DNA from: a virus
Reading direction: 5' to 3' (one strand)
Length of the DNA stretch: 64,000 nt
Virus record (IMG/VR): IMGVR_UViG_3300047560_000724
Span: 16,580 to 80,579 of that record
Below the pieces are notes generated by a model, which saw only the letters and a program-made list of their open reading frames with translations, was not told the origin of the DNA and searched no databases. The position numbers and the translations under genes were made by a program. This document shows positions 1 to 64,000 of the stretch, piece after piece. How positions within the stretch are numbered: position 1 is the first letter of the stretch; each line of letters begins with the position of its first letter.

Positions 1-97
1 TCCTTAACAATGATAGCACCTACATGGAGTCTTCGGGCATGACTTAGTTCCGCAAATGTTTCTGCGGTTTCCATATAGGCGGCTTTTAACTTTGTTT

Positions 98-1012
98 TCA
101 TAGATGTGCTAGTCTGATGAGCGTTGCTGCGAGGTTAATCTCTGGATCGCTGACCAGTGTGTGATCAACAAGACCTTGCTTGATAATGAGAATAGCTTTG
201 TCTTGAGTCTGTTCGTCTCCAAAGATGGTGATGTTATCATACAGCCATCTATAAATCTCTTCCATCTCCTCTGGGCGAGCCTGACCGCAGACGAGTTTAC
301 GGGCCTCGCTAATTTTGCCCGCTTTGAATAGCTGGACCATTTCAAGTTTGTAATCTGCTTCACCGGTATCACCCTTTTCTGGAGTGTGCAATTTTCCATC
401 TAAACTATTCATCTGCACAGTATTAATACATTTACGCAAGTCTGGGTAAGTTGCCTTGACAAATGTATCAAGTGTATCGAGATCGAACTCGATATTTTCT
501 TCTACCAAAATCGTAGCAACACGAGCAGTGAACTCAGTAACATCAACACGCTCAATATGAAAACCCTGACATCTACTGTGTAGGGCAGGAATAATTCTAT
601 TAGGATAATTGCAAGTGAGGATAAACCTAGCAGTAGTATGGTATTCCTCCATAACCCCGCGAAGCGCCGCTTGAGCGTTGGGAGACAAATAATCTGCTTC
701 ATCTAATAGTACTACCTTAAAGTCTCCAAACGGGATCATTTGGACAAAGTTAACAATCTTATCACGAACATCTTCAACTGAGTTAGTGCGTGAAGCGTTA
801 ATCTCTAAAATGTCTAACGGATTAACATCTAGTTCATTAAACAAGATCTTAGCAAGTGTTGTCTTACCAATACCTGCATTACCACTAAACAACAAGTGTG
901 GTATAGTGCCTTGTTTAATCCAGCTTTGTACTTGTTCCTTTTGATGGTTATCTCTAAAAACATAACCGTCAATTTTGCTAGGGCGATACTTCTCTACCCA
1001 CAATTCTTTCAT
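98..1012 (-). CDS. Clamp loader (RFC small subunit / T4 gp44-like AAA+ ATPase)
   Basis: WVEKYRP, Walker A GNAGIGKT, DEAD Walker B, SRC motif. Confidence 0.95.
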   Translation of the reverse strand: MKELWVEKYRPSKIDGYVFRDNHQKEQVQSWIKQGTIPHLLFSGNAGIGKTTLAKILFNELDVNPLDILEINASRTNSVEDVRDKIVNFVQMIPFGDFKVVLLDEADYLSPNAQAALRGVMEEYHTTARFILTCNYPNRIIPALHSRCQGFHIERVDVTEFTARVATILVEENIEFDLDTLDTFVKATYPDLRKCINTVQMNSLDGKLHTPEKGDTGEADYKLEMVQLFKAGKISEARKLVCGQARPEEMEEIYRWLYDNITIFGDEQTQDKAILIIKQGLVDHTLVSDPEINLAATLIRLAHL

Positions 1013-1245
1013 ACTAGTTCCTCTACAATGCCTAATGCCTCAGCGACAATAAGACCTACACCGCACCATATTGGGAATCCAACTACTAAACAGACACCTG
1101 CCGTAATACGGATAAAACTTTTAGCAAGGCTAACATATAAATGCTTTTTGGCATCTGGATGCTTAATTCCTTGCTCTGGACGGATAGAATCTAATGCTTC
1201 TTTTGCTTTTTTAATATCTTCTAATGCTTCGCTATGTGTACTCAT
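1009..1245 (-). CDS. Small membrane protein
   Basis: Likely start MSTHSE behind AGGAG; hydrophobic C-terminal half. Confidence 0.7.
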   Translation of the reverse strand: MSTHSEALEDIKKAKEALDSIRPEQGIKHPDAKKHLYVSLAKSFIRITAGVCLVVGFPIWCGVGLIVAEALGIVEELV

Positions 1246-1263
1246 AAGGTTCTCCTTTTTTAT

Positions 1264-1292
1264 ATTATAAAGGAGAGGACAGGGCTTGTCAA
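1264..1292 (-). promoter_or_regulatory. Sigma70-type promoter
   Basis: TTGACA-17 bp-TATAAT on minus strand. Confidence 0.8.
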
Positions 1293-1311
1293 GAGCCCTG
1301 TTACTCAAAGT

Positions 1312-1704
1312 TTATAGATTGACGAAGTCTTGTGGGTTGTGTACAGACCCGTGTGACGGAGTAGCATGAGCACCAAACATAATATCGTTTGGCTTATCAT
1401 CTGCTGACAGTAAAATTGCTTTAGTGTCTACACGCCTAATGATAATCTCATCACCGTTTTCATCTTCAACGGTTACACCGCGGGTCCAACGACCGTGTTC
1501 AATTAAAATCCATTCACCGACTTTAACATCAATTTGTTCTGGACCAATTGCCCAAACACGACCCCACCGAGGTTTAATACCTTCAGTTTTTCCATCATCA
1601 CTGCGGAGGATAATTCCGCTAGCCGTTTTCTGTTCATCAAAACTCATATCCGTAATTAAAACATTATCACGGAGTGGTTTTAGTTTACCCTGAACTACAT
1701 TCAT
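1312..1704 (-). CDS. groES: Co-chaperonin GroES-like
   Basis: LKPLRDNVLI...KTASGIIL...G.V.AIGP...VKVGE. Confidence 0.85.
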   Translation of the reverse strand: MNVVQGKLKPLRDNVLITDMSFDEQKTASGIILRSDDGKTEGIKPRWGRVWAIGPEQIDVKVGEWILIEHGRWTRGVTVEDENGDEIIIRRVDTKAILLSADDKPNDIMFGAHATPSHGSVHNPQDFVNL

Positions 1705-1706
1705 TG

Positions 1707-1952
1707 TTAGGCCTTTCTTCTAGGTGTAACTTCGTCCGGAACAGAATTTTGATTCGCACTTTCATACGATTTTAATACATCTTCTCTTGTACGGACAATT
1801 CTGCCACCTGGGCCTAATTCATCACCGCGAGCGTTAACTTTTACATTACCCACGGCAACTGTCATCTCGTTTTGTAAAGCTAGTTTACCCATGTCAATTT
1901 CTTTGCCCTGCATTGAGCGATAAGTTTGACGCTGTTGTTCTTTCATTGCCAT
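1707..1952 (-). CDS. Hypothetical phage protein
   Basis: ORF with GAGGAG SD in the gene run. Confidence 0.75.
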   Translation of the reverse strand: MAMKEQQRQTYRSMQGKEIDMGKLALQNEMTVAVGNVKVNARGDELGPGGRIVRTREDVLKSYESANQNSVPDEVTPRRKA

Positions 1953-1978
1953 ATTAATCTCCTCGATTATAATACTAC

Positions 1979-2491
1979 TTATCTCAGGAATTCACGCCAG
2001 TCTAAATTATATTTGATAGGATCTATGCTGTGTACTCCGATTAAGTATAGCACATAACTTGCTACACTTGATCCTCGTCCTAGCCCCCACAACACTTGCT
2101 CTTTTGTACAAGTGTCAACAAAGTATTTTAACCACCTAAGCAAATCAATCATATTTCGAGCTTTAAACTCAGCAAGCTCTTCTTGCAATCTAGTTGCTTC
2201 TGGATCCCAAGGTGGCGCCTGCTCAAATAGCCATTTTTCAATGTCTAATGTTTTGTACTCGTCTGGCATGAACCAATCGGATTGTAATGCTTGATCATAG
2301 TCTGCAATACTAATTGAGTCTAAGTCGTTGTTATATTTTTTAAATGTAATTTCTGATATAGTTTCTAAATTAGAAATTTCAGTGCTTGGCTCAACTGTTA
2401 GCTCAGAAAGAAAATCTGTTTGACCCTTATAAAGGATATCAAACAGATCTTGTTCATTAAAAATAGGATTACCAAACTTGTCTACATTCAT
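1979..2491 (-). CDS. Stand-alone DNA polymerase III alpha-like fragment
   Basis: GLGRGSSVASYVLYLIG...IDPIKYNL matches the DnaE GRGS motif; only 170 aa. Confidence 0.8.
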   Translation of the reverse strand: MNVDKFGNPIFNEQDLFDILYKGQTDFLSELTVEPSTEISNLETISEITFKKYNNDLDSISIADYDQALQSDWFMPDEYKTLDIEKWLFEQAPPWDPEATRLQEELAEFKARNMIDLLRWLKYFVDTCTKEQVLWGLGRGSSVASYVLYLIGVHSIDPIKYNLDWREFLR

Positions 2492-2500
2492 TGCTTGAGT

Positions 2501-2728
2501 TTAACTGATATTAATCAATTTGTCAAGCCCATTGTCCTGGTTTTTCTGTGCATCTTCCCATTGTTTGGCGCTGCGTACTTCGACTTCTGCGTTGTACATA
2601 TCCAAAACATTAGCAATCTGCATTTTGACCTCTGAGTTAGTTGTCATAAAATATTTTCTGGTTAACTCAGAAATACGGTTTTGAAGGTCCGGATCCTTCA
2701 AAGTAGATAAGTCTACTAACGGGTGCAT
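2501..2728 (-). CDS. Hypothetical protein
   Basis: Start MHPL overlaps the upstream stop codon. Confidence 0.65.
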   Translation of the reverse strand: MHPLVDLSTLKDPDLQNRISELTRKYFMTTNSEVKMQIANVLDMYNAEVEVRSAKQWEDAQKNQDNGLDKLINIS

Positions 2729-3285
2729 TAGTATTCGCCTAAGTATCTCAAGTAAACAGTACCGCCAGCATCGTATGTCCACGCTTCAAACACTTTTTCA
2801 ACTTGAGTAGTTGGTAAGCTAACTGGTGTAGTTACTGATGCTTCAGCAATTACAGTACCGTTATTTTCTGTACTAATAGTACAAGTTCTAATAGACACGC
2901 CGTCACCTTTAAGATGTAATCTTACTTGTCCAAAATGTCCTGCATCAGGCCATCCTGCAAAAGTTAAAGTAACATCAGCACCTAAAACAAAAGTCTGTAA
3001 AGTACCATCGGCGATAGTAACATTAGTATTTTGTGTAATTGTGCCAGCGTCTTTAGTAATGTTGTACAAACGGCTAACTTCGGCGTTGTCAATTAAGACA
3101 CCGTTAAAATTATTGTCAGTGTTTAATTTTGCTGAATTATTTTGTAAATCAGTGATTTCGCTTTTTGCAACTGAGAATGCTGTTTTAATCGAGTTGAAAT
3201 TGTCACGGAATCCTTGACTATTATTGTCCTGTCCTGCTACTGGGTAAGTAGCATCAATTGTTGATGTGGTAATCTGGCTGGTCAT
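2728..3285 (-). CDS. Putative virion structural protein
   Basis: YPVAGQDNNSQGFRDNF N-terminus, beta-rich, in structural cluster. Confidence 0.65.
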   Translation of the reverse strand: MTSQITTSTIDATYPVAGQDNNSQGFRDNFNSIKTAFSVAKSEITDLQNNSAKLNTDNNFNGVLIDNAEVSRLYNITKDAGTITQNTNVTIADGTLQTFVLGADVTLTFAGWPDAGHFGQVRLHLKGDGVSIRTCTISTENNGTVIAEASVTTPVSLPTTQVEKVFEAWTYDAGGTVYLRYLGEY

Positions 3286-5477
3286 ACTGTTGTCCTGTCC
3301 TTAGTGAATGCAAGATATTTATCGCTATTATTGCCGGTCACTGCGTCAATTATATATCGATCTACAGTGAAGTCGATAGATTTAAAATCGAAGTCACTGT
3401 GCTTAATGTTTAGAATCATATCGTCTGCTGATCCTGGATTACAGAAGCAAATTGGCATGGCTAGCACATAATCGAGCTCAAATAATGATCCGGGCTGTAT
3501 GCTACTCATCCATTGCGGTAGATATGTTCTTTCTAAATCGCCCACAGTTTCAATTGTCTTGCGCCAATTTGTAATACTGTTAGCATAATTATTTTCGGTA
3601 TTCTTAATATACTTTCCGTTAACTTCTAACGGATCTATAACTGTAATGTAAACAACTTCGTATAAAACAGCACCAGTTAATTTATCTATTGCTGATGCTT
3701 TTTTAACATCACCGAACTTTAACTTTTTAGTTTCGTTTGACATTGCCATTGCTGTAACATAAGATGCCGCGGTTGTTGTTTCAATACCTGCATAAACTAA
3801 CACTCGCATATCTTTTCTTACACCATAGTTTGGATCTAACGGACGATACAAATAGTCTAGATCAAAAATTGTATTATCTTCAATAAACTGATTCCATACT
3901 TGTCGTTGAGATTGTTTAACTAACGGTCTAATATAAATGTTGCTGTATTGCTTGTCATCGAACGCATCGACAGAAAGTGTAAATGTCTTAGTGTTGTATG
4001 CGTAACCGTATTGGTCGCTAGCTTCAACAGTAAATGTATAAGTTCTATCAATGATTGTTTCACCGCTGTCTAGTGTAAAATCACTACCGTCAATAGTTGT
4101 AAGACCTGGATAGATGCTATCTGGGAACTGACGGACCTTGCCTGCAATTTTGCCGTCAGGTGTAAGTGCCAAGCCTGGCGGTAACTCACCGCTAATTAAA
4201 TTATAAATTACTTCTGCATCAGGTACTGTAGTAGTTGCTTCTATTTGTAAAGTAGAAAGTCTATTAGCTCTAATAGTTCCAATGTGTGCATCAGTTACCC
4301 ACGAAATAAAGCTATCAACTTCACCAATAATTTTTACACTAAATGATCTACTAGATGAAGTTTCATCGTGGTTAGTACCATATCGAGTCGCTGTTATAGT
4401 CCAAGAATACGATTTAATTAAACCTGCTTGATACGGTACAACACCATAAACATCTCCAGTGCGTGGATTAAATTCTAATCCAGGCGGTAGATTATCTAAG
4501 CTATCAATGTCGTATTGTATATTGCCGGTGTCATAGGCATTAAAAGTTTCAATTACTAAAGTGATATAATTGTTAGCTCGATAAACACCTAAGTCCGATG
4601 GAGTGATCCAGATTGGTTCTCTTAGATAGGTCACATCGGCTGTGAATAAGCCAAAGTCTGCTTCAGTGTTGTCTGCACGGAAATAATCATCCCCAACTAC
4701 AAATATACCAAATTTCTTTTTGCTAACAGTATCACCGTCAGTTACTGAAACATAAAATTCGTATCTGCGATTAAGTTTTTCTTTAGCTATAAATGGAGTA
4801 ATGAAATCAAAGAACGCTGTGTCATATCGATAGGTATCATATCCGTTAAATGGCTTGCGCCCGTAATCGTACAATACAGTATCGTAATAAGTATCATCAT
4901 AAGTACCGTCACCTTCTTTAGGTTTGATACTTAGTACCGCTTGTATAAAACCAGATATTAAACCAGTTCTACTTAATGTTAGTCCGGGAGGTAACTCACC
5001 GTCTCCGCTACCGATGAAGAAACTTAATTGTTGCCCGGTTGAAAGATCGTCATCAATTGCTTCTATCTGATAATTGATCCATGAATTATCTAGAGCATAT
5101 AACTGTGTTAAGTAATCATCAAATGGGTGTATTGGGTATACATTAACTGGCGGTAAAACACCAACAGGTAAGTAACCAGCATTTGAAGTTATTAGCGGAC
5201 TGTCTGCGCCTGCAACAGTCATAGTAAACACGCGATCGCTAATTTCGCCGTTTGAACTAGCTCTTATACAAAATGTTGAAGTTCTTGGTCTAGGAACCTC
5301 GTGCGGAATACCAACTAAGCGGTCGTCAATTAACCGTACCCCAGCTGGTAATTTCCCAGAAATAACTGAATATGAAACACTCGGATCTGATACAACAGGT
5401 AAGCTAAGATCTAGCTCTTCTCGCTCCTGATATACGCCAAGGTTAAAGCCAGTAGATTGTGTCCAAACAGTAAGCAT
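3282..5477 (-). CDS. Putative baseplate/structural protein with Ig-like repeats
   Basis: Repeated G.LPPGL.L...G.I.G Ig-like motifs. Confidence 0.7.
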   Translation of the reverse strand: MLTVWTQSTGFNLGVYQEREELDLSLPVVSDPSVSYSVISGKLPAGVRLIDDRLVGIPHEVPRPRTSTFCIRASSNGEISDRVFTMTVAGADSPLITSNAGYLPVGVLPPVNVYPIHPFDDYLTQLYALDNSWINYQIEAIDDDLSTGQQLSFFIGSGDGELPPGLTLSRTGLISGFIQAVLSIKPKEGDGTYDDTYYDTVLYDYGRKPFNGYDTYRYDTAFFDFITPFIAKEKLNRRYEFYVSVTDGDTVSKKKFGIFVVGDDYFRADNTEADFGLFTADVTYLREPIWITPSDLGVYRANNYITLVIETFNAYDTGNIQYDIDSLDNLPPGLEFNPRTGDVYGVVPYQAGLIKSYSWTITATRYGTNHDETSSSRSFSVKIIGEVDSFISWVTDAHIGTIRANRLSTLQIEATTTVPDAEVIYNLISGELPPGLALTPDGKIAGKVRQFPDSIYPGLTTIDGSDFTLDSGETIIDRTYTFTVEASDQYGYAYNTKTFTLSVDAFDDKQYSNIYIRPLVKQSQRQVWNQFIEDNTIFDLDYLYRPLDPNYGVRKDMRVLVYAGIETTTAASYVTAMAMSNETKKLKFGDVKKASAIDKLTGAVLYEVVYITVIDPLEVNGKYIKNTENNYANSITNWRKTIETVGDLERTYLPQWMSSIQPGSLFELDYVLAMPICFCNPGSADDMILNIKHSDFDFKSIDFTVDRYIIDAVTGNNSDKYLAFTKDRTTV

Positions 5478-5510
5478 GTTTCGTCCTTGATGCTATATTT
5501 ACCACTAATT

Positions 5511-8500
5511 TTATGTTCTGCCTACTGCTACTTCGATAACCCCTAAGTTGCCATCTTCTTTATCTTCTAGTGCTTTTCCGATAATTGCACCCAATGTTGG
5601 GTTTAACGCTTTTACAGCGTACCCGGCAGTTGCACTAGTTGTTAGCATATCGCCTTTTTTAATTCTACCTAATACTTTACAAGGTACACGACCCTGCAAT
5701 GCTATACACACTCTAGTACCAGTTAATCCTTCGTTCATTACATACGCAGGATCTGTAGTAACAACCCCAGCTAATCTAGTGTCGTTAACAATCTTAGTAG
5801 TAGTTGTTTCAGCAGCACCGCCAAACACAACTACAGTTCCGGGCTCGTATTCTGCATCTGAAGAATAGTATTCTGCCAAGTCAGCATAGGTAGCATTTAA
5901 TTGCGAACCAGCTGTTAAGCCCCACTTACCTGTAATAGTACCAGTAGTAGTTGCTAGTCCAGTAGTAATCTTTCTAGTATTAATAGCACCAGTTGCTGTT
6001 GTTTTTACAAGACTATTTGCTGCACTAACTGTTGAAATAGGTGTTGACGAATATGTATTATTAGTACCAACTGTAACAGTTAATGCACCAGAAGTTGATA
6101 CAATTGAATCAAACCCTTTAGTTACTACTGTACTTAAACTAACTTCTTGAGGATATGTACTTGCACCGCTAACATTACCTAAAACTTTAGCAGTACTCAT
6201 ATTTGCCATTTGTTGGCGAGTAACTGTGCTTGGCGGAATAATAAATCTTAACAACCCGTTGTCGTATGTTAAAACTCCGTCACCAGTCATAGTAGCGTTG
6301 TTCCACATACTAGTATGACCGTTATAGACTAGCATATCTGCATTGCTAGTGACTGCTGTTAATTTAATGCCGTCTGGTAATACACCGTTTGAGAATACTC
6401 CAGGATCACTACTGTAACTTAAAGTTACACTAGTCAGTGATCTTGCTGTTGATGTAAACACACCGTTGTATGCTAGCGGTCGAACATTTTCAACTATAAA
6501 CAATGTACCAACCGGATGCGTTGGCTGTCCTGGGAATGTAAATGTTACTAACCAGCTACCGCCATTTGAAATCTTTGACTGATATGATATTGGCCCAGTT
6601 ATGGTAGTGTTTAAATCTAAATGAACATCTTCTAGTCTGCTTAGTCGTCTGTAAGTCCAGTTAACATAGTCAACATAATATTTGTTAGCAGCATCTGATA
6701 ATGTTTCAGGAGCATCGAAGTTAACTCCTCGATTACCACTTAGGTTTAAGTTGCCCTTCATAGGAAGGCTACCGTCTAATGGTAAGTATCCTGGGCCAAT
6801 TAGTCTACCAGCAGAAACTGTACTGCCTGTTTGAGTTTTACCTAATCTACGGTCTACATAATTTCTAACAGCAGATTGCGTAGGTACAATATCAACAGCG
6901 TTAGCGGTCATTGAATCATCTGTTGAAAACTCGTTAATTACAACACCGCGCTTAAATCCTAGGCCATCAAGATTGCTTAATGCGGCTGATCCTGAGATAG
7001 AAATAGTACCAGTGTTTTGATCAACACTAAAATATCTACCAACTCTAAATACACCGTCTTGGTCTGTTGTTGTATAAATTACAACACCTGACGCTTGTTC
7101 TAAAACTTCTTTATCTTGAGAAACAGTACCTGCTGGTACTCCATTTAGTTTTTTAGGATAGTTAGAAGCATTAATGCCGCCGCCGCCGATGTCAACAAAG
7201 GAATGGTTAATAGCATAACACACACTCATGTCGGTTATAACATTAGCTGATGCGCCTGCAACTGGCCCTGCTCTTAATACTACAGGGCTACTAAATCCAG
7301 TGATGTTTGCTGTTAGAGCAGGAGAAAAGTTTAATCGACCGTAGAGTGCTCCGGTAACTGTGGGAGTATCAAAACTTGTAACAGTATGAATAGTTCCCTT
7401 CCATCCAAACTGGTAGCCTATGATTCTAGTTCTATCAGCGGTAGATAAATTATAAACAGCAATTTTAGTATCGCCTATTGTACCATGAGTAGCAGGTTGT
7501 GATATGAAACTAGTCACATCAATGTAACTGTAATGTTCTCTAAGATTTGCTAAAGAATATCCAGCAACAGAATTGTCAACGCTAATAATTCTATAAGTTA
7601 AATCAGTACTATCGGCAAATACTAGTGATTCATCTTCAGCAAGTTCTGTAGTTACACTAAAATTAATAGAACCAAGACATCTAACAGTCATTGGTGTGCC
7701 ATTTGGAATAGTTGCCGCTAGGGCAAAATCCGGCGATAAGTTGTTTTGATACTGTCCAAGATTTAATTTTGCAACGCCAACAGGTAAAGTTCCGCCTTCT
7801 TCAACATTGGTTATAAAATATCTTTTTACAGTTGTGCCTTCTACAATTTCAATCTCAGACTGACCTCTTGGCAAATAGGTATAGCTGGTAACATATACTG
7901 ATATGTCACCTTCTGCATTAGTATATGAGCCAGTTGTGTACGCTGTTACACCTTGTGACAAATCTTCAGTAGTTGCTACAGTTGCTGGTGTGCGATTTAA
8001 ATTGTAACCATATGATCTTAAACCATAGTCACCAAAAGTGTTTGTACTTAGGTTTGAACGAATTTGGCCGCCATATAGTGTATAAAAACCTACATGACAG
8101 AATTCTGTTTTAACATTTTCTAAATCAGCTGAACCAGTATTTGTTGCTAATACACCATAACCTAAGTCTGATTTAATTGTAGTATTAGTTACTTGTATTC
8201 CAGTATATCCAGCTGCCTCTAAAGTAATAACAGTACCAACAGATCCTGAATACGGAGTTGCCGGATCTAATGTAATTGTAGTGTTACCTGAACTAGGTGT
8301 ATATGCGGTAATGCCAATTACTTTGTATTCTACTCCGCCTTCAAAGAATGAACTAGGAACATGCGGTTCTCTAGACTGTAACCCATAACCGCCAGTTAGT
8401 GCAATAGTTTTACCGCTGTTAGTTACAGATGCAACTGTGCCTCTTAGTCTACCAGCATAACCGTCAACAAATGCACCACCACGAATATTATGCTCGTTGG

Positions 8501-10520
8501 AACTTGCACTTATGAGTATACAATTTGATATTTCAGGCAAACTATTAACAATATTACCAGCGGGGTCTAATACTGCCGCAAACGCATTATAGCGATCAAC
8601 TGTTAAGTTTTTAATTACACTTGAATCGTTTAATAAAAATACATCAATGTCGTTATTATTTTTAGCTGCACTAGATTCATCTGCAATATCTGTTAGGTAA
8701 TGACGACCATGATTAGCAGAAGTAAACGGTAGTGTATCTACTGTAATATTTCTAAAAAAGTATACTTGAGTTAGACCGCTTTCACTAATACGATCTAGTG
8801 GACGGATGATAGTTCTTTCTTTATCATCGCCTATAATTGATACATTGGCCGGAACACGAATTGGAAAGTCTTCCTCATATACTCCTGATTCAACATAGAT
8901 AGTAATACCTAATGATGGAGCGCCGTGAGCAAATTCAATAGTTTCGCCTGCCTCAAAGAATACTGGTTTTGTTAAATGTAATGTAAATGTATCATAAGCC
9001 TCTCCGGTAACAGGAAAGTCGCCTTGTGTATATGATACAATATCAGCAACAGCAGATGTAATAATTCCTTTTAATACTTTGCCTGGAATTATTTCACAGT
9101 TAGCAGGATCGCCCTGCATAACAGAAACAGCTTCGCCATTATTAATTCTAACTCGATATACACCGGTGCCAAAAGTATAGTCTGGCGCTGAGTTAGCACC
9201 ATTGGTTATAATACTAATAAATGTATTAAGATTGCTGTCTACGCTATTCTTAGCAGGTACAGATGATACTTTAGATAAATCAGTTACTTGAACAACCGAA
9301 GTTTGGTATCTAGTTGTTGTAACATTATTAAGAACTTGTAAGACTACAGTTTTAAAATAATTAATTGCGCCAATGCTATTAGTAACTTGGTCAGCATGGT
9401 CTTCAGCTTTTACCTTTACATCATAGTATTGATCTTTGGCAGCATGGATAGATTGGTATGTGCCACCTGTAATTAGATCAATTAATAATCCGTTTACAAG
9501 ATTTCCAATAACAGCTTGATATTCTAATGCGTTATATGGAAAGGCACTATACACCTCAGCAACATACGCTGTAAGCTCTGCAATTAAAAAATTCTTATTG
9601 TGCTCTAATAACCAGTAAGCATTAGTGTAACCAACTACAGTAGCATTGCCATTAATAAATTCTGCTGTTGAAACAGTAGAGAAATTAGTACCCGATCCAT
9701 TGTCGTAAGTTATTAGTTGTTTGAAAGAATTAGGTTCTTTTACAGACTGTGCAATTAATTGTTCAGCAGCTTCACAGGCTGCACGAATTGATCTAAATGA
9801 ATGAGATAAGCTACGACCTTCTTTTCCAGACGGTGAATTAGTTTGACTATCGTCACCACTTGTAGATACAAAGAAATTAATTTCGCTAGCAAATGCAGAG
9901 TTATCCACATAGAATTTTGTAGCAGCATCTTGGTCGTCAACTGGCTCGCCAACATTTTTAATTTGGTTTGAATTTACATCTATTGAATCAGTTACTTCTA
10001 AATTAGTAGCTGTAAGTGTACCTTCTTGAGTAGCCGAGCCACTAATGGGCAAATAGTTACTATCAGCATACCCGCGAGTCATTGCTAGCGAGTTTACATT
10101 TGGAATTGTAATTCCAAGCGGCCCGTAAATTGCATTAAAGGCATCGACAATTTCTTGTGTTGGATCTGGCAAGTTACCGAGAGCAAATCCATCTGCATTA
10201 ATCGGACCTTCTAGTGTAGGAGTAGGATTAGATGCTGTAATAATAACTTCAGAGTCTGAAGATGCATCGATATCGATACCTGTACCTGCAACAAGGTCTC
10301 TTGCTGTTAATCTATTGCCTTCATTGTTTGCAATAATTATTTGATTTGAGTCATAGTCGGTAGGAGCGTCAGAAAGTTTTGTAAATGGAATAGTTCCGTC
10401 TATACCTAAAACTGTATAGATTTCGTTAAAGTTTTCATTTACTTTCTTAAACGACTCACGGATACCATCACCGGTACCGTCATTACCTTGTACACCAATA
10501 TCAATTATCTGTTTTGCCAT
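5511..10520 (-). CDS. Large tail/baseplate fibre protein with C-terminal intramolecular chaperone-like domain
   Basis: N-terminal IDIGVQGNDGTGD..R (T4 gp9/gp10-like); C-terminal YADLAEYY...GRVPCKV...IIGKALE. Confidence 0.75.
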   Translation of the reverse strand: MAKQIIDIGVQGNDGTGDGIRESFKKVNENFNEIYTVLGIDGTIPFTKLSDAPTDYDSNQIIIANNEGNRLTARDLVAGTGIDIDASSDSEVIITASNPTPTLEGPINADGFALGNLPDPTQEIVDAFNAIYGPLGITIPNVNSLAMTRGYADSNYLPISGSATQEGTLTATNLEVTDSIDVNSNQIKNVGEPVDDQDAATKFYVDNSAFASEINFFVSTSGDDSQTNSPSGKEGRSLSHSFRSIRAACEAAEQLIAQSVKEPNSFKQLITYDNGSGTNFSTVSTAEFINGNATVVGYTNAYWLLEHNKNFLIAELTAYVAEVYSAFPYNALEYQAVIGNLVNGLLIDLITGGTYQSIHAAKDQYYDVKVKAEDHADQVTNSIGAINYFKTVVLQVLNNVTTTRYQTSVVQVTDLSKVSSVPAKNSVDSNLNTFISIITNGANSAPDYTFGTGVYRVRINNGEAVSVMQGDPANCEIIPGKVLKGIITSAVADIVSYTQGDFPVTGEAYDTFTLHLTKPVFFEAGETIEFAHGAPSLGITIYVESGVYEEDFPIRVPANVSIIGDDKERTIIRPLDRISESGLTQVYFFRNITVDTLPFTSANHGRHYLTDIADESSAAKNNNDIDVFLLNDSSVIKNLTVDRYNAFAAVLDPAGNIVNSLPEISNCILISASSNEHNIRGGAFVDGYAGRLRGTVASVTNSGKTIALTGGYGLQSREPHVPSSFFEGGVEYKVIGITAYTPSSGNTTITLDPATPYSGSVGTVITLEAAGYTGIQVTNTTIKSDLGYGVLATNTGSADLENVKTEFCHVGFYTLYGGQIRSNLSTNTFGDYGLRSYGYNLNRTPATVATTEDLSQGVTAYTTGSYTNAEGDISVYVTSYTYLPRGQSEIEIVEGTTVKRYFITNVEEGGTLPVGVAKLNLGQYQNNLSPDFALAATIPNGTPMTVRCLGSINFSVTTELAEDESLVFADSTDLTYRIISVDNSVAGYSLANLREHYSYIDVTSFISQPATHGTIGDTKIAVYNLSTADRTRIIGYQFGWKGTIHTVTSFDTPTVTGALYGRLNFSPALTANITGFSSPVVLRAGPVAGASANVITDMSVCYAINHSFVDIGGGGINASNYPKKLNGVPAGTVSQDKEVLEQASGVVIYTTTDQDGVFRVGRYFSVDQNTGTISISGSAALSNLDGLGFKRGVVINEFSTDDSMTANAVDIVPTQSAVRNYVDRRLGKTQTGSTVSAGRLIGPGYLPLDGSLPMKGNLNLSGNRGVNFDAPETLSDAANKYYVDYVNWTYRRLSRLEDVHLDLNTTITGPISYQSKISNGGSWLVTFTFPGQPTHPVGTLFIVENVRPLAYNGVFTSTARSLTSVTLSYSSDPGVFSNGVLPDGIKLTAVTSNADMLVYNGHTSMWNNATMTGDGVLTYDNGLLRFIIPPSTVTRQQMANMSTAKVLGNVSGASTYPQEVSLSTVVTKGFDSIVSTSGALTVTVGTNNTYSSTPISTVSAANSLVKTTATGAINTRKITTGLATTTGTITGKWGLTAGSQLNATYADLAEYYSSDAEYEPGTVVVFGGAAETTTTKIVNDTRLAGVVTTDPAYVMNEGLTGTRVCIALQGRVPCKVLGRIKKGDMLTTSATAGYAVKALNPTLGAIIGKALEDKEDGNLGVIEVAVGRT

Positions 10521-10526
10521 ATTGTT

Positions 10527-10850
10527 TTAAACCCCAAAGCTGCTACCGCAACCGCATGTGTTAGCCGCGTTGGGATTTTTAATTGTAAAACTTGAGCCCA
10601 TGAGGTCTTCTTTGTAATCTATTTCTGCGCCTTGCAGGTATTGCATACTCATAGCGTCTACTAACACTTTCCACGCACCGCACGGCACTTCAAAATCGTC
10701 TTCGTTCTTCTCACTGTCAAATGTAAATCCATAGCTAAACCCTGCACAACCGCCACCTTGAACAAAGGTGCGTAGGCACAAGTTTTGGTTGTTTTCTTCT
10801 GCTAGCAAGTCTTGTATTTTTATCTTTGCTGATGGTGAAATTGTGATCAT
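10527..10850 (-). CDS. erpA: Fe-S cluster insertion protein (ErpA/IscA family)
   Basis: GGGCAGFSY and [12 protein letters not shown]. Confidence 0.93.
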
Positions 10851-10947
10851 AATCAGTCCTTATGTGATATTTATCAATAGCATTTTATAAGACTTGCAGC
10901 CAAGAAAAAAGCGTCCTAAGACGCTTATAAGTGAATGTAGTGTAGTT

Positions 10948-11508
10948 TTACTCAGCTAATCCTGCTCTAGCACTAATTACATTCCAATTGATGATTTTCC
11001 ATTGGTTTTCTAAGTACTTCTTCTTGTCTGCTTGATAGTCTAATGCCCAAGCGTGTTCCCACCAATCAATAAGCAATACAATATCAAACTTAATATCGTG
11101 GTTCTTTATAGTCTTTATTTTTCCATCTTTTGCCAAGTATACCCATCCGCTACCTTGAATTGCCATCGCTTCTTTAGCAAATGCTTCTTTAAACTTGTCA
11201 AAAGTCTTAAAATGTTTAGTAATAAGTTCACTTGCTGAACCGCTAGGAGCATTAGAATTTGTTGGCTTTTGAAATTGTGTAAAGTACAGATCGTGTAAGA
11301 ATGCACCTGCTTCATTAAAGTCTGCATCGCCTTCTCCGTTATTAAACCGGTCAACATAGGCTTTATATAACTTACCATAATGGTAATCTAATGACTGTTT
11401 ACTTAAACTTTTACCTAACTCATTACGGTCGTACGGTAACGCTGTCTGTGTTAAAGTTTTAGGTGCTTTGCCTTCATTTAATGAAACATATCTGATAAAG
11501 TTATACAT
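10948..11508 (-). CDS. Fe/Mn superoxide dismutase-like protein
   Basis: LDYHYGK, GSGWVYL, DWWEHAW..DY. Confidence 0.85.
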   Translation of the reverse strand: MYNFIRYVSLNEGKAPKTLTQTALPYDRNELGKSLSKQSLDYHYGKLYKAYVDRFNNGEGDADFNEAGAFLHDLYFTQFQKPTNSNAPSGSASELITKHFKTFDKFKEAFAKEAMAIQGSGWVYLAKDGKIKTIKNHDIKFDIVLLIDWWEHAWALDYQADKKKYLENQWKIINWNVISARAGLAE

Positions 11509-11521
11509 AATGATATTTAGC

Positions 11522-11529
11522 TATAAATA
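11522..11529 (+). promoter_or_regulatory. T4-like late promoter motif TATAAATA
   Basis: Exact TATAAATA; TAAATA cores recur before many genes (e.g. 11660, 24395 minus, 34764). Confidence 0.55.
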
Positions 11530-11534
11530 ACACG

Positions 11535-11633
11535 GTCAAGCGGTCAACTGGGCATCCAAGGATCCTTAAGCCACTGCTTTCTCAGTTTTCAAGTGGCACA
11601 GCCAATGTGGCTACAGGCAAATTGGCGCTTGAC
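11535..11633 (+). ncRNA. Candidate structured small RNA or leader
   Basis: Closing stem GTCAAGCG/CGCTTGAC with internal hairpins GCCACT/AGTGGC and AGCCA/TGGCT. Confidence 0.4.
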
Positions 11634-11690
11634 ATTTTTATAATAATGGGTTTTTTTATTATAAATAAAAAACCTAAGGAGACACATAAA

Positions 11691-11936
11691 ATGTTAGGAT
11701 TATTGAAAAAACTATTTGGCGGTAAGCCAGCAGAAGCAGCACCATACAAGGTTGAAACTCCAACCGCAGAAGCAGCACCACAACCAGCTGTTGCTGTTGA
11801 AGGTGCCGGCGCTGTTGAAGTTGTTGCTGAAAAGCCTGCTAAACCAGCCAAAGCTAAAAAGGCACCAGCTGCTAAAAAGCCAGCTGCACCAAAAGCTAAA
11901 AAGCCACGCAAGCCTAAAGCTAAGCCACAGGCATAA
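11691..11936 (+). CDS. Small Lys/Ala/Pro-rich (histone H1-like tail) protein
   Basis: AAGGAG SD; KPAKAKKAPAAKK repeats. Confidence 0.75.
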   Translation: MLGLLKKLFGGKPAEAAPYKVETPTAEAAPQPAVAVEGAGAVEVVAEKPAKPAKAKKAPAAKKPAAPKAKKPRKPKAKPQA

Positions 11937-12954
11937 TACCTAGTTCTATTGCTTGCTCGTATAGAGCATAGCTAGCTAAGTTTTTACCTTTGGATTCGCA
12001 CATGATATCGTGCGTGCCTGCAAAGCTCAGAGCCCATTCGTTAGATTTTTTATTCCAATAAAAATCAGAGTGCGCTCTGAGCTTTTGCTTTTTATATCCG
12101 TCTAGAAGGAGCTGGGCATGAACAGGTGCGGTAAGCCGGTCATGGTCCACAAGATAATCTTCACGACTAACTGAATAATGAAGTGTAGGGCGCACACCGC
12201 GCCAACTATCCACAACACGGCTAATGCGAGGATCGTCCGCAGAGATGTATTCCCCTTCACGGATCCAATGGTGATGTATATCGAGCACAATAGGAACGAT
12301 ATCGCTAATAGATAAACAGTCATTTAATCCCCATGCGTTTTCTTCGTTTTCGATAGTAATACAGTTTCTTGCTTCTGGCGATAATTTTGCGTAGGCACTG
12401 CGGATACCGGCTGGACCTTCTTTACCGGAGATGTGGACATTGATCTTGAAGTCCTGAAAGGACTTGCCGTAACCCATCCAACGAGCCATATCCGCATGAT
12501 ATTCAAATTCCTCTATTGACCGGTTGACAATACCGGGGTTGCTAGATGCCAAAACTGTAAACTGACCAGGATGCATACTAAGTCGAACACCGTGAGCTCT
12601 AGCAATATCACCCACTCGTTTAAAGTTGGTTTCGGCGTATGATACAACAGAAGGTTCGCGCCAATAACTAGCATAATCGTCGTGAGTATAAACAGGCAGA
12701 ATGTCGCTAGACAAGCGTACCATACGCAAAGGTTCAGGAAGCTGGCTAACACGCTCTACCAACTTGCGAGTTGCTTCGATATTGCCTACCATTAGGTCCC
12801 ATAGTTTTTGCTCCGCGACATCTCTTGATTGTCTATTTAACCAAGCTACGGTAGTTGTGCTAGTATTGTATTGTTTTGCATCGTCTTTGGCGCCGATGCC
12901 ATTAACTTGTTCAGGATGATCGATCCATTTACATGCGAAGCCTATTTTGCCCAT
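11920..12954 (-). CDS. uvsE: UV damage endonuclease UvsE/UvdE
   Basis: GFAC, RLSSD, RLSMHPGQF, IENEE, LDIHHHW, HYS, AHSD. Confidence 0.93.
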   Translation of the reverse strand: MGKIGFACKWIDHPEQVNGIGAKDDAKQYNTSTTTVAWLNRQSRDVAEQKLWDLMVGNIEATRKLVERVSQLPEPLRMVRLSSDILPVYTHDDYASYWREPSVVSYAETNFKRVGDIARAHGVRLSMHPGQFTVLASSNPGIVNRSIEEFEYHADMARWMGYGKSFQDFKINVHISGKEGPAGIRSAYAKLSPEARNCITIENEENAWGLNDCLSISDIVPIVLDIHHHWIREGEYISADDPRISRVVDSWRGVRPTLHYSVSREDYLVDHDRLTAPVHAQLLLDGYKKQKLRAHSDFYWNKKSNEWALSFAGTHDIMCESKGKNLASYALYEQAIELGIMPVA

Positions 12955-12961
12955 TTGTGCC

Positions 12962-13126
12962 TTACCAGTGACGGATTACTCCTGCCACAATAAAAATGTT
13001 AGTGATAATGTATGTTAACACAATACAAGTACGAATGCAAGCAATTCGGTCCGCTTCTGCGTCCGAATTACCTGCTTTTTCTCCTAATGCTTTAGCCCAA
13101 AGTCGCCAAACTTTATTGTTTATCAT
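12962..13126 (-). CDS. Small membrane protein
   Basis: 54-aa ORF read manually (MINNKVWRLWAKALGEK...IRHW). Confidence 0.6.
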   Translation of the reverse strand: MINNKVWRLWAKALGEKAGNSDAEADRIACIRTCIVLTYIITNIFIVAGVIRHW

Positions 13127-13255
13127 CTTTCGGTACTACAATGCCATATTGCTTGTACATCCAATTGATAAAATGTTCAATAGGATAGCTAGGGCCTACT
13201 TCTTTTGTATAAGCCTTATATGCAATACTTACACGCTCTAGCCATTGTTTATCGT

Positions 13256-13771
13256 TCATGCAAACAAATCCTCGTTCCATTCACGATGACCTTCACGGAA
13301 AGCCATATTGCTTTGTGTTTCTCTAACTTCTACACGATAGCACCATAGTCTTGCTGCTTCGCCTGGGCCCCACATTTCTGGAATGTAAACACCGTTAACA
13401 TATTTGTAAAGCATATCGCTAAGACCTTCACAACCTAGTCTTGGTAGTACCACTACCTTAGCCATTTTCTTTTCTACTAACAGCTTATATGTTTCCATTT
13501 CTGGATCATCAGCGGCTACAATAAGTGTGTGGTCAAATTGATCTTCTAATGTTTTCTTTAGTTCTTTAAGACCACCGTAGTCAGCAGCCCAATTACGGAC
13601 ATCTAAATCGTTGGTGCCAAAGTAAAATTTCATACTAAATGAATAGCCGTGAATTAGATTACAATGACTATCAGCTCGCCATTGGCGATAAGCGCAGGGA
13701 AATGCGTCGTGATATTCTTTTGTACTTGTATATTTGTATGTGATTGGTTTTGGATCAATTATTGTTGTCAT
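13256..13771 (-). CDS. 6-pyruvoyl-tetrahydropterin synthase / QueD-like paralog
   Basis: HCNLIHGY, DYGGLK, FDH, VEVRET. Confidence 0.85.
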   Translation of the reverse strand: MTTIIDPKPITYKYTSTKEYHDAFPCAYRQWRADSHCNLIHGYSFSMKFYFGTNDLDVRNWAADYGGLKELKKTLEDQFDHTLIVAADDPEMETYKLLVEKKMAKVVVLPRLGCEGLSDMLYKYVNGVYIPEMWGPGEAARLWCYRVEVRETQSNMAFREGHREWNEDLFA

Positions 13772-14197
13772 TTATATTCCTACGGTTACATTGCATTTTC
13801 TTGTTTCTTCAATATTAACTGATACTAGTTTAACACCAGTGCCATCTAATTGTCTAGGACCTATTTCGTCAATTAAATACTGTCCCATATTTTCTGCGGT
13901 TGGATTAAAGTCTACTACTACTACACCTTCTGGGTCTGCTAAAGGCAATGTTTTTGCCAAAGGATCTTTATCCCAAACAAGAAATTTGTGATCCCATTCT
14001 TCCTCTAGCCAGTAGCCCAGTCGTTCTTTAATTGCGGAAAAGTCCATAACACGCCCGACTGAATCGAGTTCGTCTGCTTCCACTGTTAAATGGATTCTAT
14101 AGTTGTGGCCATGTAAATGGGCGCACTTTGATTCGTGTCCGTAAACACGATGACCTGTTGAAAAGTCGTGATAGCGAGTTGCTGTGATTTTTGCCAT
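13772..14197 (-). CDS. queD: 6-carboxytetrahydropterin synthase QueD
   Basis: H..GHESKCAHLHGHNY, DF..IK, WDH, NPTAEN, EET. Confidence 0.9.
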   Translation of the reverse strand: MAKITATRYHDFSTGHRVYGHESKCAHLHGHNYRIHLTVEADELDSVGRVMDFSAIKERLGYWLEEEWDHKFLVWDKDPLAKTLPLADPEGVVVVDFNPTAENMGQYLIDEIGPRQLDGTGVKLVSVNIEETRKCNVTVGI

Positions 14198-14218
14198 TGT
14201 TAATCTCCATTAAGCAAT

Positions 14219-14262
14219 GACACGCAGAATTTATAATGCGGGATGAGCGTCTAAGGCCGCAT
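14219..14262 (-). promoter_or_regulatory. Candidate preQ1-I-like H-type pseudoknot in queD leader
   Basis: P1 ATGCGG/CCGCAT, loop ACGC pairs with 3' GCGT, CATCCC and A/T-rich linker, just before the queD SD. Confidence 0.5.
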
Positions 14263-14268
14263 ACTGTA

Positions 14269-14296
14269 ATTATACAGTATTTGATATTAATGTCAA
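14269..14296 (-). promoter_or_regulatory. Sigma70-type promoter for queD pair
   Basis: TTGACA-16-TATAAT; inverted repeat ATACTGTA..TACAGTAT (14261-14280) over the -10. Confidence 0.65.
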
Positions 14297-14298
14297 TG

Positions 14299-16176
14299 TT
14301 ATTGGCGTCCAATACCGCCAAATGGTTCCCATTGTCCTGGAGTACCAGTTACTACACAAACCCAACCTACATAACTGTGAACTTGTGGTTTGGTATTCCA
14401 ACAGATATCACCTACTTGGAATGAACCTTGGGTAGGTACTTCGGACCCAGTGATAAATTTCTTACCATCAATCCTTGCAGGGCCTTTTACAGTTAAGTCA
14501 ACATCTGCGTCTGGGTTGTTAACACCAACGCTTAGTTTTCCGTAAACATTAATAATCTTTGCTGGATCTAACTTGTTGCCAATACCAAAAGTATCTTTTG
14601 TAATTTGTAAGCGGTTAAATCCGTAAAATCCAACATTGAATGAACTAGTTGGATTAACACCAGTTGGTGTAAATGTTAAAGTATTAACATCATCTTTTAC
14701 AGCAATGCTGCTAGATAAAATCTTATTAGCGTTAAGCTCTCCTGAAAATTCAGATGCGCCTTGTACGCTTAGTGTCTTTAGTGCGCCTAGTGTAGTTAAT
14801 TTTGATTCTACCACTGAGTCGCCGAGTGCGGTTTCTGTGATAACCGTCTGCTTGTTTATGCTGAATACTTTTGTTTTAGCAAGATCGATAGATTCAGTTG
14901 ACCAAATTCTATCAGGACCATTCATTAACATAAATTGCTTAGGACCTCTAGGACTAGACCATAGCAAGCCCATACCATATACAGGGTTATCTGGAGTTTC
15001 CGCAAACTCTAACGGAGTTGATCTAGTTAGTCGTGTATCGCTAACAACTTTATCAGCATGAAGTTCGCCGAACACTCTTAGGATACCGTTACGGGTACTT
15101 TCGTTTCCAATATGTACCTCACCATTACTTTTTAATATAATGCGATCAGTGTTGTCTGTAACCAGTGATAAGTCATGACTAGTATGAGTACCAATCTTAC
15201 CTTTACCAAGAGTAGGTGCTCCAAACACAAGTTCTACATCATTTTCTGCAAGACTTAAAAGCGCATTTGGAACATCAGTACCTAAGCCTAAACGACTGTC
15301 AGTAAAGAATGCAAATTGACTAATGTTAGCATTACCATTAACTGTTAATGAAGTTAAGTTACCTAATCGTCTTAGGTTACTGCTTACAATTGAATCGCCA
15401 AGCCTGTCTGCAAGGATAACAGGAATGTTGTTTACACGATATGATTTATCTTTAGGAATATTAAAGTTAGCATCAGTAAAGATGTTACCACCTGCTTGGT
15501 ATGCTAGTTTGTAGTTTAAAGAATCAATGTGCCATGACAAACCTTTATTAACGACATCAGCATCTACAGCACCTTTAAATTTTCCAAACTCTAATGTTGA
15601 GCCGTCTTCTGTTAAGATGTTTTTTGCTTTGATTGTTTCGGCTTCAATGCCTTTTACTTTTAAAAGTCCAGTAACTGTTAGTGTTTTAGATGCAGCATTT
15701 ACTTCGACAAAACTTGATAATTTTACATCGCCGCGAACATCTAAAGTTAATAGCTCACCAACTTTAGTTAAGTTACTGTTTGTAACAGTATCACCAATTG
15801 TTGTTGTATTAATTACTAATGAGTTGTTAATCTTGTATTCTTTATCTTTAGCTAGATTAACACTAGTGTCTGCAAAAATTGTTCCGTTAGCTTGATATAC
15901 TAACTTGTAAGATTTTGCATCTGTGTGCCAGAACATACCTGTATTTTGTATGCCAGCATCTTCCATACTGCGGTATACACCTGGCTCTGCGTAGGATCCG
16001 TTGTCTGTAACAATTTTGCTGGCTCTTAGCACACCGGTTACAGTTAGGTTATTGTTAACATCAACCGCACCCGCTACAATTAATTGGCCAGTATGGTTAA
16101 CTGTGCCCTCTATTTGTGCAACTTTAAGTTTGTTAATAACGACCTTGTCGTCTTCAATATTGAAAATTTGGCTCAT
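14299..16176 (-). CDS. Putative virion structural protein with internal repeats
   Basis: Three beta-rich repeats (..GD.V..S.L..LG.L..L.V.G); TAAATA upstream. Confidence 0.6.
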   Translation of the reverse strand: MSQIFNIEDDKVVINKLKVAQIEGTVNHTGQLIVAGAVDVNNNLTVTGVLRASKIVTDNGSYAEPGVYRSMEDAGIQNTGMFWHTDAKSYKLVYQANGTIFADTSVNLAKDKEYKINNSLVINTTTIGDTVTNSNLTKVGELLTLDVRGDVKLSSFVEVNAASKTLTVTGLLKVKGIEAETIKAKNILTEDGSTLEFGKFKGAVDADVVNKGLSWHIDSLNYKLAYQAGGNIFTDANFNIPKDKSYRVNNIPVILADRLGDSIVSSNLRRLGNLTSLTVNGNANISQFAFFTDSRLGLGTDVPNALLSLAENDVELVFGAPTLGKGKIGTHTSHDLSLVTDNTDRIILKSNGEVHIGNESTRNGILRVFGELHADKVVSDTRLTRSTPLEFAETPDNPVYGMGLLWSSPRGPKQFMLMNGPDRIWSTESIDLAKTKVFSINKQTVITETALGDSVVESKLTTLGALKTLSVQGASEFSGELNANKILSSSIAVKDDVNTLTFTPTGVNPTSSFNVGFYGFNRLQITKDTFGIGNKLDPAKIINVYGKLSVGVNNPDADVDLTVKGPARIDGKKFITGSEVPTQGSFQVGDICWNTKPQVHSYVGWVCVVTGTPGQWEPFGGIGRQ

Positions 16177-16258
16177 AATAAGTCTCTCGTCCAGTATTTA
16201 TCTTAGACTGTGAGCATTACTTGAGCCAAAAAAAAGCGGCATTTAAGCCGCTTTTGGG

Positions 16259-17461
16259 TTATGCTACTTTGAGTAGAATGGTGTCTTCGTTGAGACGACC
16301 ATTCATTTTAGTGTCTGTAGCGTTGATATCTTCTAGGAACTTACGCAACTGTACCTTACCCGCCGCTTTAAACTCTTTGAGCTTTTCTTCTGGCTTGCGG
16401 ATAGTTTTACAGATACTCTTGAACTCGTCGAATCCTGTAAGACTTGTGCCTTTAACCCCTAAATCCGCAAACTCAGATGCAACATACTTGCCTAGCTTAC
16501 GAGTTTTAGTGTTATAGATCCAAAGCTCTTTTGCACCAATGATATCTGTAGGGCTAACTGATACCAGCTTCAACGGTTCGTCACTCTTCTTAAATTTAAG
16601 TTTAGCAACAACCTTCTCTGCTGGTACTGTCTTTTTAGCACGAGGCTTGCGGTTAACCTTAGCTTCTTGTGCAAGCATTGTACAAGCAGAGTCAACTTCT
16701 TGATAGAATGCAATTAGAGCTTTAATCTGCTTCTTGCTACGGTGTGAGTAACCTTCACGCAACTGTTCGTCAGCTTTGCCGCTAGCAAGCTCAAGCAATT
16801 CATTCAAGTCTTTGCTATAAAAGTCTTTGATAATACGAGCATGAGCGGCTTTGGCTTCTACAGCCTTGAGCAAGTTAAGAACCTTAAATGCTTTTGGATC
16901 AAAGTTCTCAGCATCTGTTTGGAAACTTTCAATCGCATTTTCGATTTCCTCAGTCATACGATAAGCGGCTTCACGAACACGCTCTTGAATTGACGGAGTA
17001 TAAACTGCAGGCTTGTCTGCTTCTTTAGCCTTTTCTGCTTCTTCGTCGATGTCATCTTTACCTTGAGAAATCACATCGACAATTTGTTTACGCAACCATT
17101 CAGCAGTATCACGACCTTCGTTGAAGTCTGCTCGCTGAGGAGTCATTCCGCGAAGCAAACAAGATGCAATAGCACCCATTGTTGATCCGCAACGGTTGTC
17201 TTTAGTTTTCTTAAATGCGGCAATGTCAGCTTTAGTGCAACCAACTTTTTCCATCCACTTAATTACAGCAGGCTTGAAACTCTTGCTGTCTGCTTCAAGG
17301 CGATAGTAGTTCATTGCCACTCGAAAGTGTTTATGGAACTGATCAGCAGGCCAAGTTTCGCAACCATCCCAAGTTGGGCTATAGTCCTTAGCCGCCTTAG
17401 TGCGGTGGGCAATAACTTGCTTTTTGGTTACACGAGTTTTGGTTGCAGATTTTGTAGCCAT
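16259..17461 (-). CDS. Hypothetical phage protein
   Basis: 400-aa ORF with AGGAG SD and its own sigma70 promoter. Confidence 0.8.
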   Translation of the reverse strand: MATKSATKTRVTKKQVIAHRTKAAKDYSPTWDGCETWPADQFHKHFRVAMNYYRLEADSKSFKPAVIKWMEKVGCTKADIAAFKKTKDNRCGSTMGAIASCLLRGMTPQRADFNEGRDTAEWLRKQIVDVISQGKDDIDEEAEKAKEADKPAVYTPSIQERVREAAYRMTEEIENAIESFQTDAENFDPKAFKVLNLLKAVEAKAAHARIIKDFYSKDLNELLELASGKADEQLREGYSHRSKKQIKALIAFYQEVDSACTMLAQEAKVNRKPRAKKTVPAEKVVAKLKFKKSDEPLKLVSVSPTDIIGAKELWIYNTKTRKLGKYVASEFADLGVKGTSLTGFDEFKSICKTIRKPEEKLKEFKAAGKVQLRKFLEDINATDTKMNGRLNEDTILLKVA

Positions 17462-17516
17462 TTAAGTCACTCCTAACTGTTAATATGTATTATTATAGCA
17501 CGAACAATAGGTTGTG

Positions 17517-18587
17517 TCAACCGGGCTGTTGCTGATTGAATTCGAATACTTTGTCCAAATCTTCTTGTGTGTAGTCCGAACGCAATTGGCTACCATCAAC
17601 AATATCACGCATTGGTACCATATCAAATTGGACCCGATGCTTACTGTTATCGTCAAAGTTGTGCCAGCCAATTTCTGCTTTTAAGCTATCGGCAAAATTA
17701 ATACTCTGTTGGATTTCTCCAGGTTTAGTCATTAATTTGACAATTATTTTTTCTAATCGAGTAGGATTATTTCTTATTACTTCAACCACTTTGGAAAAGT
17801 TTTTTGTAAACAATTCCGGCTTCATAAATTCAAAGTGAGCACTAAAAATTAATATGTTATAGTTGTCTGCATTCTTAGCCCAATAACTAGGGCCTTGACT
17901 TCCATTGGATACTAGCATTACATGTTGGTTGCGTTGAGCAAGATGTTCAACAAACGGTTCAAAGTCTGGATTAAGTGTAGGTTCACCGCCACCAAAGTAC
18001 CAACGGATAGGATTACCTTCACTCCAATTGTCAATTATGTTGTCTGCTGTTCTTGTTAGCAATGCTAGTGACTTATGCGGATCAGTAGTGTTATGTACTC
18101 CCGGCCAGCAATAACTACAGCTATAGTTGCATCTCCTACCAATATCCCATAATACTTGTTTTGGTATTTTTACTTTTAATTTTAATGCAGACGGGCTAGT
18201 GATATTTTTTAAAGGTATTAATGTGTAGGTAAAATTGTCTTTTAAGAATTCTGTAGGGCTGTCTTTACATTTTGTAATAACAATGTCAGAACCGCACCCG
18301 CAACTATTGTAAGGGCATACTACTCCCGTCTTAGGTAGTACATATTCTTTTCGTATATTACCGCGAAACCCCCAAGGCCGCAAACCACTCTTTATATCAT
18401 AGTTTAGCCTAGCATCTGAACTTGCACAGTTAGCGACCCACATATAACCATCAAAGTCTATATACAAGTTTTCAACTCCTGCAGAACAGTTCCATCCTTT
18501 AAAAGAATTAAGTTTAGACGACACAAGATCTTCAATGCTTGCTTCTGCTATTCCGCTCTCGCCTTGTAAAATTAAAGTCTTGCTCAT
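17517..18587 (-). CDS. Radical SAM protein with N-terminal SPASM/twitch-like domain
   Basis: CNYSCSYC, GGGEPT; N-terminal C..G.E.L.ID.DG...C...C.C. Confidence 0.85.
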   Translation of the reverse strand: MSKTLILQGESGIAEASIEDLVSSKLNSFKGWNCSAGVENLYIDFDGYMWVANCASSDARLNYDIKSGLRPWGFRGNIRKEYVLPKTGVVCPYNSCGCGSDIVITKCKDSPTEFLKDNFTYTLIPLKNITSPSALKLKVKIPKQVLWDIGRRCNYSCSYCWPGVHNTTDPHKSLALLTRTADNIIDNWSEGNPIRWYFGGGEPTLNPDFEPFVEHLAQRNQHVMLVSNGSQGPSYWAKNADNYNILIFSAHFEFMKPELFTKNFSKVVEVIRNNPTRLEKIIVKLMTKPGEIQQSINFADSLKAEIGWHNFDDNSKHRVQFDMVPMRDIVDGSQLRSDYTQEDLDKVFEFNQQQPG

Positions 18588-19531
18588 TCTTCTTTAGTAC
18601 ACATAATGTCAAAGTTACAATGACACATTGTTTTATTACATACTATTGGCTCATCTGGAAATGTTAAGTTAGGATCGTCAATACGGCCAATAGGTCCGCC
18701 TACCTTACACCAACCTCTGTGTACAGTACCGTCCATGTCTACAATTAATTGTTCAAGTCCTGCATAACATTTCCAACCTGACCAGTCATTTGCATTCCTA
18801 GCAATAAACTGGTGTGCGCCTGCAATTTTAAATTGCCCTGCAGAGTTTACCATCTTCATAGCACCGCGATATGTTCGCATTTCTTTATCATGCTTAATTT
18901 TAGGTGTAAACACTTGATGTTGGGTATCAAACACTTTCTTTTGTTCTTCAGTGTAATTGTACAGCGTATCACCAAAATCAACAATCAGCGGCTGTAGTGC
19001 CAATGATATGTTTGAGTATTCTACTACACGCTCTGCAAGTTTGTAACACTCGTCAAACTTTTCAGGACTCATCATAACATTGACATGCGTTCTTATGTCG
19101 TTATGTACGGTGCCTAGTATTTTTAAAAAGTGTTCAGGATCTGCAAATTCAGGATGGAAACTTAAACATACATGATCAAACAGTAGTTTATTTTCTTCCC
19201 ACCAGCGTTGTGTTCTAGAGCCGTTTGATATTAGACCAATCTTTACATCTTGATCTTTACAGAACTGTGCTAGTTCTAAGAAATGTTTGTAGACTGTAAC
19301 TTCACCACCGGTGAATTCAAAGTATAGTTTCTTATTAGCAAAGCGTTCTTTAACTTTAAGAATAAAGTTTTGTATTGTTTCTAGTGCCGGCCAACCTTGG
19401 CTACCGTCATGTAACCCTTTAGGGCAATATGAACAAGCATAGTTACAAGTGTTACCGAGACACCAATTTACTACAAACCAATCGGCATTTGTAGGATCAG
19501 CATGGACAAGTTTAATATATTTTTTAGGCAT
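18584..19531 (-). CDS. Radical SAM protein with C-terminal SPASM/twitch-like domain
   Basis: CNYACSYC, TGGEV; C-terminal CYAGLEQLIVDMDG...C...CHC. Confidence 0.88.
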   Translation of the reverse strand: MPKKYIKLVHADPTNADWFVVNWCLGNTCNYACSYCPKGLHDGSQGWPALETIQNFILKVKERFANKKLYFEFTGGEVTVYKHFLELAQFCKDQDVKIGLISNGSRTQRWWEENKLLFDHVCLSFHPEFADPEHFLKILGTVHNDIRTHVNVMMSPEKFDECYKLAERVVEYSNISLALQPLIVDFGDTLYNYTEEQKKVFDTQHQVFTPKIKHDKEMRTYRGAMKMVNSAGQFKIAGAHQFIARNANDWSGWKCYAGLEQLIVDMDGTVHRGWCKVGGPIGRIDDPNLTFPDEPIVCNKTMCHCNFDIMCTKEE

Positions 19532-19538
19532 ATAGTAA

Positions 19539-19763
19539 TTATGTCCAGCGTAACAAAAACCAGTCTAAGTCCGACTTCTTTTTAAATTCGAAGATGTGAT
19601 ACGCAGTCCGAGCATGATACCCGAGTGTATCTAAGCACCAGTTGTTTATTTCTACATACTGTTCTTCGGCAAACGGTTCAGGCTGTCCAAATTTAGCCGG
19701 AGCATTTTCCGACCAAACTTCAGCCATCCACTTCTTACCTCTTTGCCGTATCTCTATGTCCAC
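19539..19763 (-). CDS. Hypothetical protein
   Basis: ORF in the gene run. Confidence 0.65.
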   Translation of the reverse strand: MDIEIRQRGKKWMAEVWSENAPAKFGQPEPFAEEQYVEINNWCLDTLGYHARTAYHIFEFKKKSDLDWFLLRWT

Positions 19764-20584
19764 AAACTTTGACGAATTTTAATTAGACGAATCATCATTT
19801 GCTCGTCTTCTTTTTCGTAAGCGGCTTCGATTTTACGAAGCAACTTGTGCGACTTATTGCTCATTTTACGAAGTTCGGCATTATCTTGTTCACCGAAGTT
19901 TAATCTTCCACCGTTGGCCTGACGACTAGCTTCGCAATATTCACTCCACCCGCTAGCATCGTAAGGGTCAGGACGATTGCGATAAGTAACAGTCCACCAA
20001 GTGTAAAGCTCAATAATTTCCTTAGCGGCTTTAGCTTGGTATGTGGGTTCTGCTTTGTGTTTCTCACCTTCTTCAAGGAATTCTTCATTAGTAAGAGTGG
20101 CCGCCCAGCGTAGATATTCTAAGCCAGCTTCTGGGCAACGCCAGGTACGCCAGCGCAACCAACCACTACGATACCAAGGCACATTGAACTTAGTTTTAGC
20201 TTCGTCACTCCAAATGCAGTGATGCCATGCCTGTTCTATTTCAACGAAATCAACAAGCTCATTAAAAAGGCAAGGAAGGAACCGACTGCCAAGATCAGAC
20301 CAACTACCGGGTTTAATGTCTCGGGGATGAGCTGTAAGACTATGAGACCTAGAGACCCAACGATTATTAATATAGTATCTAACATCATTAAGTTTGTCCG
20401 GAATCCAGTAAACAATTTTTTGAGCATAATCTAATCCTTCTTCTGCAATCCACCACCGGACAGGATGTGCAGACTTAGCCTGCTCTTCCCAGTTGTTCCA
20501 TTCTGCACTAGTACCCATTTTAAGTTTTGGTGTACCACGCAACCAATCTGCAAACGGACTAATTGTCCAGTAGTGACTACGCAT
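19754..20584 (-). CDS. Hypothetical Trp-rich phage protein
   Basis: 276-aa ORF with AAGGA SD. Confidence 0.8.
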   Translation of the reverse strand: MRSHYWTISPFADWLRGTPKLKMGTSAEWNNWEEQAKSAHPVRWWIAEEGLDYAQKIVYWIPDKLNDVRYYINNRWVSRSHSLTAHPRDIKPGSWSDLGSRFLPCLFNELVDFVEIEQAWHHCIWSDEAKTKFNVPWYRSGWLRWRTWRCPEAGLEYLRWAATLTNEEFLEEGEKHKAEPTYQAKAAKEIIELYTWWTVTYRNRPDPYDASGWSEYCEASRQANGGRLNFGEQDNAELRKMSNKSHKLLRKIEAAYEKEDEQMMIRLIKIRQSLWT

Positions 20585-20723
20585 TTTTATTCCTTAATCA
20601 AATCGATTGCATATACTTGGCCGAAGCCGGCCTTGTATACGCAAAACATTGTTGCTTCGTGGAAGTTTGGAAAGACTTTGCTGACTAGTGTTCCTCCACT
20701 TAGATAATACTTAACTCTATACA

Positions 20724-21422
20724 TCAGTCCTTCTTATCCCCAAACAACTGTAGCAAGCTCAAGAAGATGTTAATAAAGTCTAGGTACAAGGTCAACGCAC
20801 CGATAACTTCAACAGCCGGGCTTGAATCTTCACTGATCATTTCTCGAATTTGTTGTGTGTCGTAAGCGGCTAATCCCATAAAGATGATAATAGCTAACGC
20901 ACTGATAACCATTTGCATTACTGAGCTACCAATAAAGATATTGATGATACTAGCAATGATAATAGCAATTAATCCAACAAACATAAATTTACCAAGGCTG
21001 TCTAGATTCTTCTTGGTAAAGTATCCGTAGAAACTCATAGTGCCAAACAAGACAGACGCACCCATGAATGCACTAAAAATACTGCCCATAGTGTAGACAG
21101 CAAAGATGACAGCAAAACTCAAACCCATTACAGCCGCAAATCCTGCTAACAGAGCGATTGCAATTTCTTTTGGAGGGTTAGAGTTAAGTGCAATAGTAAT
21201 TCCAAACACCGCTAATAGTGGTGCAAAAATTACCACATAGTGCATTATGCCTGTGAAGAAAAATTTCACAAGCTCCGGGCTAGTTCCAACAAAGAAACTA
21301 ACCAACATACTAACTAATGTAGCAAGACCCATGTAACCATATACACGGCCCATTGCCTGATTTACTTCCCCGGCAGTACGGTAGTTAATAATTCCACCGT
21401 CTGTGTAGTTATGTCCAAACAT
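20724..21422 (-). CDS. Bax inhibitor-1/YccA family membrane protein
   Basis: Multi-TM; AYDTQ.I and ALTLYLDFINIF. Confidence 0.92.
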   Translation of the reverse strand: MFGHNYTDGGIINYRTAGEVNQAMGRVYGYMGLATLVSMLVSFFVGTSPELVKFFFTGIMHYVVIFAPLLAVFGITIALNSNPPKEIAIALLAGFAAVMGLSFAVIFAVYTMGSIFSAFMGASVLFGTMSFYGYFTKKNLDSLGKFMFVGLIAIIIASIINIFIGSSVMQMVISALAIIIFMGLAAYDTQQIREMISEDSSPAVEVIGALTLYLDFINIFLSLLQLFGDKKD

Positions 21423-21434
21423 AGTATTTTTCCT

Positions 21435-21797
21435 TTATACAAATGGTTTAAGATTAGGTGGCACCCAACCTACTGGTTTTAAAACTTTCCCGTCTTCACG
21501 CTTACGAACTTTGCCAGTATCTTTATCGATCTTGGCAAAGTTAGTTTGCATGACTTCTTTCCACGCACCTTCTGCGTCACTACCCATACTATGGATAGCA
21601 CCAATAGTAACAACTAGAATATCAATAAGAGCATCTAGCGTTTCTAATTGATCGTTATTATTTACAGCAACTTGGAGTTCTTTATATTCTTCATCGATAA
21701 GACCAAGATACATTTTAAATTGTTCCTGGTCAAACTCGCCGCCTGTAGTTTGATCACAGGCCTTCATAAACTTTTCTTGATCTCTAAACGGGTTCAT
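21435..21797 (-). CDS. MazG-like NTP pyrophosphohydrolase
   Basis: LIDEEYKEL...DALIDI...KREDGKVLKP. Confidence 0.85.
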   Translation of the reverse strand: MNPFRDQEKFMKACDQTTGGEFDQEQFKMYLGLIDEEYKELQVAVNNNDQLETLDALIDILVVTIGAIHSMGSDAEGAWKEVMQTNFAKIDKDTGKVRKREDGKVLKPVGWVPPNLKPFV

Positions 21798-21806
21798 ATC
21801 TTTCCT

Positions 21807-22043
21807 TTAAACACTATTTTCAATTGTTGGCTCAACACCTTCTCGGCAAGGTATTGGATGACCGTAATAATCGAGCATTAATGATCCCCACACCTTACCG
21901 TTTTCTTCAAACTCTACAAACACTCTACCGTAAGCACAGAACGCCCTTGTTTCTGTTGTAGGCTTTGATTTGCTAATAAACAACCAAATCAACAGAGTAA
22001 CTACAATTAGCCACCCGATCACAATGTTTCTTACCAGTTTCAC
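21807..22043 (-). CDS. Membrane-anchored hypothetical protein
   Basis: N-terminal TM segment. Confidence 0.65.
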   Translation of the reverse strand: MKLVRNIVIGWLIVVTLLIWLFISKSKPTTETRAFCAYGRVFVEFEENGKVWGSLMLDYYGHPIPCREGVEPTIENSV

Positions 22044-22288
22044 TTCATTGCTTCCATGGTCTGCCTCTTAGCCTCTTCTTTAACTTCTTGTTTGTGTATA
22101 GTTTGAAGACCCCTAAACATGTCTTCAACTACATGGATTATAGCATCCTTGCCATCTTCTGTCAAGTGGCTGTACTCTGGACTTACACTACTTTCATGCC
22201 AAACACGCTGATTTTTTACAAGTTCTAGCAATGCACCGTAGAGCATGTCTTTGTGCATACTTCGTTTGATATCAAATTTTCTCGCCAT
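22040..22288 (-). CDS. Hypothetical protein
   Basis: Likely start MARKFD overlapping the ligase end. Confidence 0.6.
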   Translation of the reverse strand: MARKFDIKRSMHKDMLYGALLELVKNQRVWHESSVSPEYSHLTEDGKDAIIHVVEDMFRGLQTIHKQEVKEEAKRQTMEAMK

Positions 22289-23597
22289 CTTTAAAGCCTC
22301 TGAAATGGAGAAACCGTGGAAAGCGCAAAGAGTAACTACCGTCTTGATTCTGTGTAATGGCGTCGGCTCGTACTTCAACGATCTTCCCAACCACCGCATT
22401 ACGATCCTTCCAATAATCATCCCGGTTGCTATCAGTGAACCCGCTACCAACATTGACCCGTATAGACTTTCCGTCATCTTCACCCTCACATACTAGTGCG
22501 CCTAACTTACCTACATTACGACCAGTGCCTTCTTCAATTGCTGTTACTGTCAAAGACACTTCAATGAACGGCTTCAACTTCAACCATGCTACTGAACGCT
22601 TACACTCATAACCTGCTTCTGGATCTTTAAGCATAATGCCTTCGTATCCCCCAGCAATGGCACTACTATTAATTTCTTTATAACGCTTCTGTCCAGCATC
22701 TGTGTCCAAATCAACAAGTTCGTGTCCGACTACAGTAACATTAGGCAACATGTCTTTGTAAGTCTTGTGCCAGTAGTAAACCATGTCACTGCGTGTTGAT
22801 TGATCTTTATCCCAGAAACCTTTTTCAAAATCTGCTAATGGAATAACATCAAACAAATTAAGGATAGCATCACCTGCTTCTACATTGTCCTTGCGGTGTA
22901 CTTGTTTCATTAAGTCTTGGAAACTGGACGACATAATTTCGCCGTCTAGTACAACATCCATATTTTGACTAGAGCCATGCTTCTTAACTACAGCACTAAT
23001 CTGTTCTACAATGTGTGGAAAATTGACCAGCTCTTTACCATTTCGGCTAAACATATCAACCCGGCCATCAGCACGAACAATCGTAATAACGCGAACGCCA
23101 TCGAGTTTGACTTCAATAAGTTTCTTCCCTGCAACCTTTCCTTCATGATTAGCACTATCATGAGCAAGCTGGCAACTGAAAACAGGAATAGAATATTGTG
23201 CATGGTTCTTACCTACAACTTTGTTAACGGTGGCTTCGCTAAATCCAGCTCGCATGTCTTTGATAAGAATACGGCGGTACCAATCATTCCATTCTGCTTT
23301 TGTAGCAATAGCAAGACACAATTCAATCGCCGTCTTTGCGTCATTGCCTGTTAGTTCACGCTTTTGAAGTTTACTTGCAAGTTCAGTAAACACATTCCAA
23401 GGCAAGCCTTGACCATCTGGGCCACTGTGTGTTGGAACTTTCTTGACACCAAATGTAATCATTGAGTCAAGTGCAAGTTTACAGCCTTCAAAGAATGTAG
23501 AGTTACCTGCGTCTAGTTCTTCTTTAATAATGGATTCTTTAACCAAGCGACTGTTGTCTGCTTCAAGTAGAGAAATTACTTGCCAAGGTTGACGCAT
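22272..23597 (-). CDS. ATP-dependent DNA ligase
   Basis: KLDGVR motif I, LDGE, FDVI, EGIMLK, WLKLK, SLRFPRF. Confidence 0.95.
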   Translation of the reverse strand: MRQPWQVISLLEADNSRLVKESIIKEELDAGNSTFFEGCKLALDSMITFGVKKVPTHSGPDGQGLPWNVFTELASKLQKRELTGNDAKTAIELCLAIATKAEWNDWYRRILIKDMRAGFSEATVNKVVGKNHAQYSIPVFSCQLAHDSANHEGKVAGKKLIEVKLDGVRVITIVRADGRVDMFSRNGKELVNFPHIVEQISAVVKKHGSSQNMDVVLDGEIMSSSFQDLMKQVHRKDNVEAGDAILNLFDVIPLADFEKGFWDKDQSTRSDMVYYWHKTYKDMLPNVTVVGHELVDLDTDAGQKRYKEINSSAIAGGYEGIMLKDPEAGYECKRSVAWLKLKPFIEVSLTVTAIEEGTGRNVGKLGALVCEGEDDGKSIRVNVGSGFTDSNRDDYWKDRNAVVGKIVEVRADAITQNQDGSYSLRFPRFLHFRGFKDGEKI

Positions 23598-23646
23598 TTT
23601 TGCTCCTAAGAATTTACTGTAATGTATGTATTATACAGCAGAAATC

Positions 23647-24375
23647 TTAGTATGTCAAGTGATTTGTGGTCTTAAATGGCTTGCCGATACAGGCGTATTC
23701 TAATTGGGTCATTATTTTACGCTTCATTTGTCGGACTTTTGGATGGTTGTGATTGTATTCAAACGCTTTCATAAAGCGTTCCCAATCATTTGGACGGATC
23801 CGTTTTGTTACCTTAGCATCCATATATTCTCGGATACCTTTTGGATTCCACCCAAATTTATCAATCATCATCTGGGCAATGTTAAAAGCATGGGCACCCA
23901 TTTCATCTCGGTCACCATAATACTCTTGCTGTTTACGATCTCGAGCATAGTAGGCTGTGCTTTCATATCCTGGGATAGGTTTGAAATTACGAGCACGATG
24001 TTGTCTAGCGTGGATAATTTCATGTAGCATTATGTCAGCAAAAACTGTACAAATTCTTTCCCAACGATATGGGCTAGTCTTCATAGTTTGAGCATCTGTT
24101 GGGTAAGCTATCTGGACTTCGATAAAACGCTTCTTACCGGCTTTATCTTCTCCAGAATAATAAACTCCACCTAGCCAAAGCTCGCCCTTTTTAACTGGTT
24201 TGTACTTACCGCTGGTTACTTTTACAGGGAGATGTTGTTTGATATGTTTGCTTAAGAGCTTGACGATTTGACCAATAGGTAATCGCTTGTCTACGATCTC
24301 TGATTTAAGTTCGTAAAGCATAGAGTACAAGGTATCTCGATCCAGTAAGGACCAGTTGAAAGCCTGACGGGCCAT
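23647..24375 (-). CDS. HExxH putative metallopeptidase-like protein (paralog of 30703-31377)
   Basis: HEIIHARQ...YY...DEMGAHA. Confidence 0.6.
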   Translation of the reverse strand: MARQAFNWSLLDRDTLYSMLYELKSEIVDKRLPIGQIVKLLSKHIKQHLPVKVTSGKYKPVKKGELWLGGVYYSGEDKAGKKRFIEVQIAYPTDAQTMKTSPYRWERICTVFADIMLHEIIHARQHRARNFKPIPGYESTAYYARDRKQQEYYGDRDEMGAHAFNIAQMMIDKFGWNPKGIREYMDAKVTKRIRPNDWERFMKAFEYNHNHPKVRQMKRKIMTQLEYACIGKPFKTTNHLTY

Positions 24376-24433
24376 AATACACTCCTAACATAGTTATTTA
24401 TAGTGTACTACGGCCAACCATTATATACGCACT

Positions 24434-25054
24434 TTATGGGCGTTTTGTAACAACTTTATCAGCCAAGCCATAAGCAACGGCTTCTTCTGCGCTTAAAAAT
24501 GTGTCAAATTTCATGGTTTCGAACAGTTCTTCGTAACCCTTACCCGCTGTATTATGGCGAACATACAGTTCTGTAAGACGCTTATTGATACGAACTGATT
24601 CCTCAAACGATCGTTTTGCGTCTTCAAACTGAAGATCCTGCACATGAACTGAGCCACGGGTTCCAGGAGTACCTGAACTTACACGATGGATCATAGTACG
24701 ACTTTCTGGCAACACCATCCGTTTTCCAGGGGTGCCTGCTTGGGCTAGGAAACTACCCATGCTTGCAGCTTGCCCAATTACAATAGTTTGAATCTCGGGC
24801 TTGATAAACTGCATAGTATCGTAGATAGCCAAGCCGGCAGTTACACTACCGCCCGGACTGTTAATGAAGAACTGGATGTCTTCGTTTCCTTGACTCTCTA
24901 AAAAGAGTAACTGAGCCACAATGACACTAGCCGAATGTTCGTTAACATCTGTATCTAGCATTACAATACGGTCTTTAAGCAGACGACTGTAAATGTCGTA
25001 ACTGCGTTCACCTCGAGCTTCTTGCTCAACAACCATTGGTACCAAATGTGGCAT
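24434..25054 (-). CDS. clpP: Clp protease proteolytic subunit
   Basis: [25 protein letters not shown]. Confidence 0.95.
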
Positions 25055-25063
25055 CTTATTCCT

Positions 25064-25618
25064 TTATTGATCTAATTCTTTAAATGCTTCAGGCGCCCGT
25101 TTAAGAGCGATTTCACGCTGACGAGCCGCCTCTTTTGCCTTACGCAAGATGTTTGCATCACCAGTGGGCAATGCTACTAGGACATAAGTTCTAAAACGAG
25201 GACCTTCGGCAATGCGTTTAATTTCTTTGACCTCTACACCAGTAAGGTCAACTTCTTTACACGAAGCACGAATTGCCTGTTCGCTGAACTCAGTGCTAGT
25301 GTTTTCGGAATCTGTACGGTAAATCTTAGTACGCTGACTAGCGGTACCGCCAGCTGTCATACAAATCTTACCATAAGCGGCTGCTTTGGCTTTTGCATCA
25401 GCCATTGAAAAATCCCCACTAACCGCAGTACCAGCTTCATAAACCGCACTATTACTAATTGGGATATCAGTCATCCACTTAGGAGCCTTGTCAATTGCTC
25501 GCTCGACATATTTTTCTTGTCGTTCGCGTTCGTACTCGGCTCGCTTTTGATAAGGGTCACTAGTACCGCAAGCCACTAACAATGCCGCAACGGGCAATAA
25601 TGTAATAAGTTTTTTCAT
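25064..25618 (-). CDS. Lipoprotein
   Basis: Signal peptide with lipobox LVAC. Confidence 0.75.
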   Translation of the reverse strand: MKKLITLLPVAALLVACGTSDPYQKRAEYERERQEKYVERAIDKAPKWMTDIPISNSAVYEAGTAVSGDFSMADAKAKAAAYGKICMTAGGTASQRTKIYRTDSENTSTEFSEQAIRASCKEVDLTGVEVKEIKRIAEGPRFRTYVLVALPTGDANILRKAKEAARQREIALKRAPEAFKELDQ

Positions 25619-25619
25619 T

Positions 25620-25742
25620 TTATTTTCCTGTCATCTTTTCTTTAGTCCAATCTGCCATGCCGGAAATATCGTTTCCAACACCCTTAACTGTACCACAAGC
25701 GGTAAGCATAACAGTGATAAAAATTACTAATGCCTGTTTCAT
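25620..25742 (-). CDS. Entericidin EcnA/B-like small lipoprotein
   Basis: MKQALVIFITVMLTACGTVKGVGNDI read manually. Confidence 0.7.
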   Translation of the reverse strand: MKQALVIFITVMLTACGTVKGVGNDISGMADWTKEKMTGK

Positions 25743-25867
25743 TTTGCCATCTCCTGACTCTGTGTCTTAACTGTGTCTACACCTTTATCAAGCATACGAG
25801 CAATGCCGGAGAACCCAACAGTAGCCAGTACCAATCCAAAGATAGTGCCTGCGATAAATGCCTTCAT
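25739..25867 (-). CDS. Small membrane protein
   Basis: 42-aa ORF read manually behind a TTGACT-17-TATAAT promoter. Confidence 0.6.
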   Translation of the reverse strand: MKAFIAGTIFGLVLATVGFSGIARMLDKGVDTVKTQSQEMAK

Positions 25868-25929
25868 AGTGTGCCTCTCTGTGTGTTAATGATGTGTATA
25901 TTATAAATGAACAAAACCTAAAAGTCAAG

Positions 25930-26481
25930 TCACCATTTGTCCACAATTAGCCAATCTTCTGCATGACCGCCAGTTTGGCAAATAACTCCGTGATTAACAA
26001 CCATTCTACCCTCTGCCGGGTACTTTTCTCTAAACATACGGCATTTGGATTTGCTATGTGTAAAGTATTGTTCAATGCCTGGAACTTTGGCTACTTCATT
26101 TTCCAAAATAACTTGTCCAATTTTAATTGGCTTAAAGTCTGGATTGATGCCTTCCTTACAAACATTAATCATTTCGGTTTTATATTTGCCACCTAAGTTG
26201 ACTAGAATGTTACTACGGCCTTGGGCGATTGCTTGATGACACAGCATTTCGTCTGGGAGCATACCATTAACCGTTTCGTTTACTTGATATTCTTGTCCAT
26301 CAATTTTAAGTTTGAATTGAACATTACATCGACCAGATGCTTTGTTCTTAACAACATCATACGGTGCCGAAACTGTATATTCGTTTGACAGTTGAGTTGC
26401 CGCCCGCAATGAACATTCTGCGTGTGCAACCACAGATGACAGCAGGTTAATTGTTAGTAGAATCTTCTTCATAGCGATCAC
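25930..26481 (-). CDS. Secreted hypothetical protein
   Basis: Signal peptide ending VAHA. Confidence 0.7.
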   Translation of the reverse strand: MIAMKKILLTINLLSSVVAHAECSLRAATQLSNEYTVSAPYDVVKNKASGRCNVQFKLKIDGQEYQVNETVNGMLPDEMLCHQAIAQGRSNILVNLGGKYKTEMINVCKEGINPDFKPIKIGQVILENEVAKVPGIEQYFTHSKSKCRMFREKYPAEGRMVVNHGVICQTGGHAEDWLIVDKW

Positions 26482-26725
26482 AAGTATATGAATACCACCA
26501 AATGGTTGATTTGAGTCTAGCGTTATAAAGTTGATCTTGCTCGTCTAGCTTTTCTATTTCTTTTGGAAAGGCTTTAATTTTTTGTATTGCTTTGAGCTGT
26601 GCCATTTGAGTTTCTCGCTTGGCACAGCTAACTGGAAATTCTTTTAGCTCTTTGTAAGATAATACCTTGGTAGCATTACTGTCACACCCTGCAAGTATGA
26701 CCAATGCAAAGATAAGATATTTCAT
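26447..26725 (-). CDS. Lipoprotein
   Basis: Lipobox LAGC. Confidence 0.7.
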   Translation of the reverse strand: MKYLIFALVILAGCDSNATKVLSYKELKEFPVSCAKRETQMAQLKAIQKIKAFPKEIEKLDEQDQLYNARLKSTIWWYSYTCDRYEEDSTNN

Positions 26726-27141
26726 CAGTGTCTTTCTTCAAGTGAAGTTGAAGTTAGTTGTGCTAGGTTCTGGAACTTATCCCAAGCACCTTTAAGGGTA
26801 GGATTTTTATCTAGCTCTTCGCTAGGTAATACGGTCTCAACCCAAATGTAGGGCAATCGTCGAGGATGTGCGCCAAACTTACGAGGCTGATGTAGTTTGC
26901 CTTGATTCCAAAGATCAATACTCACTGTACGGAACTTGTCTTCGTCTTCGTTGGGGTAACTAGCCCATTCTGGATTAGAGAAAGGACTGTATCCGTGGTA
27001 TCCTTGCCAAATACCTGCCCACTGATCGTCATTAGTTGGATCAAAATCTGTACGAGAAATAATAACAAGGACATCATCGATGTCAATATTACCATCAACG
27101 ATGTCACGGACGCACCGACTATAACTAAGTCCAATTTTCAT
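26725..27141 (-). CDS. Hypothetical phage protein
   Basis: ORF in the gene run. Confidence 0.75.
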   Translation of the reverse strand: MKIGLSYSRCVRDIVDGNIDIDDVLVIISRTDFDPTNDDQWAGIWQGYHGYSPFSNPEWASYPNEDEDKFRTVSIDLWNQGKLHQPRKFGAHPRRLPYIWVETVLPSEELDKNPTLKGAWDKFQNLAQLTSTSLEERH

Positions 27142-27142
27142 T

Positions 27143-27394
27143 TTAACCCCTACTACTGGTTTGTGTTACTGAAATTTTAGGTCCTGCGCTAGTAAAGTCC
27201 ATTCCGGCCATTCTGCCTTCGTAGATTTTACCATTCCATTTCATTGGAAGTTTTACGCTTTTGTTTAGTATAACATCGAGCCGTTCGTTTTCCCTAAAGT
27301 CTTGGACAACCGCTTCAACAAATTTTCCAGTACCTTCTTGTTTGACTTGGCAAGTGTCACTGTGTCTGCGTAGCTGACTCATTTTCTTCCCCAA
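27143..27394 (-). CDS. Hypothetical protein
   Basis: ORF in the gene run. Confidence 0.65.
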   Translation of the reverse strand: MGKKMSQLRRHSDTCQVKQEGTGKFVEAVVQDFRENERLDVILNKSVKLPMKWNGKIYEGRMAGMDFTSAGPKISVTQTSSRG

Positions 27395-27710
27395 TAGTAA
27401 ACTCTACTCGTTTGATAGAATCCCAACGGAAACTACGCCAAGATTTAGCATCAAGGTCATAAACGGGCATAACATCTTCATTAACCTTTTTAACTTTTGG
27501 AAAGTCAATAGGATTGTCGGTGTTAGTTTCGTGAGCCTTTGATTCAACTAGCGGAACAAGATCTGCATTGGTTGTGCATTTCATTACCCGTTCTGTACCG
27601 TCCTTTTTGGTAAAAACTACAGTTGTAGGTCCGTAAGCCAAATGGCTCTTAAGCCATTTCTTAAACAGCTTTAGTTCTTTTTCGTTTAGGTTCATTTTGT
27701 TTACTTTCAA
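27357..27710 (-). CDS. WYL-like SH3-fold phage protein
   Basis: FTKKDGTERVMKCT...YDLDAKSWRSFRWDSI. Confidence 0.7.
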   Translation of the reverse strand: MKVNKMNLNEKELKLFKKWLKSHLAYGPTTVVFTKKDGTERVMKCTTNADLVPLVESKAHETNTDNPIDFPKVKKVNEDVMPVYDLDAKSWRSFRWDSIKRVEFTIGEENESATQTQ

Positions 27711-27861
27711 GTTCTACAATACGACTTTGCAATCTTACCACTTCTTGTTCTAACTTTTCTATATGTTCAGAAACATAGAACATAAAGTTGCTGGTGTTTT
27801 CACCGGTCACCCGTAGCATATCTGCTACAGATGGTGGTGTTAGGTCTTCAGGATTATTCAT
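27661..27861 (-). CDS. Small coiled-coil protein
   Basis: Heptad IEKLEQEVVRLQSRIVEL. Confidence 0.6.
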   Translation of the reverse strand: MNNPEDLTPPSVADMLRVTGENTSNFMFYVSEHIEKLEQEVVRLQSRIVELESKQNEPKRKRTKAV

Positions 27862-28707
27862 TTAAATCTCCAATACAATGTTAGGATCCCATCCGCTATC
27901 AGGCTCATACCCTTCGTAACCACGGGGATTACAAACAATACGAGTCTCGCCGATCATATAATCAAACGCATGATGAGTGTGCCCATGTGTCCACAGTTTG
28001 ATCTGCGGACGATCTAAGATAAACTCACTCAAGTCACTGTGATAAGCACCATTCATCAAAGTTTCTCCTCTGTACTGTTCATGTACGCTTTGGAAACTTG
28101 GACTGTGATGTCCTACTACAACAAACTTTTCGTCTGGGCGTTCTGCTACTACAGTTTTAATATAGCCGAGCATATGGCGATGGCGCAAGACTGTGTCATG
28201 CGGCTTGAGGTTAGTGTAGCCTTCATCTTCTTTTTTGATAACACGGAAGTCGTTCATCATGTCACGAACAGCATGAAGTGTAAGCGGATCGCCTTTGTTC
28301 ATATCAGTCCATAAGGTTCCACCGATAAATGTTACATCATCAATTTTCTTTGAGCCTGCTTCTAAGAAGTAAACATTAGGAAACTTGCCGCACTCGTCAA
28401 ATAATACCTTAGGTGTACGATTCCACTTTCCGTGGTAGAACTCGTGGTTGCCAGCAACATAAACAGTATGCGGGAATTGGAAACTACAACGCTTTAAGAA
28501 GTCGCGGAACCGTTGGACACGCTGTTGCTTGCGGCCAAGATCTGGAATAGCGCCATACATATTGTAGCTAGGCAATTCCATATGGTCGTAGAGTTCTTCG
28601 GCAATCATAATATCGCCTGAAAGAATTAGCACATCACAATTATTATCGTTTGTGATGTTGATATCAGAAAACTCTAAGTGGAGATCTGATACAAGTTTAA
28701 TCCTCAT
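27862..28707 (-). CDS. Calcineurin-like metallophosphoesterase
   Basis: SDLH, GD, GNHE, HH.P, HGHTH. Confidence 0.92.
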   Translation of the reverse strand: MRIKLVSDLHLEFSDINITNDNNCDVLILSGDIMIAEELYDHMELPSYNMYGAIPDLGRKQQRVQRFRDFLKRCSFQFPHTVYVAGNHEFYHGKWNRTPKVLFDECGKFPNVYFLEAGSKKIDDVTFIGGTLWTDMNKGDPLTLHAVRDMMNDFRVIKKEDEGYTNLKPHDTVLRHRHMLGYIKTVVAERPDEKFVVVGHHSPSFQSVHEQYRGETLMNGAYHSDLSEFILDRPQIKLWTHGHTHHAFDYMIGETRIVCNPRGYEGYEPDSGWDPNIVLEI

Positions 28708-29260
28708 CCTGTTCCTCTAACCATTTCTGCGCCTTTTCTTTAGTAAGACGCCCTGCTTCAACTTCTACAAGAGCATGCCGTAGTGCTTCTTCAACAAACT
28801 CGTTAAAGGTCATATCACGCTCGTGCGCCATTTTCATATATTGTAACAGATCTTCATCGGAGAAGTCAACCTCCATTTGGACCCTAGTGTCATAATCCTC
28901 GCCTGCAGCAATAGCTAAACACTTTTGGATAAAGTCGTCATCTACATCTAAGTCAATGTAGTCAACATTATCCCATGCTTCTTTCTTGCTAACATCTCGC
29001 CGTTTGGCTTCCTTTTTCATTTTCTTTTGGAAGTCTTCATTGACCATACGATACGCACGATTATGGACATAGTCGTGTGCTTGTACTTCGTAAACAGTTT
29101 GATCTTTAGTATCAAAAATGATAGTAAAGCTGTGACCATCCTGATCACCATTCCAACTGTCTAGCATATAGGCATTCGGACCGTAACATTCCCAACAGTA
29201 ATTACTACCTTCAGTGATCCGGTAGTCAACGATCTCCATCCATTCTTTTAGAGTAATCAT
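28697..29260 (-). CDS. Hypothetical phage protein
   Basis: ORF in the gene run. Confidence 0.75.
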   Translation of the reverse strand: MITLKEWMEIVDYRITEGSNYCWECYGPNAYMLDSWNGDQDGHSFTIIFDTKDQTVYEVQAHDYVHNRAYRMVNEDFQKKMKKEAKRRDVSKKEAWDNVDYIDLDVDDDFIQKCLAIAAGEDYDTRVQMEVDFSDEDLLQYMKMAHERDMTFNEFVEEALRHALVEVEAGRLTKEKAQKWLEEQDED

Positions 29261-29694
29261 AGTTCCAAGCCATCCTTTCTTGCTTGTTCTTCAATCCGAG
29301 CATTTCGCTCTGCTTCGTGTATATCACACAATGTACGCACCCATCCACCACTACGGCGTGTACCAATACCGCCACATGCTTCACAGGCAACACCAGCCCA
29401 CGACTCTGCCATACTAACTAGCCCATGAACATATTCGTCTCCGCCTTCGTAGTAAAACCTAAGTCCACCGAACTTTTCTTTAACTTGCATTACAACAACT
29501 TGCGGACATACTTCTTCTTTTCTATTAGCAAACTCAATATGTTGCTGAATGCTATGACTCAATCGTTCAATAATTGGCCACCAACCCTTGCCTACGGCAA
29601 ATCCCCCATACGCACCAGGATACATCTTTGGATACGATTTTTCCATACGCTGGGCAAATGCTTCGTAGTCTTTAAATTCTTGATCGTCGTTCAT
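29257..29694 (-). CDS. Hypothetical protein with Cys motif
   Basis: QVKEKFGGLRFY...CEACG...LC. Confidence 0.75.
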   Translation of the reverse strand: MNDDQEFKDYEAFAQRMEKSYPKMYPGAYGGFAVGKGWWPIIERLSHSIQQHIEFANRKEEVCPQVVVMQVKEKFGGLRFYYEGGDEYVHGLVSMAESWAGVACEACGGIGTRRSGGWVRTLCDIHEAERNARIEEQARKDGLEL

Positions 29695-29945
29695 TTTATC
29701 TCATCCGATGTTTCAATAAAATCATTAATAATTAAATTCAATGCTTCAATTCTGCGTATGTTACCTGTTACATCTTCTGGGTGTAGCCAGTAACCATCTG
29801 GGTTATCTTCTGTCTTAGGATTCTTTTTCCATTGTGCTAATTCCTTTTTAAGGTAAGAACGATAGTCTTTTAAGTTAAGACTAGTGATTCGATCCGCAGT
29901 TTCCCCGTCAATCCATTGATACGGTTTGTGTTTTGCTTTACTCAT
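29691..29945 (-). CDS. Hypothetical protein
   Basis: Likely start MSKAKH. Confidence 0.65.
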   Translation of the reverse strand: MSKAKHKPYQWIDGETADRITSLNLKDYRSYLKKELAQWKKNPKTEDNPDGYWLHPEDVTGNIRRIEALNLIINDFIETSDEIK

Positions 29946-30667
29946 TGTGCGGCCTTTACATAATTTAATCGGGTTACTGGAATTTCGTGTTTCCAATGCT
30001 TGTTGTGGTCTTTGACTTTTGCCTTTACAACAACACACGGGCCAAGTTTTAAATCAACTTTGCTCATCCATGAGACCATCTTATTTTCAATTATAGCATC
30101 AACATTCCAAGCATCAAAGTTTTTTGAGCGTTGGCTTGATAAGATTTCGCAATCCTTATCAAAGATGTTATCGCCAATTAAGCCAACATATTCTTGATCA
30201 AATGTTTTGATACGCTTTTCTATTTGAGTCCTAGCATAGTCTCTTTTGTACACACTTGGTAGGCAAGCAATGAATCCTAACTTATTCAACGGAACTTCTT
30301 CGCTGTTAAGTAGACTGTTAACCTCAGTTTGAAATTCGTTATCACCTTGGATTGCAGAAAATGCTAGCCTTCGAAAATATTTTTGGATATCAGTTGCTAA
30401 TTCTCGATCTTCAAGATTAGTACATAGTAAAGGAGGTTTTGGAATATCACCCCAATTAGCTTTATCCTCTCCTAGTGTGACTAGCATTAAATCTCGGTTT
30501 GAATAGTTGTAATACATCACCTTGCTACCTTTTGAACCAAAAGTATCTTCGGGATCAGCATACACTGGCATGACTGTTTTAATGTAGTCTTTATTGTGCC
30601 GTTGAGCGGCACAGGCAAGCTCAAGGAGTTGCTGTAAAGGATATTTAGGTGCTGTGAAGCCAGGCAT
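29942..30667 (-). CDS. Hypothetical phage protein
   Basis: 241-aa ORF. Confidence 0.75.
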   Translation of the reverse strand: MPGFTAPKYPLQQLLELACAAQRHNKDYIKTVMPVYADPEDTFGSKGSKVMYYNYSNRDLMLVTLGEDKANWGDIPKPPLLCTNLEDRELATDIQKYFRRLAFSAIQGDNEFQTEVNSLLNSEEVPLNKLGFIACLPSVYKRDYARTQIEKRIKTFDQEYVGLIGDNIFDKDCEILSSQRSKNFDAWNVDAIIENKMVSWMSKVDLKLGPCVVVKAKVKDHNKHWKHEIPVTRLNYVKAAQ

Positions 30668-30702
30668 TCTTGCTCACGATGTTTATTTAAGATAGTACTA
30701 TT

Positions 30703-31377
30703 TTAAACGAAAATCGCGTCTGTGTCAACTTTTTGTAGCCGTACATAGACTTTTTTGGCTAGTTGTTTTAGGAGTTCCGGGTTGTGATCTTTAAAGTGAG
30801 CTACATACGCATTTAAGTTTGGGCTAACATATTGATCTTTGATTTTAAGTTTGGCTAGTAAAGTAAATTTGGGCATGTATCTTAATGCTCGATACTTGCC
30901 CAAAGTCCTGCACAGTTCGATTGCAATGCTCAAAGCATACGCATCGAGCTCGTCCGGATCTTGCAGGTAGATTTGATATTGTGTGCCACCGTCATGCCGT
31001 TCCCAGAATGTTTGAAACTTTCTTTTGCGGCTTTGGCGTTGGTGTTTGTATTCATGAACTACAGCATCAAAAATTTGTACTAGCAAATCAGTAGTATGTT
31101 TCTGATCCCAGAGGACTTCTTTATTAAAGTTATGATAGATTATAACTTCTATAGGAGTTTCTTTTTGTTGATCTTCTTCAGCATCGTAATATGCGTTAAC
31201 ATAAAACTCTTCTGAATCTAAATATTTTTTAGTTTGTGACTTTAAAGATAAGTCAAAGCCTTGTCGTTTAAATTCTCGGCGGACTAGACTCAACAGTTTC
31301 TGGAAACTTAGGCCATGCTTGCTATTCGCTTTTACTGTAGTGCAAACAGAGCAAACCGTTTCCATTATACTGTTCAT
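30703..31377 (-). CDS. HExxH putative metallopeptidase-like protein
   Basis: HEYKHQRQ...YL..PDELDAYA. Confidence 0.6.
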   Translation of the reverse strand: MNSIMETVCSVCTTVKANSKHGLSFQKLLSLVRREFKRQGFDLSLKSQTKKYLDSEEFYVNAYYDAEEDQQKETPIEVIIYHNFNKEVLWDQKHTTDLLVQIFDAVVHEYKHQRQSRKRKFQTFWERHDGGTQYQIYLQDPDELDAYALSIAIELCRTLGKYRALRYMPKFTLLAKLKIKDQYVSPNLNAYVAHFKDHNPELLKQLAKKVYVRLQKVDTDAIFV

Positions 31378-31378
31378 A

Positions 31379-31597
31379 TTATAACCTATAAGTTACTCTA
31401 CCCTTAGATAGATCGTATGGACTTACTTCTATCTTTACCTTATCCCCAAGGATAATTCTAATTTTATGTTGTTTTAATTTGCCACCCATATAGCACAATA
31501 ATGCGTTAGGAATGTTATCAACTTTAACCCTAAACATATTGCCGGGTAACACTTCTTCAACGGCGCCTGTTAATTCAATAATATCGTCTTTAGCCAT
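31379..31597 (-). CDS. infA: Translation initiation factor IF-1
   Basis: MAKDDIIE..G.V.E.LP...IRIILGDKV.IE.SPYDLSKGR. Confidence 0.95.
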   Translation of the reverse strand: MAKDDIIELTGAVEEVLPGNMFRVKVDNIPNALLCYMGGKLKQHKIRIILGDKVKIEVSPYDLSKGRVTYRL

Positions 31598-31766
31598 TTA
31601 CTTTGGACAGTACCATGGCACCGTCTTTTACCTCAATATTAATTGTATCGCCTTCTTTCCATCCCTGTGCCTCACAGATTTCTGGGGGAAGTTTCATCAT
31701 GACATTATCTGGATCTCCAGGAATGTCTTCAAACAGTTCTTCTACCGTATAGGTTAATTTAGTCAT
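31590..31766 (-). CDS. AbrB/MazE-like small DNA-binding protein
   Basis: 58 aa read manually: MKLPPEICEAQGWKEGDTINIEVKDG. Confidence 0.65.
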   Translation of the reverse strand: MTKLTYTVEELFEDIPGDPDNVMMKLPPEICEAQGWKEGDTINIEVKDGAMVLSKVNG

Positions 31767-31778
31767 AATGTATTTACT

Positions 31779-32174
31779 TTAAACTCCGTCATCATCGTAT
31801 GGTACAGGAATCCATCCTAGGTCGTAAAGATCTTTGGCAATTTCTTCTGTAACATGGCCTTCTGGCACAAAATTTTTTCTAGCCATATACTCTTCACCTT
31901 CTTTTAAATCGTAAGTAGCAACGCCGCCCATACCCGAACAATAATAGTCCATGTAGTCTTCGCCTTTGCCGCGAAGGTCTGCTATAATCCCGCCAGCACC
32001 TCGCCAACTTGCCGACCAGTATCTTTCGGATAACACCGGCCATAGTTCTCTCTTACACCATTGCATATTGCACCATGCCGCATACAAGTTTTGGGCATAG
32101 TCATCACGAGTCTTTATCTTTTCCATTAGCCACGGACAGTCGCGGATTTCTTCTTGTAAATCGTATTCTTGCAT
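31779..32174 (-). CDS. Hypothetical phage protein
   Basis: ORF in the gene run. Confidence 0.75.
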   Translation of the reverse strand: MQEYDLQEEIRDCPWLMEKIKTRDDYAQNLYAAWCNMQWCKRELWPVLSERYWSASWRGAGGIIADLRGKGEDYMDYYCSGMGGVATYDLKEGEEYMARKNFVPEGHVTEEIAKDLYDLGWIPVPYDDDGV

Positions 32175-32515
32175 TACTTTTGGCCGTTTTCAGAGTGCCA
32201 ATCACCTTGGAAACAATGTCTAACTTCGTGACCGAGGCTGTGCATAGTAGTATCTTTTCCTGTAACAATGGTACAGGTATTACCTTCCCAAAAAGCACAC
32301 GCTTGGAGAGTAAATCCAAAGTTATGATACCCTCTACTCTTTGCTTCTTTATTACATACAGCTTGAGGATTAGCGGCAGTTTTCCATGTAATAGTAACTG
32401 TCGTGTACCTGTTGCTAGATGTCGAAAAGTTTTGTGTAGGAGATTCGTCATACGCTGGACTTGCAAGTACACTACCTGCAAACATTACAGCAATAATTAG
32501 AGCTAACTTTTTCAT
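32174..32515 (-). CDS. Secreted HExxH protein
   Basis: Signal peptide; LGHEVRHC. Confidence 0.7.
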   Translation of the reverse strand: MKKLALIIAVMFAGSVLASPAYDESPTQNFSTSSNRYTTVTITWKTAANPQAVCNKEAKSRGYHNFGFTLQACAFWEGNTCTIVTGKDTTMHSLGHEVRHCFQGDWHSENGQK

Positions 32516-32540
32516 ACTTGCCTTTCTTGTGCCTATAAAT

Positions 32541-32656
32541 TGGTGTAGATGGTAGGATTCGAACCTACAAAGTCGCCCTGTGGGCTAGACCTGTTCCCTC
32601 CGCAACCAGTGGGGGCTGGCTTTGGAGGAGGTATACCATGTTCCACTCACATCTAC
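32541..32656 (-). tRNA. 116-nt atypical tRNA-like RNA, no canonical anticodon loop
   Basis: Acceptor GTAGATG/CATCTAC-A-CCA, T arm GTAGG TTCGAAT CCTAC; extended anticodon and variable arms. Confidence 0.7.
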
Positions 32657-32662
32657 CTTTGT

Positions 32663-32691
32663 ATTATATATTCTTTTGGACTCAGTGTCAA
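32663..32691 (-). promoter_or_regulatory. Sigma70-type promoter of the tRNA-like RNA
   Basis: TTGACA-17-TATAAT. Confidence 0.75.
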
Positions 32692-32742
32692 CCTGAAATG
32701 GCAGAATATTTTTGGCTAATAATAATAGCACTAAATAACTTC

Positions 32743-33495
32743 ATGAAATATCCATCTCAAATAATGCCAGGTTTCTCAGAAAGTGTTGTCGATTTTTATA
32801 GAGATCGAAATGTAGAGCCACGGTTCAGCGGAATTTATGCTCAAGGTATAGACCGTTGGCTATTAGTTGACGGATACGATCCTTGGATGACTTTTGAAAC
32901 AGCCAAAATTTTATCATCAAAGTTGCCTGTACTTACATTCTTATTGCCTAATAATATTGGATCAATGACTAATCAAAATTGTATGAACTATTATATTTTT
33001 AAGAAGTTACATATCAATACAGGACGACAGACTCCTACCTTTACAAGGATCTGGGATCCTGCACAGATCAACTACTTAGGTGTTCCAGAAGATTTTAAAA
33101 ATGAACAAGGTCTTGCAATGTTAGAAAAGTTACAGGCGTTTGCTAATTTTGTTCATGTTGTAGTGTATGCTGCGTCATGGATGGATGCATCGAGCAACGT
33201 AGACAATACACAAGACATAGCAGAAAGATTTTTACCAGACGGCTGGTCTGACACTATGTTTTCAAATGTTGACCGTTCTCAAACTAAGAACGGAATGGCT
33301 ACTGAAATTAAAAAAATACTGTATAATTCTAATACAATTGAAGAAGCAGATTCTGCAATATACAATTTATGGTTAACTCAGTCTGCTGATATACCTTGGC
33401 AACGAAATGCCTACTATAAAATTCTAGGCCGTGATGTTCCACAAGCCCTTTCTAACTTACCAGGCACTGGTAAATTTACTTATTTCTCAGTATGA
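32743..33495 (+). CDS. Hypothetical partner of PP-loop enzyme
   Basis: Start MKYPSQ after TAAATA; overlaps next gene. Confidence 0.7.
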   Translation: MKYPSQIMPGFSESVVDFYRDRNVEPRFSGIYAQGIDRWLLVDGYDPWMTFETAKILSSKLPVLTFLLPNNIGSMTNQNCMNYYIFKKLHINTGRQTPTFTRIWDPAQINYLGVPEDFKNEQGLAMLEKLQAFANFVHVVVYAASWMDASSNVDNTQDIAERFLPDGWSDTMFSNVDRSQTKNGMATEIKKILYNSNTIEEADSAIYNLWLTQSADIPWQRNAYYKILGRDVPQALSNLPGTGKFTYFSV

Positions 33496-34739
33496 TTGAT
33501 ATTAACGACACAATTTATTGGCACAACATTAGCCTTAACATCGATACCGCAGATATATGGAGTAGTATTAGAGAACAAGCAAGTCCTGCTGGTCAGTTTT
33601 ACATAGATATTAGTAAACGAATTAACCCTGGTAGGTTTGTTACTCGTAACGGCGAATGGAGTTTACCTTGGAAACAAGAACTACTGCCAGGATATGAGAT
33701 GCCTGTTTACAACCCTAACTATTCTAAATCGTTTGATCAAGTGACTAATGAACGGGCAATAGAGATTAAGCAACGAATTACACATGGTGAGAAGTTTGCT
33801 GTAATGTTTAGCGGCGGCATTGACAGTACAGTTATAATGGCTGCACTGATTAAAAATCTAACAGTCGAAGAATTAAAATCAATTACTGTTTGTTGTAGTG
33901 TACACACTATGTTAGAAAACCCTACTTTCTTTGAAAAGTTTATTCACGGAAAGTTTGACACAATTGATTCGAGAACTATCAAGTATGACGACTTGATTGA
34001 AAGAGGATTTACTCCTATCACAGCAGACGAAGGTGATTGTATCTTTGGAACCATGTTTGGATTAAACATGTATAACAACTTTGAAGTGCTTATCAAAGAT
34101 TTTTCACCTGATGCAAAAGCAAATTTAAGAAAAATTAAGTTTGATGTAGCTAATCCAGATGTACATTACAGTAGGTATAAAGATCTTATCATAAAACATT
34201 TTGGTATAACAACTGATCCAGACTTTGGTCGTTTATTCTACGAGAAGTGTGTTAAGAATGTAGAAACAGCAAGTGTTCCAATTAATAGCTTGCATGATTT
34301 CTTTTGGTGGCTAATTTTTAATATCAAGTATTTGAACTGTGCTGTTAGAGGTGCATTGTATTTTAATGATAGAATTGATTGGCAAGTGTGCATGAATCGG
34401 ATTGTTAACTGGTTCGGGCATCCGGAATACCAACGATGGTCCATGGCTAATAACAACAATGGTCAGAAGATTAGGAAAACACAGTCAACTTACAAGTGGG
34501 CCGCTAGAGAATACATTTACGATTTAGATAAAAACGATTGGTATAAGTTTTTTAAAATTAAATTAGAATCGCTGTATCTAGTAGTTAATCAACAGCCGAG
34601 ACTATTAGATCTCGAAGCAAGTAAGCGTCCTAATTTTAGAGCAGGACTAACTAAAAATTACAAAATGCTCTACTTGCAAGACCAAGAAACACAAGATTTC
34701 TTTAAACATCACCTTGCAAACTACCAACAAGACTGGTAA
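33492..34739 (+). CDS. PP-loop ATP pyrophosphatase (asparagine-synthetase-like)
   Basis: FSGGIDS and ITADEGD. Confidence 0.75.
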   Translation: MIDINDTIYWHNISLNIDTADIWSSIREQASPAGQFYIDISKRINPGRFVTRNGEWSLPWKQELLPGYEMPVYNPNYSKSFDQVTNERAIEIKQRITHGEKFAVMFSGGIDSTVIMAALIKNLTVEELKSITVCCSVHTMLENPTFFEKFIHGKFDTIDSRTIKYDDLIERGFTPITADEGDCIFGTMFGLNMYNNFEVLIKDFSPDAKANLRKIKFDVANPDVHYSRYKDLIIKHFGITTDPDFGRLFYEKCVKNVETASVPINSLHDFFWWLIFNIKYLNCAVRGALYFNDRIDWQVCMNRIVNWFGHPEYQRWSMANNNNGQKIRKTQSTYKWAAREYIYDLDKNDWYKFFKIKLESLYLVVNQQPRLLDLEASKRPNFRAGLTKNYKMLYLQDQETQDFFKHHLANYQQDW

Positions 34740-34819
34740 GTTAGCCCAAAATCTCCTAACAAATAAATACTAGAGCAAGGAAAAACCCTTGCTAAATTCA
34801 TTTAAATGGAGAATTAAAC

Positions 34820-35767
34820 ATGGAAAAAAGACATGTAAAGTGGGTCATTGCCCATGAACCAATTGGTTTATTTTTAAAAGTTGCAGAGCGTTTTGCTAAA
34901 GAAGTTAATGAGCAAACTAACGGTATGTTCGATATCGAAGTTCTTTCATTATCAGACTATAGTGAAAAATACAATGGCGGCAAGCGAGTTACGAAGAACG
35001 ATTTGATGGACCTAATAAATACCGGTGCTATCGAAATGAGTCATATCTACACAACTTGGTTAGCTGACTATAACAAAGATCTACACGCATTAGATCTACC
35101 TTTCTTATTCCAAGATCACGATCATGCTGATCGCGTTCTAGAAGGCGAGATTGGTGCTGAGTTACTTGCAGGTGTTTCTAAACAAAGTAACATTAAAGCT
35201 ATGAGTTTCACATACTCAGGCGGTTACCGTGTTGTTCCTGCTAACTTTGAAGCAGACACAGTAGAAGCATGGGCTGGCAAGAAAGTTCGTACAAGCCGCA
35301 GTCCAGTTGCTGTTGATACATTCAAGCTATTAGGCGCACAACCTTTTGAAGGTATTGCACTTGAAGAAATGAATGAAGCAGCAGACGCAGGTATTATCGA
35401 AGCTGGTGAATCCACTTATGTTCGTGTGTTCCCTCTAGATCAATACAAGAGCTTCGAAGTTGTTAACGATACAGCACACAGTCTGTTCCTAACTTCAATC
35501 ATTGTTAATCAAGACTTCTTTAAACAATTTGATGCTGAAGTACAAGAAATCTTATCAACAGCTGCATTCAATGCTGCTCGTGCAGAGCGCCGTGAATCAG
35601 TTGCCGACATTCCAAACATTCTAGCACAATGCGAAGAAAAGGGTGTTAAAGTTATTAAGATGGATTCAGCAGAAGAAGCAAAGTTCAAGTCAGTTACTTC
35701 TAAAGTATATGACATGTACGCAGACTACTTCACTCCTGGTCTAGTACAAAAGATTCAGTTACACTAA
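34820..35767 (+). CDS. dctP: TRAP transporter substrate-binding protein DctP-like
   Basis: F...V.E.T.G...IEV, LDLPFLF.D.DH..RVL.G.IG, GKKVR; no obvious signal peptide. Confidence 0.85.
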   Translation: MEKRHVKWVIAHEPIGLFLKVAERFAKEVNEQTNGMFDIEVLSLSDYSEKYNGGKRVTKNDLMDLINTGAIEMSHIYTTWLADYNKDLHALDLPFLFQDHDHADRVLEGEIGAELLAGVSKQSNIKAMSFTYSGGYRVVPANFEADTVEAWAGKKVRTSRSPVAVDTFKLLGAQPFEGIALEEMNEAADAGIIEAGESTYVRVFPLDQYKSFEVVNDTAHSLFLTSIIVNQDFFKQFDAEVQEILSTAAFNAARAERRESVADIPNILAQCEEKGVKVIKMDSAEEAKFKSVTSKVYDMYADYFTPGLVQKIQLH

Positions 35768-35782
35768 TCTTTACTAGTCAAA

Positions 35783-35811
35783 ATAAAAGGGCTCTTAGGA
35801 GCCCTTTTTTA
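35783..35811. terminator. Bidirectional intrinsic terminator
   Basis: AAAAGGGCTC TTAG GAGCCCTTTT between convergent genes. Confidence 0.85.
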
Positions 35812-35822
35812 TTTGTTAAACT

Positions 35823-36740
35823 TTATTTGTTATCTAATTTAACTTTTGATGCAAGTGTTTTCCAGTAGCTAGTATGGAAGGCGAAGAATTTATCTAGCCC
35901 GTCATATGTAACTGTTTGCGGCTCGCAATAGTCAACAGCGTATGCAGCTCGAACAGCATCGGACTTTGCAGCCATAGCAAAGATTTCATGGAACTCTTTA
36001 CGCTTACTTGCTTCAGTCTTTACTGGAATTAGCATATGATGACCGACATTCATGTCAGCAAAGCTCTTATCGAATCCTTGCTTAACTAATGGTTGATATC
36101 CGTTAACAACTTTAGAGCCGGTAATACCTAATACAGTAACCTTACGATCTGATTTAGTATTCTCTTTGCTCCATTGTTCAGCTTCACTAATAAAGCCAAT
36201 GTGGAAATCAGTTTGACCTGAGATCATGCTTAACATTGAATCGTTTGTACTCTTAAAAGGTACAATGTTCATATTAGGATACTTTGATTGAAGTTCAATC
36301 GCGGCCAAGTGTGTTGTAACACCTAAGCCAGAAATGCCTACGCTAACCTTTGCATCACTCTTAACATCCTTCCATGACTTGTATTTTGTACTAGTCACAG
36401 CCATCGGTGCCATACAGTGAACATATTGCTCTTGGTATTGTGTCAAGTCATAACTTTCATTAGGATAAACTACTGGTCGTACAAAGAATGCAGTGCTATG
36501 TGCTAGTATACTGTTTGATTCTTTTAGTACATGGTTGGCTGCAATGGCACCGCCTGCACCCGGTTTGGTATCAAAAACAAAATTATATTTGTCTTGAATC
36601 TTGTTTGCTTCATTAGCAATAGTACGATGGTAATTTGCTACAGAGTCACCAGGGCCCCATGCGTAATAAATTACGATGTTTTCTTTAGCGATTGCTGTAA
36701 GACTTAATGTTGTTAGCAATGTTGCTAATAATTTTTTCAT
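35823..36740 (-). CDS. tctC: Tripartite tricarboxylate transporter substrate-binding protein (TctC/Bug)
   Basis: Signal peptide, KPGAGGAIAA, G.G...HL, VPFK....M..MISG. Confidence 0.8.
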   Translation of the reverse strand: MKKLLATLLTTLSLTAIAKENIVIYYAWGPGDSVANYHRTIANEANKIQDKYNFVFDTKPGAGGAIAANHVLKESNSILAHSTAFFVRPVVYPNESYDLTQYQEQYVHCMAPMAVTSTKYKSWKDVKSDAKVSVGISGLGVTTHLAAIELQSKYPNMNIVPFKSTNDSMLSMISGQTDFHIGFISEAEQWSKENTKSDRKVTVLGITGSKVVNGYQPLVKQGFDKSFADMNVGHHMLIPVKTEASKRKEFHEIFAMAAKSDAVRAAYAVDYCEPQTVTYDGLDKFFAFHTSYWKTLASKVKLDNK

Positions 36741-36979
36741 GCTGATACTTCCTCTTCTTTAATTTCTTTTCCTGCATCAATTCTATTCCAAGCCCGTTCG
36801 TGGAAGTAGTAAAGGATACTGTTAACGACTAAAGCAAAGCTAACAACGCCTAGCCCTACCGCCCAAGATCCTGATGCTAACCAACCTCCAATGAAGTTTG
36901 TAATTGTAACAAGGATACGCCAAGTAACTACCTTACCTAGACTACGCATTGCTTTTTCGTAAAATTTTGTATTAATCAT
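36737..36979 (-). CDS. DUF2061-like small membrane protein
   Basis: RSLGKVVTWRI...LYYFHERAW. Confidence 0.8.
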   Translation of the reverse strand: MINTKFYEKAMRSLGKVVTWRILVTITNFIGGWLASGSWAVGLGVVSFALVVNSILYYFHERAWNRIDAGKEIKEEEVSA

Positions 36980-37036
36980 TTTTTCTCCGAATACAGATTG
37001 CATTTTACTTATCATCCGTAGAAATACTAGTCAAGA

Positions 37037-37060
37037 AAATAGGCCCCGAAGGGCCTATTT
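37037..37060 (-). terminator. Intrinsic terminator
   Basis: AAATAGGCCC TTCG GGGCCTATTT followed by Ts. Confidence 0.8.
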
Positions 37061-37523
37061 ACTGTGCGTACCAAATTTGGCTAAAGCCTTCATCTAAGGT
37101 CGGTTCTTCCCATCCGTCAATCATTTGATCTACAACATATTTTGGAATATGCTTACCAGGACGACCTGACAACCTTACATCTAACTCATCGCGATTCGGT
37201 GTACGGAATACAATAGCAATGTGTTCGTAATCCGGCAAGGTATTAAACTTTCGGGTACGACTCGCGATAGTGGTACTAGTCTGATCCCAGATTAAATCCA
37301 AATTGTTTGCTTGACAAATTAATGCTTGATTAACCATTAACTTAACTGCAATTGGCATATAATCTTTAAATACTTCGGAATAAGTTTTACCTTGTTCCTT
37401 AGCATAGGCTTCTACAAACGAATCTGTACAGACTACAGGCATATCCTTAGCCCAATCTTGATTAGAAATCCAGGTGCTTTTTCCAGCACCCGGAACTCCT
37501 ACTAGTTGATAACACTTTGGCAT
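37059..37523 (-). CDS. P-loop kinase (polynucleotide kinase-like)
   Basis: GVPGAGKST, WDQT...R, R..RPGK.IP. Confidence 0.8.
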   Translation of the reverse strand: MPKCYQLVGVPGAGKSTWISNQDWAKDMPVVCTDSFVEAYAKEQGKTYSEVFKDYMPIAVKLMVNQALICQANNLDLIWDQTSTTIASRTRKFNTLPDYEHIAIVFRTPNRDELDVRLSGRPGKHIPKYVVDQMIDGWEEPTLDEGFSQIWYAQ

Positions 37524-37531
37524 ACTACTCC

Positions 37532-38137
37532 TTACATCGTTGGGCCGTTGCCCGATCTGAAACCAACAACACCGCCTTCTTCGGCGATACGCTTTAACAC
37601 ATCTTCAAATAAGATAGGTGCAAAGTCCGGTGTTTGTTCCACACAAACGCAATGGTAGCGTGGATCAATTTCATCACCATATAACACTTCGCCGGTCTTG
37701 GCATCAACACCACGAGCTTTCATAACACGATTTGCGTGTAAGTGTCCGTGAATGTTAACACCAAAACGACCTAAGCTATCTGCGTGTACAGGAATATGGC
37801 TTAAGATCATTCCGTTCATAACATGGTATGCTCGTAATTCTCTAAAGTACTGCCTGTACTCGTCATCTCTAAAGATGTCGTGGTTACCACGAATTAAAAC
37901 CTTATCACCGTTCAAGCGATGTAACACTTTTAAGGCCTTGCGGTTAATAACAACATCGCCTAAATGGTAAACCTTGTCAGTAGGCTTGACTCTTTCGTTC
38001 CAAGCCCTGACCATAGCTTCGTCCATTTCGTCCGGGTCATCCCACGGCCTTAACTTTGTAAACCCGTCGTTCCGGGTGAAGCGACATACACCTGTGTGAC
38101 CAAAGTGCGTATCGCTAACTAAAAATACACTAGGCAT
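37532..38137 (-). CDS. Calcineurin-like metallophosphoesterase
   Basis: SDTHFGH, LGD, GNHD, HGHLH. Confidence 0.9.
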   Translation of the reverse strand: MPSVFLVSDTHFGHTGVCRFTRNDGFTKLRPWDDPDEMDEAMVRAWNERVKPTDKVYHLGDVVINRKALKVLHRLNGDKVLIRGNHDIFRDDEYRQYFRELRAYHVMNGMILSHIPVHADSLGRFGVNIHGHLHANRVMKARGVDAKTGEVLYGDEIDPRYHCVCVEQTPDFAPILFEDVLKRIAEEGGVVGFRSGNGPTM

Positions 38138-38634
38138 TATATGTCTCCTTCATAGTTCTTTGGCACAATCAAACCACTGTCTAATTCAATGCCGTTAATC
38201 GTATGGGGCTCGTTTTCATCGTAAGTCCAACCGAGCACCTTCATCATTTTATGCTTGACCATCAAGTTAGGGCTACGAAAAACTTCAGTATCACGGAAGC
38301 CCATCATAACTCCAACCTCGCAGACTGCACCCGAACGGCACACACCTGCAACACAATGCACAACAACATTCATTCGTTGTTCCATTGCATGTTCTAGCAA
38401 TCGAACAAGTCTTTCGGCTTGCTCGTCTGTAACCTTAAAGTCGTCGCCCCACTTGTCGTCTTGTTCCAAATCCAAGAACTCAAACTGATGAGTTTCACGG
38501 AACTGATGCCTAGGAGTAGGGAACTCCATAGCAGGGTCAACTATTTGAATGAGCATACTGTTAATGCCCGCATCAATGTGATGGCCTTTTGGAATGTCAG
38601 CAAACGAGACATTTTGAATCCACGGGGTTAACAT
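38137..38634 (-). CDS. Cys-dependent (dual-specificity/tyrosine-type) phosphatase
   Basis: VHCVAGVCRS (HCxxGxxRS). Confidence 0.85.
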   Translation of the reverse strand: MLTPWIQNVSFADIPKGHHIDAGINSMLIQIVDPAMEFPTPRHQFRETHQFEFLDLEQDDKWGDDFKVTDEQAERLVRLLEHAMEQRMNVVVHCVAGVCRSGAVCEVGVMMGFRDTEVFRSPNLMVKHKMMKVLGWTYDENEPHTINGIELDSGLIVPKNYEGDI

Positions 38635-38657
38635 GTCGCTCTCCTTATTATTTGTAT

Positions 38658-38686
38658 ATTATAGCACAAAATTTTGGCTAAGTCAA
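38658..38686 (-). promoter_or_regulatory. Sigma70-type promoter of the phosphatase/kinase cluster
   Basis: TTGACT-17-TATAAT. Confidence 0.75.
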
Positions 38687-38689
38687 TCT

Positions 38690-38716
38690 AAAAAAATAGG
38701 GCCCAAAGGCCCTATT
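38690..38716 (-). terminator. Intrinsic terminator after Ro60-like gene
   Basis: AATAGGGCC/GGCCCTATT hairpin plus T-run. Confidence 0.8.
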
Positions 38717-38743
38717 CAAACTGTGTTGTATTTCTACAACAGT

Positions 38744-40153
38744 TTACAGGTCGTAGCGTGGGACCATTACAGTCTTAAGCATAATACCTTCTGGAGTGAA
38801 CTGATCAAGATCAGCACTCAAAAGAGCTGTCATAATGCTTGGGCTGAACCCTGACACCAAAGCAGCTCCTGTCTTGTCTGCCTTAACAGGTACATTGTCT
38901 GAACTGTTTAGGTTCCAGAAAACAATCTGTGGCATTGCATAGCCAGCGGCTTCGAACTTGCGTTCGATCATTTCCATTGCGCTATCGTCGTAACGGGCGC
39001 ATTGGTTGAATTGCATGTCTGACAAGATTAGTAGCATAGCTGGCATATCGCTAGCAGGAACATTTCCCTTAACTGCTGTGCTTAGGATCTTATCCATAGC
39101 GGCATGCAGGTTAGTACTCATTTCCCAGTTGCTACGAGACATTTGGTCAACCTTTTCAACAATGTTACCCTTTAGAGTAACAAGTTGTGGCTTGCTTGAG
39201 AAAGTCAAGAATGTGTCCTTGAACGCACCCTTGTTCTTGTCTGCAAGGTACAAGCCTAGGCTTACGGCTACATCAAGACAACGAACACTAGTGTCACGAC
39301 CTGCTGGGCAAGTCATAGAACCAGATACATCAACTAGAGGTAGGATACTTGCGTTGCCTACATAGTTTGGCAGAGCATCCCATTGTGCGATCACATGGTT
39401 AGTCTCTGTCTTGTCCAAAGTCTTGTAGCCGTGTGCGATGCCCTTTAGGACATCATGTGGGAAGATTGCGTTGGCGTTAACCTTAACAGTCTTATCCCCT
39501 GCCACCAACTTGGCCACATACTCTGCAAACGCAGGTGTGTGACGGTTGAATGCCTTCTTGTATTGGCGAGCCGCTACAGAAGGAACATGGCTAAAGTTGA
39601 TGTTATCCCAATCTCCTGCACACATTTGGGTTTCAACAACCTTTGTAAGTGCCACAAGGCTCTTACGGTATTGCTTTGGAGTCATGCCAAAGAAGGCACG
39701 GATCTCAGCGGCAATCTGACCCTTACGAGGAGTCCACTTTGCAGCCAAACCGTTCTTAGCACGAAGGGCATCGCCCAACATGGTATAAGCGGCTGACTTC
39801 AGAACTGGGTCTGAGAAGACAAAGATGTCATCCCAACGACCAACTTCTGGAACCTTGCGAAGCAAAGCCAAAGCGGCGTCTGGGTCACGCTTTTCTAGAT
39901 GAACTAGAATGTCGCGGAACAGTTGACGCTCACCTGCACCACCACGGACATCTCGTGCCCATTGTGCAATGCGAAGTGCAACATCAGAGTTTTCCACATA
40001 GGCTGCAGTGAAGTCAGCCTTAATATCCTTACCACGGCTTGCGCCGATCTTGTAGAACAAGTCAACACACGCCTTAGCTGTGGACTTACGAGCCTTCATG
40101 CCATTGGCAGTACGGGCTTCTTGATTTGCGATTGCGTTTACAAATGCGTTCAT
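38744..40153 (-). CDS. TROVE/Ro60-like protein with vWA domain (DUF2828 type)
   Basis: Helical N-terminus RDVRGGAGER...GRWDD...AAKW.PR; MIDAS DVSGSM...STN...LSDMQF. Confidence 0.75.
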   Translation of the reverse strand: MNAFVNAIANQEARTANGMKARKSTAKACVDLFYKIGASRGKDIKADFTAAYVENSDVALRIAQWARDVRGGAGERQLFRDILVHLEKRDPDAALALLRKVPEVGRWDDIFVFSDPVLKSAAYTMLGDALRAKNGLAAKWTPRKGQIAAEIRAFFGMTPKQYRKSLVALTKVVETQMCAGDWDNINFSHVPSVAARQYKKAFNRHTPAFAEYVAKLVAGDKTVKVNANAIFPHDVLKGIAHGYKTLDKTETNHVIAQWDALPNYVGNASILPLVDVSGSMTCPAGRDTSVRCLDVAVSLGLYLADKNKGAFKDTFLTFSSKPQLVTLKGNIVEKVDQMSRSNWEMSTNLHAAMDKILSTAVKGNVPASDMPAMLLILSDMQFNQCARYDDSAMEMIERKFEAAGYAMPQIVFWNLNSSDNVPVKADKTGAALVSGFSPSIMTALLSADLDQFTPEGIMLKTVMVPRYDL

Positions 40154-40163
40154 TTTATTACCT

Positions 40164-40220
40164 CACAGAATGTATTGTTTTTCGATATGCTTGAAAATTG
40201 AAAGTTGCTGTTAACATTCT
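40164..40220 (-). ncRNA. Stem-ACAGCAA module copy 1 (5' UTR of Ro60-like gene)
   Basis: AGAATGT-TA-ACAGCAA...ACATTCT-GTG abutting the GAGG SD. Confidence 0.7.
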
Positions 40221-40228
40221 AAAATTCT

Positions 40229-40461
40229 AACAGGATGATTGTGCCAATTTGTTTATTATTCTGGTCTGACCAATTACGGCACTCAGACCCTAACAACAAT
40301 TCATGTTGTCTATCTTGTATTGTGTCTGTACAAGCATCATATTACGGATTCTCCGTACCTATCTATTCCTTCGGCGTCTATTTCTAGAAAGCATTTCTGC
40401 TTGTCCTCCGACCGCCTTCTATAGCTGTAGTCGTAGTAGTTTAAATTGCTGTAGTCATCCT
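40229..40461 (-). ncRNA. Stem-ACAGCAA module copy 2 (233 nt, multi-hairpin insert)
   Basis: AGGATGA-CT-ACAGCAA...TCATCCT-GTT. Confidence 0.7.
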
Positions 40462-40467
40462 ATGACT

Positions 40468-40636
40468 AACAGGATCGTTGTTGACTGCTTTTATTAGACT
40501 CAGGCCATCACTCTGAGCTCGTCCAGGGCATTTCAATAGTTACCTTCAACATACTCGGGCGAACCTCTGTACTCCAATAACTACCATGCACTATCCAGAC
40601 CTTTCATAGTAATATGAATGTTGCTGTGCCGATCCT
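40468..40636 (-). ncRNA. Stem-ACAGCAA module copy 3 (169 nt)
   Basis: AGGATCG-GC-ACAGCAA...CGATCCT-GTT. Confidence 0.7.
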
Positions 40637-40668
40637 AAAACTGTTTGTTAATTGCTTAACATGTATCT

Positions 40669-40697
40669 ATTATAGTACAGATTGTACTTCTTGTCAC
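40669..40697 (-). promoter_or_regulatory. Sigma70-type promoter for modules 1-3 and Ro60-like gene
   Basis: GTGACA-17-TATAAT with upstream TTAGCCAAAA. Confidence 0.7.
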
Positions 40698-40728
40698 TAT
40701 ATTTTGGCTAAATTCGCAAAATATATTT

Positions 40729-40806
40729 TGGAGCAACGGGAGGGATTTGAACCCCCGGTTTTACGGATTTGCAATCCGTTGCATTGGGCCGCTCTGCCAC
40801 CGTTGC
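40729..40806 (-). tRNA. tRNA-Cys(GCA)
   Basis: Cloverleaf, loop TTGCAAA, encoded CCA. Confidence 0.9.
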
Positions 40807-40811
40807 ATATT

Positions 40812-40887
40812 TGGTGGGTCCTGACGGGCTCGAACCGCCGACATTCTGCGTGTAAGGCAGACGCTCTACCAACTGAGCTAAGGACCC
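40812..40887 (-). tRNA. tRNA-Val(TAC), canonical
   Basis: Cloverleaf, loop CTTACAC, CCA. Confidence 0.95.
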
Positions 40888-40894
40888 AAATGCT

Positions 40895-41125
40895 TTACTT
40901 GACTCGCTTCAAGTACTCTTTACCAATCTTACCTTCTTGAATTTCTTCTAAGGCTGTAATGATAGGAAAAATATGTTCTCGCTTAGTGCTTTCTTGATTG
41001 TGTCTTTTGATTTCTCTAGACCTTGCCGCAGCAATTAATACAAGATCAAATCTATTCTCCCCTGCATTAGTAACACACTTGTCAGTGTCAATACCAGTAC
41101 CACGACTATCACTTAGCTTTCTCAT
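40895..41125 (-). CDS. rpoZ: RNA polymerase omega subunit-like
   Basis: NRFDLVLIAAARSREI...TALEEIQEGKI. Confidence 0.8.
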   Translation of the reverse strand: MRKLSDSRGTGIDTDKCVTNAGENRFDLVLIAAARSREIKRHNQESTKREHIFPIITALEEIQEGKIGKEYLKRVK

Positions 41126-41153
41126 ATAATATCCTCTTTGTGTATTTAATACT

Positions 41154-41228
41154 TGGTCCCGTTACCAAGAATCGAACTTGGATCTAATTCTTAGGAGGAA
41201 CTTGTTCTATCCATTGAACTATAACGAG
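41154..41228 (-). tRNA. tRNA-Arg(CCT)
   Basis: Cloverleaf, loop CTCCTAA, CCA. Confidence 0.9.
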
Positions 41229-41229
41229 A

Positions 41230-41319
41230 TGGTCCCCCGTTGAGGAATCGAACCTCATCCTGGACCTTATCTAGATTAAGGTGTTATAAGCACCCCTGCT
41301 CTCCATGAGCTAACGGGGG
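41230..41319 (-). tRNA. Atypical tRNA-Ile(TAT) with long variable region
   Basis: CCCCCGT/ACGGGGG acceptor, loop CTTATAA, about 20-nt variable region. Confidence 0.7.
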
Positions 41320-41326
41320 ATGAAGT

Positions 41327-41400
41327 TGGTTGCGGGTCCCGGAATCGAACCAGGATCTCGAGCTTATGAGACTCGTGAGTTACCGTTTCTCTAACCCGCT
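41327..41400 (-). tRNA. tRNA-Met(CAT) with 1:72 mismatch (initiator-like)
   Basis: Loop CTCATAA, A1xA72; lacks three G-C anticodon-stem pairs. Confidence 0.8.
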
Positions 41401-41406
41401 ATAAAT

Positions 41407-41483
41407 TGGTCGGAGTACAAGGATTCGAACCTTGGACCCCCTGGTCCCAAACCAGGTGCGCTACCAGACTGCGCCACACTCCG
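41407..41483 (-). tRNA. tRNA-Pro(TGG), canonical
   Basis: Loop TTTGGGA, CCA. Confidence 0.95.
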
Positions 41484-41485
41484 AA

Positions 41486-41698
41486 TTAAACTGTTGTTTT
41501 CTTTTTCCTAGTCTTCTTAACTGGAATTTCTGCACTCGCTACACTAGCAATAGCTTCTTGGACATCACGCATAAGGGCTTCGTCGTCCCATATAAGTTCT
41601 GTACTTCCGTCTTCAAATGTCTTAACGGTTAGGTGACTACCTTGATTAATCTTTGGCCATCCGTTAGCTTCTACATTTTTTAATTTCTTAGTCGCCAT
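41486..41698 (-). CDS. Hypothetical protein
   Basis: AAGGA SD, 70 aa between tRNAs. Confidence 0.7.
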   Translation of the reverse strand: MATKKLKNVEANGWPKINQGSHLTVKTFEDGSTELIWDDEALMRDVQEAIASVASAEIPVKKTRKKKTTV

Positions 41699-41716
41699 TT
41701 GCTAGTCCTTAAAATT

Positions 41717-41789
41717 TGGAGCGGGTAGTCGGATTCGAACCGGCTTCTTTAGCTTGGAAGGCTAAGTCCTCTCCCAGGAGAATACCCGC
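41717..41789 (-). tRNA. tRNA-Gly(TCC), atypical D arm
   Basis: Loop CTTCCAA, U73, CCA. Confidence 0.85.
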
Positions 41790-41992
41790 ATAGTGTTTAG
41801 CTACTCCCACCACAGGAGCCCTAAACTGAGCTGTTACTCTGTCCACTAGCCTTTCCATCTAGACGGTGCTGAGGTCCGCCTTTGTGATTTCTCAAGTCGC
41901 TTTACACAAGCCTTGCGGTAGATCCAATGCACCGAGCTATTAAGGTTTAAGCAATTACCTAACTCTATTACGCTGAGTTAACGCGGGGTTTT
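41790..41992 (-). ncRNA. Unassigned structured intergenic RNA candidate
   Basis: About 200 nt, relatively GC-rich, no ORF in the track, several hairpins between tRNAs. Confidence 0.4.
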
Positions 41993-42068
41993 TGGTGCCC
42001 CTTGTCCGACTCGAACAGACCACCTACTGATTACAAATCAGTTGCTCTACCAGATGAGCTAAAGGGGC
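41993..42068 (-). tRNA. tRNA-Thr(TGT), canonical
   Basis: Loop TTTGTAA, CCA. Confidence 0.93.
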
Positions 42069-42074
42069 GTATTG

Positions 42075-42335
42075 TTATTTAATTTCGTTACCTGCTAGGT
42101 CTGCTTTTCCAGTCTCATAAAGTTCTTTGCGTCTTGCAAATTCATCTTCACTTAAACCGTGCCAACCAATACACTTGCCAGTTGGGCTACGGCCACACCC
42201 GCATCTTCCAACTTCGTCTATATTTTCTTTTACTCTTACTTGCATATCTTTATCTTTTTTAAAAATTGCATCCCAGTTACTATCAAATGTAGTTAATGGA
42301 ACACTTAACGGTCTTGCTTTACTGCCTTTACCCAT
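42075..42335 (-). CDS. CDGSH-type Fe-S/zinc-finger protein
   Basis: CGCGRSPTGKCIGWH; AGGAG SD before MGKG. Confidence 0.7.
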   Translation of the reverse strand: MGKGSKARPLSVPLTTFDSNWDAIFKKDKDMQVRVKENIDEVGRCGCGRSPTGKCIGWHGLSEDEFARRKELYETGKADLAGNEIK

Positions 42336-42363
42336 TAGATAATCTCCTGTGTGTTTGGTGGAC

Positions 42364-42750
42364 TTATCGTTTAAGTCCCCTTGCCTGTCTGCCCTTACCT
42401 TTATTCTTAGCAACAAATGTATCTGTTTGACTATGGCAGTTTGGACACAACAGTCTTAAATTTTTTGGCTTATCATTACCTGCATCACCGTCTATATGAT
42501 CTAATTGTAGCACTAAAGGTACATCGTTGTAAACCCCTTCATTGCCACAACTTACACATCTATAACCATGCAAGTGTGTTAAGCATCTTATTAAAGTTCT
42601 TCTTGTAGAAATTTCGCCTTTTAAAAACTTAGACAAAGTTTCTGTTTCAAATTGATGTTGCTGCTGACAAGTGTTATTACAATACTTGTTTGCATAATTC
42701 CTTTTTACAGGATTCTCTTTACCGCAACATAAACAATTGAATGTATTCAT
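42364..42750 (-). CDS. HNH endonuclease (free-standing, homing-type)
   Basis: LQLDHIDG...N....NLRLLCPNCHSQT; N-terminal Cys finger. Confidence 0.9.
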   Translation of the reverse strand: MNTFNCLCCGKENPVKRNYANKYCNNTCQQQHQFETETLSKFLKGEISTRRTLIRCLTHLHGYRCVSCGNEGVYNDVPLVLQLDHIDGDAGNDKPKNLRLLCPNCHSQTDTFVAKNKGKGRQARGLKR

Positions 42751-42790
42751 AATGTAGTCCTCTACATTATTTATACAGAACTCTACATTT

Positions 42791-43471
42791 TTAAAGAACT
42801 TTGGTGGAGGTAACAGGGATCGAACCTGCGACATTTTGGTTGCAAACCAAACGCTCTCCCAGCTGAGCTATACCCCCGAATAACGCTTTTTTAGCATCAT
42901 CAAAATAAACAGCGCCTGGATTAACATCTCTTAATGTTAGCACCATTCTTTCATTTTTTGATTTGCTGTTATCAAAATCGTGAAAAATTTCTGTATTAAA
43001 AAGAATACACTCGCCCTGTTGTGCGGTCATACGCTTTAATGGAGTATGTTTTTTAGAATCAAATCCTAAACATTCTCTACTTTGTTTCCTTTCAATAGGA
43101 TCAGGATCAATTGGGTATTCTTTTAACTCTTCATCGGAATACCAACTTGTAACACAATCGTTATCAAGAATCTTAACTGTATAATTAAGACTGTAGCGAT
43201 GGTCTAACCCGTCCTTATGTGCTCTATAATAATATCCTGGCTGTGTTGTAAACAACGACACTCGCCATTGATTTAATTTTAGTTCTTCATTCAATGGTAT
43301 ACTATCCATAATATCTTTTGCTTGTGCTGTAGGATATATGTGATGTGTAAATCCTTTTGTAAAGGACATACCCCATACATACGCCAGGCATTTAGTTATT
43401 ACAGTATCTAGTCCTTCGTGTGTAAAACGAATATAGTACGGACTACAGTCTTCTATTATAGTATACTTCAT
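42791..43471 (-). CDS. 2OG-Fe(II) oxygenase/cupin-like protein reading through tRNA-Ala
   Basis: AHKD...FH.F.N...ER.VLT.R. Confidence 0.7.
   Translation of the reverse strand: MKYTIIEDCSPYYIRFTHEGLDTVITKCLAYVWGMSFTKGFTHHIYPTAQAKDIMDSIPLNEELKLNQWRVSLFTTQPGYYYRAHKDGLDHRYSLNYTVKILDNDCVTSWYSDEELKEYPIDPDPIERKQSRECLGFDSKKHTPLKRMTAQQGECILFNTEIFHDFDNSKSKNERMVLTLRDVNPGAVYFDDAKKALFGGIAQLGERLVCNQNVAGSIPVTSTKVL
42802..42877 (-). tRNA. tRNA-Ala(TGC), canonical
   Basis: G3:U70, loop TTTGCAA, CCA. Confidence 0.95.
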
Positions 43472-43481
43472 TGTATATTTA

Positions 43482-43558
43482 TGGCTCCCCGAGCTGGGCT
43501 CGAACCAGCGACACCTTGATTAACAGTCAAGTGCTTCTACCAACTGAGCTATCAGGGA
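43482..43558 (-). tRNA. tRNA-Asn(GTT), canonical
   Basis: Loop CTGTTAA, G73, CCA. Confidence 0.93.
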
Positions 43559-43564
43559 ATATTC

Positions 43565-44014
43565 TCATATCTCTTTATGTAGCCTATAAAATTTAGGGTA
43601 CATACCGACCTTGGCCGCTGATGCTAAACGACTCTTGTTGTTTACTTCAACAAGACTACTTAACATATAAGCGCCTAATTTTTTACAATCTGCCTCGTAG
43701 TACTCGTGGCAAATTTGATTTAATCCTCTTCCTCGGAATTCTGGTTCAGTAAAACTAAGAACTAACCAGCCCATTCGTTGATCTGGATAGTATTCATAAG
43801 CAATACCGCCTTGAACATTACCACTAGTATCTTGCACCCAAACAACTCTGTTTGAAATCTTAAATGCAAAAGTGGGTAATGAAAACCCTTTATCAACAAG
43901 TTCAGCCCAAACTTTTAAAAACGGAGCAACAACTGGAGTATATTGCATCGTATCCGATTGCCAAACTTCAATTGGGTTACCTAGCTTGTCTTGAGCATCT
44001 GCTATCTTCTTCAT
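43565..44014 (-). CDS. GNAT-family acetyltransferase
   Basis: FTEPEFRGRGL...N..R...AKVG. Confidence 0.8.
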   Translation of the reverse strand: MKKIADAQDKLGNPIEVWQSDTMQYTPVVAPFLKVWAELVDKGFSLPTFAFKISNRVVWVQDTSGNVQGGIAYEYYPDQRMGWLVLSFTEPEFRGRGLNQICHEYYEADCKKLGAYMLSSLVEVNNKSRLASAAKVGMYPKFYRLHKEI

Positions 44015-44055
44015 ACTTACACCTTTAAAAATGTAAATTACTTATCACTACTAAT

Positions 44056-44149
44056 TGGCGGTGAGCGAGAGATTCGAACTCTCGATGCAGGTTTATGCCC
44101 ACATGCCTCCTTAGCAGGGAGGTACCTTCGGCCACTCGGTCAGCTCACC
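44056..44149 (-). tRNA. tRNA-Ser(GCT)
   Basis: Long variable arm, loop CTGCTAA, G73. Confidence 0.95.
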
Positions 44150-44150
44150 A

Positions 44151-44352
44151 TTAGTTGTATTGTCTTGTTATGGACAACAATAACCCTATTGCCGTTTGCT
44201 TTTAACGAGCACAACTTGTATGAGTCCTCCTGCAGAAGGTTGTCTCACTTTCATTATGCATCAACAGTATTGGCCGCGCTAGCTAGACGGAGGACCCATT
44301 GACTGTGCATTACCCAGGTGTACACTGAGTTTTTCCAAAACAATACAACTAA
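44151..44352 (-). ncRNA. Unassigned 200-nt RNA closed by a long perfect stem
   Basis: TTAGTTGTATTGT/ACAATACAACTAA. Confidence 0.55.
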
Positions 44353-44437
44353 TGGTGGACAGGGACGGATTCGAACCATCGTAGCCTGAGGCGGCAGATT
44401 TACAGTCTGCTGGTATTAACCACTCACCCACCTGTCC
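44353..44437 (-). tRNA. tRNA-Tyr(GTA), canonical
   Basis: Loop CTGTAAA, variable arm, CCA. Confidence 0.95.
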
Positions 44438-44443
44438 ATTGTT

Positions 44444-44528
44444 TGGTGCGACCTCCCGGAATCGAACCGGGACGACTTTCGTCGAGAGATTTTAAGTCTC
44501 TTGTGTCTACCTATTTCACCAAGGTCGC
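44444..44528 (-). tRNA. tRNA-Leu(TAA)
   Basis: Loop CTTAAAA, variable arm. Confidence 0.95.
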
Positions 44529-44533
44529 ATATC

Positions 44534-44761
44534 TTACTGACTTCTGCGCTTCATCCAAGTGTAGTCTACACCGTCTGGACACTTTCCGTCATTAACGCTG
44601 TCAGCACCAAAGATGCCAACAATTTCCATTTCGTTACCTTTTATAGTAACAAATTCATTCATGTGCTTTGCAAGGTTCATTGCTTCTGCAAGTGTAAGAA
44701 CCTTAAATGTTTCTTCTTTACCTATTACTTTATACATTGTTAATTTTACTTTCTTTTTCAC
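44534..44761 (-). CDS. Hypothetical protein
   Basis: ORF between tRNAs; start uncertain. Confidence 0.6.
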   Translation of the reverse strand: MKKKVKLTMYKVIGKEETFKVLTLAEAMNLAKHMNEFVTIKGNEMEIVGIFGADSVNDGKCPDGVDYTWMKRRSQ

Positions 44762-44787
44762 TCATCACAACAATGACGACAATTAAA

Positions 44788-44861
44788 TGGCGTACCCCCA
44801 GGGACTCGAACCCCGACCGACAGTTTTGGAGACTGTAATGCTGCCATTACACTAGGGATAC
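44788..44861 (-). tRNA. tRNA-Trp(CCA)
   Basis: Loop CTCCAAA, G73. Confidence 0.9.
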
Positions 44862-44868
44862 ATGTCCT

Positions 44869-44960
44869 TGGCGGAAGCTGAGAGATTCGAACTCTCGGAC
44901 GGGATAAACCGTCGGCAGTTTTCAAGACTGCTGCAATAAACCGGACTCTGCCAAACTTCC
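44869..44960 (-). tRNA. tRNA-Ser(TGA)
   Basis: Loop CTTGAAA, long variable arm. Confidence 0.95.
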
Positions 44961-44965
44961 ATTAT

Positions 44966-45048
44966 TGGTGCCCCCTCCGAGACTCGAACTCGGACGCTCT
45001 CGCACTGGCTTCTAAGACCAGCGTGTCTACCAATTCCACCAAAGGGGC
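44966..45048 (-). tRNA. tRNA-Leu(TAG)
   Basis: Loop CTTAGAA. Confidence 0.95.
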
Positions 45049-45057
45049 ATAATTCTT

Positions 45058-45153
45058 TACCATATAGAAACACACTAGCGGGCATATCTAGGTTGCCGCT
45101 TATCGCACCTTAGTCCTAGTACTGAGTATAGGCTAGTGCATTTTTATATGGTA
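45058..45153 (-). repeat. Family-B stem element copy 1
   Basis: Plus-strand ACCATATAGAAACACACT...TATATGGT closing stem. Confidence 0.65.
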
Positions 45154-45224
45154 CTCGGTAGGGGAATCGAACCCCTCTTCCCGCCGTGAAAGGGCGGTGT
45201 CCTAGACCGATAGACGAACCGAGC
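45149..45224 (-). tRNA. tRNA-Glu(TTC), canonical
   Basis: Loop CTTTCAC. Confidence 0.95.
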
Positions 45225-45284
45225 AAATTAACCGTTAAATTTTTAATGAACAATTATACTACTGTGTTAACAGCGTATGTATCT

Positions 45285-45313
45285 ATTATATAGCCTACCA
45301 AGCATTGTGTCAA
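45285..45313 (-). promoter_or_regulatory. Internal sigma70 promoter of the distal tRNA block, with a boxA-like element
   Basis: TTGACA-17-TATAAT; TGTTCATTAAAA at 45241-45252. Confidence 0.75.
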
Positions 45314-45344
45314 TACTTTTTTGGCTAACAATGCAAATATATTT

Positions 45345-45419
45345 TGGCCGGGCTTAGAGGAATCGAACCTCTACCTGCGGTTTCGAAGACCGTAATGATA
45401 TCCATTTCACCAAAGCCCG
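45345..45419 (-). tRNA. tRNA-Arg(TCG)
   Basis: Loop CTTCGAA. Confidence 0.85.
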
Positions 45420-45432
45420 CAATAAATATTCT

Positions 45433-45975
45433 GTGAAAAATTATTATCCAATACTAGTTGACAATTTAGAATCATTAAGGGAAAAAGTACTTGCCAATCT
45501 TCCTGAACGAGTTTTTAACTTTACTGCCGTTACTTACGACCATGCACTTGCTTATAACATAGCAAGACTACCCGAAGTAGTTTCTGCACTCGAACAGTTT
45601 GGAGGTATTAAACAAATTGAGTCAATTGCGTTTAATGTAACACCACCTAACCGTACTGGGAAGATACATACCGACACTGGCGGATATGCTTACACTTTTA
45701 ATATTCCATTATTAAATTTTAGAAACACATTCTTACGGTTACACAGGAAAACTAAAGAACCTATTTCTAAAACTTATAAAGATCCGCAAGGTAATGATAT
45801 CAATTATCACTTATACAATAAAACAAACTGTGTGTTAGATCAAACAATAGAAACGCTTGAACCACATATATTTAATACAACAGTTCCACATCAAGTAGTT
45901 AATCCTAACGATACTATCAGAATTAATATGCTGATTAGATTGAAGTTAGATACTGACTTTAGTAAATTTAATTAA
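45433..45975 (+). CDS. 2OG-Fe(II) oxygenase/cupin-like protein, antisense to the array
   Basis: IHTD...FNTTVPHQV.N...R. Confidence 0.7.
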   Translation: MKNYYPILVDNLESLREKVLANLPERVFNFTAVTYDHALAYNIARLPEVVSALEQFGGIKQIESIAFNVTPPNRTGKIHTDTGGYAYTFNIPLLNFRNTFLRLHRKTKEPISKTYKDPQGNDINYHLYNKTNCVLDQTIETLEPHIFNTTVPHQVVNPNDTIRINMLIRLKLDTDFSKFN

Positions 45976-45976
45976 C

Positions 45977-46051
45977 TGGCACCGCGAGTTGGATTCGAAC
46001 CAACATCTTACACTTTAGAAGAGTGTTGCCTATCCCTTAGACTATCGCGGT
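45977..46051 (-). tRNA. tRNA-Arg(TCT)
   Basis: Loop CTTCTAA. Confidence 0.9.
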
Positions 46052-46052
46052 A

Positions 46053-46126
46053 TGGTGCTCTTAGATAGAATCGAACTATCATTACCTCCATACCAAAGAG
46101 GCGTTCTACCATTTAACTATAAGAGC
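46053..46126 (-). tRNA. tRNA-Thr(GGT)
   Basis: Loop TTGGTAT. Confidence 0.85.
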
Positions 46127-46128
46127 AA

Positions 46129-46207
46129 TGGTACCCCTGCTCCGATTCGAACGGAGAACAACTTCTCCTTTTGAGAGAGACGACTTTACCAATTTGTCCA
46201 CAGGGGC
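46129..46207 (-). tRNA. tRNA-Leu(CAA) with short variable region
   Basis: Loop CTCAAAA, 7-nt variable region. Confidence 0.85.
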
Positions 46208-46264
46208 ATAGAATTTGTCTTAGATTGTTCACCGCACAATCTAAGAAAGCGGGGGTCTGTTGAA

Positions 46265-46477
46265 TTTGTAAGTAGTTCCCCCATCGTTATAGGAACCATT
46301 CACCCGTGTAATTAAGCCGGCCGGGACTCGGTACGCCACTAGGGATACTAGTCCAGTTTAGCAACCTGTTTGCAACCGTCCTTCCGGGCGGCCGGGAGTT
46401 GAACCCGCAACCTTCTACTATTTCGGTCCTTCGAAGAAACCTAGATAGCGTGACATTCTCTTGCTGACACTTACAAA
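46265..46477 (-). ncRNA. Unassigned 213-nt RNA, possible divergent stem-CAGCAA module
   Basis: Closing stem TTTGTAAGT/ACTTACAAA, then GT-CAGCAA; T-arm-like GGG TTCAACT CCC. Confidence 0.55.
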
Positions 46478-46482
46478 ACTGT

Positions 46483-46558
46483 TGGGGTGCTAGATGGGGA
46501 ACGATCCCATACTATCGCTTTCACAGAGCGAGGTGCAGACCACTACACTACTAACACC
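46483..46558 (-). tRNA. tRNA-His(GTG) with encoded G-1
   Basis: Loop CTGTGAA, C73; atypical T loop ATCGTTC. Confidence 0.85.
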
Positions 46559-46566
46559 ATAGAAAA

Positions 46567-46684
46567 AACAGGATACATTTTATAGCGCACTACCAATTGT
46601 GCTAACTTGGCATGAAGCCAAATGTTGGACTCGAACCAACAACCTCTCGCTTAGAAGGCGAAAATTGTTTGCTGTTAGTATCCT
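46567..46684 (-). ncRNA. Stem-ACAGCAA module copy 4 carrying circularly permuted tRNA-Arg(TCT)
   Basis: Order anticodon arm, T arm, loop-closed 7-bp acceptor, D arm inside AGGATAC/GTATCCT. Confidence 0.85.
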
Positions 46685-46689
46685 AAACT

Positions 46690-46765
46690 TGGAGCGGGAG
46701 ACGAGGTTCGAACTCGCGACATTTACCTTGGCAAGGTAATGCTCTACCAACTGAGCTACTCCCGC
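46690..46765 (-). tRNA. tRNA-Gly(GCC)
   Basis: Loop TTGCCAA. Confidence 0.95.
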
Positions 46766-46773
46766 ATGAGACT

Positions 46774-46850
46774 TGGCGCGGTGGACGGGGCTCGAACCCG
46801 CGACCCTTGGCGTGACAGGCCAATACTCTGACCAACTGAGCTACCACCGC
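46774..46850 (-). tRNA. tRNA-Asp(GTC), canonical
   Basis: Loop CTGTCAC. Confidence 0.95.
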
Positions 46851-46873
46851 GTAATTTTAATTATCTTTTATTT

Positions 46874-46947
46874 TGGTTCCTCCAACAAGAATCGAACTTG
46901 TAATGACCGGTTATCAGCCGATTGTTATACCATTTAACTATAGAGGA
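46874..46947 (-). tRNA. tRNA-Ile(GAT)
   Basis: Loop CTGATAA. Confidence 0.88.
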
Positions 46948-46953
46948 ATAATT

Positions 46954-47028
46954 TGGTGGTGATGAGTAGAGTCGAACTACCACCAGACTCCGTATGAAGG
47001 AGGCGCACTACCATTATGCTACATCACC
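46954..47028 (-). tRNA. tRNA(CAT), Met or Ile2
   Basis: Loop TTCATAC. Confidence 0.8.
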
Positions 47029-47121
47029 ATATAGAAACACACTCGTGCCTTTTTCGTCAGAGGAAGGTGGCCTTTCCCAGTACCCGGACTATGTCCGGTG
47101 TCGAATATGTTTTCATATGGT
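47026..47121 (-). repeat. Family-B stem element copy 2
   Basis: Same 18-mer and closing stem. Confidence 0.65.
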
Positions 47122-47123
47122 AA

Positions 47124-47211
47124 TACCATATAGAAACACACTGGCTTGCAAGACTTCTACTAACCTTTCGATGGATGTCGCAGTTAGTATTCAATGTGTT
47201 TTTATATGGTA
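47124..47211 (-). repeat. Family-B stem element copy 3
   Basis: Same 18-mer and closing stem. Confidence 0.65.
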
Positions 47212-47280
47212 GGGGCACAGAGAATCGAACTCTGATTAATAGGTTAAAAGCCTACTACTTTGCCGTTAAGTTATACCCCC
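47207..47280 (-). tRNA. tRNA-Lys(TTT)
   Basis: Loop CTTTTAA. Confidence 0.9.
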
Positions 47281-47283
47281 GTA

Positions 47284-47358
47284 TGGTCCACGCTCTGAGA
47301 ATCGAACTCAGTTCCTCCGGGTAAGAGCCGGTTACTTCGCCACTAAAGTTTAGCGTGG
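47284..47358 (-). tRNA. tRNA-Lys(CTT)
   Basis: Loop CTCTTAC. Confidence 0.85.
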
Positions 47359-47419
47359 TTGGTCGTAATTAAATTGATTTAATGTGCCAACCAGGACCAA
47401 TACGGGGTCAAGGTCGACA

Positions 47420-47440
47420 CTAGCGTTTACCGCGTTTCAT
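47420..47440 (-). other. Minigene MKRGKR* followed by a hairpin
   Basis: AAGGAG SD, ATG AAA CGC GGT AAA CGC TAG; stem 47384-47420. Confidence 0.5.
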
Positions 47441-47470
47441 GTCGTTCTCCTTTTGAACATTGTTGAAATA

Positions 47471-47535
47471 AACAGGATGTATTTTTACGGTTTTGATTAA
47501 AAGTCAAATGTATAAATTTTTGCTGTTAACATCCT
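47471..47535 (-). ncRNA. Stem-ACAGCAA module copy 5 carrying isolated Lys(UUU) anticodon stem-loop
   Basis: AGGATGT/ACATCCT enclosing TTTGA CTTTTAA TCAAA. Confidence 0.8.
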
Positions 47536-47540
47536 TAACT

Positions 47541-47614
47541 TGGTGCTCCATCGAGGAATCGAACCCCAATTGCCGGACTACAAAACCGGTGTCTTACCAT
47601 TAAACGAATGGAGC
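47541..47614 (-). tRNA. tRNA-Thr(TGT), variant copy
   Basis: U31xU39, loop TTTGTAG. Confidence 0.8.
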
Positions 47615-47621
47615 AAATTTA

Positions 47622-47737
47622 AACAGGATAGAATTTAACATAGTGCTACCGTTACACCAAACCTTTCGGCTGCGGAGTCGAACCGCTCCCTTACTTTTCA
47701 AGAGTAGTGAGTTAATTATTTTTGCTGTTACTATCCT
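47622..47737 (-). ncRNA. Stem-ACAGCAA module copy 6 carrying permuted tRNA mimic with Ser(UGA) loop
   Basis: TACT CTTGAAA AGTA, GCGG TTCGACT CCGC, AGCC GAAA GGTT, D-arm-like GTGTAACGGTAGCAC. Confidence 0.8.
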
Positions 47738-47741
47738 TAAC

Positions 47742-47815
47742 TGGTACCTCGTTACAGAATCGAACTGTCATCAACGGTATGTAACACCGTGGTTCTGCCA
47801 TTAAACTACCGAGGC
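47742..47815 (-). tRNA. tRNA-Val(TAC), variant copy
   Basis: Loop GTTACAT (G32, U38). Confidence 0.8.
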
Positions 47816-47821
47816 ATAAAT

Positions 47822-47897
47822 TGGTCTCCCTACCAGGATTCGAACCTGGACCACACGGCCCCAAACCGTGTACGCAACCTGATAACGCTTTAGAGAG
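47822..47897 (-). tRNA. tRNA-Pro(TGG), variant copy
   Basis: Loop TTTGGGG, A8. Confidence 0.8.
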
Positions 47898-48053
47898 ATA
47901 AAGGTTGGGCGCCACACTATCCTCCTGGGAGGACTCGCATGATTGTCTCGAATAGTCAAGTCTAATACCACTCCTAACCGTTCTTGCGCTGTCACATAGC
48001 TGAGTCACTATGCTAGGTTGGGTGGGACTCTAAACTACCGTCTATCCCGAAAT

Positions 48054-48128
48054 TGGTGGAGGCCGAGGGAGTTGAACCCTTCTAGTCAGCAACCTTGCAA
48101 GGGTTACCCGTAGCCCGCTACTGCCCCC
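48054..48128 (-). tRNA. tRNA-Ala(TGC)-like, aberrant D arm
   Basis: G3:U70, 7-bp anticodon stem, loop CTTGCAA, D region GTAGCGGGCTAC. Confidence 0.7.
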
Positions 48129-48138
48129 AAATTCTTTT

Positions 48139-48215
48139 TGGCACCCGAGGAAGGATTCGAACCTCCGACTCCAATGTTCGTAGCATTGTACTCTAGTCCA
48201 CTGAGTTACACGGGT
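48139..48215 (-). tRNA. tRNA-Arg(ACG)
   Basis: Loop CTACGAA. Confidence 0.9.
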
Positions 48216-48300
48216 ATAAATTAGTGTTAGTTTCTATACCACCCATTGAAACTAACAAACATTGAGAAGCCATGCATCAAAACAAGACTTCTATTTGCCC

Positions 48301-48376
48301 TGGTGCCGCCTCTAGGGATCGAACCTAGTTCCACGGTGCTTCAAACCGGTGCTATGACCACATCAGCTAAAGCGGC
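48301..48376 (-). tRNA. tRNA-Phe(GAA)
   Basis: Loop TTGAAGC. Confidence 0.85.
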
Positions 48377-48380
48377 AAAT

Positions 48381-48455
48381 TGGCGCCACGGACGAGAATC
48401 GAACTCGCCTTAGTCGGATAGACAATCCGTTGCCCTCCCAGAGAACTACCGTGGC
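48381..48455 (-). tRNA. tRNA-Asp(GTC), variant copy
   Basis: Loop TTGTCTA (U37). Confidence 0.8.
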
Positions 48456-48501
48456 ATATAAGTCTACACATCCTGCCTCTATGAGGCAGGGGTAGCATAG
48501 T

Positions 48502-48577
48502 TGGTATCGCGGACGGGAATCGAACCCGCCTAGTCAAGTTGAAAGCCTGATGACCTAACCCAGAAGTCCACCGCGAT
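48502..48577 (-). tRNA. tRNA-Glu(TTC), variant copy
   Basis: Loop CTTTCAA. Confidence 0.85.
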
Positions 48578-48583
48578 ATAATA

Positions 48584-48642
48584 AACAGGATACATTCTTT
48601 TTCACCATTTGAAAGTTGATTAAGATTTGCTGTTAGTATCCT
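48584..48642 (-). ncRNA. Stem-ACAGCAA module copy 7 carrying Glu(UUC)-like anticodon loop
   Basis: AGGATAC/GTATCCT enclosing ATCA-A-CTTTCAA-A-TGGT. Confidence 0.75.
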
Positions 48643-48647
48643 TAAAC

Positions 48648-48721
48648 TGGCACCCGGACTAGGGATCGAACCTAGACTAACAGAGTCAAAGTCTGTTGTG
48701 CTACCATTACACAATCCGGGA
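48648..48721 (-). tRNA. tRNA-Gln(TTG)
   Basis: Loop CTTTGAC, G73. Confidence 0.9.
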
Positions 48722-48899
48722 ATAAATATTTGTGTGAAGACTTATAATCACATAACCCCACAGGGATTATACTTTCATCTTTGCTTGTACGAAGGTGTGT
48801 GCTGTGTCATGGTACAAGATGTATATGATAACACTTACTTTGAACTGCAATACTTCACAGATGTCAACAAAGCCTTACGCTTTATCAACAACTTGTAAT

Positions 48900-48978
48900 T
48901 GGCTCCGTGTGTGAGGATCGAACTCACCTAATCACTGATTAACAGTCAGGTCCTTGCACCATGCTTGGATTTCACGGA
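48900..48978 (-). tRNA. tRNA-Asn(GTT), variant copy
   Basis: Loop CTGTTAA; atypical D region. Confidence 0.75.
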
Positions 48979-48987
48979 ATAGAATTT

Positions 48988-49076
48988 TGGTGGACCTTGA
49001 TAGAATCGAACTACTTGCCAGCCACCCCACTTAACAATGGCCACCGGGTTACAGCCGGCGATGGGGAACAAGATCC
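48988..49076 (-). tRNA. D-armless tRNA-Tyr(GTA)-like RNA
   Basis: 8-bp acceptor/4-bp T stem, loop CTGTAAC, CCCCAT can pair with variable-loop GTGGGG. Confidence 0.7.
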
Positions 49077-49099
49077 ATAACACACTCTTTAGAATGTGT

Positions 49100-49343
49100 G
49101 TATTAAAGTACACTTGATTAAGGAATTCCGGACTAGGCGCTAGCACCGTCTGCTAGATCGTCTGCCTTCATCATTACTGCCTACATACTCCGCCGCTTCT
49201 CTGAGCATTTCTGCTCGGCTTCATGACCTGGACTAGACTAGTATCCGTCGATACTACAATCTTCCCAGAGCCCTAACGGTGTAGGTAACCTTAACCTCCA
49301 TATACGGCGTGGAGCCATATACGAATAAAGTATACTTTAATAC
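49100..49343 (-). ncRNA. Unassigned 244-nt RNA closed by long stem
   Basis: GTATTAAAGTA/TACTTTAATAC enclosing several hairpins. Confidence 0.55.
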
Positions 49344-49454
49344 GCTGTAATTTTTCACCCCACAAAAGGAGCTTCATCCTACAGGCCGCCCATTTGCCCA
49401 TGTTTTAAGTGCGGGCTAGGATCTCGTTTCCTATACACACTTTTTCGAAAGTCT

Positions 49455-49491
49455 TAAAAGCAAAACCCCAGGGTGTTTAGTCCTGGGGTCC
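49455..49491 (-). terminator. Attenuator terminator upstream of the tRNA array
   Basis: GACCCCAGG/CCTGGGGTT followed by TTGCTTTT. Confidence 0.75.
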
Positions 49492-49513
49492 TTTGGGTAA
49501 AATTGTGTAGTGT

Positions 49514-49660
49514 TTAGTTACACGATCCTCCACTGGACCCCGGGGTAATCCCCTCTGGTGTGCGATCATATGACAGACTATTAATCGCTAACCAAGAGGT
49601 GGGCATCACGCCTGCCTGTTTGGCTATCGTATTAAAATGTTGTCTATTAAATGATTGCAT
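49514..49660 (-). CDS. 48-aa leader peptide containing all 20 amino acids
   Basis: MQSFNRQHFNTIAKQAGVMPTSWLAINSLSYDRTPEGITPGSSGGSCN*, read manually. Confidence 0.65.
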   Translation of the reverse strand: MQSFNRQHFNTIAKQAGVMPTSWLAINSLSYDRTPEGITPGSSGGSCN

Positions 49661-49720
49661 TTTAGTTTCTCTTTAAATCCTTTGTTGCTAACAAGCACCA
49701 TTGCTTGCTAACTAGTCTCT

Positions 49721-49933
49721 ATTGTAGCACCTTCCGGTGCTCCTGTCAACAACTTTTGGAAAATTCTTTTGTTGTATTTTTACAACGCTTTGAAAGTTAC
49801 ATTGTTTGCTAACTTGTTTCTATTGTACAGTTATTTAGTTCTGTTGTCAACCTGGTTTTGCATTTTTGGCAAAAAGATTTACACCAACTATCTAACTAGT
49901 CTCTATTGTACTGTATATATGTCGTTGTGTCAA
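49721..49933 (-). promoter_or_regulatory. Three tandem sigma70 promoters
   Basis: TTGACA-17-TACAAT at 49749-49721, 49850-49822 and 49933-49905. Confidence 0.85.
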
Positions 49934-49977
49934 GACCGGTGTGATAATGTGGCTTTTTTGCCACTTTTTGAAAAATG

Positions 49978-50463
49978 TTAACTTTCTACTACACCGACTA
50001 GGTGCAAGCGGGCCTGCTCGGAACAATTCATGAAAGTATGTAGTTTGCGTGTGTCAGTCCAGTAAACTGAGTCAACACTCAAGTGTTGTGGTGCGGAATC
50101 CTTAAACACAAAGTAACAGTTAGGGTTGGTCACTAACGGAATGTGAACCCTTGGTGTTTCATCCCTGTGCATACTGTAACAAGCATAAGGGCCAACCCAC
50201 ATGAGTCTTGTTCTTAGCAGCCGGTACTTAGTGATTAGCTCTTCAAAGACTGTGCCCTTAAAGAAAGGATTTAGCTCAGTGTAACTAGTTTCGTTGCCCT
50301 TACTTCTGCCGACCGCACTCGTCCACGCATCTTCACCTAGTTTAAACTGAAGGCCACATTGTTTACCCTTGTGGCCATAGTCAGTCCATTGTATATCTAA
50401 TTCAAGATCAGTGTACTTTGTTAAGATAGCAGAAGAACTTATACTATCTAATACTTTGATCAT
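49978..50463 (-). CDS. Asp/Asn beta-hydroxylase-like 2OG-Fe(II) oxygenase
   Basis: HRD..PRVHIPL.TN...H.F.N....RLHLV. Confidence 0.8.
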   Translation of the reverse strand: MIKVLDSISSSAILTKYTDLELDIQWTDYGHKGKQCGLQFKLGEDAWTSAVGRSKGNETSYTELNPFFKGTVFEELITKYRLLRTRLMWVGPYACYSMHRDETPRVHIPLVTNPNCYFVFKDSAPQHLSVDSVYWTDTRKLHTFMNCSEQARLHLVGVVES

Positions 50464-51584
50464 GAACGACCAATTCTTGACGGAATTGCTTTAACTTGTG
50501 CCCCAGTATTTGTTTGGTAGGCAATTAATGCGTTTTCATGCGGAGTGGTTAGGTAACTTACTAGTTCCGGAATTGTCAGTACCACGGCTTGACTGTCAGA
50601 ACTTCCTTGTGCAGCCTTTTGGATCATTTTATAGTAAATGCCCTTGCGTGTTTTAACATCATCGTAAATTTCTTCAAAACCAGTATACTTTCTAGCTTGG
50701 ATAATCTCAGGCCAGTTCTTAACAGTCATCATAGGTTTGTAGAACTGTTGAAACAAACTCCACCAGCGGTACGGGTGCTTGATGTTGTTACAGAACACTT
50801 CATAAATTTGCTCTTGTACTGCATAAAAGCGTTGACAAACATCGTCTGTAAGATATGACACAGTTAGTTCTGGAGTATACAAGAAATACTTACTAGTACC
50901 TTCGTAGCCTTGTTCCATCATGTGTCGCATAATAGGTTGTGGTGTTTGGATCCATACAGGTACTGTTGCTCCGTTAGCCATCCGTGGTAAACGCTTAGAA
51001 ACATAATCTGGGCTAATTGGTTGCATCATTGGGTCACCCCCGCCCATGATGTAGCAAAAATCCTGACCAACAAAGTCCATTGTAGCACATTGTACTAAGG
51101 TAGCTAAGTTTGTAAACCCGTATTTTCCTGCGTAACGCTGTGCAAGCCCGCGATAATATGCATCTAAATTAATTGTAAATTGAATGCTTTCGATTCCGTA
51201 TCTGCGGCAAAACTCATAAGCTGTTTTAATATCATGCTCGTTGATCAGTTCGTTAGCAACATCAAACATATGAACAATAACAACCTTAAATGGGACTTTT
51301 GCTTCCATGAGGCTCAAACAAACCATTTGGCTATCACTACCACCGCTGAGGCCAACAATGATCGGTTTTGTTGCTTTATTAGCGATTAGACTAGCGGCAT
51401 GAATACATTCTTCACGGAATGATTTAACTTCGCGAGTAGTATGTCCTAATTGCAATTTAAATGTTCTCGAAGGATCTGGGTCATTGTACCATTCGTCTTG
51501 GTTAGATACATGGTCCTCGTATGGATCCACTCCCCATCCCCATTTAAAATGGTTGCCTTCTGTATAGTCGAATTTTAATTCCAT
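50460..51584 (-). CDS. PP-loop ATP pyrophosphatase-like, group 2
   Basis: LSGGSDS; paralog of 51604 and 55815. Confidence 0.7.
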   Translation of the reverse strand: MELKFDYTEGNHFKWGWGVDPYEDHVSNQDEWYNDPDPSRTFKLQLGHTTREVKSFREECIHAASLIANKATKPIIVGLSGGSDSQMVCLSLMEAKVPFKVVIVHMFDVANELINEHDIKTAYEFCRRYGIESIQFTINLDAYYRGLAQRYAGKYGFTNLATLVQCATMDFVGQDFCYIMGGGDPMMQPISPDYVSKRLPRMANGATVPVWIQTPQPIMRHMMEQGYEGTSKYFLYTPELTVSYLTDDVCQRFYAVQEQIYEVFCNNIKHPYRWWSLFQQFYKPMMTVKNWPEIIQARKYTGFEEIYDDVKTRKGIYYKMIQKAAQGSSDSQAVVLTIPELVSYLTTPHENALIAYQTNTGAQVKAIPSRIGRS

Positions 51585-51603
51585 GATGTGCGTTCTTTAA
51601 AAG

Positions 51604-52728
51604 TTATCTATTTATTAGGTGCTGTTCGTCGTCAAGACGATCTTTGAATTCTTGTGTTAATTGTATAGGCGCAGGATCTGCAAGTGGGATTGATTCTAGC
51701 GCATGAGTGTGCGGAGTAGTAATGTATTCGATTAGATCGGACATTAAAATTGGTATGACACAGCCAGAACCTTTACCATCAGCTGCGTCTCTTAACAGAT
51801 ATTGATAGTATCTCTGTAAGTCTGGTTCCTTATCAATTTCTTCAAATCCGGTTAACTTTCTATTTTGAATAATTTCGGGCCAATGCTTGTTAGTAAGAAG
51901 AGGTTTAAACATCATATGGAATAATGTCCAAAAGTTCTTCTTTTGCCAAACCATGAATGATTCGTACATTGTAGTCTGTGACGCATAAAAATATTTGCAA
52001 ATTGGATCTGTTAAGAATGACGCAATTAATTCAGGGGTATACAAATAAAATTTACTAGTACCTTCGTACCCCATTTCCATCATGTGCCGCATCACTGGCT
52101 GAGGAGTTTGCCACCACACTGGTCCATAGAAGTTTCCAGCAACAGGAGTCATGTTAGACATATCTTGTCCAGGAGTAAGTACTGGATGATATAAAGTCAT
52201 CATTGGATCGCCACCTGCCATTATATAACAATGCTTAGATCCGATGTAGTCCATGACAGCACATTGTACAATAGTTTGTTGTCCAGTGAAACCATAGTAA
52301 CTAGCATACTCTCGACCAATAGTTCTGTAATAGTAATCTAGATTAAGATCAAAGTTATGATAGCTAATGTTATATGTTTCACAGAACTTATAAGCCGTAG
52401 CAATGTCGTGTTGATTGATAATATCATTGTTATTGTTCCTAAGCCTAGCAATAACAACACTGAATGGAATGCCTGCTTCTCTAAATGACAAGCAGGCCAT
52501 TTGACTATCACTACCTCCGCTGAGTCCCACGACAATAGGCTTTGTTGCCTTTTGTCCTATAAGTCTAGCTGCATGAATACACTCTTCTCGAAATGATTCA
52601 ACCGGTCTAGTACAGTAACCTAAGTGTAGTCTAAACTTGCCGCTTCTGTCAGCGTCATTGTACCAACCGTCATCTCCAAACCCCCATTTAAAATGGTTGT
52701 TCTCTGTGTAATCAAATTTCAAATCCAT
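51604..52728 (-). CDS. PP-loop ATP pyrophosphatase-like, group 2
   Basis: LSGGSDS. Confidence 0.7.
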   Translation of the reverse strand: MDLKFDYTENNHFKWGFGDDGWYNDADRSGKFRLHLGYCTRPVESFREECIHAARLIGQKATKPIVVGLSGGSDSQMACLSFREAGIPFSVVIARLRNNNNDIINQHDIATAYKFCETYNISYHNFDLNLDYYYRTIGREYASYYGFTGQQTIVQCAVMDYIGSKHCYIMAGGDPMMTLYHPVLTPGQDMSNMTPVAGNFYGPVWWQTPQPVMRHMMEMGYEGTSKFYLYTPELIASFLTDPICKYFYASQTTMYESFMVWQKKNFWTLFHMMFKPLLTNKHWPEIIQNRKLTGFEEIDKEPDLQRYYQYLLRDAADGKGSGCVIPILMSDLIEYITTPHTHALESIPLADPAPIQLTQEFKDRLDDEQHLINR

Positions 52729-53236
52729 GCGTACTCTTCCACCATTCTTGATTTCTAAATCCAACAGAACGCAATGGTCTCTTGAAGTCTAAGTTAAACG
52801 CTAAGATAAGATAAGAACTGAAAGTATTGCAATTTTGTGTTAGCAATTTAAATTCTGTAACAGGATAGTTAACGCAAGCATTAACAATGTCATCGATATC
52901 AATACCTGGATTAATTTGTTTTCCGATAATGATTGGCATTCCACCAAACCATTTTTGTGTAGGATCTCTGTCTGTAACAAACGGCCCTTTCTCAAGCCAA
53001 CCCTGAACATTGGAGTGTAGAATGTTTCCATTCTGTATATCTACTGTTTCAGCATCTGTGTTTTCAATCACAAGCCATTTGTTGAGTTTGTTAGACCAAA
53101 CAGTCATCCAGGAATGTGTACCGCCTAAATATCCCTTCATGGCCCATGCTCTCGCATGGATCCAGTAAATGTAGTTTTTGTCTAAGCCTAAGTCAACTGA
53201 CGAGATATCACATAATCGCCAATCTTTAAAAAACAT
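52712..53236 (-). CDS. Permuted papain-like (PPPDE/DUF3750-like) protein
   Basis: GTHSW...NCNTFS with His before Cys. Confidence 0.6.
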   Translation of the reverse strand: MFFKDWRLCDISSVDLGLDKNYIYWIHARAWAMKGYLGGTHSWMTVWSNKLNKWLVIENTDAETVDIQNGNILHSNVQGWLEKGPFVTDRDPTQKWFGGMPIIIGKQINPGIDIDDIVNACVNYPVTEFKLLTQNCNTFSSYLILAFNLDFKRPLRSVGFRNQEWWKSTHGFEI

Positions 53237-53238
53237 TC

Positions 53239-54078
53239 TTATACCCTTTCTTCCATTTTTGCATAAGGGTTGGAAGCGGGGGTTTGCTCCATCTTGTAGT
53301 AGTTGTCATGCTGACGATCATATGCCTTGCGCCAGTTAACTTTGTCAACTTCCCAATCACCAGTTGGAGCAGGATCGTGTAGCATATAATTGTATTCATC
53401 TACGCCTGCAACCATAACGGTAGACTCTGGAGCAATATTTAAAATAGGTTTGCATTCTGTACTTGCAAGAATCATACCCATTGCAACACGAGGAGTTGAT
53501 GCTTGATTAGGCCCAGAACCATGAATAATGTAAGGACTATGAAGTAATACATGTCCGGCTGGCACTCTAGTTTTGACACGCTCTTTGGGTAGATCTTCGT
53601 CTACTGTTTGGCCACGCATTAGTAAGTTAGTATCAGTTCTAACATCCTTGTGGCGGCGTTGGAATACTTTATGGCTACCTTGTACATATTCAATGCTACC
53701 GTGTTCTTCAGTAACATCATCAAATGCAAACCATGCCGTTACTGAAAGATGTTTCTTATCATAGTTCCAATAAGTTGCATCTTGATGGAAGCTAACATCC
53801 TTACCGTCTCCTGGTTTCTTAACCCAGAATAGTGTGTCCCAGCAGTGAATGTTAGGTCCAATGAGTTGTGTCAGTGCTTCAATTAGTTTTGGGCTACGGC
53901 TAATCCTATCAACAAATGGGAATAGCACATTGCTCTTACAGCGATAATCACTGTTCATCAAGTTAATCTTTTCTTCGGCTTCTAACACTAGTTTCTTCAT
54001 TTCTAGTGCTTCTTCACGGCTCATAATTTCGATGGGACCTACCCATCCGTTTTGTTCAAATTGTTCTTTTAGGGTCAT
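53239..54078 (-). CDS. PhyH-family 2OG-Fe(II) dioxygenase
   Basis: HQDATYW, GSH, HGSGPN....R. Confidence 0.9.
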   Translation of the reverse strand: MTLKEQFEQNGWVGPIEIMSREEALEMKKLVLEAEEKINLMNSDYRCKSNVLFPFVDRISRSPKLIEALTQLIGPNIHCWDTLFWVKKPGDGKDVSFHQDATYWNYDKKHLSVTAWFAFDDVTEEHGSIEYVQGSHKVFQRRHKDVRTDTNLLMRGQTVDEDLPKERVKTRVPAGHVLLHSPYIIHGSGPNQASTPRVAMGMILASTECKPILNIAPESTVMVAGVDEYNYMLHDPAPTGDWEVDKVNWRKAYDRQHDNYYKMEQTPASNPYAKMEERV

Positions 54079-54134
54079 TATATATCCTTATTATTGTAGA
54101 TAATACAGTCTACTTGTTTCAATGTCAAGCATAT

Positions 54135-54776
54135 TTAATCGTTTAGAGTAGAGAACTTCGTCTTCATGGTGCGGATCTCTCGATCAGCAACGCCTGGGTG
54201 ATGTAGGAGTTTAATACCAATGCGTCTGTGGGCATCAAATACTTCGTCAAGTGTATTAGCTCGTCTAAGCTCAATAGAATGCTCGTACCTAACTGATTCA
54301 AATTCTGTTATAATATTTTCGTATTCAGCTGTTTTAAATCGAATTAGTCTAGAAGCATTTTCAAGAGAGCATTGATGAATTCGACTTAGCGTTTTGGCTA
54401 ATTGTGTATCATCTTGATCTTGTTTAGCATGAACTCTGAAAGCATTGTACACACGATCAAGTTCGAGAAAATTTTCAGATAGGGTATTAATTCTGTAGTC
54501 TACATATCTCAGTGACAAGCACTTCATACGCAACATTAATGTCCGTGCAATAGTATCAGAAAAATCACAAGATTCAAATCGACCGTCTACCCAAGAAAGC
54601 CTACCATGACGATACTCTTTCATGATTGCTACAGGGCTAGTGCCTATGTAAGGAATGTAGTCAAATCCAATTCCAATTTTTGGAATGTATGCAGGCCCTT
54701 CTCTATTAGTTAACCAGACAACTTGATTGTCTTCTTGGTTAACTAACATTCTTAAGTTATATTCAATTGCCGCCAT
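54135..54776 (-). CDS. Hypothetical partner of PP-loop enzyme
   Basis: Overlaps 54763 gene; helical C-terminus. Confidence 0.65.
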   Translation of the reverse strand: MAAIEYNLRMLVNQEDNQVVWLTNREGPAYIPKIGIGFDYIPYIGTSPVAIMKEYRHGRLSWVDGRFESCDFSDTIARTLMLRMKCLSLRYVDYRINTLSENFLELDRVYNAFRVHAKQDQDDTQLAKTLSRIHQCSLENASRLIRFKTAEYENIITEFESVRYEHSIELRRANTLDEVFDAHRRIGIKLLHHPGVADREIRTMKTKFSTLND

Positions 54777-55818
54777 TTTTATAAACCTTTGCATTAAAGT
54801 CCCAAGATAGGTCTTCTCTAATTTCTGTTTTGTAAATCATACGCATCGATAGTCGTTGGCTCCATGTCTTCTTCTTGTTTAAGAAATTTTCATCGCCTGT
54901 AAAATTAATAACATACTTCTTGGGCCATAATCTTACATCATCCGTTTTATTAAACAACGGGCGAGTACTCATATATTCAAAACTAAATGTCATAAACAAA
55001 TCGTGATAGAAGAACCTATACATTTTATCATTAGTTGGCAATGTACTTAGATCAGTAATTCTTGACCACACATAGGGCTTAACAAGGTCTGCTTGAATAC
55101 ACATTGCATTATTAAACCACCATTGTATTTGATGTGCTGTTTCTAATGGGAATGGTGCTTTATTAATTAGAGTAGTATATGCTCTAACTACCTCACCGTT
55201 AGGATCGTTCCTTCCGATGAACGAACGGAATACAGGCCACTTAGCATTACCTGCTTCAGTACCTTTGGTAATAGACATTAACTCATTTGAGCCAATTAAG
55301 TAGTCTCCAAGTTCACCTGTGATGACTAACGAGTCTTCGTTCATGTGTACATCATAGTTCATTGGTACTAATGGGATTTTATTTTCTTGAATAAAGTTCC
55401 AGAAGAATAATGGATACTCATCAATGCTTAATGAAGTTAATGAAACTTCAAATTTTCCAGCATCAAGGAATTCTTTAAACTTAGAATTCTTCATAAGTGC
55501 TACTAAGATACAAACGCTGTCAACACCACCGCTGTACATCATGGTGATCTTTCTATCACCCGCTGTTAGGTAAACATCTTCAGCAACTTGATCGCATATA
55601 GAATAAAAACGATCTTCCCAGTCAGATGTTAAATTTTCTAAATTATATACAGGTGCCTTAACAATATTTGTACAGTCGTACACATCTGGAACTTCTAACA
55701 AATTAAATCTATCAACTAAGAAGTCCCAGTTGCCTTGTTGTTTAGCATATCCGTGCCTAAATGAATCTAACGGATAGCTTACATTATTTCTACATAACCA
55801 AACAAACTTATCACTCAT
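54763..55818 (-). CDS. PP-loop ATP pyrophosphatase (asparagine-synthetase-like), group 1
   Basis: YSGGVDS, ITGELGD. Confidence 0.75.
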   Translation of the reverse strand: MSDKFVWLCRNNVSYPLDSFRHGYAKQQGNWDFLVDRFNLLEVPDVYDCTNIVKAPVYNLENLTSDWEDRFYSICDQVAEDVYLTAGDRKITMMYSGGVDSVCILVALMKNSKFKEFLDAGKFEVSLTSLSIDEYPLFFWNFIQENKIPLVPMNYDVHMNEDSLVITGELGDYLIGSNELMSITKGTEAGNAKWPVFRSFIGRNDPNGEVVRAYTTLINKAPFPLETAHQIQWWFNNAMCIQADLVKPYVWSRITDLSTLPTNDKMYRFFYHDLFMTFSFEYMSTRPLFNKTDDVRLWPKKYVINFTGDENFLNKKKTWSQRLSMRMIYKTEIREDLSWDFNAKVYKNGGN

Positions 55819-56867
55819 CTTAAAACCTTTGTCGAAACAAAATCTAAAGTTATTTCCCCGCGAAGGTGTTTTACTAGATCATGTATGGGTGTTACTACTG
55901 CCTGCGTCTTGTACTGAGCATTACTGTTCTTCTTAACTAACTTAGTATAGTTTGTCATCTGTATAGCACCCGCCGGATCAAGCCACGCTTTTTCAAATCC
56001 TGTATACTTACGCCCTTGCACTATCTCGGGCCAGCTTGAAACTACAACCATTGGCTTGTAGAAAAACTCAAACAGTTTCCATCTTGCTTTTGGATTTTTA
56101 GTCCAGTCACAATACACACTATACAATTGATCATGGGCATTTAAGAACGCACTGATAACTGGGTGGTCAAACATTGCTAAAAGAATTTCTGGGGTGTATA
56201 ACAAAAAGCTAGTAGTACCTTCATAGTTGTTTGCAATCAAGTGTTGCATAATTGGTTGTGGATTCTGCCACCACACTGGTACAGTTAAACCGTTGGTCAT
56301 CAGTGGAAGTTCTAGATCAGGTGTTGCTGTATTATTATACGGCATTACATTGATTGATCCCTCGCCTGATACATAACAAGCATCATTGCCTAACTTATCG
56401 ATAATATCGGTATGTATAATAGATTCTACATTCCAAAAGCCGTACTGTTTAGCATACTGTACACCCTTTGTTTTATAAAAATTAGCGAGGTAAATCTTAT
56501 GTTCTTCCCAGCCTATGTTATGATCAATACAAAATTGATATGCTTTTTTAGTATCTTGGCTGTTGATAATAGCACCAGTTGAATCGTACAATGATGCAAT
56601 TATTGTCGTAAACTCTACACCTGCTTCTTTAAATGCTAGGCAAATTGCTTGACTGTCAGTGCCGCCACTAAAACTTACTACAATAGGTTTTGTTGCGGCT
56701 TCTGCAATCTTTCTAGCTACATCTATACACTCGTGCCTAAACGACCCTACTTCTCTGGAAACCTGCCCGACTGACATTTTAAATTTTGATTCGGGGATCA
56801 TAGGGTTGAACCATTCGTCGCCCCACCCCCATTTTAGATGGTTGTCTTTTGTATACTCAAAACTCAT
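55815..56867 (-). CDS. PP-loop ATP pyrophosphatase-like, group 2
   Basis: FSGGTDS. Confidence 0.7.
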   Translation of the reverse strand: MSFEYTKDNHLKWGWGDEWFNPMIPESKFKMSVGQVSREVGSFRHECIDVARKIAEAATKPIVVSFSGGTDSQAICLAFKEAGVEFTTIIASLYDSTGAIINSQDTKKAYQFCIDHNIGWEEHKIYLANFYKTKGVQYAKQYGFWNVESIIHTDIIDKLGNDACYVSGEGSINVMPYNNTATPDLELPLMTNGLTVPVWWQNPQPIMQHLIANNYEGTTSFLLYTPEILLAMFDHPVISAFLNAHDQLYSVYCDWTKNPKARWKLFEFFYKPMVVVSSWPEIVQGRKYTGFEKAWLDPAGAIQMTNYTKLVKKNSNAQYKTQAVVTPIHDLVKHLRGEITLDFVSTKVLR

Positions 56868-56972
56868 TATTAACCTTTTAATGTGTCATATTTACTCTTC
56901 CTAGTATAACACATATAGAAATTATGGTCAAAAGAATAGGGCCCAAAGAGCCCTATACTGTGTTAGTTTAAC

Positions 56973-57278
56973 TTAAACTTCAGCAAATGTTTTAGTAACT
57001 TGTTCGCCAGCACTAACTGCGTGTTGTAGAAACTGTTTCATTTCTGTAGTTTCTAAAGCAGCGGTAGCTGCGGCCACCCATGCAGCTTTGTTTGTCCAAG
57101 TGTGTTCTGTAAGAAACTCAGATGCGTTATCTGGGTTAACAGTCCAAGAACCGCTTACAAAGCCAGGTTGAGCTTGGAAGAACGCTTTAATTGCGTTGAA
57201 CGATGTTGGGTTCGCATTTTGGAACCACTGTGTGCTTGGGTCTGTTTTTACTGTAACAGCAGAATATTTAAATGCCAT
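56973..57278 (-). CDS. Small hypothetical protein
   Basis: AGGAG SD; hairpin ATAGGGC/GCCCTAT downstream. Confidence 0.75.
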   Translation of the reverse strand: MAFKYSAVTVKTDPSTQWFQNANPTSFNAIKAFFQAQPGFVSGSWTVNPDNASEFLTEHTWTNKAAWVAAATAALETTEMKQFLQHAVSAGEQVTKTFAEV

Positions 57279-57356
57279 AATTTGTTCTCCTATTCGTTTC
57301 CGAACAATGTTTATTACTTTTATTTATCCTTCAGCAGTAAAAAGGTAAGTAAAACT

Positions 57357-57953
57357 ATGAAAAATGCCGATTCTTTTTTAGTCGTTGATACAGCAAAAAA
57401 CCGCGACTACGACTATTTGTGGGCAGATTTCTTTAAAGTATTAGAGCAAACAGACGACCCGTTAAAAGCAAACTATACAGGGCTAGACCCCACTCAATTT
57501 GCAAGTTTACCTGTTGTGATCAAGGATGACAAGATTGTATGTTTTAGTGGCCTACAAGTTATTCCTAGCAAGTGGGGGAATGGTATTGCCCGTTGCAGTG
57601 CGAGAATGTGGTACCACCCAGACTACCGATTGAAAGGGTTGAGCAAATTTACAGGCGGTGATAAATTTTTAAATTCTACATTTTGTATGCCTATCCAACT
57701 AGCGGTAGCAAGGCAATTAGGATTAGACTGCTTATTCATCAGTAGAGAAAGTAACATCAAGGGGTTTGAGCAATACCTTAACTTGCTCAAGGTTAATGCT
57801 CATGTTGATTTTACATTAGAGCCAGATTGGTATAATGTATGCGGAAAGCTAGATCCTGTTCCACATAGTTGTAAACAAGTAGTTGCGCTACACTACCTAA
57901 CTAGCCAAGGCGCTAGTGTTTGGCAGAATAATATGCTACAATTTAAGTTATGA
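57357..57953 (+). CDS. GNAT-like protein
   Basis: RMWYHPDYRLKG; start MKNADS. Confidence 0.6.
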   Translation: MKNADSFLVVDTAKNRDYDYLWADFFKVLEQTDDPLKANYTGLDPTQFASLPVVIKDDKIVCFSGLQVIPSKWGNGIARCSARMWYHPDYRLKGLSKFTGGDKFLNSTFCMPIQLAVARQLGLDCLFISRESNIKGFEQYLNLLKVNAHVDFTLEPDWYNVCGKLDPVPHSCKQVVALHYLTSQGASVWQNNMLQFKL

Positions 57954-58867
57954 TATTTTCAAAAAACAATCATATTAACTATTGGTACAACAATGATCCT
58001 AGTTGTTTGACTAGGACTAATGAATATGACATTTTAAATTTTAGCATCGGCTCAATAAACAGAGCCCCGTTATCATTTAAAGAAGAGTGTATTATTGCCG
58101 CAAAAGAAATACATCAAACATACCCAGACATTCATATAGGACTAACAGGTGGACTCGATAGTAATATATGTTTGGACAGTTTTATGTCCGCGGGTATAAC
58201 ACCAGGAATTTTTATTATTAAATTTCCTAACGGGTTAAACAGTTTTGATGCAGATTACGCAGAAGCAAAATGTACACGACTAGGTATTAAGCCGATTGTT
58301 ATCGACTTTGATCCTTTAGAGTTCATTAGCACTAGGCTAATGGCAACAGTTGAACAGTATCAGATTTATTCCTTGTATCAAGCGATACACATAGATGCTT
58401 GTAAAACTTTAAGTGTTCCACATATTAGCGTTGACGAAATTGAATTACGCAGAGATGTTGCTCCGGAGATAGAATGGTGTTTTGTTAAAAAAGAAGATCA
58501 AGACATGTGCTGGCGGAGGTATGCATCTATTGACAGTATACCTGCACTGAATAATTTCTATACTTGGAGTCCTGAGCTTATGCTATCTTTCTTACAATTA
58601 CCTACAATTAAGAAACTAGCAAATAATGAGTTAATCGGTAAACTAGCATGGAACAGCTCTAAGTATGCAGTCTACACAGAAGGCGGTTTTGGCAATGTAC
58701 CTAATCGGCCTAAGACTTGGGGTGTAGAAAAGATCTACAACGAATGGGAAAATAGTCAAGCAGACATTGATCAACAGGTCATAGGGCCACCTAGATCTTG
58801 TTATGTTGGCTATAACGAATTGATCACAGCATTAGAACACGGAGGCGGACAGTGGAAGTACATATAA
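57950..58867 (+). CDS. PP-loop ATP pyrophosphatase-like, group 2
   Basis: LTGGLDS; SFKEECI.AA, F.TWSPEL. Confidence 0.7.
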   Translation: MIFSKNNHINYWYNNDPSCLTRTNEYDILNFSIGSINRAPLSFKEECIIAAKEIHQTYPDIHIGLTGGLDSNICLDSFMSAGITPGIFIIKFPNGLNSFDADYAEAKCTRLGIKPIVIDFDPLEFISTRLMATVEQYQIYSLYQAIHIDACKTLSVPHISVDEIELRRDVAPEIEWCFVKKEDQDMCWRRYASIDSIPALNNFYTWSPELMLSFLQLPTIKKLANNELIGKLAWNSSKYAVYTEGGFGNVPNRPKTWGVEKIYNEWENSQADIDQQVIGPPRSCYVGYNELITALEHGGGQWKYI

Positions 58868-59421
58868 GAAAATTAATACAAGAAGATCTAGCAGAACTAT
58901 CTGCTATGGCTAAAGACAAGACCTCTGCAAATAGAGAGGGCTATGCAGACTTTGCAGGTATCGGTAACGATACGATCTTTCACTTGTATGTACTACCCAG
59001 TGATGTCCGTGGCTCACAGTTATTTTCAAGTTACGGATATTTTGTAGATGGACAAATGGTTGCTGCCATTGGTACTAGAGCTTTAAACTTAACACCTAGT
59101 TGGATTCTAAGTTTCATTGTAACCCGTCCAGAATGTATTAGTAGCGTGTCTGCAATTAAAGACTTAATCGATTATGTGATTGCCGAGCAAGAACGCAAAG
59201 GCTACTTCCATTGGTATGTAGTGTCTGCTAACAAGAGATTCAGTGTGTGGCAACGATTGTTCAAACACTTACGAGAGAAGTACCATCACTTTACCTATGC
59301 GGTAGTTCCTGCTAATCAGCCTCCGGAGAAGTTAGACCTTTTGGACATAACCGGAAGGAAGATGTTTCCCTACGATATCACGATAAGTATGTATGTCTCT
59401 AAGAGCTTATGTACATCATGA
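58852..59421 (+). CDS. GNAT-like protein
   Basis: IRKL..EDL...GYFVDGQMVA. Confidence 0.5.
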   Translation: MEVHIRKLIQEDLAELSAMAKDKTSANREGYADFAGIGNDTIFHLYVLPSDVRGSQLFSSYGYFVDGQMVAAIGTRALNLTPSWILSFIVTRPECISSVSAIKDLIDYVIAEQERKGYFHWYVVSANKRFSVWQRLFKHLREKYHHFTYAVVPANQPPEKLDLLDITGRKMFPYDITISMYVSKSLCTS

Positions 59422-60251
59422 AAAATACATTTTTATACAACATTCTTTATCCTGTCCATGCTGTTGCATGGATTGGTTTAGCACTATACTTGTGCTTCTT
59501 TGACTTCACATGGGTCAATGCACTACAGGTATTTTTTGGTTGGGTTATTATTGAAGGGCTAGGAGTTGCTGTTGTGCTACATCGTCTAGTATCACACAGG
59601 GCTGTAGAAATCCGCCCAGGTCTCAAACCTATTCTACTTTGGATTAGCTGTTTAAGTTTACAAGGTAGTCCACTGGGGTGGGCTGCTATTCACCGTGGCA
59701 GTCACCATAGATATGCTGATACTGAGAAAGATGCACATAGTCCGCTCCACGGTACGCTGTACTCTTGGCACTTGTGGTTAAGAGATTGGGACAAATACTT
59801 TAATCCTAAGTATGCTATTGACCTTATAAGAGATCCAATGCACATGTGGTTTGCCAAGCATTACAATTATATCATCATAGGCACTTATATTGTTGTAGGA
59901 TTATTCAGCTGGCAACTGTTGCTATTTGGATTTATGATTCCAGCGGCAATTAGCCTATACCAAGAAAGCAATATCAATGTGTTTTGCCACAGACTAGGAT
60001 TTGGTTACAGAAATTTTGATACTAAAGATTGGAGTAGAAACATACCTTTCCTAGCATGGATTACATGGGGACAGGGATGGCATAACAATCATCATGCTAA
60101 AGCAGCCGCATACGACTTTGGTACAACTACTAGCGGCAACCCTGCAGAATGGGACATGAGTCTTATCTTTGTTCCCCTAATTGCTACTAAAGAAAGTAGA
60201 ACTAAAATATTTGAAGGTCGTAAAAATGCAATGGCGAACACTAATAGTTAA
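59409..60251 (+). CDS. Acyl-CoA/fatty-acid delta-9-type desaturase
   Basis: His boxes HRLVSH, HRGSHH, WHNNHH; TM segments. Confidence 0.9.
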   Translation: MYIMKNTFLYNILYPVHAVAWIGLALYLCFFDFTWVNALQVFFGWVIIEGLGVAVVLHRLVSHRAVEIRPGLKPILLWISCLSLQGSPLGWAAIHRGSHHRYADTEKDAHSPLHGTLYSWHLWLRDWDKYFNPKYAIDLIRDPMHMWFAKHYNYIIIGTYIVVGLFSWQLLLFGFMIPAAISLYQESNINVFCHRLGFGYRNFDTKDWSRNIPFLAWITWGQGWHNNHHAKAAAYDFGTTTSGNPAEWDMSLIFVPLIATKESRTKIFEGRKNAMANTNS

Positions 60252-60768
60252 TCCAGAAAATTGGGTTGTAGGTGAGTCTAATATTAAAGATGTTATGTTG
60301 TGGGCAATTACTGACATGCCTTGGTTGCATATTAGAACCCACGGCGGACTAGCAGAAACTAGATTCCCCTTCCAACTAAAAACATCTAGTTGGACAAGCG
60401 TCAGTATCAACGAAGACGCATGGATTGATCAAGATGTTGCAGACCTTGCTACTAAGTTAAAGAAACGAATTGTATTGCTACAAGAGTTGTATTACCGTTT
60501 AGAAATTGCACATCAGAATCAAGGATTAGGTAATGCTAACTTTAACATTATTGATTTCTACAACTATCTTGTAGACAAGAAAGTTATCGCTGGAGAATCT
60601 CCAGCTGATGCTTCAATTACCTTTGAAAACAAAATACAAGTCATGAAGCACTTAGATAGTATTAAACGCAAGACCATTGACGAATGTTTAACTTGTAATA
60701 CTGACGAAGACTTTGCACAGGCAAAGAAAAATATGGAACGCTTGTTCTTTACTAATATACTGTTATGA
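60226..60768 (+). CDS. Hypothetical partner of PP-loop enzyme
   Basis: Overlaps 60765 gene. Confidence 0.65.
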   Translation: MQWRTLIVNPENWVVGESNIKDVMLWAITDMPWLHIRTHGGLAETRFPFQLKTSSWTSVSINEDAWIDQDVADLATKLKKRIVLLQELYYRLEIAHQNQGLGNANFNIIDFYNYLVDKKVIAGESPADASITFENKIQVMKHLDSIKRKTIDECLTCNTDEDFAQAKKNMERLFFTNILL

Positions 60769-61790
60769 ACTTAGTATATTATCACCCAATTGCATTGCAC
60801 ACAATGAATGGAATGCAAAAGTCTGTCAACCCACTAATTAGTGTAATGGATCGTACAGGATTGAACTGGCCTGATCTTAATTGTAAAGTCTTGTTTCCAA
60901 TGCCTTACAATCTACACGCTGTTGATTTTTATCAAGCGTCTGCTAATAGAATAACAGAAATTACTAATCGAGAAGGGCTAATAACAATCCTTTGGAGTGG
61001 CGGCATTGACAGCACTTATATATTTTGTCTAATGCTTGAAACTGGTATTGCTCAACGGTTATCTAGTGAAGGTAGATTATGTATTGCCCTGAACGCAGAT
61101 AGCATTAGAGAAAATCCTAATATGTATAACAACATTATTAAGAAAGGATTCTTTAATTGTGTTGTTCAATCAGATCGTGTATTAGATAACCCGCATCTAT
61201 ATCCTACTATCATTACAGGTGAAATGGCTGATAACCTAGTTGGCAGCTTAACTATGAAAAGTTGTGTAGACTACTATAATGACTTTAGTGTGGTACACGA
61301 GGATTGGCGCCAGCGTGGCATAGAATGGTTTGTTAGAAACCGTGATAGCGCAGAAACAACAGAAGTTAGAAACCTAATTGACGCTATGTTAGAGAAGAGT
61401 CCAATTGAAATTAAAACAAGTCACGACTTATTTTGGTATCTTAATTTTAATCTTAAATGGCAAGCAGTTAATTTTAGAATCGCTAGTCACGCAAAAGACA
61501 ATCCTGTAGGCAACAGCTTAATCAACAACCTAGTACATTTCTTTAATACAGAAGAATTCCAAATATGGAGTCTAACTGAAGGTCACTACTTTGAAGGAAC
61601 TAGCTGGAGTGATTATAAGCGTGTGATGAAGAAAAAGATTTTTGATGTAACTAATGATGCAGATTACTTTAAGTATAAAACAAAGTACCCATCACTTCCT
61701 GGCCTATTGCGTTATAAAGATACTTTTGACTTTATATATCAAGACGGTGACAATTATCAATTCTCAAAAACTCTTATAAGTCTTGAATAA
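60765..61790 (+). CDS. PP-loop ATP pyrophosphatase (asparagine-synthetase-like), group 1
   Basis: WSGGIDS, ITGEMAD. Confidence 0.75.
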   Translation: MNLVYYHPIALHTMNGMQKSVNPLISVMDRTGLNWPDLNCKVLFPMPYNLHAVDFYQASANRITEITNREGLITILWSGGIDSTYIFCLMLETGIAQRLSSEGRLCIALNADSIRENPNMYNNIIKKGFFNCVVQSDRVLDNPHLYPTIITGEMADNLVGSLTMKSCVDYYNDFSVVHEDWRQRGIEWFVRNRDSAETTEVRNLIDAMLEKSPIEIKTSHDLFWYLNFNLKWQAVNFRIASHAKDNPVGNSLINNLVHFFNTEEFQIWSLTEGHYFEGTSWSDYKRVMKKKIFDVTNDADYFKYKTKYPSLPGLLRYKDTFDFIYQDGDNYQFSKTLISLE

Positions 61791-62198
61791 TATATCCCAT
61801 GCTGGAGTAAATACTCCGTAATTTACTTTTGAGTTAGAGTGGTGTAATAAGTGCCACTTACCACTAGTTAGCCAAGGGTATATGTTAAAATGTTTATTGT
61901 GCTCAATAGCTTCTTGTATTAATGCAGCCCACACATAATAAAATACTGCAATCCACCAGTGTCCAGTTAGCCAGCAAAACAATAGTGTAGGAATAACTTC
62001 AGTTATCCATTGATCAGCTGTACTCTTAACAGTATCAACATACAAGAATAAAGTTTTCCAGTTCCAGCCTACTGATTCTTGTATAACTTGTTTATGGTGG
62101 TCAGCATGTATGTTTCTCACATAGGGCAACATATGAGCTAGCCTATGATTTACATACAGCATTAAAGTCCACGCTATGAACGCAACAATATAAATCAT
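61764..62198 (-). CDS. Sterol desaturase/fatty-acid hydroxylase family
   Basis: HRLAH, HADHH, HLLHH...NYG....WD..F.T. Confidence 0.85.
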   Translation of the reverse strand: MIYIVAFIAWTLMLYVNHRLAHMLPYVRNIHADHHKQVIQESVGWNWKTLFLYVDTVKSTADQWITEVIPTLLFCWLTGHWWIAVFYYVWAALIQEAIEHNKHFNIYPWLTSGKWHLLHHSNSKVNYGVFTPAWDILFKTYKSF

Positions 62199-63670
62199 AG
62201 GTCTAGTAATCGTTGGTAATAAGTTTTAAACCAAATAGTTGCCCGCTCACGCATTTCGTCCTTACTGAAGCTAGATCTCTTTGCTGTTCTAACATGATCC
62301 CATTCGTATCCCAATGTCATCATGCTAATAGCACCCCAGCTATCCCATTTTAATCCACGGCGTTGTTTATTTAAAATGTCCTTGGCAATGTAAGTAGCAT
62401 TGTCGTATGTCCATCTAGTTGCTTTGTGTTGCCAGTAACCGTACCGTTCATCATCAGGATGATAATACCCGTATTTGTCTGCGTTAAGACTAAACTCACT
62501 ACTAAATGCACGGCCGTCATATTTTTCAATACCTAGTGGTTTGAAGTTCCAAGACCCGATCTTATTTTCTAAGAACCACTTTGATGATTCTTGTAAGTCT
62601 TCAACAGTTTCAGTTACACCGTCTTCTCTAGCAAGTCCTACAATCATACTAATATGAATTACAACTTCATCATTCCACGCTTCATGTATTAACCAAGGTA
62701 GCCATTCTTTTGCGTGTTTGCCACTCCAGCCTTTACCGATAAGTTTACTCATCTCAGGATGGAAGGTTTCAATACCAAAGTGTGCGCCACGGAGTCCTGA
62801 ATCCTTTAGCATCTGAATAGTTTCAGGAAAACGATGTAACAAGTCTGCTCGTAAGTATGTAGCATACCTAATTTGAAATGGCAGGGTCTGCGTCATTTCA
62901 TAGAATGATTTTACTTTATCAACCGTATCGTTAAATGTATCATCTAGCAAATAATAGTTTGTAGTTCCAAAGCGTTCGTAGTTATCTACTAGTTCAGCCC
63001 GGATGTGTTCCATCTTTCTTGTGTAGTCATTTTTACTACGGCCTAATAACGGATACTGACAGAACTTACATTTAAAGATACACCCTCTACTAATTTCAAG
63101 AGGTAGAGTTTCACCTGGCATGATCAAATCGTTGTCTGCCCATTTATGATCACACTCTTCAATGTTGAATCTTGTTTGATTAGATTCTCTATAGAACTTT
63201 ACCTTATGTGGTAACTCTCTAACGCCCTTAGGTTCGCCTGTACCAGTGTCACAAAATTCAACAAGCTCTAGTAGTATGTCTTCTGCTAGTCCGACTACAA
63301 CACAATCAAACAATGCTGTAATCTCTGGGCTGTATGTTTCAGCTTTATTTCCACCAAGCACAAGTTTTATATTGGGATATTTCTTTCTAACCTTTTTAAG
63401 TACCTTAGCAATGTTATCAGGAAACTCACGCTTCATAAAGAATGTTGAGCTAACACCAAGCACTAGCGTTTCGTCAGAAACAAACTTTTCAGTTAAGTTC
63501 CATAGTGTACTAACTTTATATTTGGCCTGGGATCCTTTTACAACAAAGTCAATGACTTGTGTTGAATACCCATGCTTTCTAAGCCAATGTGCTAATTGGT
63601 AGGGGCCAATATATCTCTGCGCTAACAAAAAACTATTTTGCAGGGCAGACCAAAATACTACTTTCGCCAC
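62195..63670 (-). CDS. B12-binding radical SAM protein
   Basis: B12-binding N-terminus; SRGCIFKCKFC, DDTF, GIET. Confidence 0.88.
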   Translation of the reverse strand: MAKVVFWSALQNSFLLAQRYIGPYQLAHWLRKHGYSTQVIDFVVKGSQAKYKVSTLWNLTEKFVSDETLVLGVSSTFFMKREFPDNIAKVLKKVRKKYPNIKLVLGGNKAETYSPEITALFDCVVVGLAEDILLELVEFCDTGTGEPKGVRELPHKVKFYRESNQTRFNIEECDHKWADNDLIMPGETLPLEISRGCIFKCKFCQYPLLGRSKNDYTRKMEHIRAELVDNYERFGTTNYYLLDDTFNDTVDKVKSFYEMTQTLPFQIRYATYLRADLLHRFPETIQMLKDSGLRGAHFGIETFHPEMSKLIGKGWSGKHAKEWLPWLIHEAWNDEVVIHISMIVGLAREDGVTETVEDLQESSKWFLENKIGSWNFKPLGIEKYDGRAFSSEFSLNADKYGYYHPDDERYGYWQHKATRWTYDNATYIAKDILNKQRRGLKWDSWGAISMMTLGYEWDHVRTAKRSSFSKDEMRERATIWFKTYYQRLLDL

Positions 63671-63770
63671 GAGATGTTAACTCCAAAAGAAAATCGACTG
63701 TTCAATTTCATACTAACCTTTATTAAAAATTCCTAGTATTTATTGATACAGTCGATTGTATAAAAATAAG

Positions 63771-63887
63771 TTAGCTATTTAATACCTTAGCAACACTATT
63801 CATAACACTAGCAATGCGACCGATGTCACGAAGTTGTTCTACGGTGTAGCCTTCCTTCTTGAGCGTGTCATAATGTGCCTTAACACA
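63771..63887 (-). pseudogene. ahpD: C-terminal remnant of AhpD-like alkylhydroperoxidase
   Basis: CVKAHYDTLKKEG.TVEQLRDIGRIASV; in-frame TAA just upstream, no start. Confidence 0.6.
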
Positions 63888-63889
63888 GG

Positions 63890-64000
63890 TTAATCTTTAT
63901 CTTTCAATCTTTCCCACGAGGCATTAGCAGTATCTTGATTTTTCTTAGCATACTTAGGATCAGTGTCTGCTTGCTTAGAAGTCACTCTATCTACTGCTCG
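63890..64000 (-). CDS. Partial CDS (3' end at window edge)
   Basis: Open frame ...NASWERLKDKD*. Confidence 0.5.
   Translation of the reverse strand, partial: RAVDRVTSKQADTDPKYAKKNQDTANASWERLKDKD

What the first reader, a model, noticed from the sequence alone, without database searches (positions are those of the whole stretch)
47471..47535. Minimal Lys(UUU) anticodon stem-loop on a module handle
Seen: a 65-nt element whose only cargo structure is TTTGA-CTTTTAA-TCAAA (47492-47508). This is very close to the enterobacterial tRNA-Lys anticodon arm and unlike the phage's own tRNA-Lys stem (GTAGG/CCTAT). Known: tRNA-Lys(UUU) is the target of the PrrC and PARIS AriB nucleases. Inference: a host-like decoy substrate paired with a sequence-altered replacement tRNA-Lys about 200 nt downstream.
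Basis: partly seen in the sequence, partly recalled or inferred. Interest (0 to 1): 0.8.

Follow-up and report, generated by a model that had tools for sequence, protein, structure and literature searches.

The report
Anticodon-arm mimic on phage Y-like RNA
A freshwater phage encodes, between two tRNA genes, a ~70-base RNA that joins a conserved "handle" (the mark of the partner RNAs of the phage's Ro60-shaped protein) to a copy of a tRNA-Lys anticodon arm; it probably serves as bait in the contest over host enzymes that cut tRNAs, though no experiment shows this.

Summary
On the minus strand, 47469-47538 is a stem (AGGATGT/ACATCCT) followed by TAACAGCAAA, enclosing TTTGA-CTTTTAA-TCAAA (47508-47492).

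This arm matches E. coli lysT at 15 of 17 bases. It is letter-for-letter the arm of at least 118 bacterial tRNA-Lys(UUU) genes. The phage's own tRNA-Lys arm is GTAGG/CCTAT.

It is a real, conserved RNA gene:
- 39 distinct homologues come from uncultured viral contigs and from Aeromonas phage LAh_6 and Pseudomonas phage Milchi.
- Compensatory changes occur in the handle and in three arm pairs.
- The loop frame A31-C32-U33-N-N-U36-A37-A38-U39 is invariant.

The handle travels with a DUF2828 protein that folds like Ro60. In this window an RNA end-healing gene set (two phosphatases and a kinase) follows that gene.

- The "anticodon" letters 34-35 are among the most variable positions (UUU, UCU, UGU, GCU, CUU and others), even at syntenic sites.
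- Only 15 of 54 copies have a tRNA-Lys gene within 400 nt downstream.
- The host is unknown and the samples are freshwater.

Best reading: a Y-RNA-like particle that displays an anticodon-arm bait. A decoy or sensor role against tRNA nucleases is plausible but untested.

This scan has already found the same system on other DNA (107 notes in at least 82 genomes) and on this genome.

The parts
47469..47538 (-). M2: the whole handle-plus-anticodon-arm RNA module (the finding)
   Evidence: Covariance model R1, 90.2 bits, E 2e-18 (circular, since M2 is a training sequence); regex and alignment
47529..47535 (-). Handle stem, 5' strand AGGATGT
   Evidence: Pairs with 47474-47480. The two inner pairs covary in 39 homologues and 98.9% of cells are paired
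47519..47528 (-). Conserved single-stranded handle motif TAACAGCAAA (CAGCA invariant)
   Evidence: Invariant columns 16-20 of A3; shared by all seven modules of the window
47492..47508 (-). Anticodon-arm mimic TTTGA-CTTTTAA-TCAAA (tRNA positions 27-43)
   Evidence: Pairs 28-42, 29-41 and 30-40 covary, and the frame 31-33 and 36-39 is invariant. Identical to at least 118 bacterial tRNA-Lys(UUU) arms
47474..47480 (-). Handle stem, 3' strand ACATCCT, followed by the conserved G(TTT) at 47470-47473
47541..47614 (-). Upstream tRNA-Thr(UGU). Its CCA end lies 5 nt before the handle stem and probably sets the module's 5' end
   Evidence: ARAGORN. 41 of 54 homologous modules start 5-7 nt after a tRNA 3' end
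47284..47358 (-). tRNA-Lys(CUU), first tRNA downstream of M2 (116 nt)
47207..47280 (-). The phage's tRNA-Lys(UUU), arm GTAGG-CTTTTAA-CCTAT
38744..40153 (-). Ro60-like protein gene (469 aa; Pfam DUF2828 + DUF7788; PHROG 850 'RNA-binding protein')
   Evidence: AlphaFold2 pLDDT 92.9. The top 13 Foldseek PDB hits are all Ro60/TROVE. vWA MIDAS D275/S277/S279 is invariant
40162..40223 (-). M5: handle module ending about 11 nt before the start codon of the Ro60-like gene, next to its GAGG ribosome-binding site
   Evidence: R1 hit at 34 bits
40229..40461 (-). M7: handle module with long cargo (GGATGA ... TCATCC)
   Evidence: Read
40468..40636 (-). M6: handle module with long cargo (GGATCG ... CGATCC), behind a promoter-like TACTATAAT
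   Evidence: Read
46565..46687 (-). M1: handle module with tRNA-like cargo
   Evidence: weak Rfam YrlA hit; R1 hit
47620..47740 (-). M3: handle module with tRNA-like cargo
48582..48645 (-). M4: short handle module with a hairpin loop containing TGGT
37059..38634 (-). RNA end-healing gene set directly downstream of the Ro60-like gene: DSP-type phosphatase (38137-38634), calcineurin-like phosphoesterase (37532-38137), AAA_33 P-loop kinase (37059-37523)
   Evidence: Pfam and PHROG; same neighbours in related contigs

Best explanation
M2 is a small non-coding RNA gene of a Y-RNA-like family.

Release (inferred). It is transcribed within the tRNA precursor. The enzymes that trim the flanking tRNAs probably release it.

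Handle. The two ends of the RNA pair into a 7-bp stem next to a conserved ACAGCAA-containing loop. This handle is shown to travel with the phage's Ro60-shaped protein gene. Binding of that protein to the handle is inferred.

Cargo. The handle presents one cargo: a faithful copy of a cellular tRNA anticodon arm. What evolution keeps is the loop frame shared by tRNAs that read codons starting with A (A31, C32, U33, U36, A37, A38, U39). The anticodon letters 34-35 are not kept.

Role (inferred). The arm is most likely a bait for a protein that reads this frame. The adjacent RNA end-healing genes and the phage's large, partly altered tRNA set point to the contest with host tRNA-cutting defence nucleases. 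The particle would soak up or sense such a nuclease.

My odds: real handle RNA with an anticodon-arm mimic, about 0.85. Partner of the Ro60-like protein, about 0.7. Role in the tRNA-nuclease conflict, about 0.35-0.4. The single confidence figure given (0.5) is for the statement as a whole.
For: - Handle family. There are seven modules in the window. Three lie directly upstream of the Ro60-like gene.
- Partner protein. AlphaFold2 pLDDT is 92.9, and the top 13 PDB fold hits are all Ro60/TROVE, including the Thermus phage phiLo Ro60.
- Linkage. 29 of the 119 viral loci fetched only by the RNA handle pattern also hold the protein gene. In Aeromonas phage LAh_6 several modules lie in the ~900 nt before the DUF2828 gene and no tRNA array is listed there. 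One module, ~220 nt before the gene, has the same TTTGA-CTTTTAA-TCAAA arm. Cyanophage BUCT-ZZ01 has a UUU-loop module just upstream of its gene (R1 52 bits).
- Conservation. Across 39 distinct homologues, 91% of cells are paired and the covariation score is 0.327 against 0.115 for shuffles (0 of 500 reach it). Slid controls give at most 0.08. The frame is invariant while positions 34-35 vary.
- Placement. 41 of 54 modules start 5-7 nt after a tRNA CCA end, and many end 10-12 nt before the next tRNA.
- Cellular-type arm.
- End-healing genes next to the protein gene, conserved in relatives.
- The AriB targets Lys(UUU), Thr(UGU) and Asn(GUU) share U36-A-A-U (PMC12409363). The module keeps exactly this motif.
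- Contigs from freshwater metatranscriptome libraries cover M2. This is weak evidence only.
Against: - No binding, processing, modification or cleavage data exist for any member.
- M2 lies 7.3 kb from the protein gene.
- The conserved handle motif is not the GNCGAA motif of known Y RNAs (PMC4201824).
- The invariant frame fits other readers equally well: the enzymes that make t6A37 (my knowledge of their U36-A37-A38 requirement), aminoacyl-tRNA synthetases, or ribonucleases.
- AriB needs contacts outside the anticodon arm (PMC12409363).
- No RNA ligase was found in the 80-kb record, but that record is only 21% complete.
- The RNA-library contigs cannot prove transcription or map ends.
Confidence: 0.5

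Rival explanations
1. Classical Y-RNA role. The arm is a docking hairpin that tethers the Ro60-like ring to a host or phage RNA enzyme (an exoribonuclease such as PNPase, a tRNA-modifying enzyme, or a synthetase). The purpose would be quality control or turnover of tRNA and other structured RNA during infection, unrelated to defence nucleases.
For: - Known Y RNAs tether Ro60 to PNPase. The Thermus phage phiLo Ro60 forms such a complex with its Y-like RNAs (PMC12135203; PMC4201824).
- YrlA is recognised by tRNA-modifying enzymes (PMC4201824).
- The invariant U36-A37-A38 frame with free positions 34-35 is what a frame-reading modification enzyme would need.
Against: - It gives no reason for the arm to copy a cellular tRNA arm so exactly.
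- It does not explain why the letters 34-35 change quickly at syntenic sites.
- The adjacent kinase and phosphoesterase genes point to broken RNA ends rather than to decay.
Confidence: 0.25
2. M2 is a tRNA-Lys(UUU)-specific, host-like decoy for PrrC or PARIS AriB, working as a pair with the sequence-altered phage tRNA-Lys downstream.
For: - M2 carries U36-A-A-U-C-A, as at the E. coli AriB site, while the phage tRNA-Lys(UUU) has C39 and U41 (PMC12409363).
- UUU is the commonest loop (19 of 38 distinct modules).
- In Milchi and in contig L041 the module lies about 10 nt upstream of tRNA-Lys(UUU).
Against: - Positions 34-35 are among the most variable.
- Syntenic copies read GCU or UCU.
- Only 15 of 54 copies have tRNA-Lys nearby, and some of these carry non-Lys loops.
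- The same TTTGA/TCAAA arm occurs in phages of Aeromonas, Pseudomonas and unknown freshwater hosts, so it does not track one host.
- The host is not known to be enterobacterial.
- The arm alone may not satisfy AriB (PMC12409363).
Confidence: 0.12
3. The modules mainly regulate the Ro60-like protein itself, by titration or storage, or by translational autoregulation through the module next to its ribosome-binding site. The cargo hairpin would be incidental.
For: - M5 ends about 11 nt before the start codon, beside the GAGG site.
- In KVP40 a handle-like stem encloses the ribosome-binding site and ATG of the gene.
Against: An incidental cargo would not keep an invariant anticodon-loop frame with compensatory stem changes across distant phages.
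Confidence: 0.08
4. A decayed tRNA remnant or a mere processing spacer in the tRNA array, with no function of its own, or a chance hairpin.
For: About one such hairpin per window is expected by chance. The fold energy z-score is only -1.4.
Against: - Conserved with covariation in 39 distinct sequences from distant phages.
- Present directly upstream of DUF2828 genes where no tRNA array is listed nearby.
Confidence: 0.04

Closest known systems
Bacterial and phage Y RNAs with Ro60/Rsr: YrlA/YrlB (Rfam RF02553; Chen et al. 2014, PMC4201824) and Yrl1/Yrl2 of Thermus phage phiLo (PMC12135203)
   Same: - Small RNAs closed by a stem formed from their 5' and 3' ends, with a conserved internal-loop motif.
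- Encoded on the same strand as, and often just upstream of, a ring-plus-vWA protein of Ro60 fold.
- Cargo that mimics tRNA.
   Different: - The protein belongs to Pfam DUF2828/DUF7788, not to a TROVE-annotated family.
- The motif is ACAGCAA, not GNCGAA.
- No Rfam match for M2.
- The cargo is a bare anticodon arm. YrlA mimics the D and T arms and lacks an anticodon arm.
- The modules sit inside a tRNA array, abutting tRNA ends.
- There are many modules per genome.
[quoted passage not shown]
   Same: A phage RNA answer to a tRNA-cutting defence. The decisive positions lie in the 3' half of the anticodon arm (U36-A-A-U-C|A). This window's tRNA-Lys(UUU) is also changed at positions 39 and 41.
   Different: T5 uses full, working tRNAs that escape cleavage. 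M2 is not a tRNA and keeps the cleavable-type sequence, so it would act as bait and not as a replacement. No function has been shown.
T4 Pnk plus Rnl1 repair of PrrC-cut tRNA-Lys, and the Salmonella rsr-yrlBA-rtcBA RNA repair operon (PMC7790460)
   Same: A kinase and phosphoesterase gene set for healing broken RNA ends lies next to the Ro60-like gene and its RNAs.
   Different: No RNA ligase was found in the partial record. The healing enzymes are separate small proteins, and the link to the RNAs is by gene order only.
Anticodon-arm mimicry in the E. coli thrS mRNA operator (my knowledge of the literature, not checked here)
   Same: A non-tRNA RNA copies an anticodon arm in order to bind a protein that reads tRNA anticodon loops.
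   Different: That case is a cis-acting mRNA leader for autoregulating a synthetase. It is not a free small RNA on a protein-binding handle.

Membership tests
Y RNA (YrlA/YrlB type, Rfam RF02553) | Scores at or above the family's Rfam gathering threshold | tested here: not met
   No match at M2 at the gathering threshold or up to E = 5. Only the tRNA-like part of M1 gives a weak YrlA hit, 28 bits against the 69 needed.
Y RNA (YrlA/YrlB type, Rfam RF02553) | Terminal stem made by the RNA's two ends, next to a conserved protein-binding internal loop | tested here: met
   7-bp stem with covarying inner pairs, followed by an invariant loop motif.
Y RNA (YrlA/YrlB type, Rfam RF02553) | GNCGAA(N)G motif near the 5' end (PMC4201824) | tested here: not met
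   The motif here is TAACAGCAAA.
Y RNA (YrlA/YrlB type, Rfam RF02553) | Encoded within about 4 kb of, and on the same strand as, a Ro60 orthologue (PMC4201824) | tested here: inconclusive
   M2 is on the same strand but 7.3 kb away. Sister modules M5-M7 lie 10-480 nt upstream of the gene. In LAh_6 the homologous arm module lies about 220 nt upstream. The protein has the Ro60 fold but belongs to another Pfam family.
Y RNA (YrlA/YrlB type, Rfam RF02553) | Physically bound by the Ro60 protein | not testable with these tools
   Needs pull-down or gel shift.
YrlA subtype | tRNA-like domain with D and T arms | tested here: not met
   M2 cargo is a single 17-nt hairpin plus a short outer helix.
tRNA (RF00005) | Cloverleaf with acceptor, D, anticodon and T arms | tested here: not met
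   Called by neither ARAGORN nor Rfam. Only the anticodon arm is present.
Ro60 / TROVE protein (the presumed partner) | HEAT-repeat ring plus C-terminal vWA domain with a MIDAS motif | tested here: met
   AlphaFold2 pLDDT 92.9. Foldseek hits to 2i91, 1yvp, 9l5y, 9kop and 2nvo at E 2e-07 to 5e-06, TM 0.37-0.65. D275, S277 and S279 are invariant; T347 and D379 are also invariant, and I take them to complete the MIDAS site.
Ro60 / TROVE protein (the presumed partner) | Sequence-level membership | tested here: not met
   Pfam gives DUF2828 + DUF7788 only. phmmer against PDB finds nothing. A profile search gives only E of about 0.02 to Ro60, over the MIDAS stretch.
Anti-defence RNA decoy for anticodon nucleases (no curated family) | Binds or is cleaved by the nuclease and protects host or phage tRNA | not testable with these tools
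   Only sequence agreement with the AriB site U36-A-A-U-C-A (PMC12409363).

The most novel reading that the evidence does not exclude
Phages carry a family of interchangeable anticodon-arm baits mounted on a Ro60-like particle. The baits neutralise or sense tRNA-cutting immune nucleases (AriB-like, PrrC-like and others). The fast-changing letters 34-35 would record an arms race. Cleavage of the bait, or capture of the nuclease, would be coupled to the adjacent RNA end-healing enzymes. If so, this is an RNA-based counter-defence of a kind not yet described.
Probability: 0.25. Interest if true: 0.9.

Novelty: new variant of a known kind. Interest (0 to 1): 0.72.

Why it matters
tRNA cleavage is now recognised as a common bacterial defence. 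The known phage answers are replacement tRNAs and repair enzymes. A conserved small RNA that shows only the part of a tRNA these nucleases attack would be a third kind of answer, especially as it sits on a Ro60-like protein next to end-healing genes.

It would also give a function to a protein family (DUF2828) found in over 700 sequenced phages and in thousands of metagenome sequences. It further extends tRNA mimicry by Y RNAs to the anticodon arm, the part that known YrlA RNAs lack. Cultured carriers exist (Vibrio phage KVP40, Aeromonas phage LAh_6, Pseudomonas phage Milchi), so the idea can be tested directly.

Tried and rejected
- Megablast of 46900-48300 against sequenced phages found no match.
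- Rfam at the gathering threshold and at E up to 5 found nothing at M2.
- phmmer of the 469-aa protein against PDB found nothing. The fold was needed to place it.
- A literature search for DUF2828 returned only unrelated plant and animal papers.
- RNA ligase families (Rnl1, Rnl2, RtcB) gave no hit in the window's own record. That record is 21% complete, and the Rnl1 control search found nothing anywhere, so this says little.
I checked neighbourhoods by tblastn on the loci already held instead.
- Metatranscriptome runs exist only as assembled contigs. They cover M2, and one contig ends at 47470, but they cannot show transcription, ends or level. I give them no weight beyond presence.
- My first regular expression for the arm class missed the main group because it took the leftmost match. 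This was corrected.
- The idea that the hairpin alone is significant is rejected: about one per window is expected.
- The idea that the module always precedes tRNA-Lys is rejected: 15 of 54.
- The idea that the module's arm copies the phage's own tRNA-Lys is rejected: 0 of 52.

Full report
**Observation.** On the minus strand, the stretch 47535-47474 reads as follows:
- stem strand AGGATGT
- TAACAGCAAA
- a short A/U spacer
- TTTGA-CTTTTAA-TCAAA (47508-47492)
- ACC-GTA-AAAAT
- stem strand ACATCCT, then GTTT

RNAfold gives handle stem, outer helix, then hairpin, at -9.7 kcal/mol. The z-score of -1.4 is unremarkable. ARAGORN finds 37 tRNA genes on this strand between 40.7 and 48.7 kb, and M2 is not one of them. 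Rfam has no match at M2.

The E. coli K-12 lysT arm is GTTGA-CTTTTAA-TCAAT. The phage's own tRNA-Lys(UUU), 190 nt downstream, has GTAGG-CTTTTAA-CCTAT.

Perfect 5-bp stems with a CTNNNAA loop occur 13 times in the window. Ten are in tRNA genes, and about one is expected by chance. The hairpin alone proves nothing; context and conservation carry the case.

**Context in the window.** The handle pattern matches four times against 0.05 expected. Three further modules with the same layout lie at 40162-40636.

Those three sit behind a promoter-like site and directly upstream of a 469-aa gene (38744-40153). Pfam labels it DUF2828 + DUF7788 and PHROG labels it "RNA-binding protein". With an alignment of 113 diverse relatives, AlphaFold2 gives pLDDT 92.9. 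The 13 best PDB fold matches are all Ro60/TROVE proteins, including the Ro60 of Thermus phage phiLo. The vWA metal-site residues are invariant. Sequence methods alone barely see this relationship.

Directly downstream of the gene come a DSP-type phosphatase, a calcineurin-like phosphoesterase and an AAA_33 P-loop kinase. This is the enzyme set that heals broken RNA ends.

**Relatives.** I scanned viral contigs with the 15 specified bases of the handle. About a hundred chance hits could be expected for such a pattern. Nevertheless nearly all hits also had the complementary 3' strand followed by TG. Twenty-nine of the loci also hold the Ro60-like gene, often with the same phosphatase and kinase neighbours.

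Short modules built like M2 form a clear class: 38 distinct sequences, 54 instances. Cultured carriers exist.
- In Aeromonas phage LAh_6, several modules lie in the ~900 nt before the DUF2828 gene (one overlaps its start), and no tRNA array is listed there. One module, ~220 nt before the gene, has the very same TTTGA-CTTTTAA-TCAAA arm.
- In Pseudomonas phage Milchi the same arm lies 8 nt before tRNA-Lys(UUU), 3.4 kb from the protein gene.
- Cyanophage BUCT-ZZ01 and Vibrio phage KVP40 also have handle modules at or near the gene.

**Conservation pattern.** I aligned 39 distinct sequences.
- 91% of cells form pairs.
- The covariation score is 0.327 against 0.115 for shuffles (0 of 500 reach it). 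Slid controls give at most 0.08.
- In the arm, pairs 28-42, 29-41 and 30-40 change on both sides in 10, 14 and 16 sequences. Pair 31-39 is A-U in 38 of 39.
- Column entropies are 0 to 0.17 bits for positions 31, 32, 33, 36, 37, 38 and 39. They are 1.06 and 1.44 bits for positions 34 and 35.
- Loops read UUU (19), UCU (5), GCU (5), UGU (4), CUU (2) and single others. These often sit on the same stem scaffold and at the same syntenic site. For example, between tRNA-Ile(GAU) and tRNA-Trp, three contig groups carry UUU, GCU and UCU.

Other short classes show CT-GTA-AA, CT-GCA-AA, CT-TGA-AA and CT-GTT-AA loops. What is kept is therefore an anticodon-loop frame and not Lys identity.

**Placement.** Forty-one of 54 modules begin 5-7 nt after the CCA end of whatever tRNA lies upstream. 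Many end 10-12 nt before the next tRNA. This fits release by the tRNA-trimming enzymes, which is an inference.

**Is the arm host-like?** I scanned one genome per bacterial species for GAGC-N plus the 17-mer. The taxa include Bacillota, Saprospiraceae and other Bacteroidota, and Alphaproteobacteria. The arm is thus a genuine cellular tRNA-Lys arm.

None of the 52 tRNA-Lys(UUU) genes in the phage contigs uses a module-type arm; theirs are G+C-rich.

The host of this phage is unknown, and the runs holding it are freshwater metagenomes. The same arm in phages of Aeromonas, Pseudomonas and unknown hosts argues against simple host tracking.

The AriB study reports cleavage at U36-A-A-U-C|A41. It finds that the targets Lys(UUU), Thr(UGU) and Asn(GUU) share U-A-A-U, and that changes at positions 39 and 41 block cleavage (PMC12409363).
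- M2 has U-A-A-U-C-A.
- The phage tRNA-Lys(UUU) has U-A-A-C-C-U.
- The tRNA-Thr(UGU) copy next to M2 has U-A-G-U.
- The phage tRNA-Asn keeps U-A-A-U-C-A.

This is suggestive. However, the same study found that restoring the site in T5 tRNA-Lys did not restore cleavage, so contacts outside the arm matter. The invariant frame also equals what I recall as the requirement for t6A37 formation.

The pairing with a downstream tRNA-Lys holds in 15 of 54 copies, and these include copies with non-Lys loops. I therefore rate the Lys-specific decoy as one possible case of a broader bait model.

**Expression.** Contigs from four freshwater metatranscriptome libraries cover M2, and one contig begins exactly at 47470. 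Such contigs cannot prove transcription or map ends. I treat this as presence only.

**Comparison with the known.** The closest kind is the Ro60/Y RNA particle, including phage examples (PMC4201824, PMC12135203). Differences are:
- the protein family
- the handle motif
- the lack of any Rfam match
- the position inside tRNA arrays
- the cargo: a bare anticodon arm, the one tRNA part that YrlA lacks

I found no paper on DUF2828 in phages.

This scan has noted the same system before: on this genome (e1-6091123, e1-6091115, e1-6091127) and on other DNA (e1-5809772, e1-5870548, and 107 notes in at least 82 genomes). I reached the same reading from my own tests.

Noticed in passing
window 37059-38634 (-): Three genes directly after the Ro60-like gene encode a DSP-type ('Swiss Army Knife') phosphatase, a calcineurin-like phosphoesterase and an AAA_33 P-loop kinase. 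This is an RNA end-healing set like a split Pnk. The same neighbours recur in related contigs (L057, L066, L106, L091).
   Followed up: partly
window 40162-40223 (-); L247:8966-9005 (KVP40): The handle module M5 ends beside the GAGG ribosome-binding site of the Ro60-like gene. In KVP40 a handle-like stem encloses the ribosome-binding site and start codon. This may be translational autoregulation by the protein.
   Followed up: no
window 47359-47468 (-): The ~115-nt spacer between M2 and tRNA-Lys(CUU) recurs with similar length in relatives (L057, L021, L077). It holds a Shine-Dalgarno-like site with a 6-codon frame (MKRGKR) inside a hairpin. Metatranscriptome contigs cover 47355-47431. It may be another small RNA or a leader.
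   Followed up: no
window 47541-47614 (-): The tRNA-Thr(UGU) copy abutting M2 has the loop TTTGTAG (G38), so it lacks the U-A-A-U motif shared by AriB targets. The same variant occurs in 15 related contigs. A second Thr(UGU) copy lies at 41993-42068.
   Followed up: partly
window 50460-52764 (-): Two adjacent genes give weak PP-loop ATPase hits (NAD_synthase and the tRNA_Me_trans/MnmA HUP domain, E about 2e-05) just upstream of the tRNA array. They may be tRNA-modifying enzymes.
   Followed up: no
L077:9763-10206, L092:8548-8982, L036:6931-7338, L043:307-783: ARAGORN calls permuted tmRNA genes with tag peptides in several related phage contigs.
   Followed up: no
L248:10896-11138 (Cronobacter phage S13): Two oversized 'tRNA' annotations (121 and 113 nt) lie directly after the DUF2828 gene. 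A handle module with tRNA-like cargo follows at 11155-11287. These may be misannotated handle or tRNA-mimic RNAs.
   Followed up: partly
window 41230-41319 (-) and relatives: tRNA-Ile(UAU) is 90-92 nt long in this phage and in many related contigs. That is unusually long for this tRNA, so it may have an insertion or a long extra arm.
   Followed up: no

Follow-up and report, generated by a model that had tools for sequence, protein, structure and literature searches.

In the leaders trpL, hisL, pheL, thrL and ilvL, a short leader ORF is combined with an antiterminator and a terminator that share a strand, and a ribosome at or near the stop codon favours the terminator. Phage tRNA genes are usually seen as constitutive cargo, matching codon usage or making good the tRNAs that infection or host defences destroy, and our literature search returned no paper on leader-peptide control of tRNA genes. 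Classical attenuators owe their sensitivity to runs of regulatory codons (PMC1183508). For the bmrB-bmrCD, vmlR and msrD leaders, the published reports describe ribosome stalling of any cause as disabling the terminator (PMC4191407, PMC9226507).

The closest known system to the locus described here is the whiB7 (wblC) uORF attenuator of mycobacteria, which comprises a uORF, an intrinsic terminator and a competing antiterminator: efficient translation leads to termination and stress to read-through (PMC10274678). This uORF, whose long sequence is diverse, responds to many amino acids, and that of M. smegmatis contains all of them but Cys; one Trp codon is enough for Trp sensing, and the uORF is Ala-enriched and variable in amino-acid content (PMC10274678). 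Regulated tRNA arrays are represented by the trn operon of Anabaena PCC 7120, a supernumerary, horizontally spread array kept low until translation is impaired, which is controlled by the repressor TrcR acting on direct repeats at the promoter (PMC8421152, PMC10272220).

Here we examine a locus from an uncultured giant lake phage, with over a hundred related contigs carrying the same leader. In the window, i.e. the whole stretch of 64,000 nucleotides analysed, three sigma-70-type promoters precede a 48-codon ORF, which is followed by a tRNA array. Judged from sequence and comparison, it is likely that a ribosome-mediated transcription attenuator heads this ncRNA/tRNA operon and that its leader is kept complete for the 20 amino acids. 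Several features of the attenuator class are recognizable (Table 1): a short ORF lies in the 5′ leader between the promoters and the tRNA array, a predicted intrinsic terminator stands between the leader and the genes, and an antiterminator exclusive with this terminator is overlapped by the presumably translated region.

Table 1. Features of the leader and of the presumably gated genes (positions in the window)
Feature	Position	Strand	Remarks
Promoter 1, sigma-70-type, TTGACA-17-TACAAT	49905..49933	-	11/12 matches
Promoter 2, sigma-70-type, TTGACA-17-TACAAT	49822..49850	-	11/12 matches
Promoter 3, TTGACA-17-TACAAT with extended -10 TG	49721..49749	-	11/12 matches; closest to leader
5′-terminal hairpin of leader transcript	49687..49712	-	11-bp stem in MFE fold
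Shine-Dalgarno-like AAAGAG, weak, purine-rich	49669..49674	-	8 nt 5′ of ATG
Leader ORF	49514..49660	-	48 codons plus TAA, 20 amino acids, 37 distinct codons
Sensing part, inferred	49547..49660	-	codons 1-38; a ribosome stalled there would spare the antiterminator
Invariant core, codons 23-36, WLAINSLSYDRTPE	49553..49594	-	conserved in amino acids and nucleotides
Candidate core hairpin GCGAUUA / UGAUCGC	49562..49588	-	RNAalifold consensus
Antiterminator stem-loop, 57 nt, three helices	49485..49541	-	predicted fold and covariation
Stop codon TAA	49514..49516	-	in apical loop of antiterminator
Intrinsic terminator, predicted	49456..49490	-	GACCCCAGG, 9-nt loop, CCUGGGGUU, then UUGCUUUU
Non-tRNA RNA region, gated	48722..49455	-	between terminator and first standard tRNA
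tRNA array, gated	40729..48721	-	37 tRNA genes, all 20 amino acids

In the alignment, promoter 3 corresponds to the one promoter that is conserved in 22 relatives, and triple promoters are arranged likewise in relatives L025, L027 and L032. The position of the 5′-terminal hairpin is occupied in relatives by differing yet self-complementary sequences, as judged by eye and uncounted. All 37 tRNA genes of the window lie downstream of the leader on the same strand. The intervening non-tRNA region includes a structured element that is conserved (about 49380-49427) and, near 48988-49076, a tRNA-Tyr-like gene; a tRNA-Tyr is the first tRNA 3′ of the leader in most relatives. Rfam gave no match to the leader or to the roughly 700-nt stretch behind it (40000-50500 searched at E <= 1), nor in four related loci (E <= 0.01). 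When Logan contigs of four RNA-library runs were compared with 48700-49950, a 208-nt contig proved identical to the window over 49436-49641. Such contigs give no transcript ends, strand or level, and this one does not bridge the terminator because it extends only 19 nt past the U-run; it weakly suggests transcription, with DNA carry-over possible.

The original prediction held that the ORF has 48 codons, 37 of them distinct, and encodes every amino acid. We recovered it at 49660..49514 on the minus strand, with 48 codons followed by TAA and the product MQSFNRQHFNTIAKQAGVMPTSWLAINSLSYDRTPEGITPGSSGGSCN, and a recount confirmed the presence of the codons ATA, AGA, CCC, GGG, TCG and ACG. A peptide search retrieved 22 viral contigs and a DNA motif 23, and a metagenome scan yielded 131 confirmed stretches, 80 of which were kept. 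In total the leader unit was found in 114 related loci, always as one copy per contig, including contigs of 326 and 353 kb. The ATG was invariant and the frame open in all 105 complete loci, as the prediction required of a conserved ORF, and indels were in frame (multiples of three) upstream of the tail. A purine-rich stretch (AAGGA/GAGA/GGAAAG) was present 5-14 nt 5′ of the ATG in 60/60 distinct leaders. The proposed association with tRNA arrays held as well: among the 22 related loci with enough DNA, the array begins 300-1200 nt downstream in 21. No cultured relative emerged: in 50,697 phage records, from which near-identical entries may be missing, no match was obtained with the leader (blastn), the peptide (tblastn) or the neighbouring 374-aa protein (tblastn). 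A cellular origin was rejected, since scanning of 185,579 prokaryotic species genomes returned 17 pattern matches and no confirmed relative.

Folding of the whole leader RNA was strong (z = -6.1). Together with the nucleotide-level conservation in core and tail and the weak SD-like sequence, this would fit a non-coding structured RNA, an sRNA or a processing signal, of which the ORF is a by-product. We regard such an explanation as extremely improbable in view of the open frame and invariant ATG in complete loci and the in-frame indels. Moreover, substitutions follow codons: Leu24 varies synonymously (TTA/CTC, also CTG and CTA) and L29, S30, R33 and P35 change at the third position only. The stem-loop invariably has the stop codon at its apex, and Rfam holds no match.

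The terminator arms GACCCCAGG and CCTGGGGTT are followed by TTGCTTTT, with the end at 49456. The stem has 9 bp, is G+C-rich and precedes a U-run; in 54 sequences, 99.6% of its cells were paired. A generic repeated terminator was ruled out, the sequence occurring once in the window. The terminator 5′ arm overlaps the 3′ strand of the antiterminator: GGGGTCC (49541-49535), which begins with the third position of codon 40 and ends with codon 42, is the complement of GGACCCC (49491-49485) at the terminator foot. This pairing, already put forward from the sequence, is present in the window and kept in relatives by compensatory changes. In the 54 sequences 378 of 378 cells of the basal helix were paired (100%), and double changes occurred in four of the seven basal pairs (0/500 shuffles match), producing variants such as GGGCUU/AAGCCC, GGGUUC/GAACCC, GGGUCU/AGACCC and AGGGUCC/GGACCCU. 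The GGGUCC motif is kept in nucleotides despite a differing reading frame (GITPGSS vs EITRVREGWDG).

The antiterminator consists of three helices, a basal (GGGGUCC/GGACCCC), a middle and an apical one (GUGUA/UACAC). Each of the 49 distinct elements folded alone to one such three-helix stem-loop, with the stop codon in or beside the apical loop in 49/49, at distances of 14-27 nt from the preceding 5′ basal strand and 17-32 nt from the 3′ one that follows. The occlusion geometry had been called borderline in the original prediction. This view was abandoned: the pairing is the foot of a 57-nt stem-loop and not a lone 7-bp helix, and with the stop codon at its apex the geometry is not borderline.

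The two structures compete for the same bases. The antiterminator partner of alignment column 112 is column 33 (GC 33, AU 13, GU 8) and its terminator partner is column 128 (CG 33, UG 19, UA 2), so that one terminator base covaries with both alternative partners. Given the stop codon at the apex and this shared base, a ribosome at the stop codon should melt the antiterminator and allow termination. Inner halves paired better with their own partner than with those of other sequences (-10.5 vs -7.8 kcal/mol), a difference reached in none of 5000 permutations. In context the two states are nearly isoenergetic, with a mean difference of -1.9 kcal/mol favouring the antiterminator, and the window gave -27.1 vs -27.6 kcal/mol for its two states. 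An advantage of 9 kcal/mol for the antiterminator holds for isolated elements only and was set aside, the states being near-equal in context. When the RNA behind a ribosome at the stop codon was removed, the terminator folded in 53/53 cases; the MFE structure of the window sub-fragment is the terminator state.

We then considered the composition of the leader peptide. Distinct peptides (43-55 residues) contained all 20 amino acids in 52/60 cases and 19 in the other 8/60; alternative start-codon choice gave 51/59. Val is the missing residue in 7 of the 8 incomplete leaders, and it is absent from the L009 leader despite the tRNA-Val gene downstream. For comparison, only 3.0% of 12,707 48-codon windows from the phage's own long ORFs hold 20 amino acids. 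By themselves, the codons that precede the antiterminator (38.7 on average) supplied the full set in 46/55 distinct relatives, against a background of 0.56%. Completeness is thus conserved despite peptide divergence, as had been anticipated. Most amino acids occur one to three times per leader, and there are no runs of regulatory codons.

Common descent was taken into account by a tree-aware simulation in which each of the 448 changes stayed on its branch and in its column: 7.8-8.6 complete leaves were expected and 52 observed (P<0.0005). Column-restricted redraws gave 27.4 +/- 6.7 complete leaves, with a maximum of 49 in 2000 runs, again vs 52. The residues concerned move: sole Cys and sole Val residues are each spread over 8 columns, sole His over 6 and sole Tyr over 4, and Tyr31, lost in 14 peptides, is replaced by a Tyr elsewhere in 14/14. 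With pN/pS values of 0.85 in codons 2-22 and 0.98 in the tail, composition, and not sequence, is under selection in the leader peptide as read from these alignments. Codon diversity, also predicted to exceed background, does so: the same 12,707 windows contain on average 28.9 +/- 2.7 distinct codons, and 0.09% reach at least 37. The peptide sequence and phage codon usage would give 32.4 +/- 1.8 (P = 0.01 for 37). We down-weighted this excess as independent evidence, since many rare codons are located in G+C-rich RNA helices and the excess is partly a by-product.

These observations bear on another explanation, namely that of an ordinary gene for a small protein, equipped with a promoter and terminator of its own and placed by chance before the tRNA array. 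The stem-loop at the stop codon would then serve to stabilise the mRNA or to assist translation termination, and the presence of 20 amino acids would be inherited from one ancestor. The unit is indeed self-contained in promoter, ORF and terminator, its core is under purifying selection, and in some relatives a 58-codon ORF rather than a tRNA lies directly 3′ of the terminator. Yet two thirds of the peptide evolve at pN/pS 0.85-0.98, the C-terminal tail switches reading frame with its nucleotides conserved, and inheritance alone cannot yield 52/60 complete peptides. The 3′ foot of the stem-loop is common to the terminator and covaries with both partners, and the unit was not found apart from a tRNA array (21/22 testable loci) nor in the 185,579 prokaryotic species genomes. 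Such a gene is therefore a very unlikely explanation.

Sampling of the tRNA pool leaves an invariant 14-residue core unexplained. The core motif, WLAINSLSxDRTPE, has a pN/pS of 0.19 and a pS of 0.24, vs nearly neutral flanks, and 21 diverged sequences show no change at W23, A25-S30, D32, R33 or E36. The codons GCG, ATT, AAT, AGT, GAT, ACA and GAG were almost never replaced by synonyms (GCG 59/60, AAT 60/60, GAT 60/60). The candidate hairpin GCGAUUA/UGAUCGC predicted within the core by RNAalifold lies outside the antiterminator strand and is possibly an RNA polymerase pause hairpin. It was dropped as a proven structure because its pairs never vary, and covariation is for this reason silent on it.

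A nascent-peptide arrest sensor could account for part of this pattern. Like TnaC, SecM or SpeFL, the core would operate within the exit tunnel of the ribosome. Some small molecule or a particular state of the ribosome would trigger a stall, Pro35 occupying the P site and Glu36 the A site; halted immediately ahead of the antiterminator, the ribosome would bring about read-through, and such arrest may coexist with hungry-codon sensing. Besides the invariance of the core, the geometry is suitable, as the antiterminator 5′ strand starts about 5-11 nt past the Glu codon in 55/55 leaders (gaps hand-derived), which would bring a ribosome whose A site holds Glu right up against the helix. W23 and P35 are 12 residues apart, the same spacing as between W12 and P24 in E. 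coli TnaC. On the other hand, arrest leaves unexplained the maintained 20-amino-acid set and the moving sole Cys, His, Val and Tyr. Core synonymous sites are almost frozen too, indicating a constraint at the RNA level (e.g. the core hairpin) and not on the peptide alone. The peptide has no match in Pfam, Asn occupies the position of the essential Asp16 of TnaC, and Pro is followed by a sense codon and not by a stop. Arrest as the basis of the switch is thus unlikely.

We return to the attenuator model, in which the slow decoding of almost any leader codon would probably let transcription continue into the tRNA genes. Three strong promoters would fire into the ORF, the last third of which forms the 5′ half of the antiterminator and brings the stop codon to its apex; GGACCCC at the 3′ foot would double as terminator 5′ arm. 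Fast reading to the stop codon would unwind the antiterminator, let the terminator form and end transcription at about 49456. Without a ribosome, or with one detained upstream of about codon 38, the antiterminator would fold first and stay folded, and RNA polymerase would read through to the ncRNAs and the 37 tRNA genes. Since the leader contains every amino acid, shortage of almost any of them could be sensed; the hold-up might be caused by lack of a charged tRNA, by tRNA cleavage or by damage to translation in general. The outcome would be a negative feedback of decoding capacity on phage tRNA supply, and a polymerase pause at the core hairpin might provide synchronisation. No anti-antiterminator (1:2 equivalent) was found in the leader, which implies that untranslated RNA would read through by default. 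Most amino acids occurring once or twice without codon runs, the switch may respond only to severe loss.

The window copy has a particular limit. A ribosome unwinds mRNA about +11 from its P site, from which the boundary of the sensing part was inferred. In the window, this part (codons 1-38) contains 19 amino acids and no Cys. The sole Cys, codon 47, is on the antiterminator 5′ strand and probably not sensed; a stall there should favour termination, so that this copy would sense at most 19 amino acids. The initial proposal of a leader gating the array by stalling is accordingly retained as far as completeness, pairing and the link to tRNA arrays are concerned, but not for Cys in the window copy or for the invariant core. 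The model predicts that Cys omission induces the L003 leader, with Cys at codon 23, and not the window leader.

A broader reading, which we put forward tentatively as a possibility still short of an even chance, would make the leader a universal sensor of tRNA damage or decoding speed. Loss of any tRNA, by a defence nuclease or by decay during infection, would switch on the full phage tRNA set, with the core as pause hairpin and/or arrest timer; the neighbouring tRNA-like and Y-RNA-like RNAs would be switched on with it, in a reading offered as a whole at this level of confidence. A link to host anticodon nucleases is speculation. The element suggests a large clade of giant freshwater phages regulating a tRNA array by measured decoding speed. 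If true, classical attenuation, known from the biosynthesis of single amino acids, would be extended to the global control of tRNA supply, and the element would represent a homeostat of translation capacity encoded by a virus, as well as a natural reporter peptide for all 20 amino acids. It could also offer synthetic biology a compact natural sensor of any charged-tRNA shortage.

Comparison with described systems places the leader beside several of them. With trpL, hisL, pheL, thrL and ilvL it has in common a short leader ORF and alternative hairpins with a common strand. Amino-acid operon leaders however carry codon runs for one to three cognate amino acids, absent in the phage leader, and a 1:2 protector that terminates without translation, of which we found none; their stop codon is located before the antiterminator and that of the phage inside it. 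Enrichment of regulatory codons for a pathway amino acid was not observed, all 20 being present instead, and this makes the leader a variant of ribosome-mediated attenuators. General sensing of impaired elongation would be shared with bmrB-bmrCD, vmlR and msrD, which respond to drug-bound ribosomes, control resistance genes and have peptides that are not compositionally complete.

TnaC, SecM and SpeFL likewise have a short leader, and the conserved phage motif could act in the exit tunnel. The TnaC pattern, W-x3-D-x7-P directly before the stop with Rho-dependent termination, is not reproduced: Asn27 is at the Asp position, Pro35 is followed by Glu and 12 codons, the terminator is intrinsic rather than Rho-dependent, and the peptide matches no family. 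Nor was a T-box riboswitch (specifier loop, antiterminator bulge) recognized by Rfam over 40000-50500 or in the four related loci. The papers on the Anabaena trn operon mention leader, attenuation and terminator 0 times (PMC8421152, PMC10272220). As for whiB7, there is no sequence relationship: the leader has no Pfam match, and the genes downstream are tRNAs, not a WhiB regulator behind a homologous uORF. The whiB7 target is a transcription factor, whereas the phage element is viral, targets a tRNA/ncRNA array and keeps completeness itself. By analogy, the phage leader would thus work like the whiB7 attenuator while standing outside that family.

The leader ORF of the window lies between three tandem promoters and a terminator hairpin (Table), and comparison with its relatives suggests that leader, stem-loop and terminator quite probably act together as a ribosome-mediated attenuator of the tRNA array. 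Between the terminator and the tRNA genes lie roughly 700 nt that resemble RNA other than tRNA; the 37 tRNA genes are on the same strand as the leader and cover all 20 amino acids. The source, an 80.6-kb IMG/VR virus record, was judged only 21% complete, indicating a giant phage. On recount, the coordinates and counts of the original prediction for the leader (48 codons, 37 of them distinct, all 20 amino acids) were all correct.

Table. Layout of the leader unit and its neighbourhood in the window
Feature	Position	Strand	Detail
Three sigma-70-type promoters	49933-49905, 49850-49822, 49749-49721	minus	near-consensus
5′-terminal hairpin of leader transcript	between promoters and ribosome-binding stretch	minus	
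Ribosome-binding stretch	5′ of ORF	minus	weak, purine-rich
Leader ORF	49660-49514	minus	peptide MQSFNRQHFNTIAKQAGVMPTSWLAINSLSYDRTPEGITPGSSGGSCN
Putative antiterminator stem-loop	49541-49485	minus	57 nt
C/A-rich spacer	between ORF and terminator hairpin	minus	
Terminator hairpin	end at 49456	minus	GACCCCAGG-(9 nt)-CCUGGGGUU, then UUGCUUUU
Structured RNA	49380-49427	minus	directly 3′ of terminator
Asp/Asn beta-hydroxylase-like protein	49978-50463	minus	Pfam PF05118, E 6.6e-5; upstream of promoters
PP-loop/NAD-synthase-like ATPase	50460-51584	minus	PF02540, E 1.9e-5; upstream of promoters
469-aa protein	38744-40153	minus	PHROG 850 'RNA-binding protein', full-length match, E 3e-143; far end of tRNA array

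With the leader peptide as query we retrieved 22 viral contigs (55–87% identity), and the core DNA motif gave 23 contigs, 5 of them new, each with a single copy, even where the contig measured 326 or 353 kb. Scanning metagenomes yielded 131 confirmed stretches (80 retained), and a neighbouring gene led to 4 further homologues. The unit was absent from the cultured phages searched and from all 185,579 prokaryotic species genomes scanned. Of the 22 loci whose downstream DNA sufficed, 21 have a tRNA array that begins 300–1200 nt past the unit, usually with tRNA-Tyr first. In phages farther removed, the upstream hydroxylase-like gene is present, but with a four-tRNA cluster only and no leader, the promoter leading directly into the tRNAs; in such leader-less phages (L028-L034) this gene still adjoins the tRNA region. 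The triple tandem promoter (three TTGACA-17-TAYAAT at about 85–100 nt spacing) is kept in several relatives (window 49721-49933, L025:4556-4770, L027:6996-7210, L032:6531-6750), each copy followed 3′ by a short hairpin-like stretch. The 469-aa protein is encoded by the gene that had been called Ro60/TROVE-like and tied to Y-RNA-like modules.

In all complete loci an ATG begins an uninterrupted frame of 43–55 codons, and indels preserve the frame. Across 60 distinct peptides, pN/pS was 0.85 for codons 2–22, 0.19 for codons 23–36 (the core, WLAINSLSxDRTPE) and 0.98 for the tail. Within the core, Leu24 is encoded by TTA in some leaders and by CTC, CTG or CTA in others, and variation at L29, S30, R33 and P35 is confined to the third position, a signature of translation. 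The leader ORF is thus, on its substitution pattern, a real coding frame, most of whose peptide sequence is unconserved. The other synonymous sites of the core are nearly frozen (GCG in 59/60, AAT and GAT in 60/60), which points to an additional nucleotide-level constraint. A pause hairpin for RNA polymerase (GCGAUUA/UGAUCGC) may lie within the core, unproven because its pairs never vary. That the core is invariant in protein, and largely so in nucleotides, does not fit the main model; the core may instead act as an arrest peptide, a reading that is the main rival of that model or an addition to it. The stem-loop begins just 5–11 nt or so past the Glu codon, so that it would just be touched by a ribosome whose P site holds Pro35.

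For the composition of the leader, the background was a set of 12,707 windows of 48 codons taken from long ORFs of the phage itself. These held 28.9 ± 2.7 distinct codons on average, at least 37 in 0.09%, and all 20 amino acids in 3.0%. Given the peptide sequence and phage codon usage, 32.4 ± 1.8 distinct codons were expected (P = 0.01 for the observed 37). The codon diversity claimed for the leader therefore exceeds background, but we give the excess little independent weight because several rare codons (GGG, CCG, TCC) sit in G+C-rich RNA helices. The amino-acid set is another matter: 52 of the 60 distinct peptides have all 20 and the remaining 8 have 19, lacking Val (7) or Cys (1); with alternative start-codon choice, 51 of 59 leaders are complete. 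The leader of the related locus L009 lacks Val, yet tRNA-Val is encoded downstream of it. In a tree-aware simulation the tree was fixed, as was the placement of all 448 inferred changes by branch and column, and the new residues alone were redrawn. Complete leaves numbered 8.6 ± 4.8 with family frequencies and 7.8 ± 4.5 with BLOSUM frequencies; limiting redraws to residues seen per column gave 27.4 ± 6.7, the highest of 2000 runs reaching 49. The real peptides include 52 complete ones, and kinship alone does not explain this. The sole residue occupies 8 distinct alignment columns for Cys, 6 for His, 8 for Val and 4 for Tyr. All 14 peptides that lost Tyr31 have Tyr elsewhere, versus a second Tyr in 19 of the 46 that kept it (Fisher P = 9e-5, without phylogenetic correction), and two related leaders, L020 and L054, are scarcely more than one Tyr swap apart (PSSW...LSYD vs PSYW...LSND). 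Judged by these comparisons, the conserved property of the leader is its amino-acid set.

The original prediction held that the leader samples nearly the whole tRNA pool. When only codons that a stalled ribosome could occupy without contacting the antiterminator were counted (mean 38.7), all 20 amino acids were present in 46 of 55 relatives, against 0.56% of 38-codon background windows. The claim stands less well for the window's own leader, the single case where completeness hangs on the tail: its sole Cys, codon 47, is on the 5′ strand of the stem-loop, so that a stall there should favour termination, a misfit with the model.

The predicted pairing GGGGUCC/GGACCCC is kept in relatives despite peptide divergence, in 378 of 378 cells of a 54-sequence alignment. 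Compensatory double changes occur in 4 of the 7 foot pairs (25 cells; e.g. GGGCUU/AAGCCC, GGGUUC/GAACCC, GGGUCU/AGACCC); this covariation was reached by none of 500 shuffles, and slid registers were 14–68% paired. GGGUCC is kept in nucleotides even where a different reading frame crosses it (GITPGSS vs EITRVREGWDG). The C/U of ACCC(C/U)AGG (alignment column 112) covaries with its antiterminator partner, column 33 (GC 33, AU 13, GU 8), and also pairs with terminator column 128 (CG 33, UG 19, UA 2), direct evidence of two alternative partners.

Folded alone, all 49 distinct elements are predicted to form one three-helix stem-loop, of which the 7-bp helix is the foot and whose apical helix differs by subfamily (GUGUA/UACAC, GGUUAAG/CUUAA, UUACG/CGUAA, GUUAC/GUAAC). 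Inner halves scored −10.5 kcal/mol with their own partners versus −7.8 with others', matched by none of 5000 permutations. In all 49 the stop codon is in or beside the apical loop, 14–27 nt past the 5′ foot and 17–32 nt ahead of the 3′ foot. The ribosome must therefore melt the entire 5′ half to reach it, which removes the earlier worry about borderline occlusion geometry. Isolated stem-loops averaged −23.7 and terminators −14.7 kcal/mol. Placed in context, the two states hardly differ in energy: the antiterminator is preferred in 41 of 53 sequences (mean difference −1.9 kcal/mol in its favour), and the window gives −27.1 for the antiterminator versus −27.6 for the terminator. The MFE structure of the full-length window leader contains the antiterminator (z = −6.1). 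Removing in silico the RNA behind a stop-codon ribosome led to terminator formation in 53/53. Such energetics should be those of a kinetic switch, the upstream structure forming first unless ribosome-occupied.

Comparative evidence (the amino-acid set kept, two alternative helices) thus supports the attenuator reading of the original prediction. The strong promoters would start leader transcription. A prompt ribosome would move along the stem-loop's 5′ strand as far as the apical stop codon; the melted stem-loop would release GGACCCCAGG for pairing with CCUGGGGUU, which would end transcription at about 49456. With a late ribosome, or one stalled at any codon to about 38, the stem-loop would stay shut and polymerase would go on to transcribe the ncRNAs and the array of tRNA genes. 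The ribosome unwinds mRNA at about +11 from the P site, and the codon-38 boundary is inferred from this textbook value. Untranslated leader RNA would be expected to read through, since no protector hairpin capturing the antiterminator 5′ foot was found in the leader.

The structured RNA 3′ of the terminator also occurs in four related loci (L005, L009, L012, L024). It consists of GTAACGAGGACC..., a covarying hairpin with conserved loop CGCACTWTAAACAT (stem variants GCCC/GGGC, ACAGC/GCTGT, GCTC/GAGC, GTCC/GGAC), then AAACGGGCGG. It had no Rfam match and may belong with the AGGAT-stem modules previously listed in the array. Roughly half the viral relatives (L011, L013, L014, L017-L023; e.g. L020:3186-3362) have a 58-codon ORF (MEQIDYSKLNERIVEQAYEAAL...) in its place between terminator and tRNA-Tyr, so that the attenuator there would gate a small protein gene too. 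Metatranscriptome contigs from two different libraries are 100% identical to 49436-49641 (leader and terminator) and 49127-49323 (gated RNA region), which hints, if weakly, at transcription of both in nature, as such contigs do not show transcript ends and may be of DNA origin. A permuted tmRNA (L008:1175-1606; ARAGORN; tag ANANTFKYMQVDVALNDDAFALAA) lies about 1.4 kb upstream of the L008 leader, and L012:5218-5302, inside the tRNA array, matches Rfam tRNA-Sec at 45.9 bits, just below the gathering score of 47.

No description of leader-peptide control of tRNA genes was found in the literature searched. The supernumerary tRNA array of Anabaena (trn) is inducible by translation stress (PMC8421152, PMC10272220), but its control is a promoter-bound repressor, unlike the leader attenuation proposed here. 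Attenuators of the trp/his type resemble the phage element in mode of working, whereas their defining run of cognate codons is missing from the leader, and untranslated RNA behaves differently in trp from the read-through expected here. Single codons confer weak sensitivity in classical attenuation models (PMC1183508); this objection is tempered by the whiB7 uORF, where one Trp codon sufficed (PMC10274678). The whiB7 attenuator is likewise similar in mode of working and unrelated in sequence and target. Set beside these systems, the leader element would be a variant form of ribosome-mediated attenuation.
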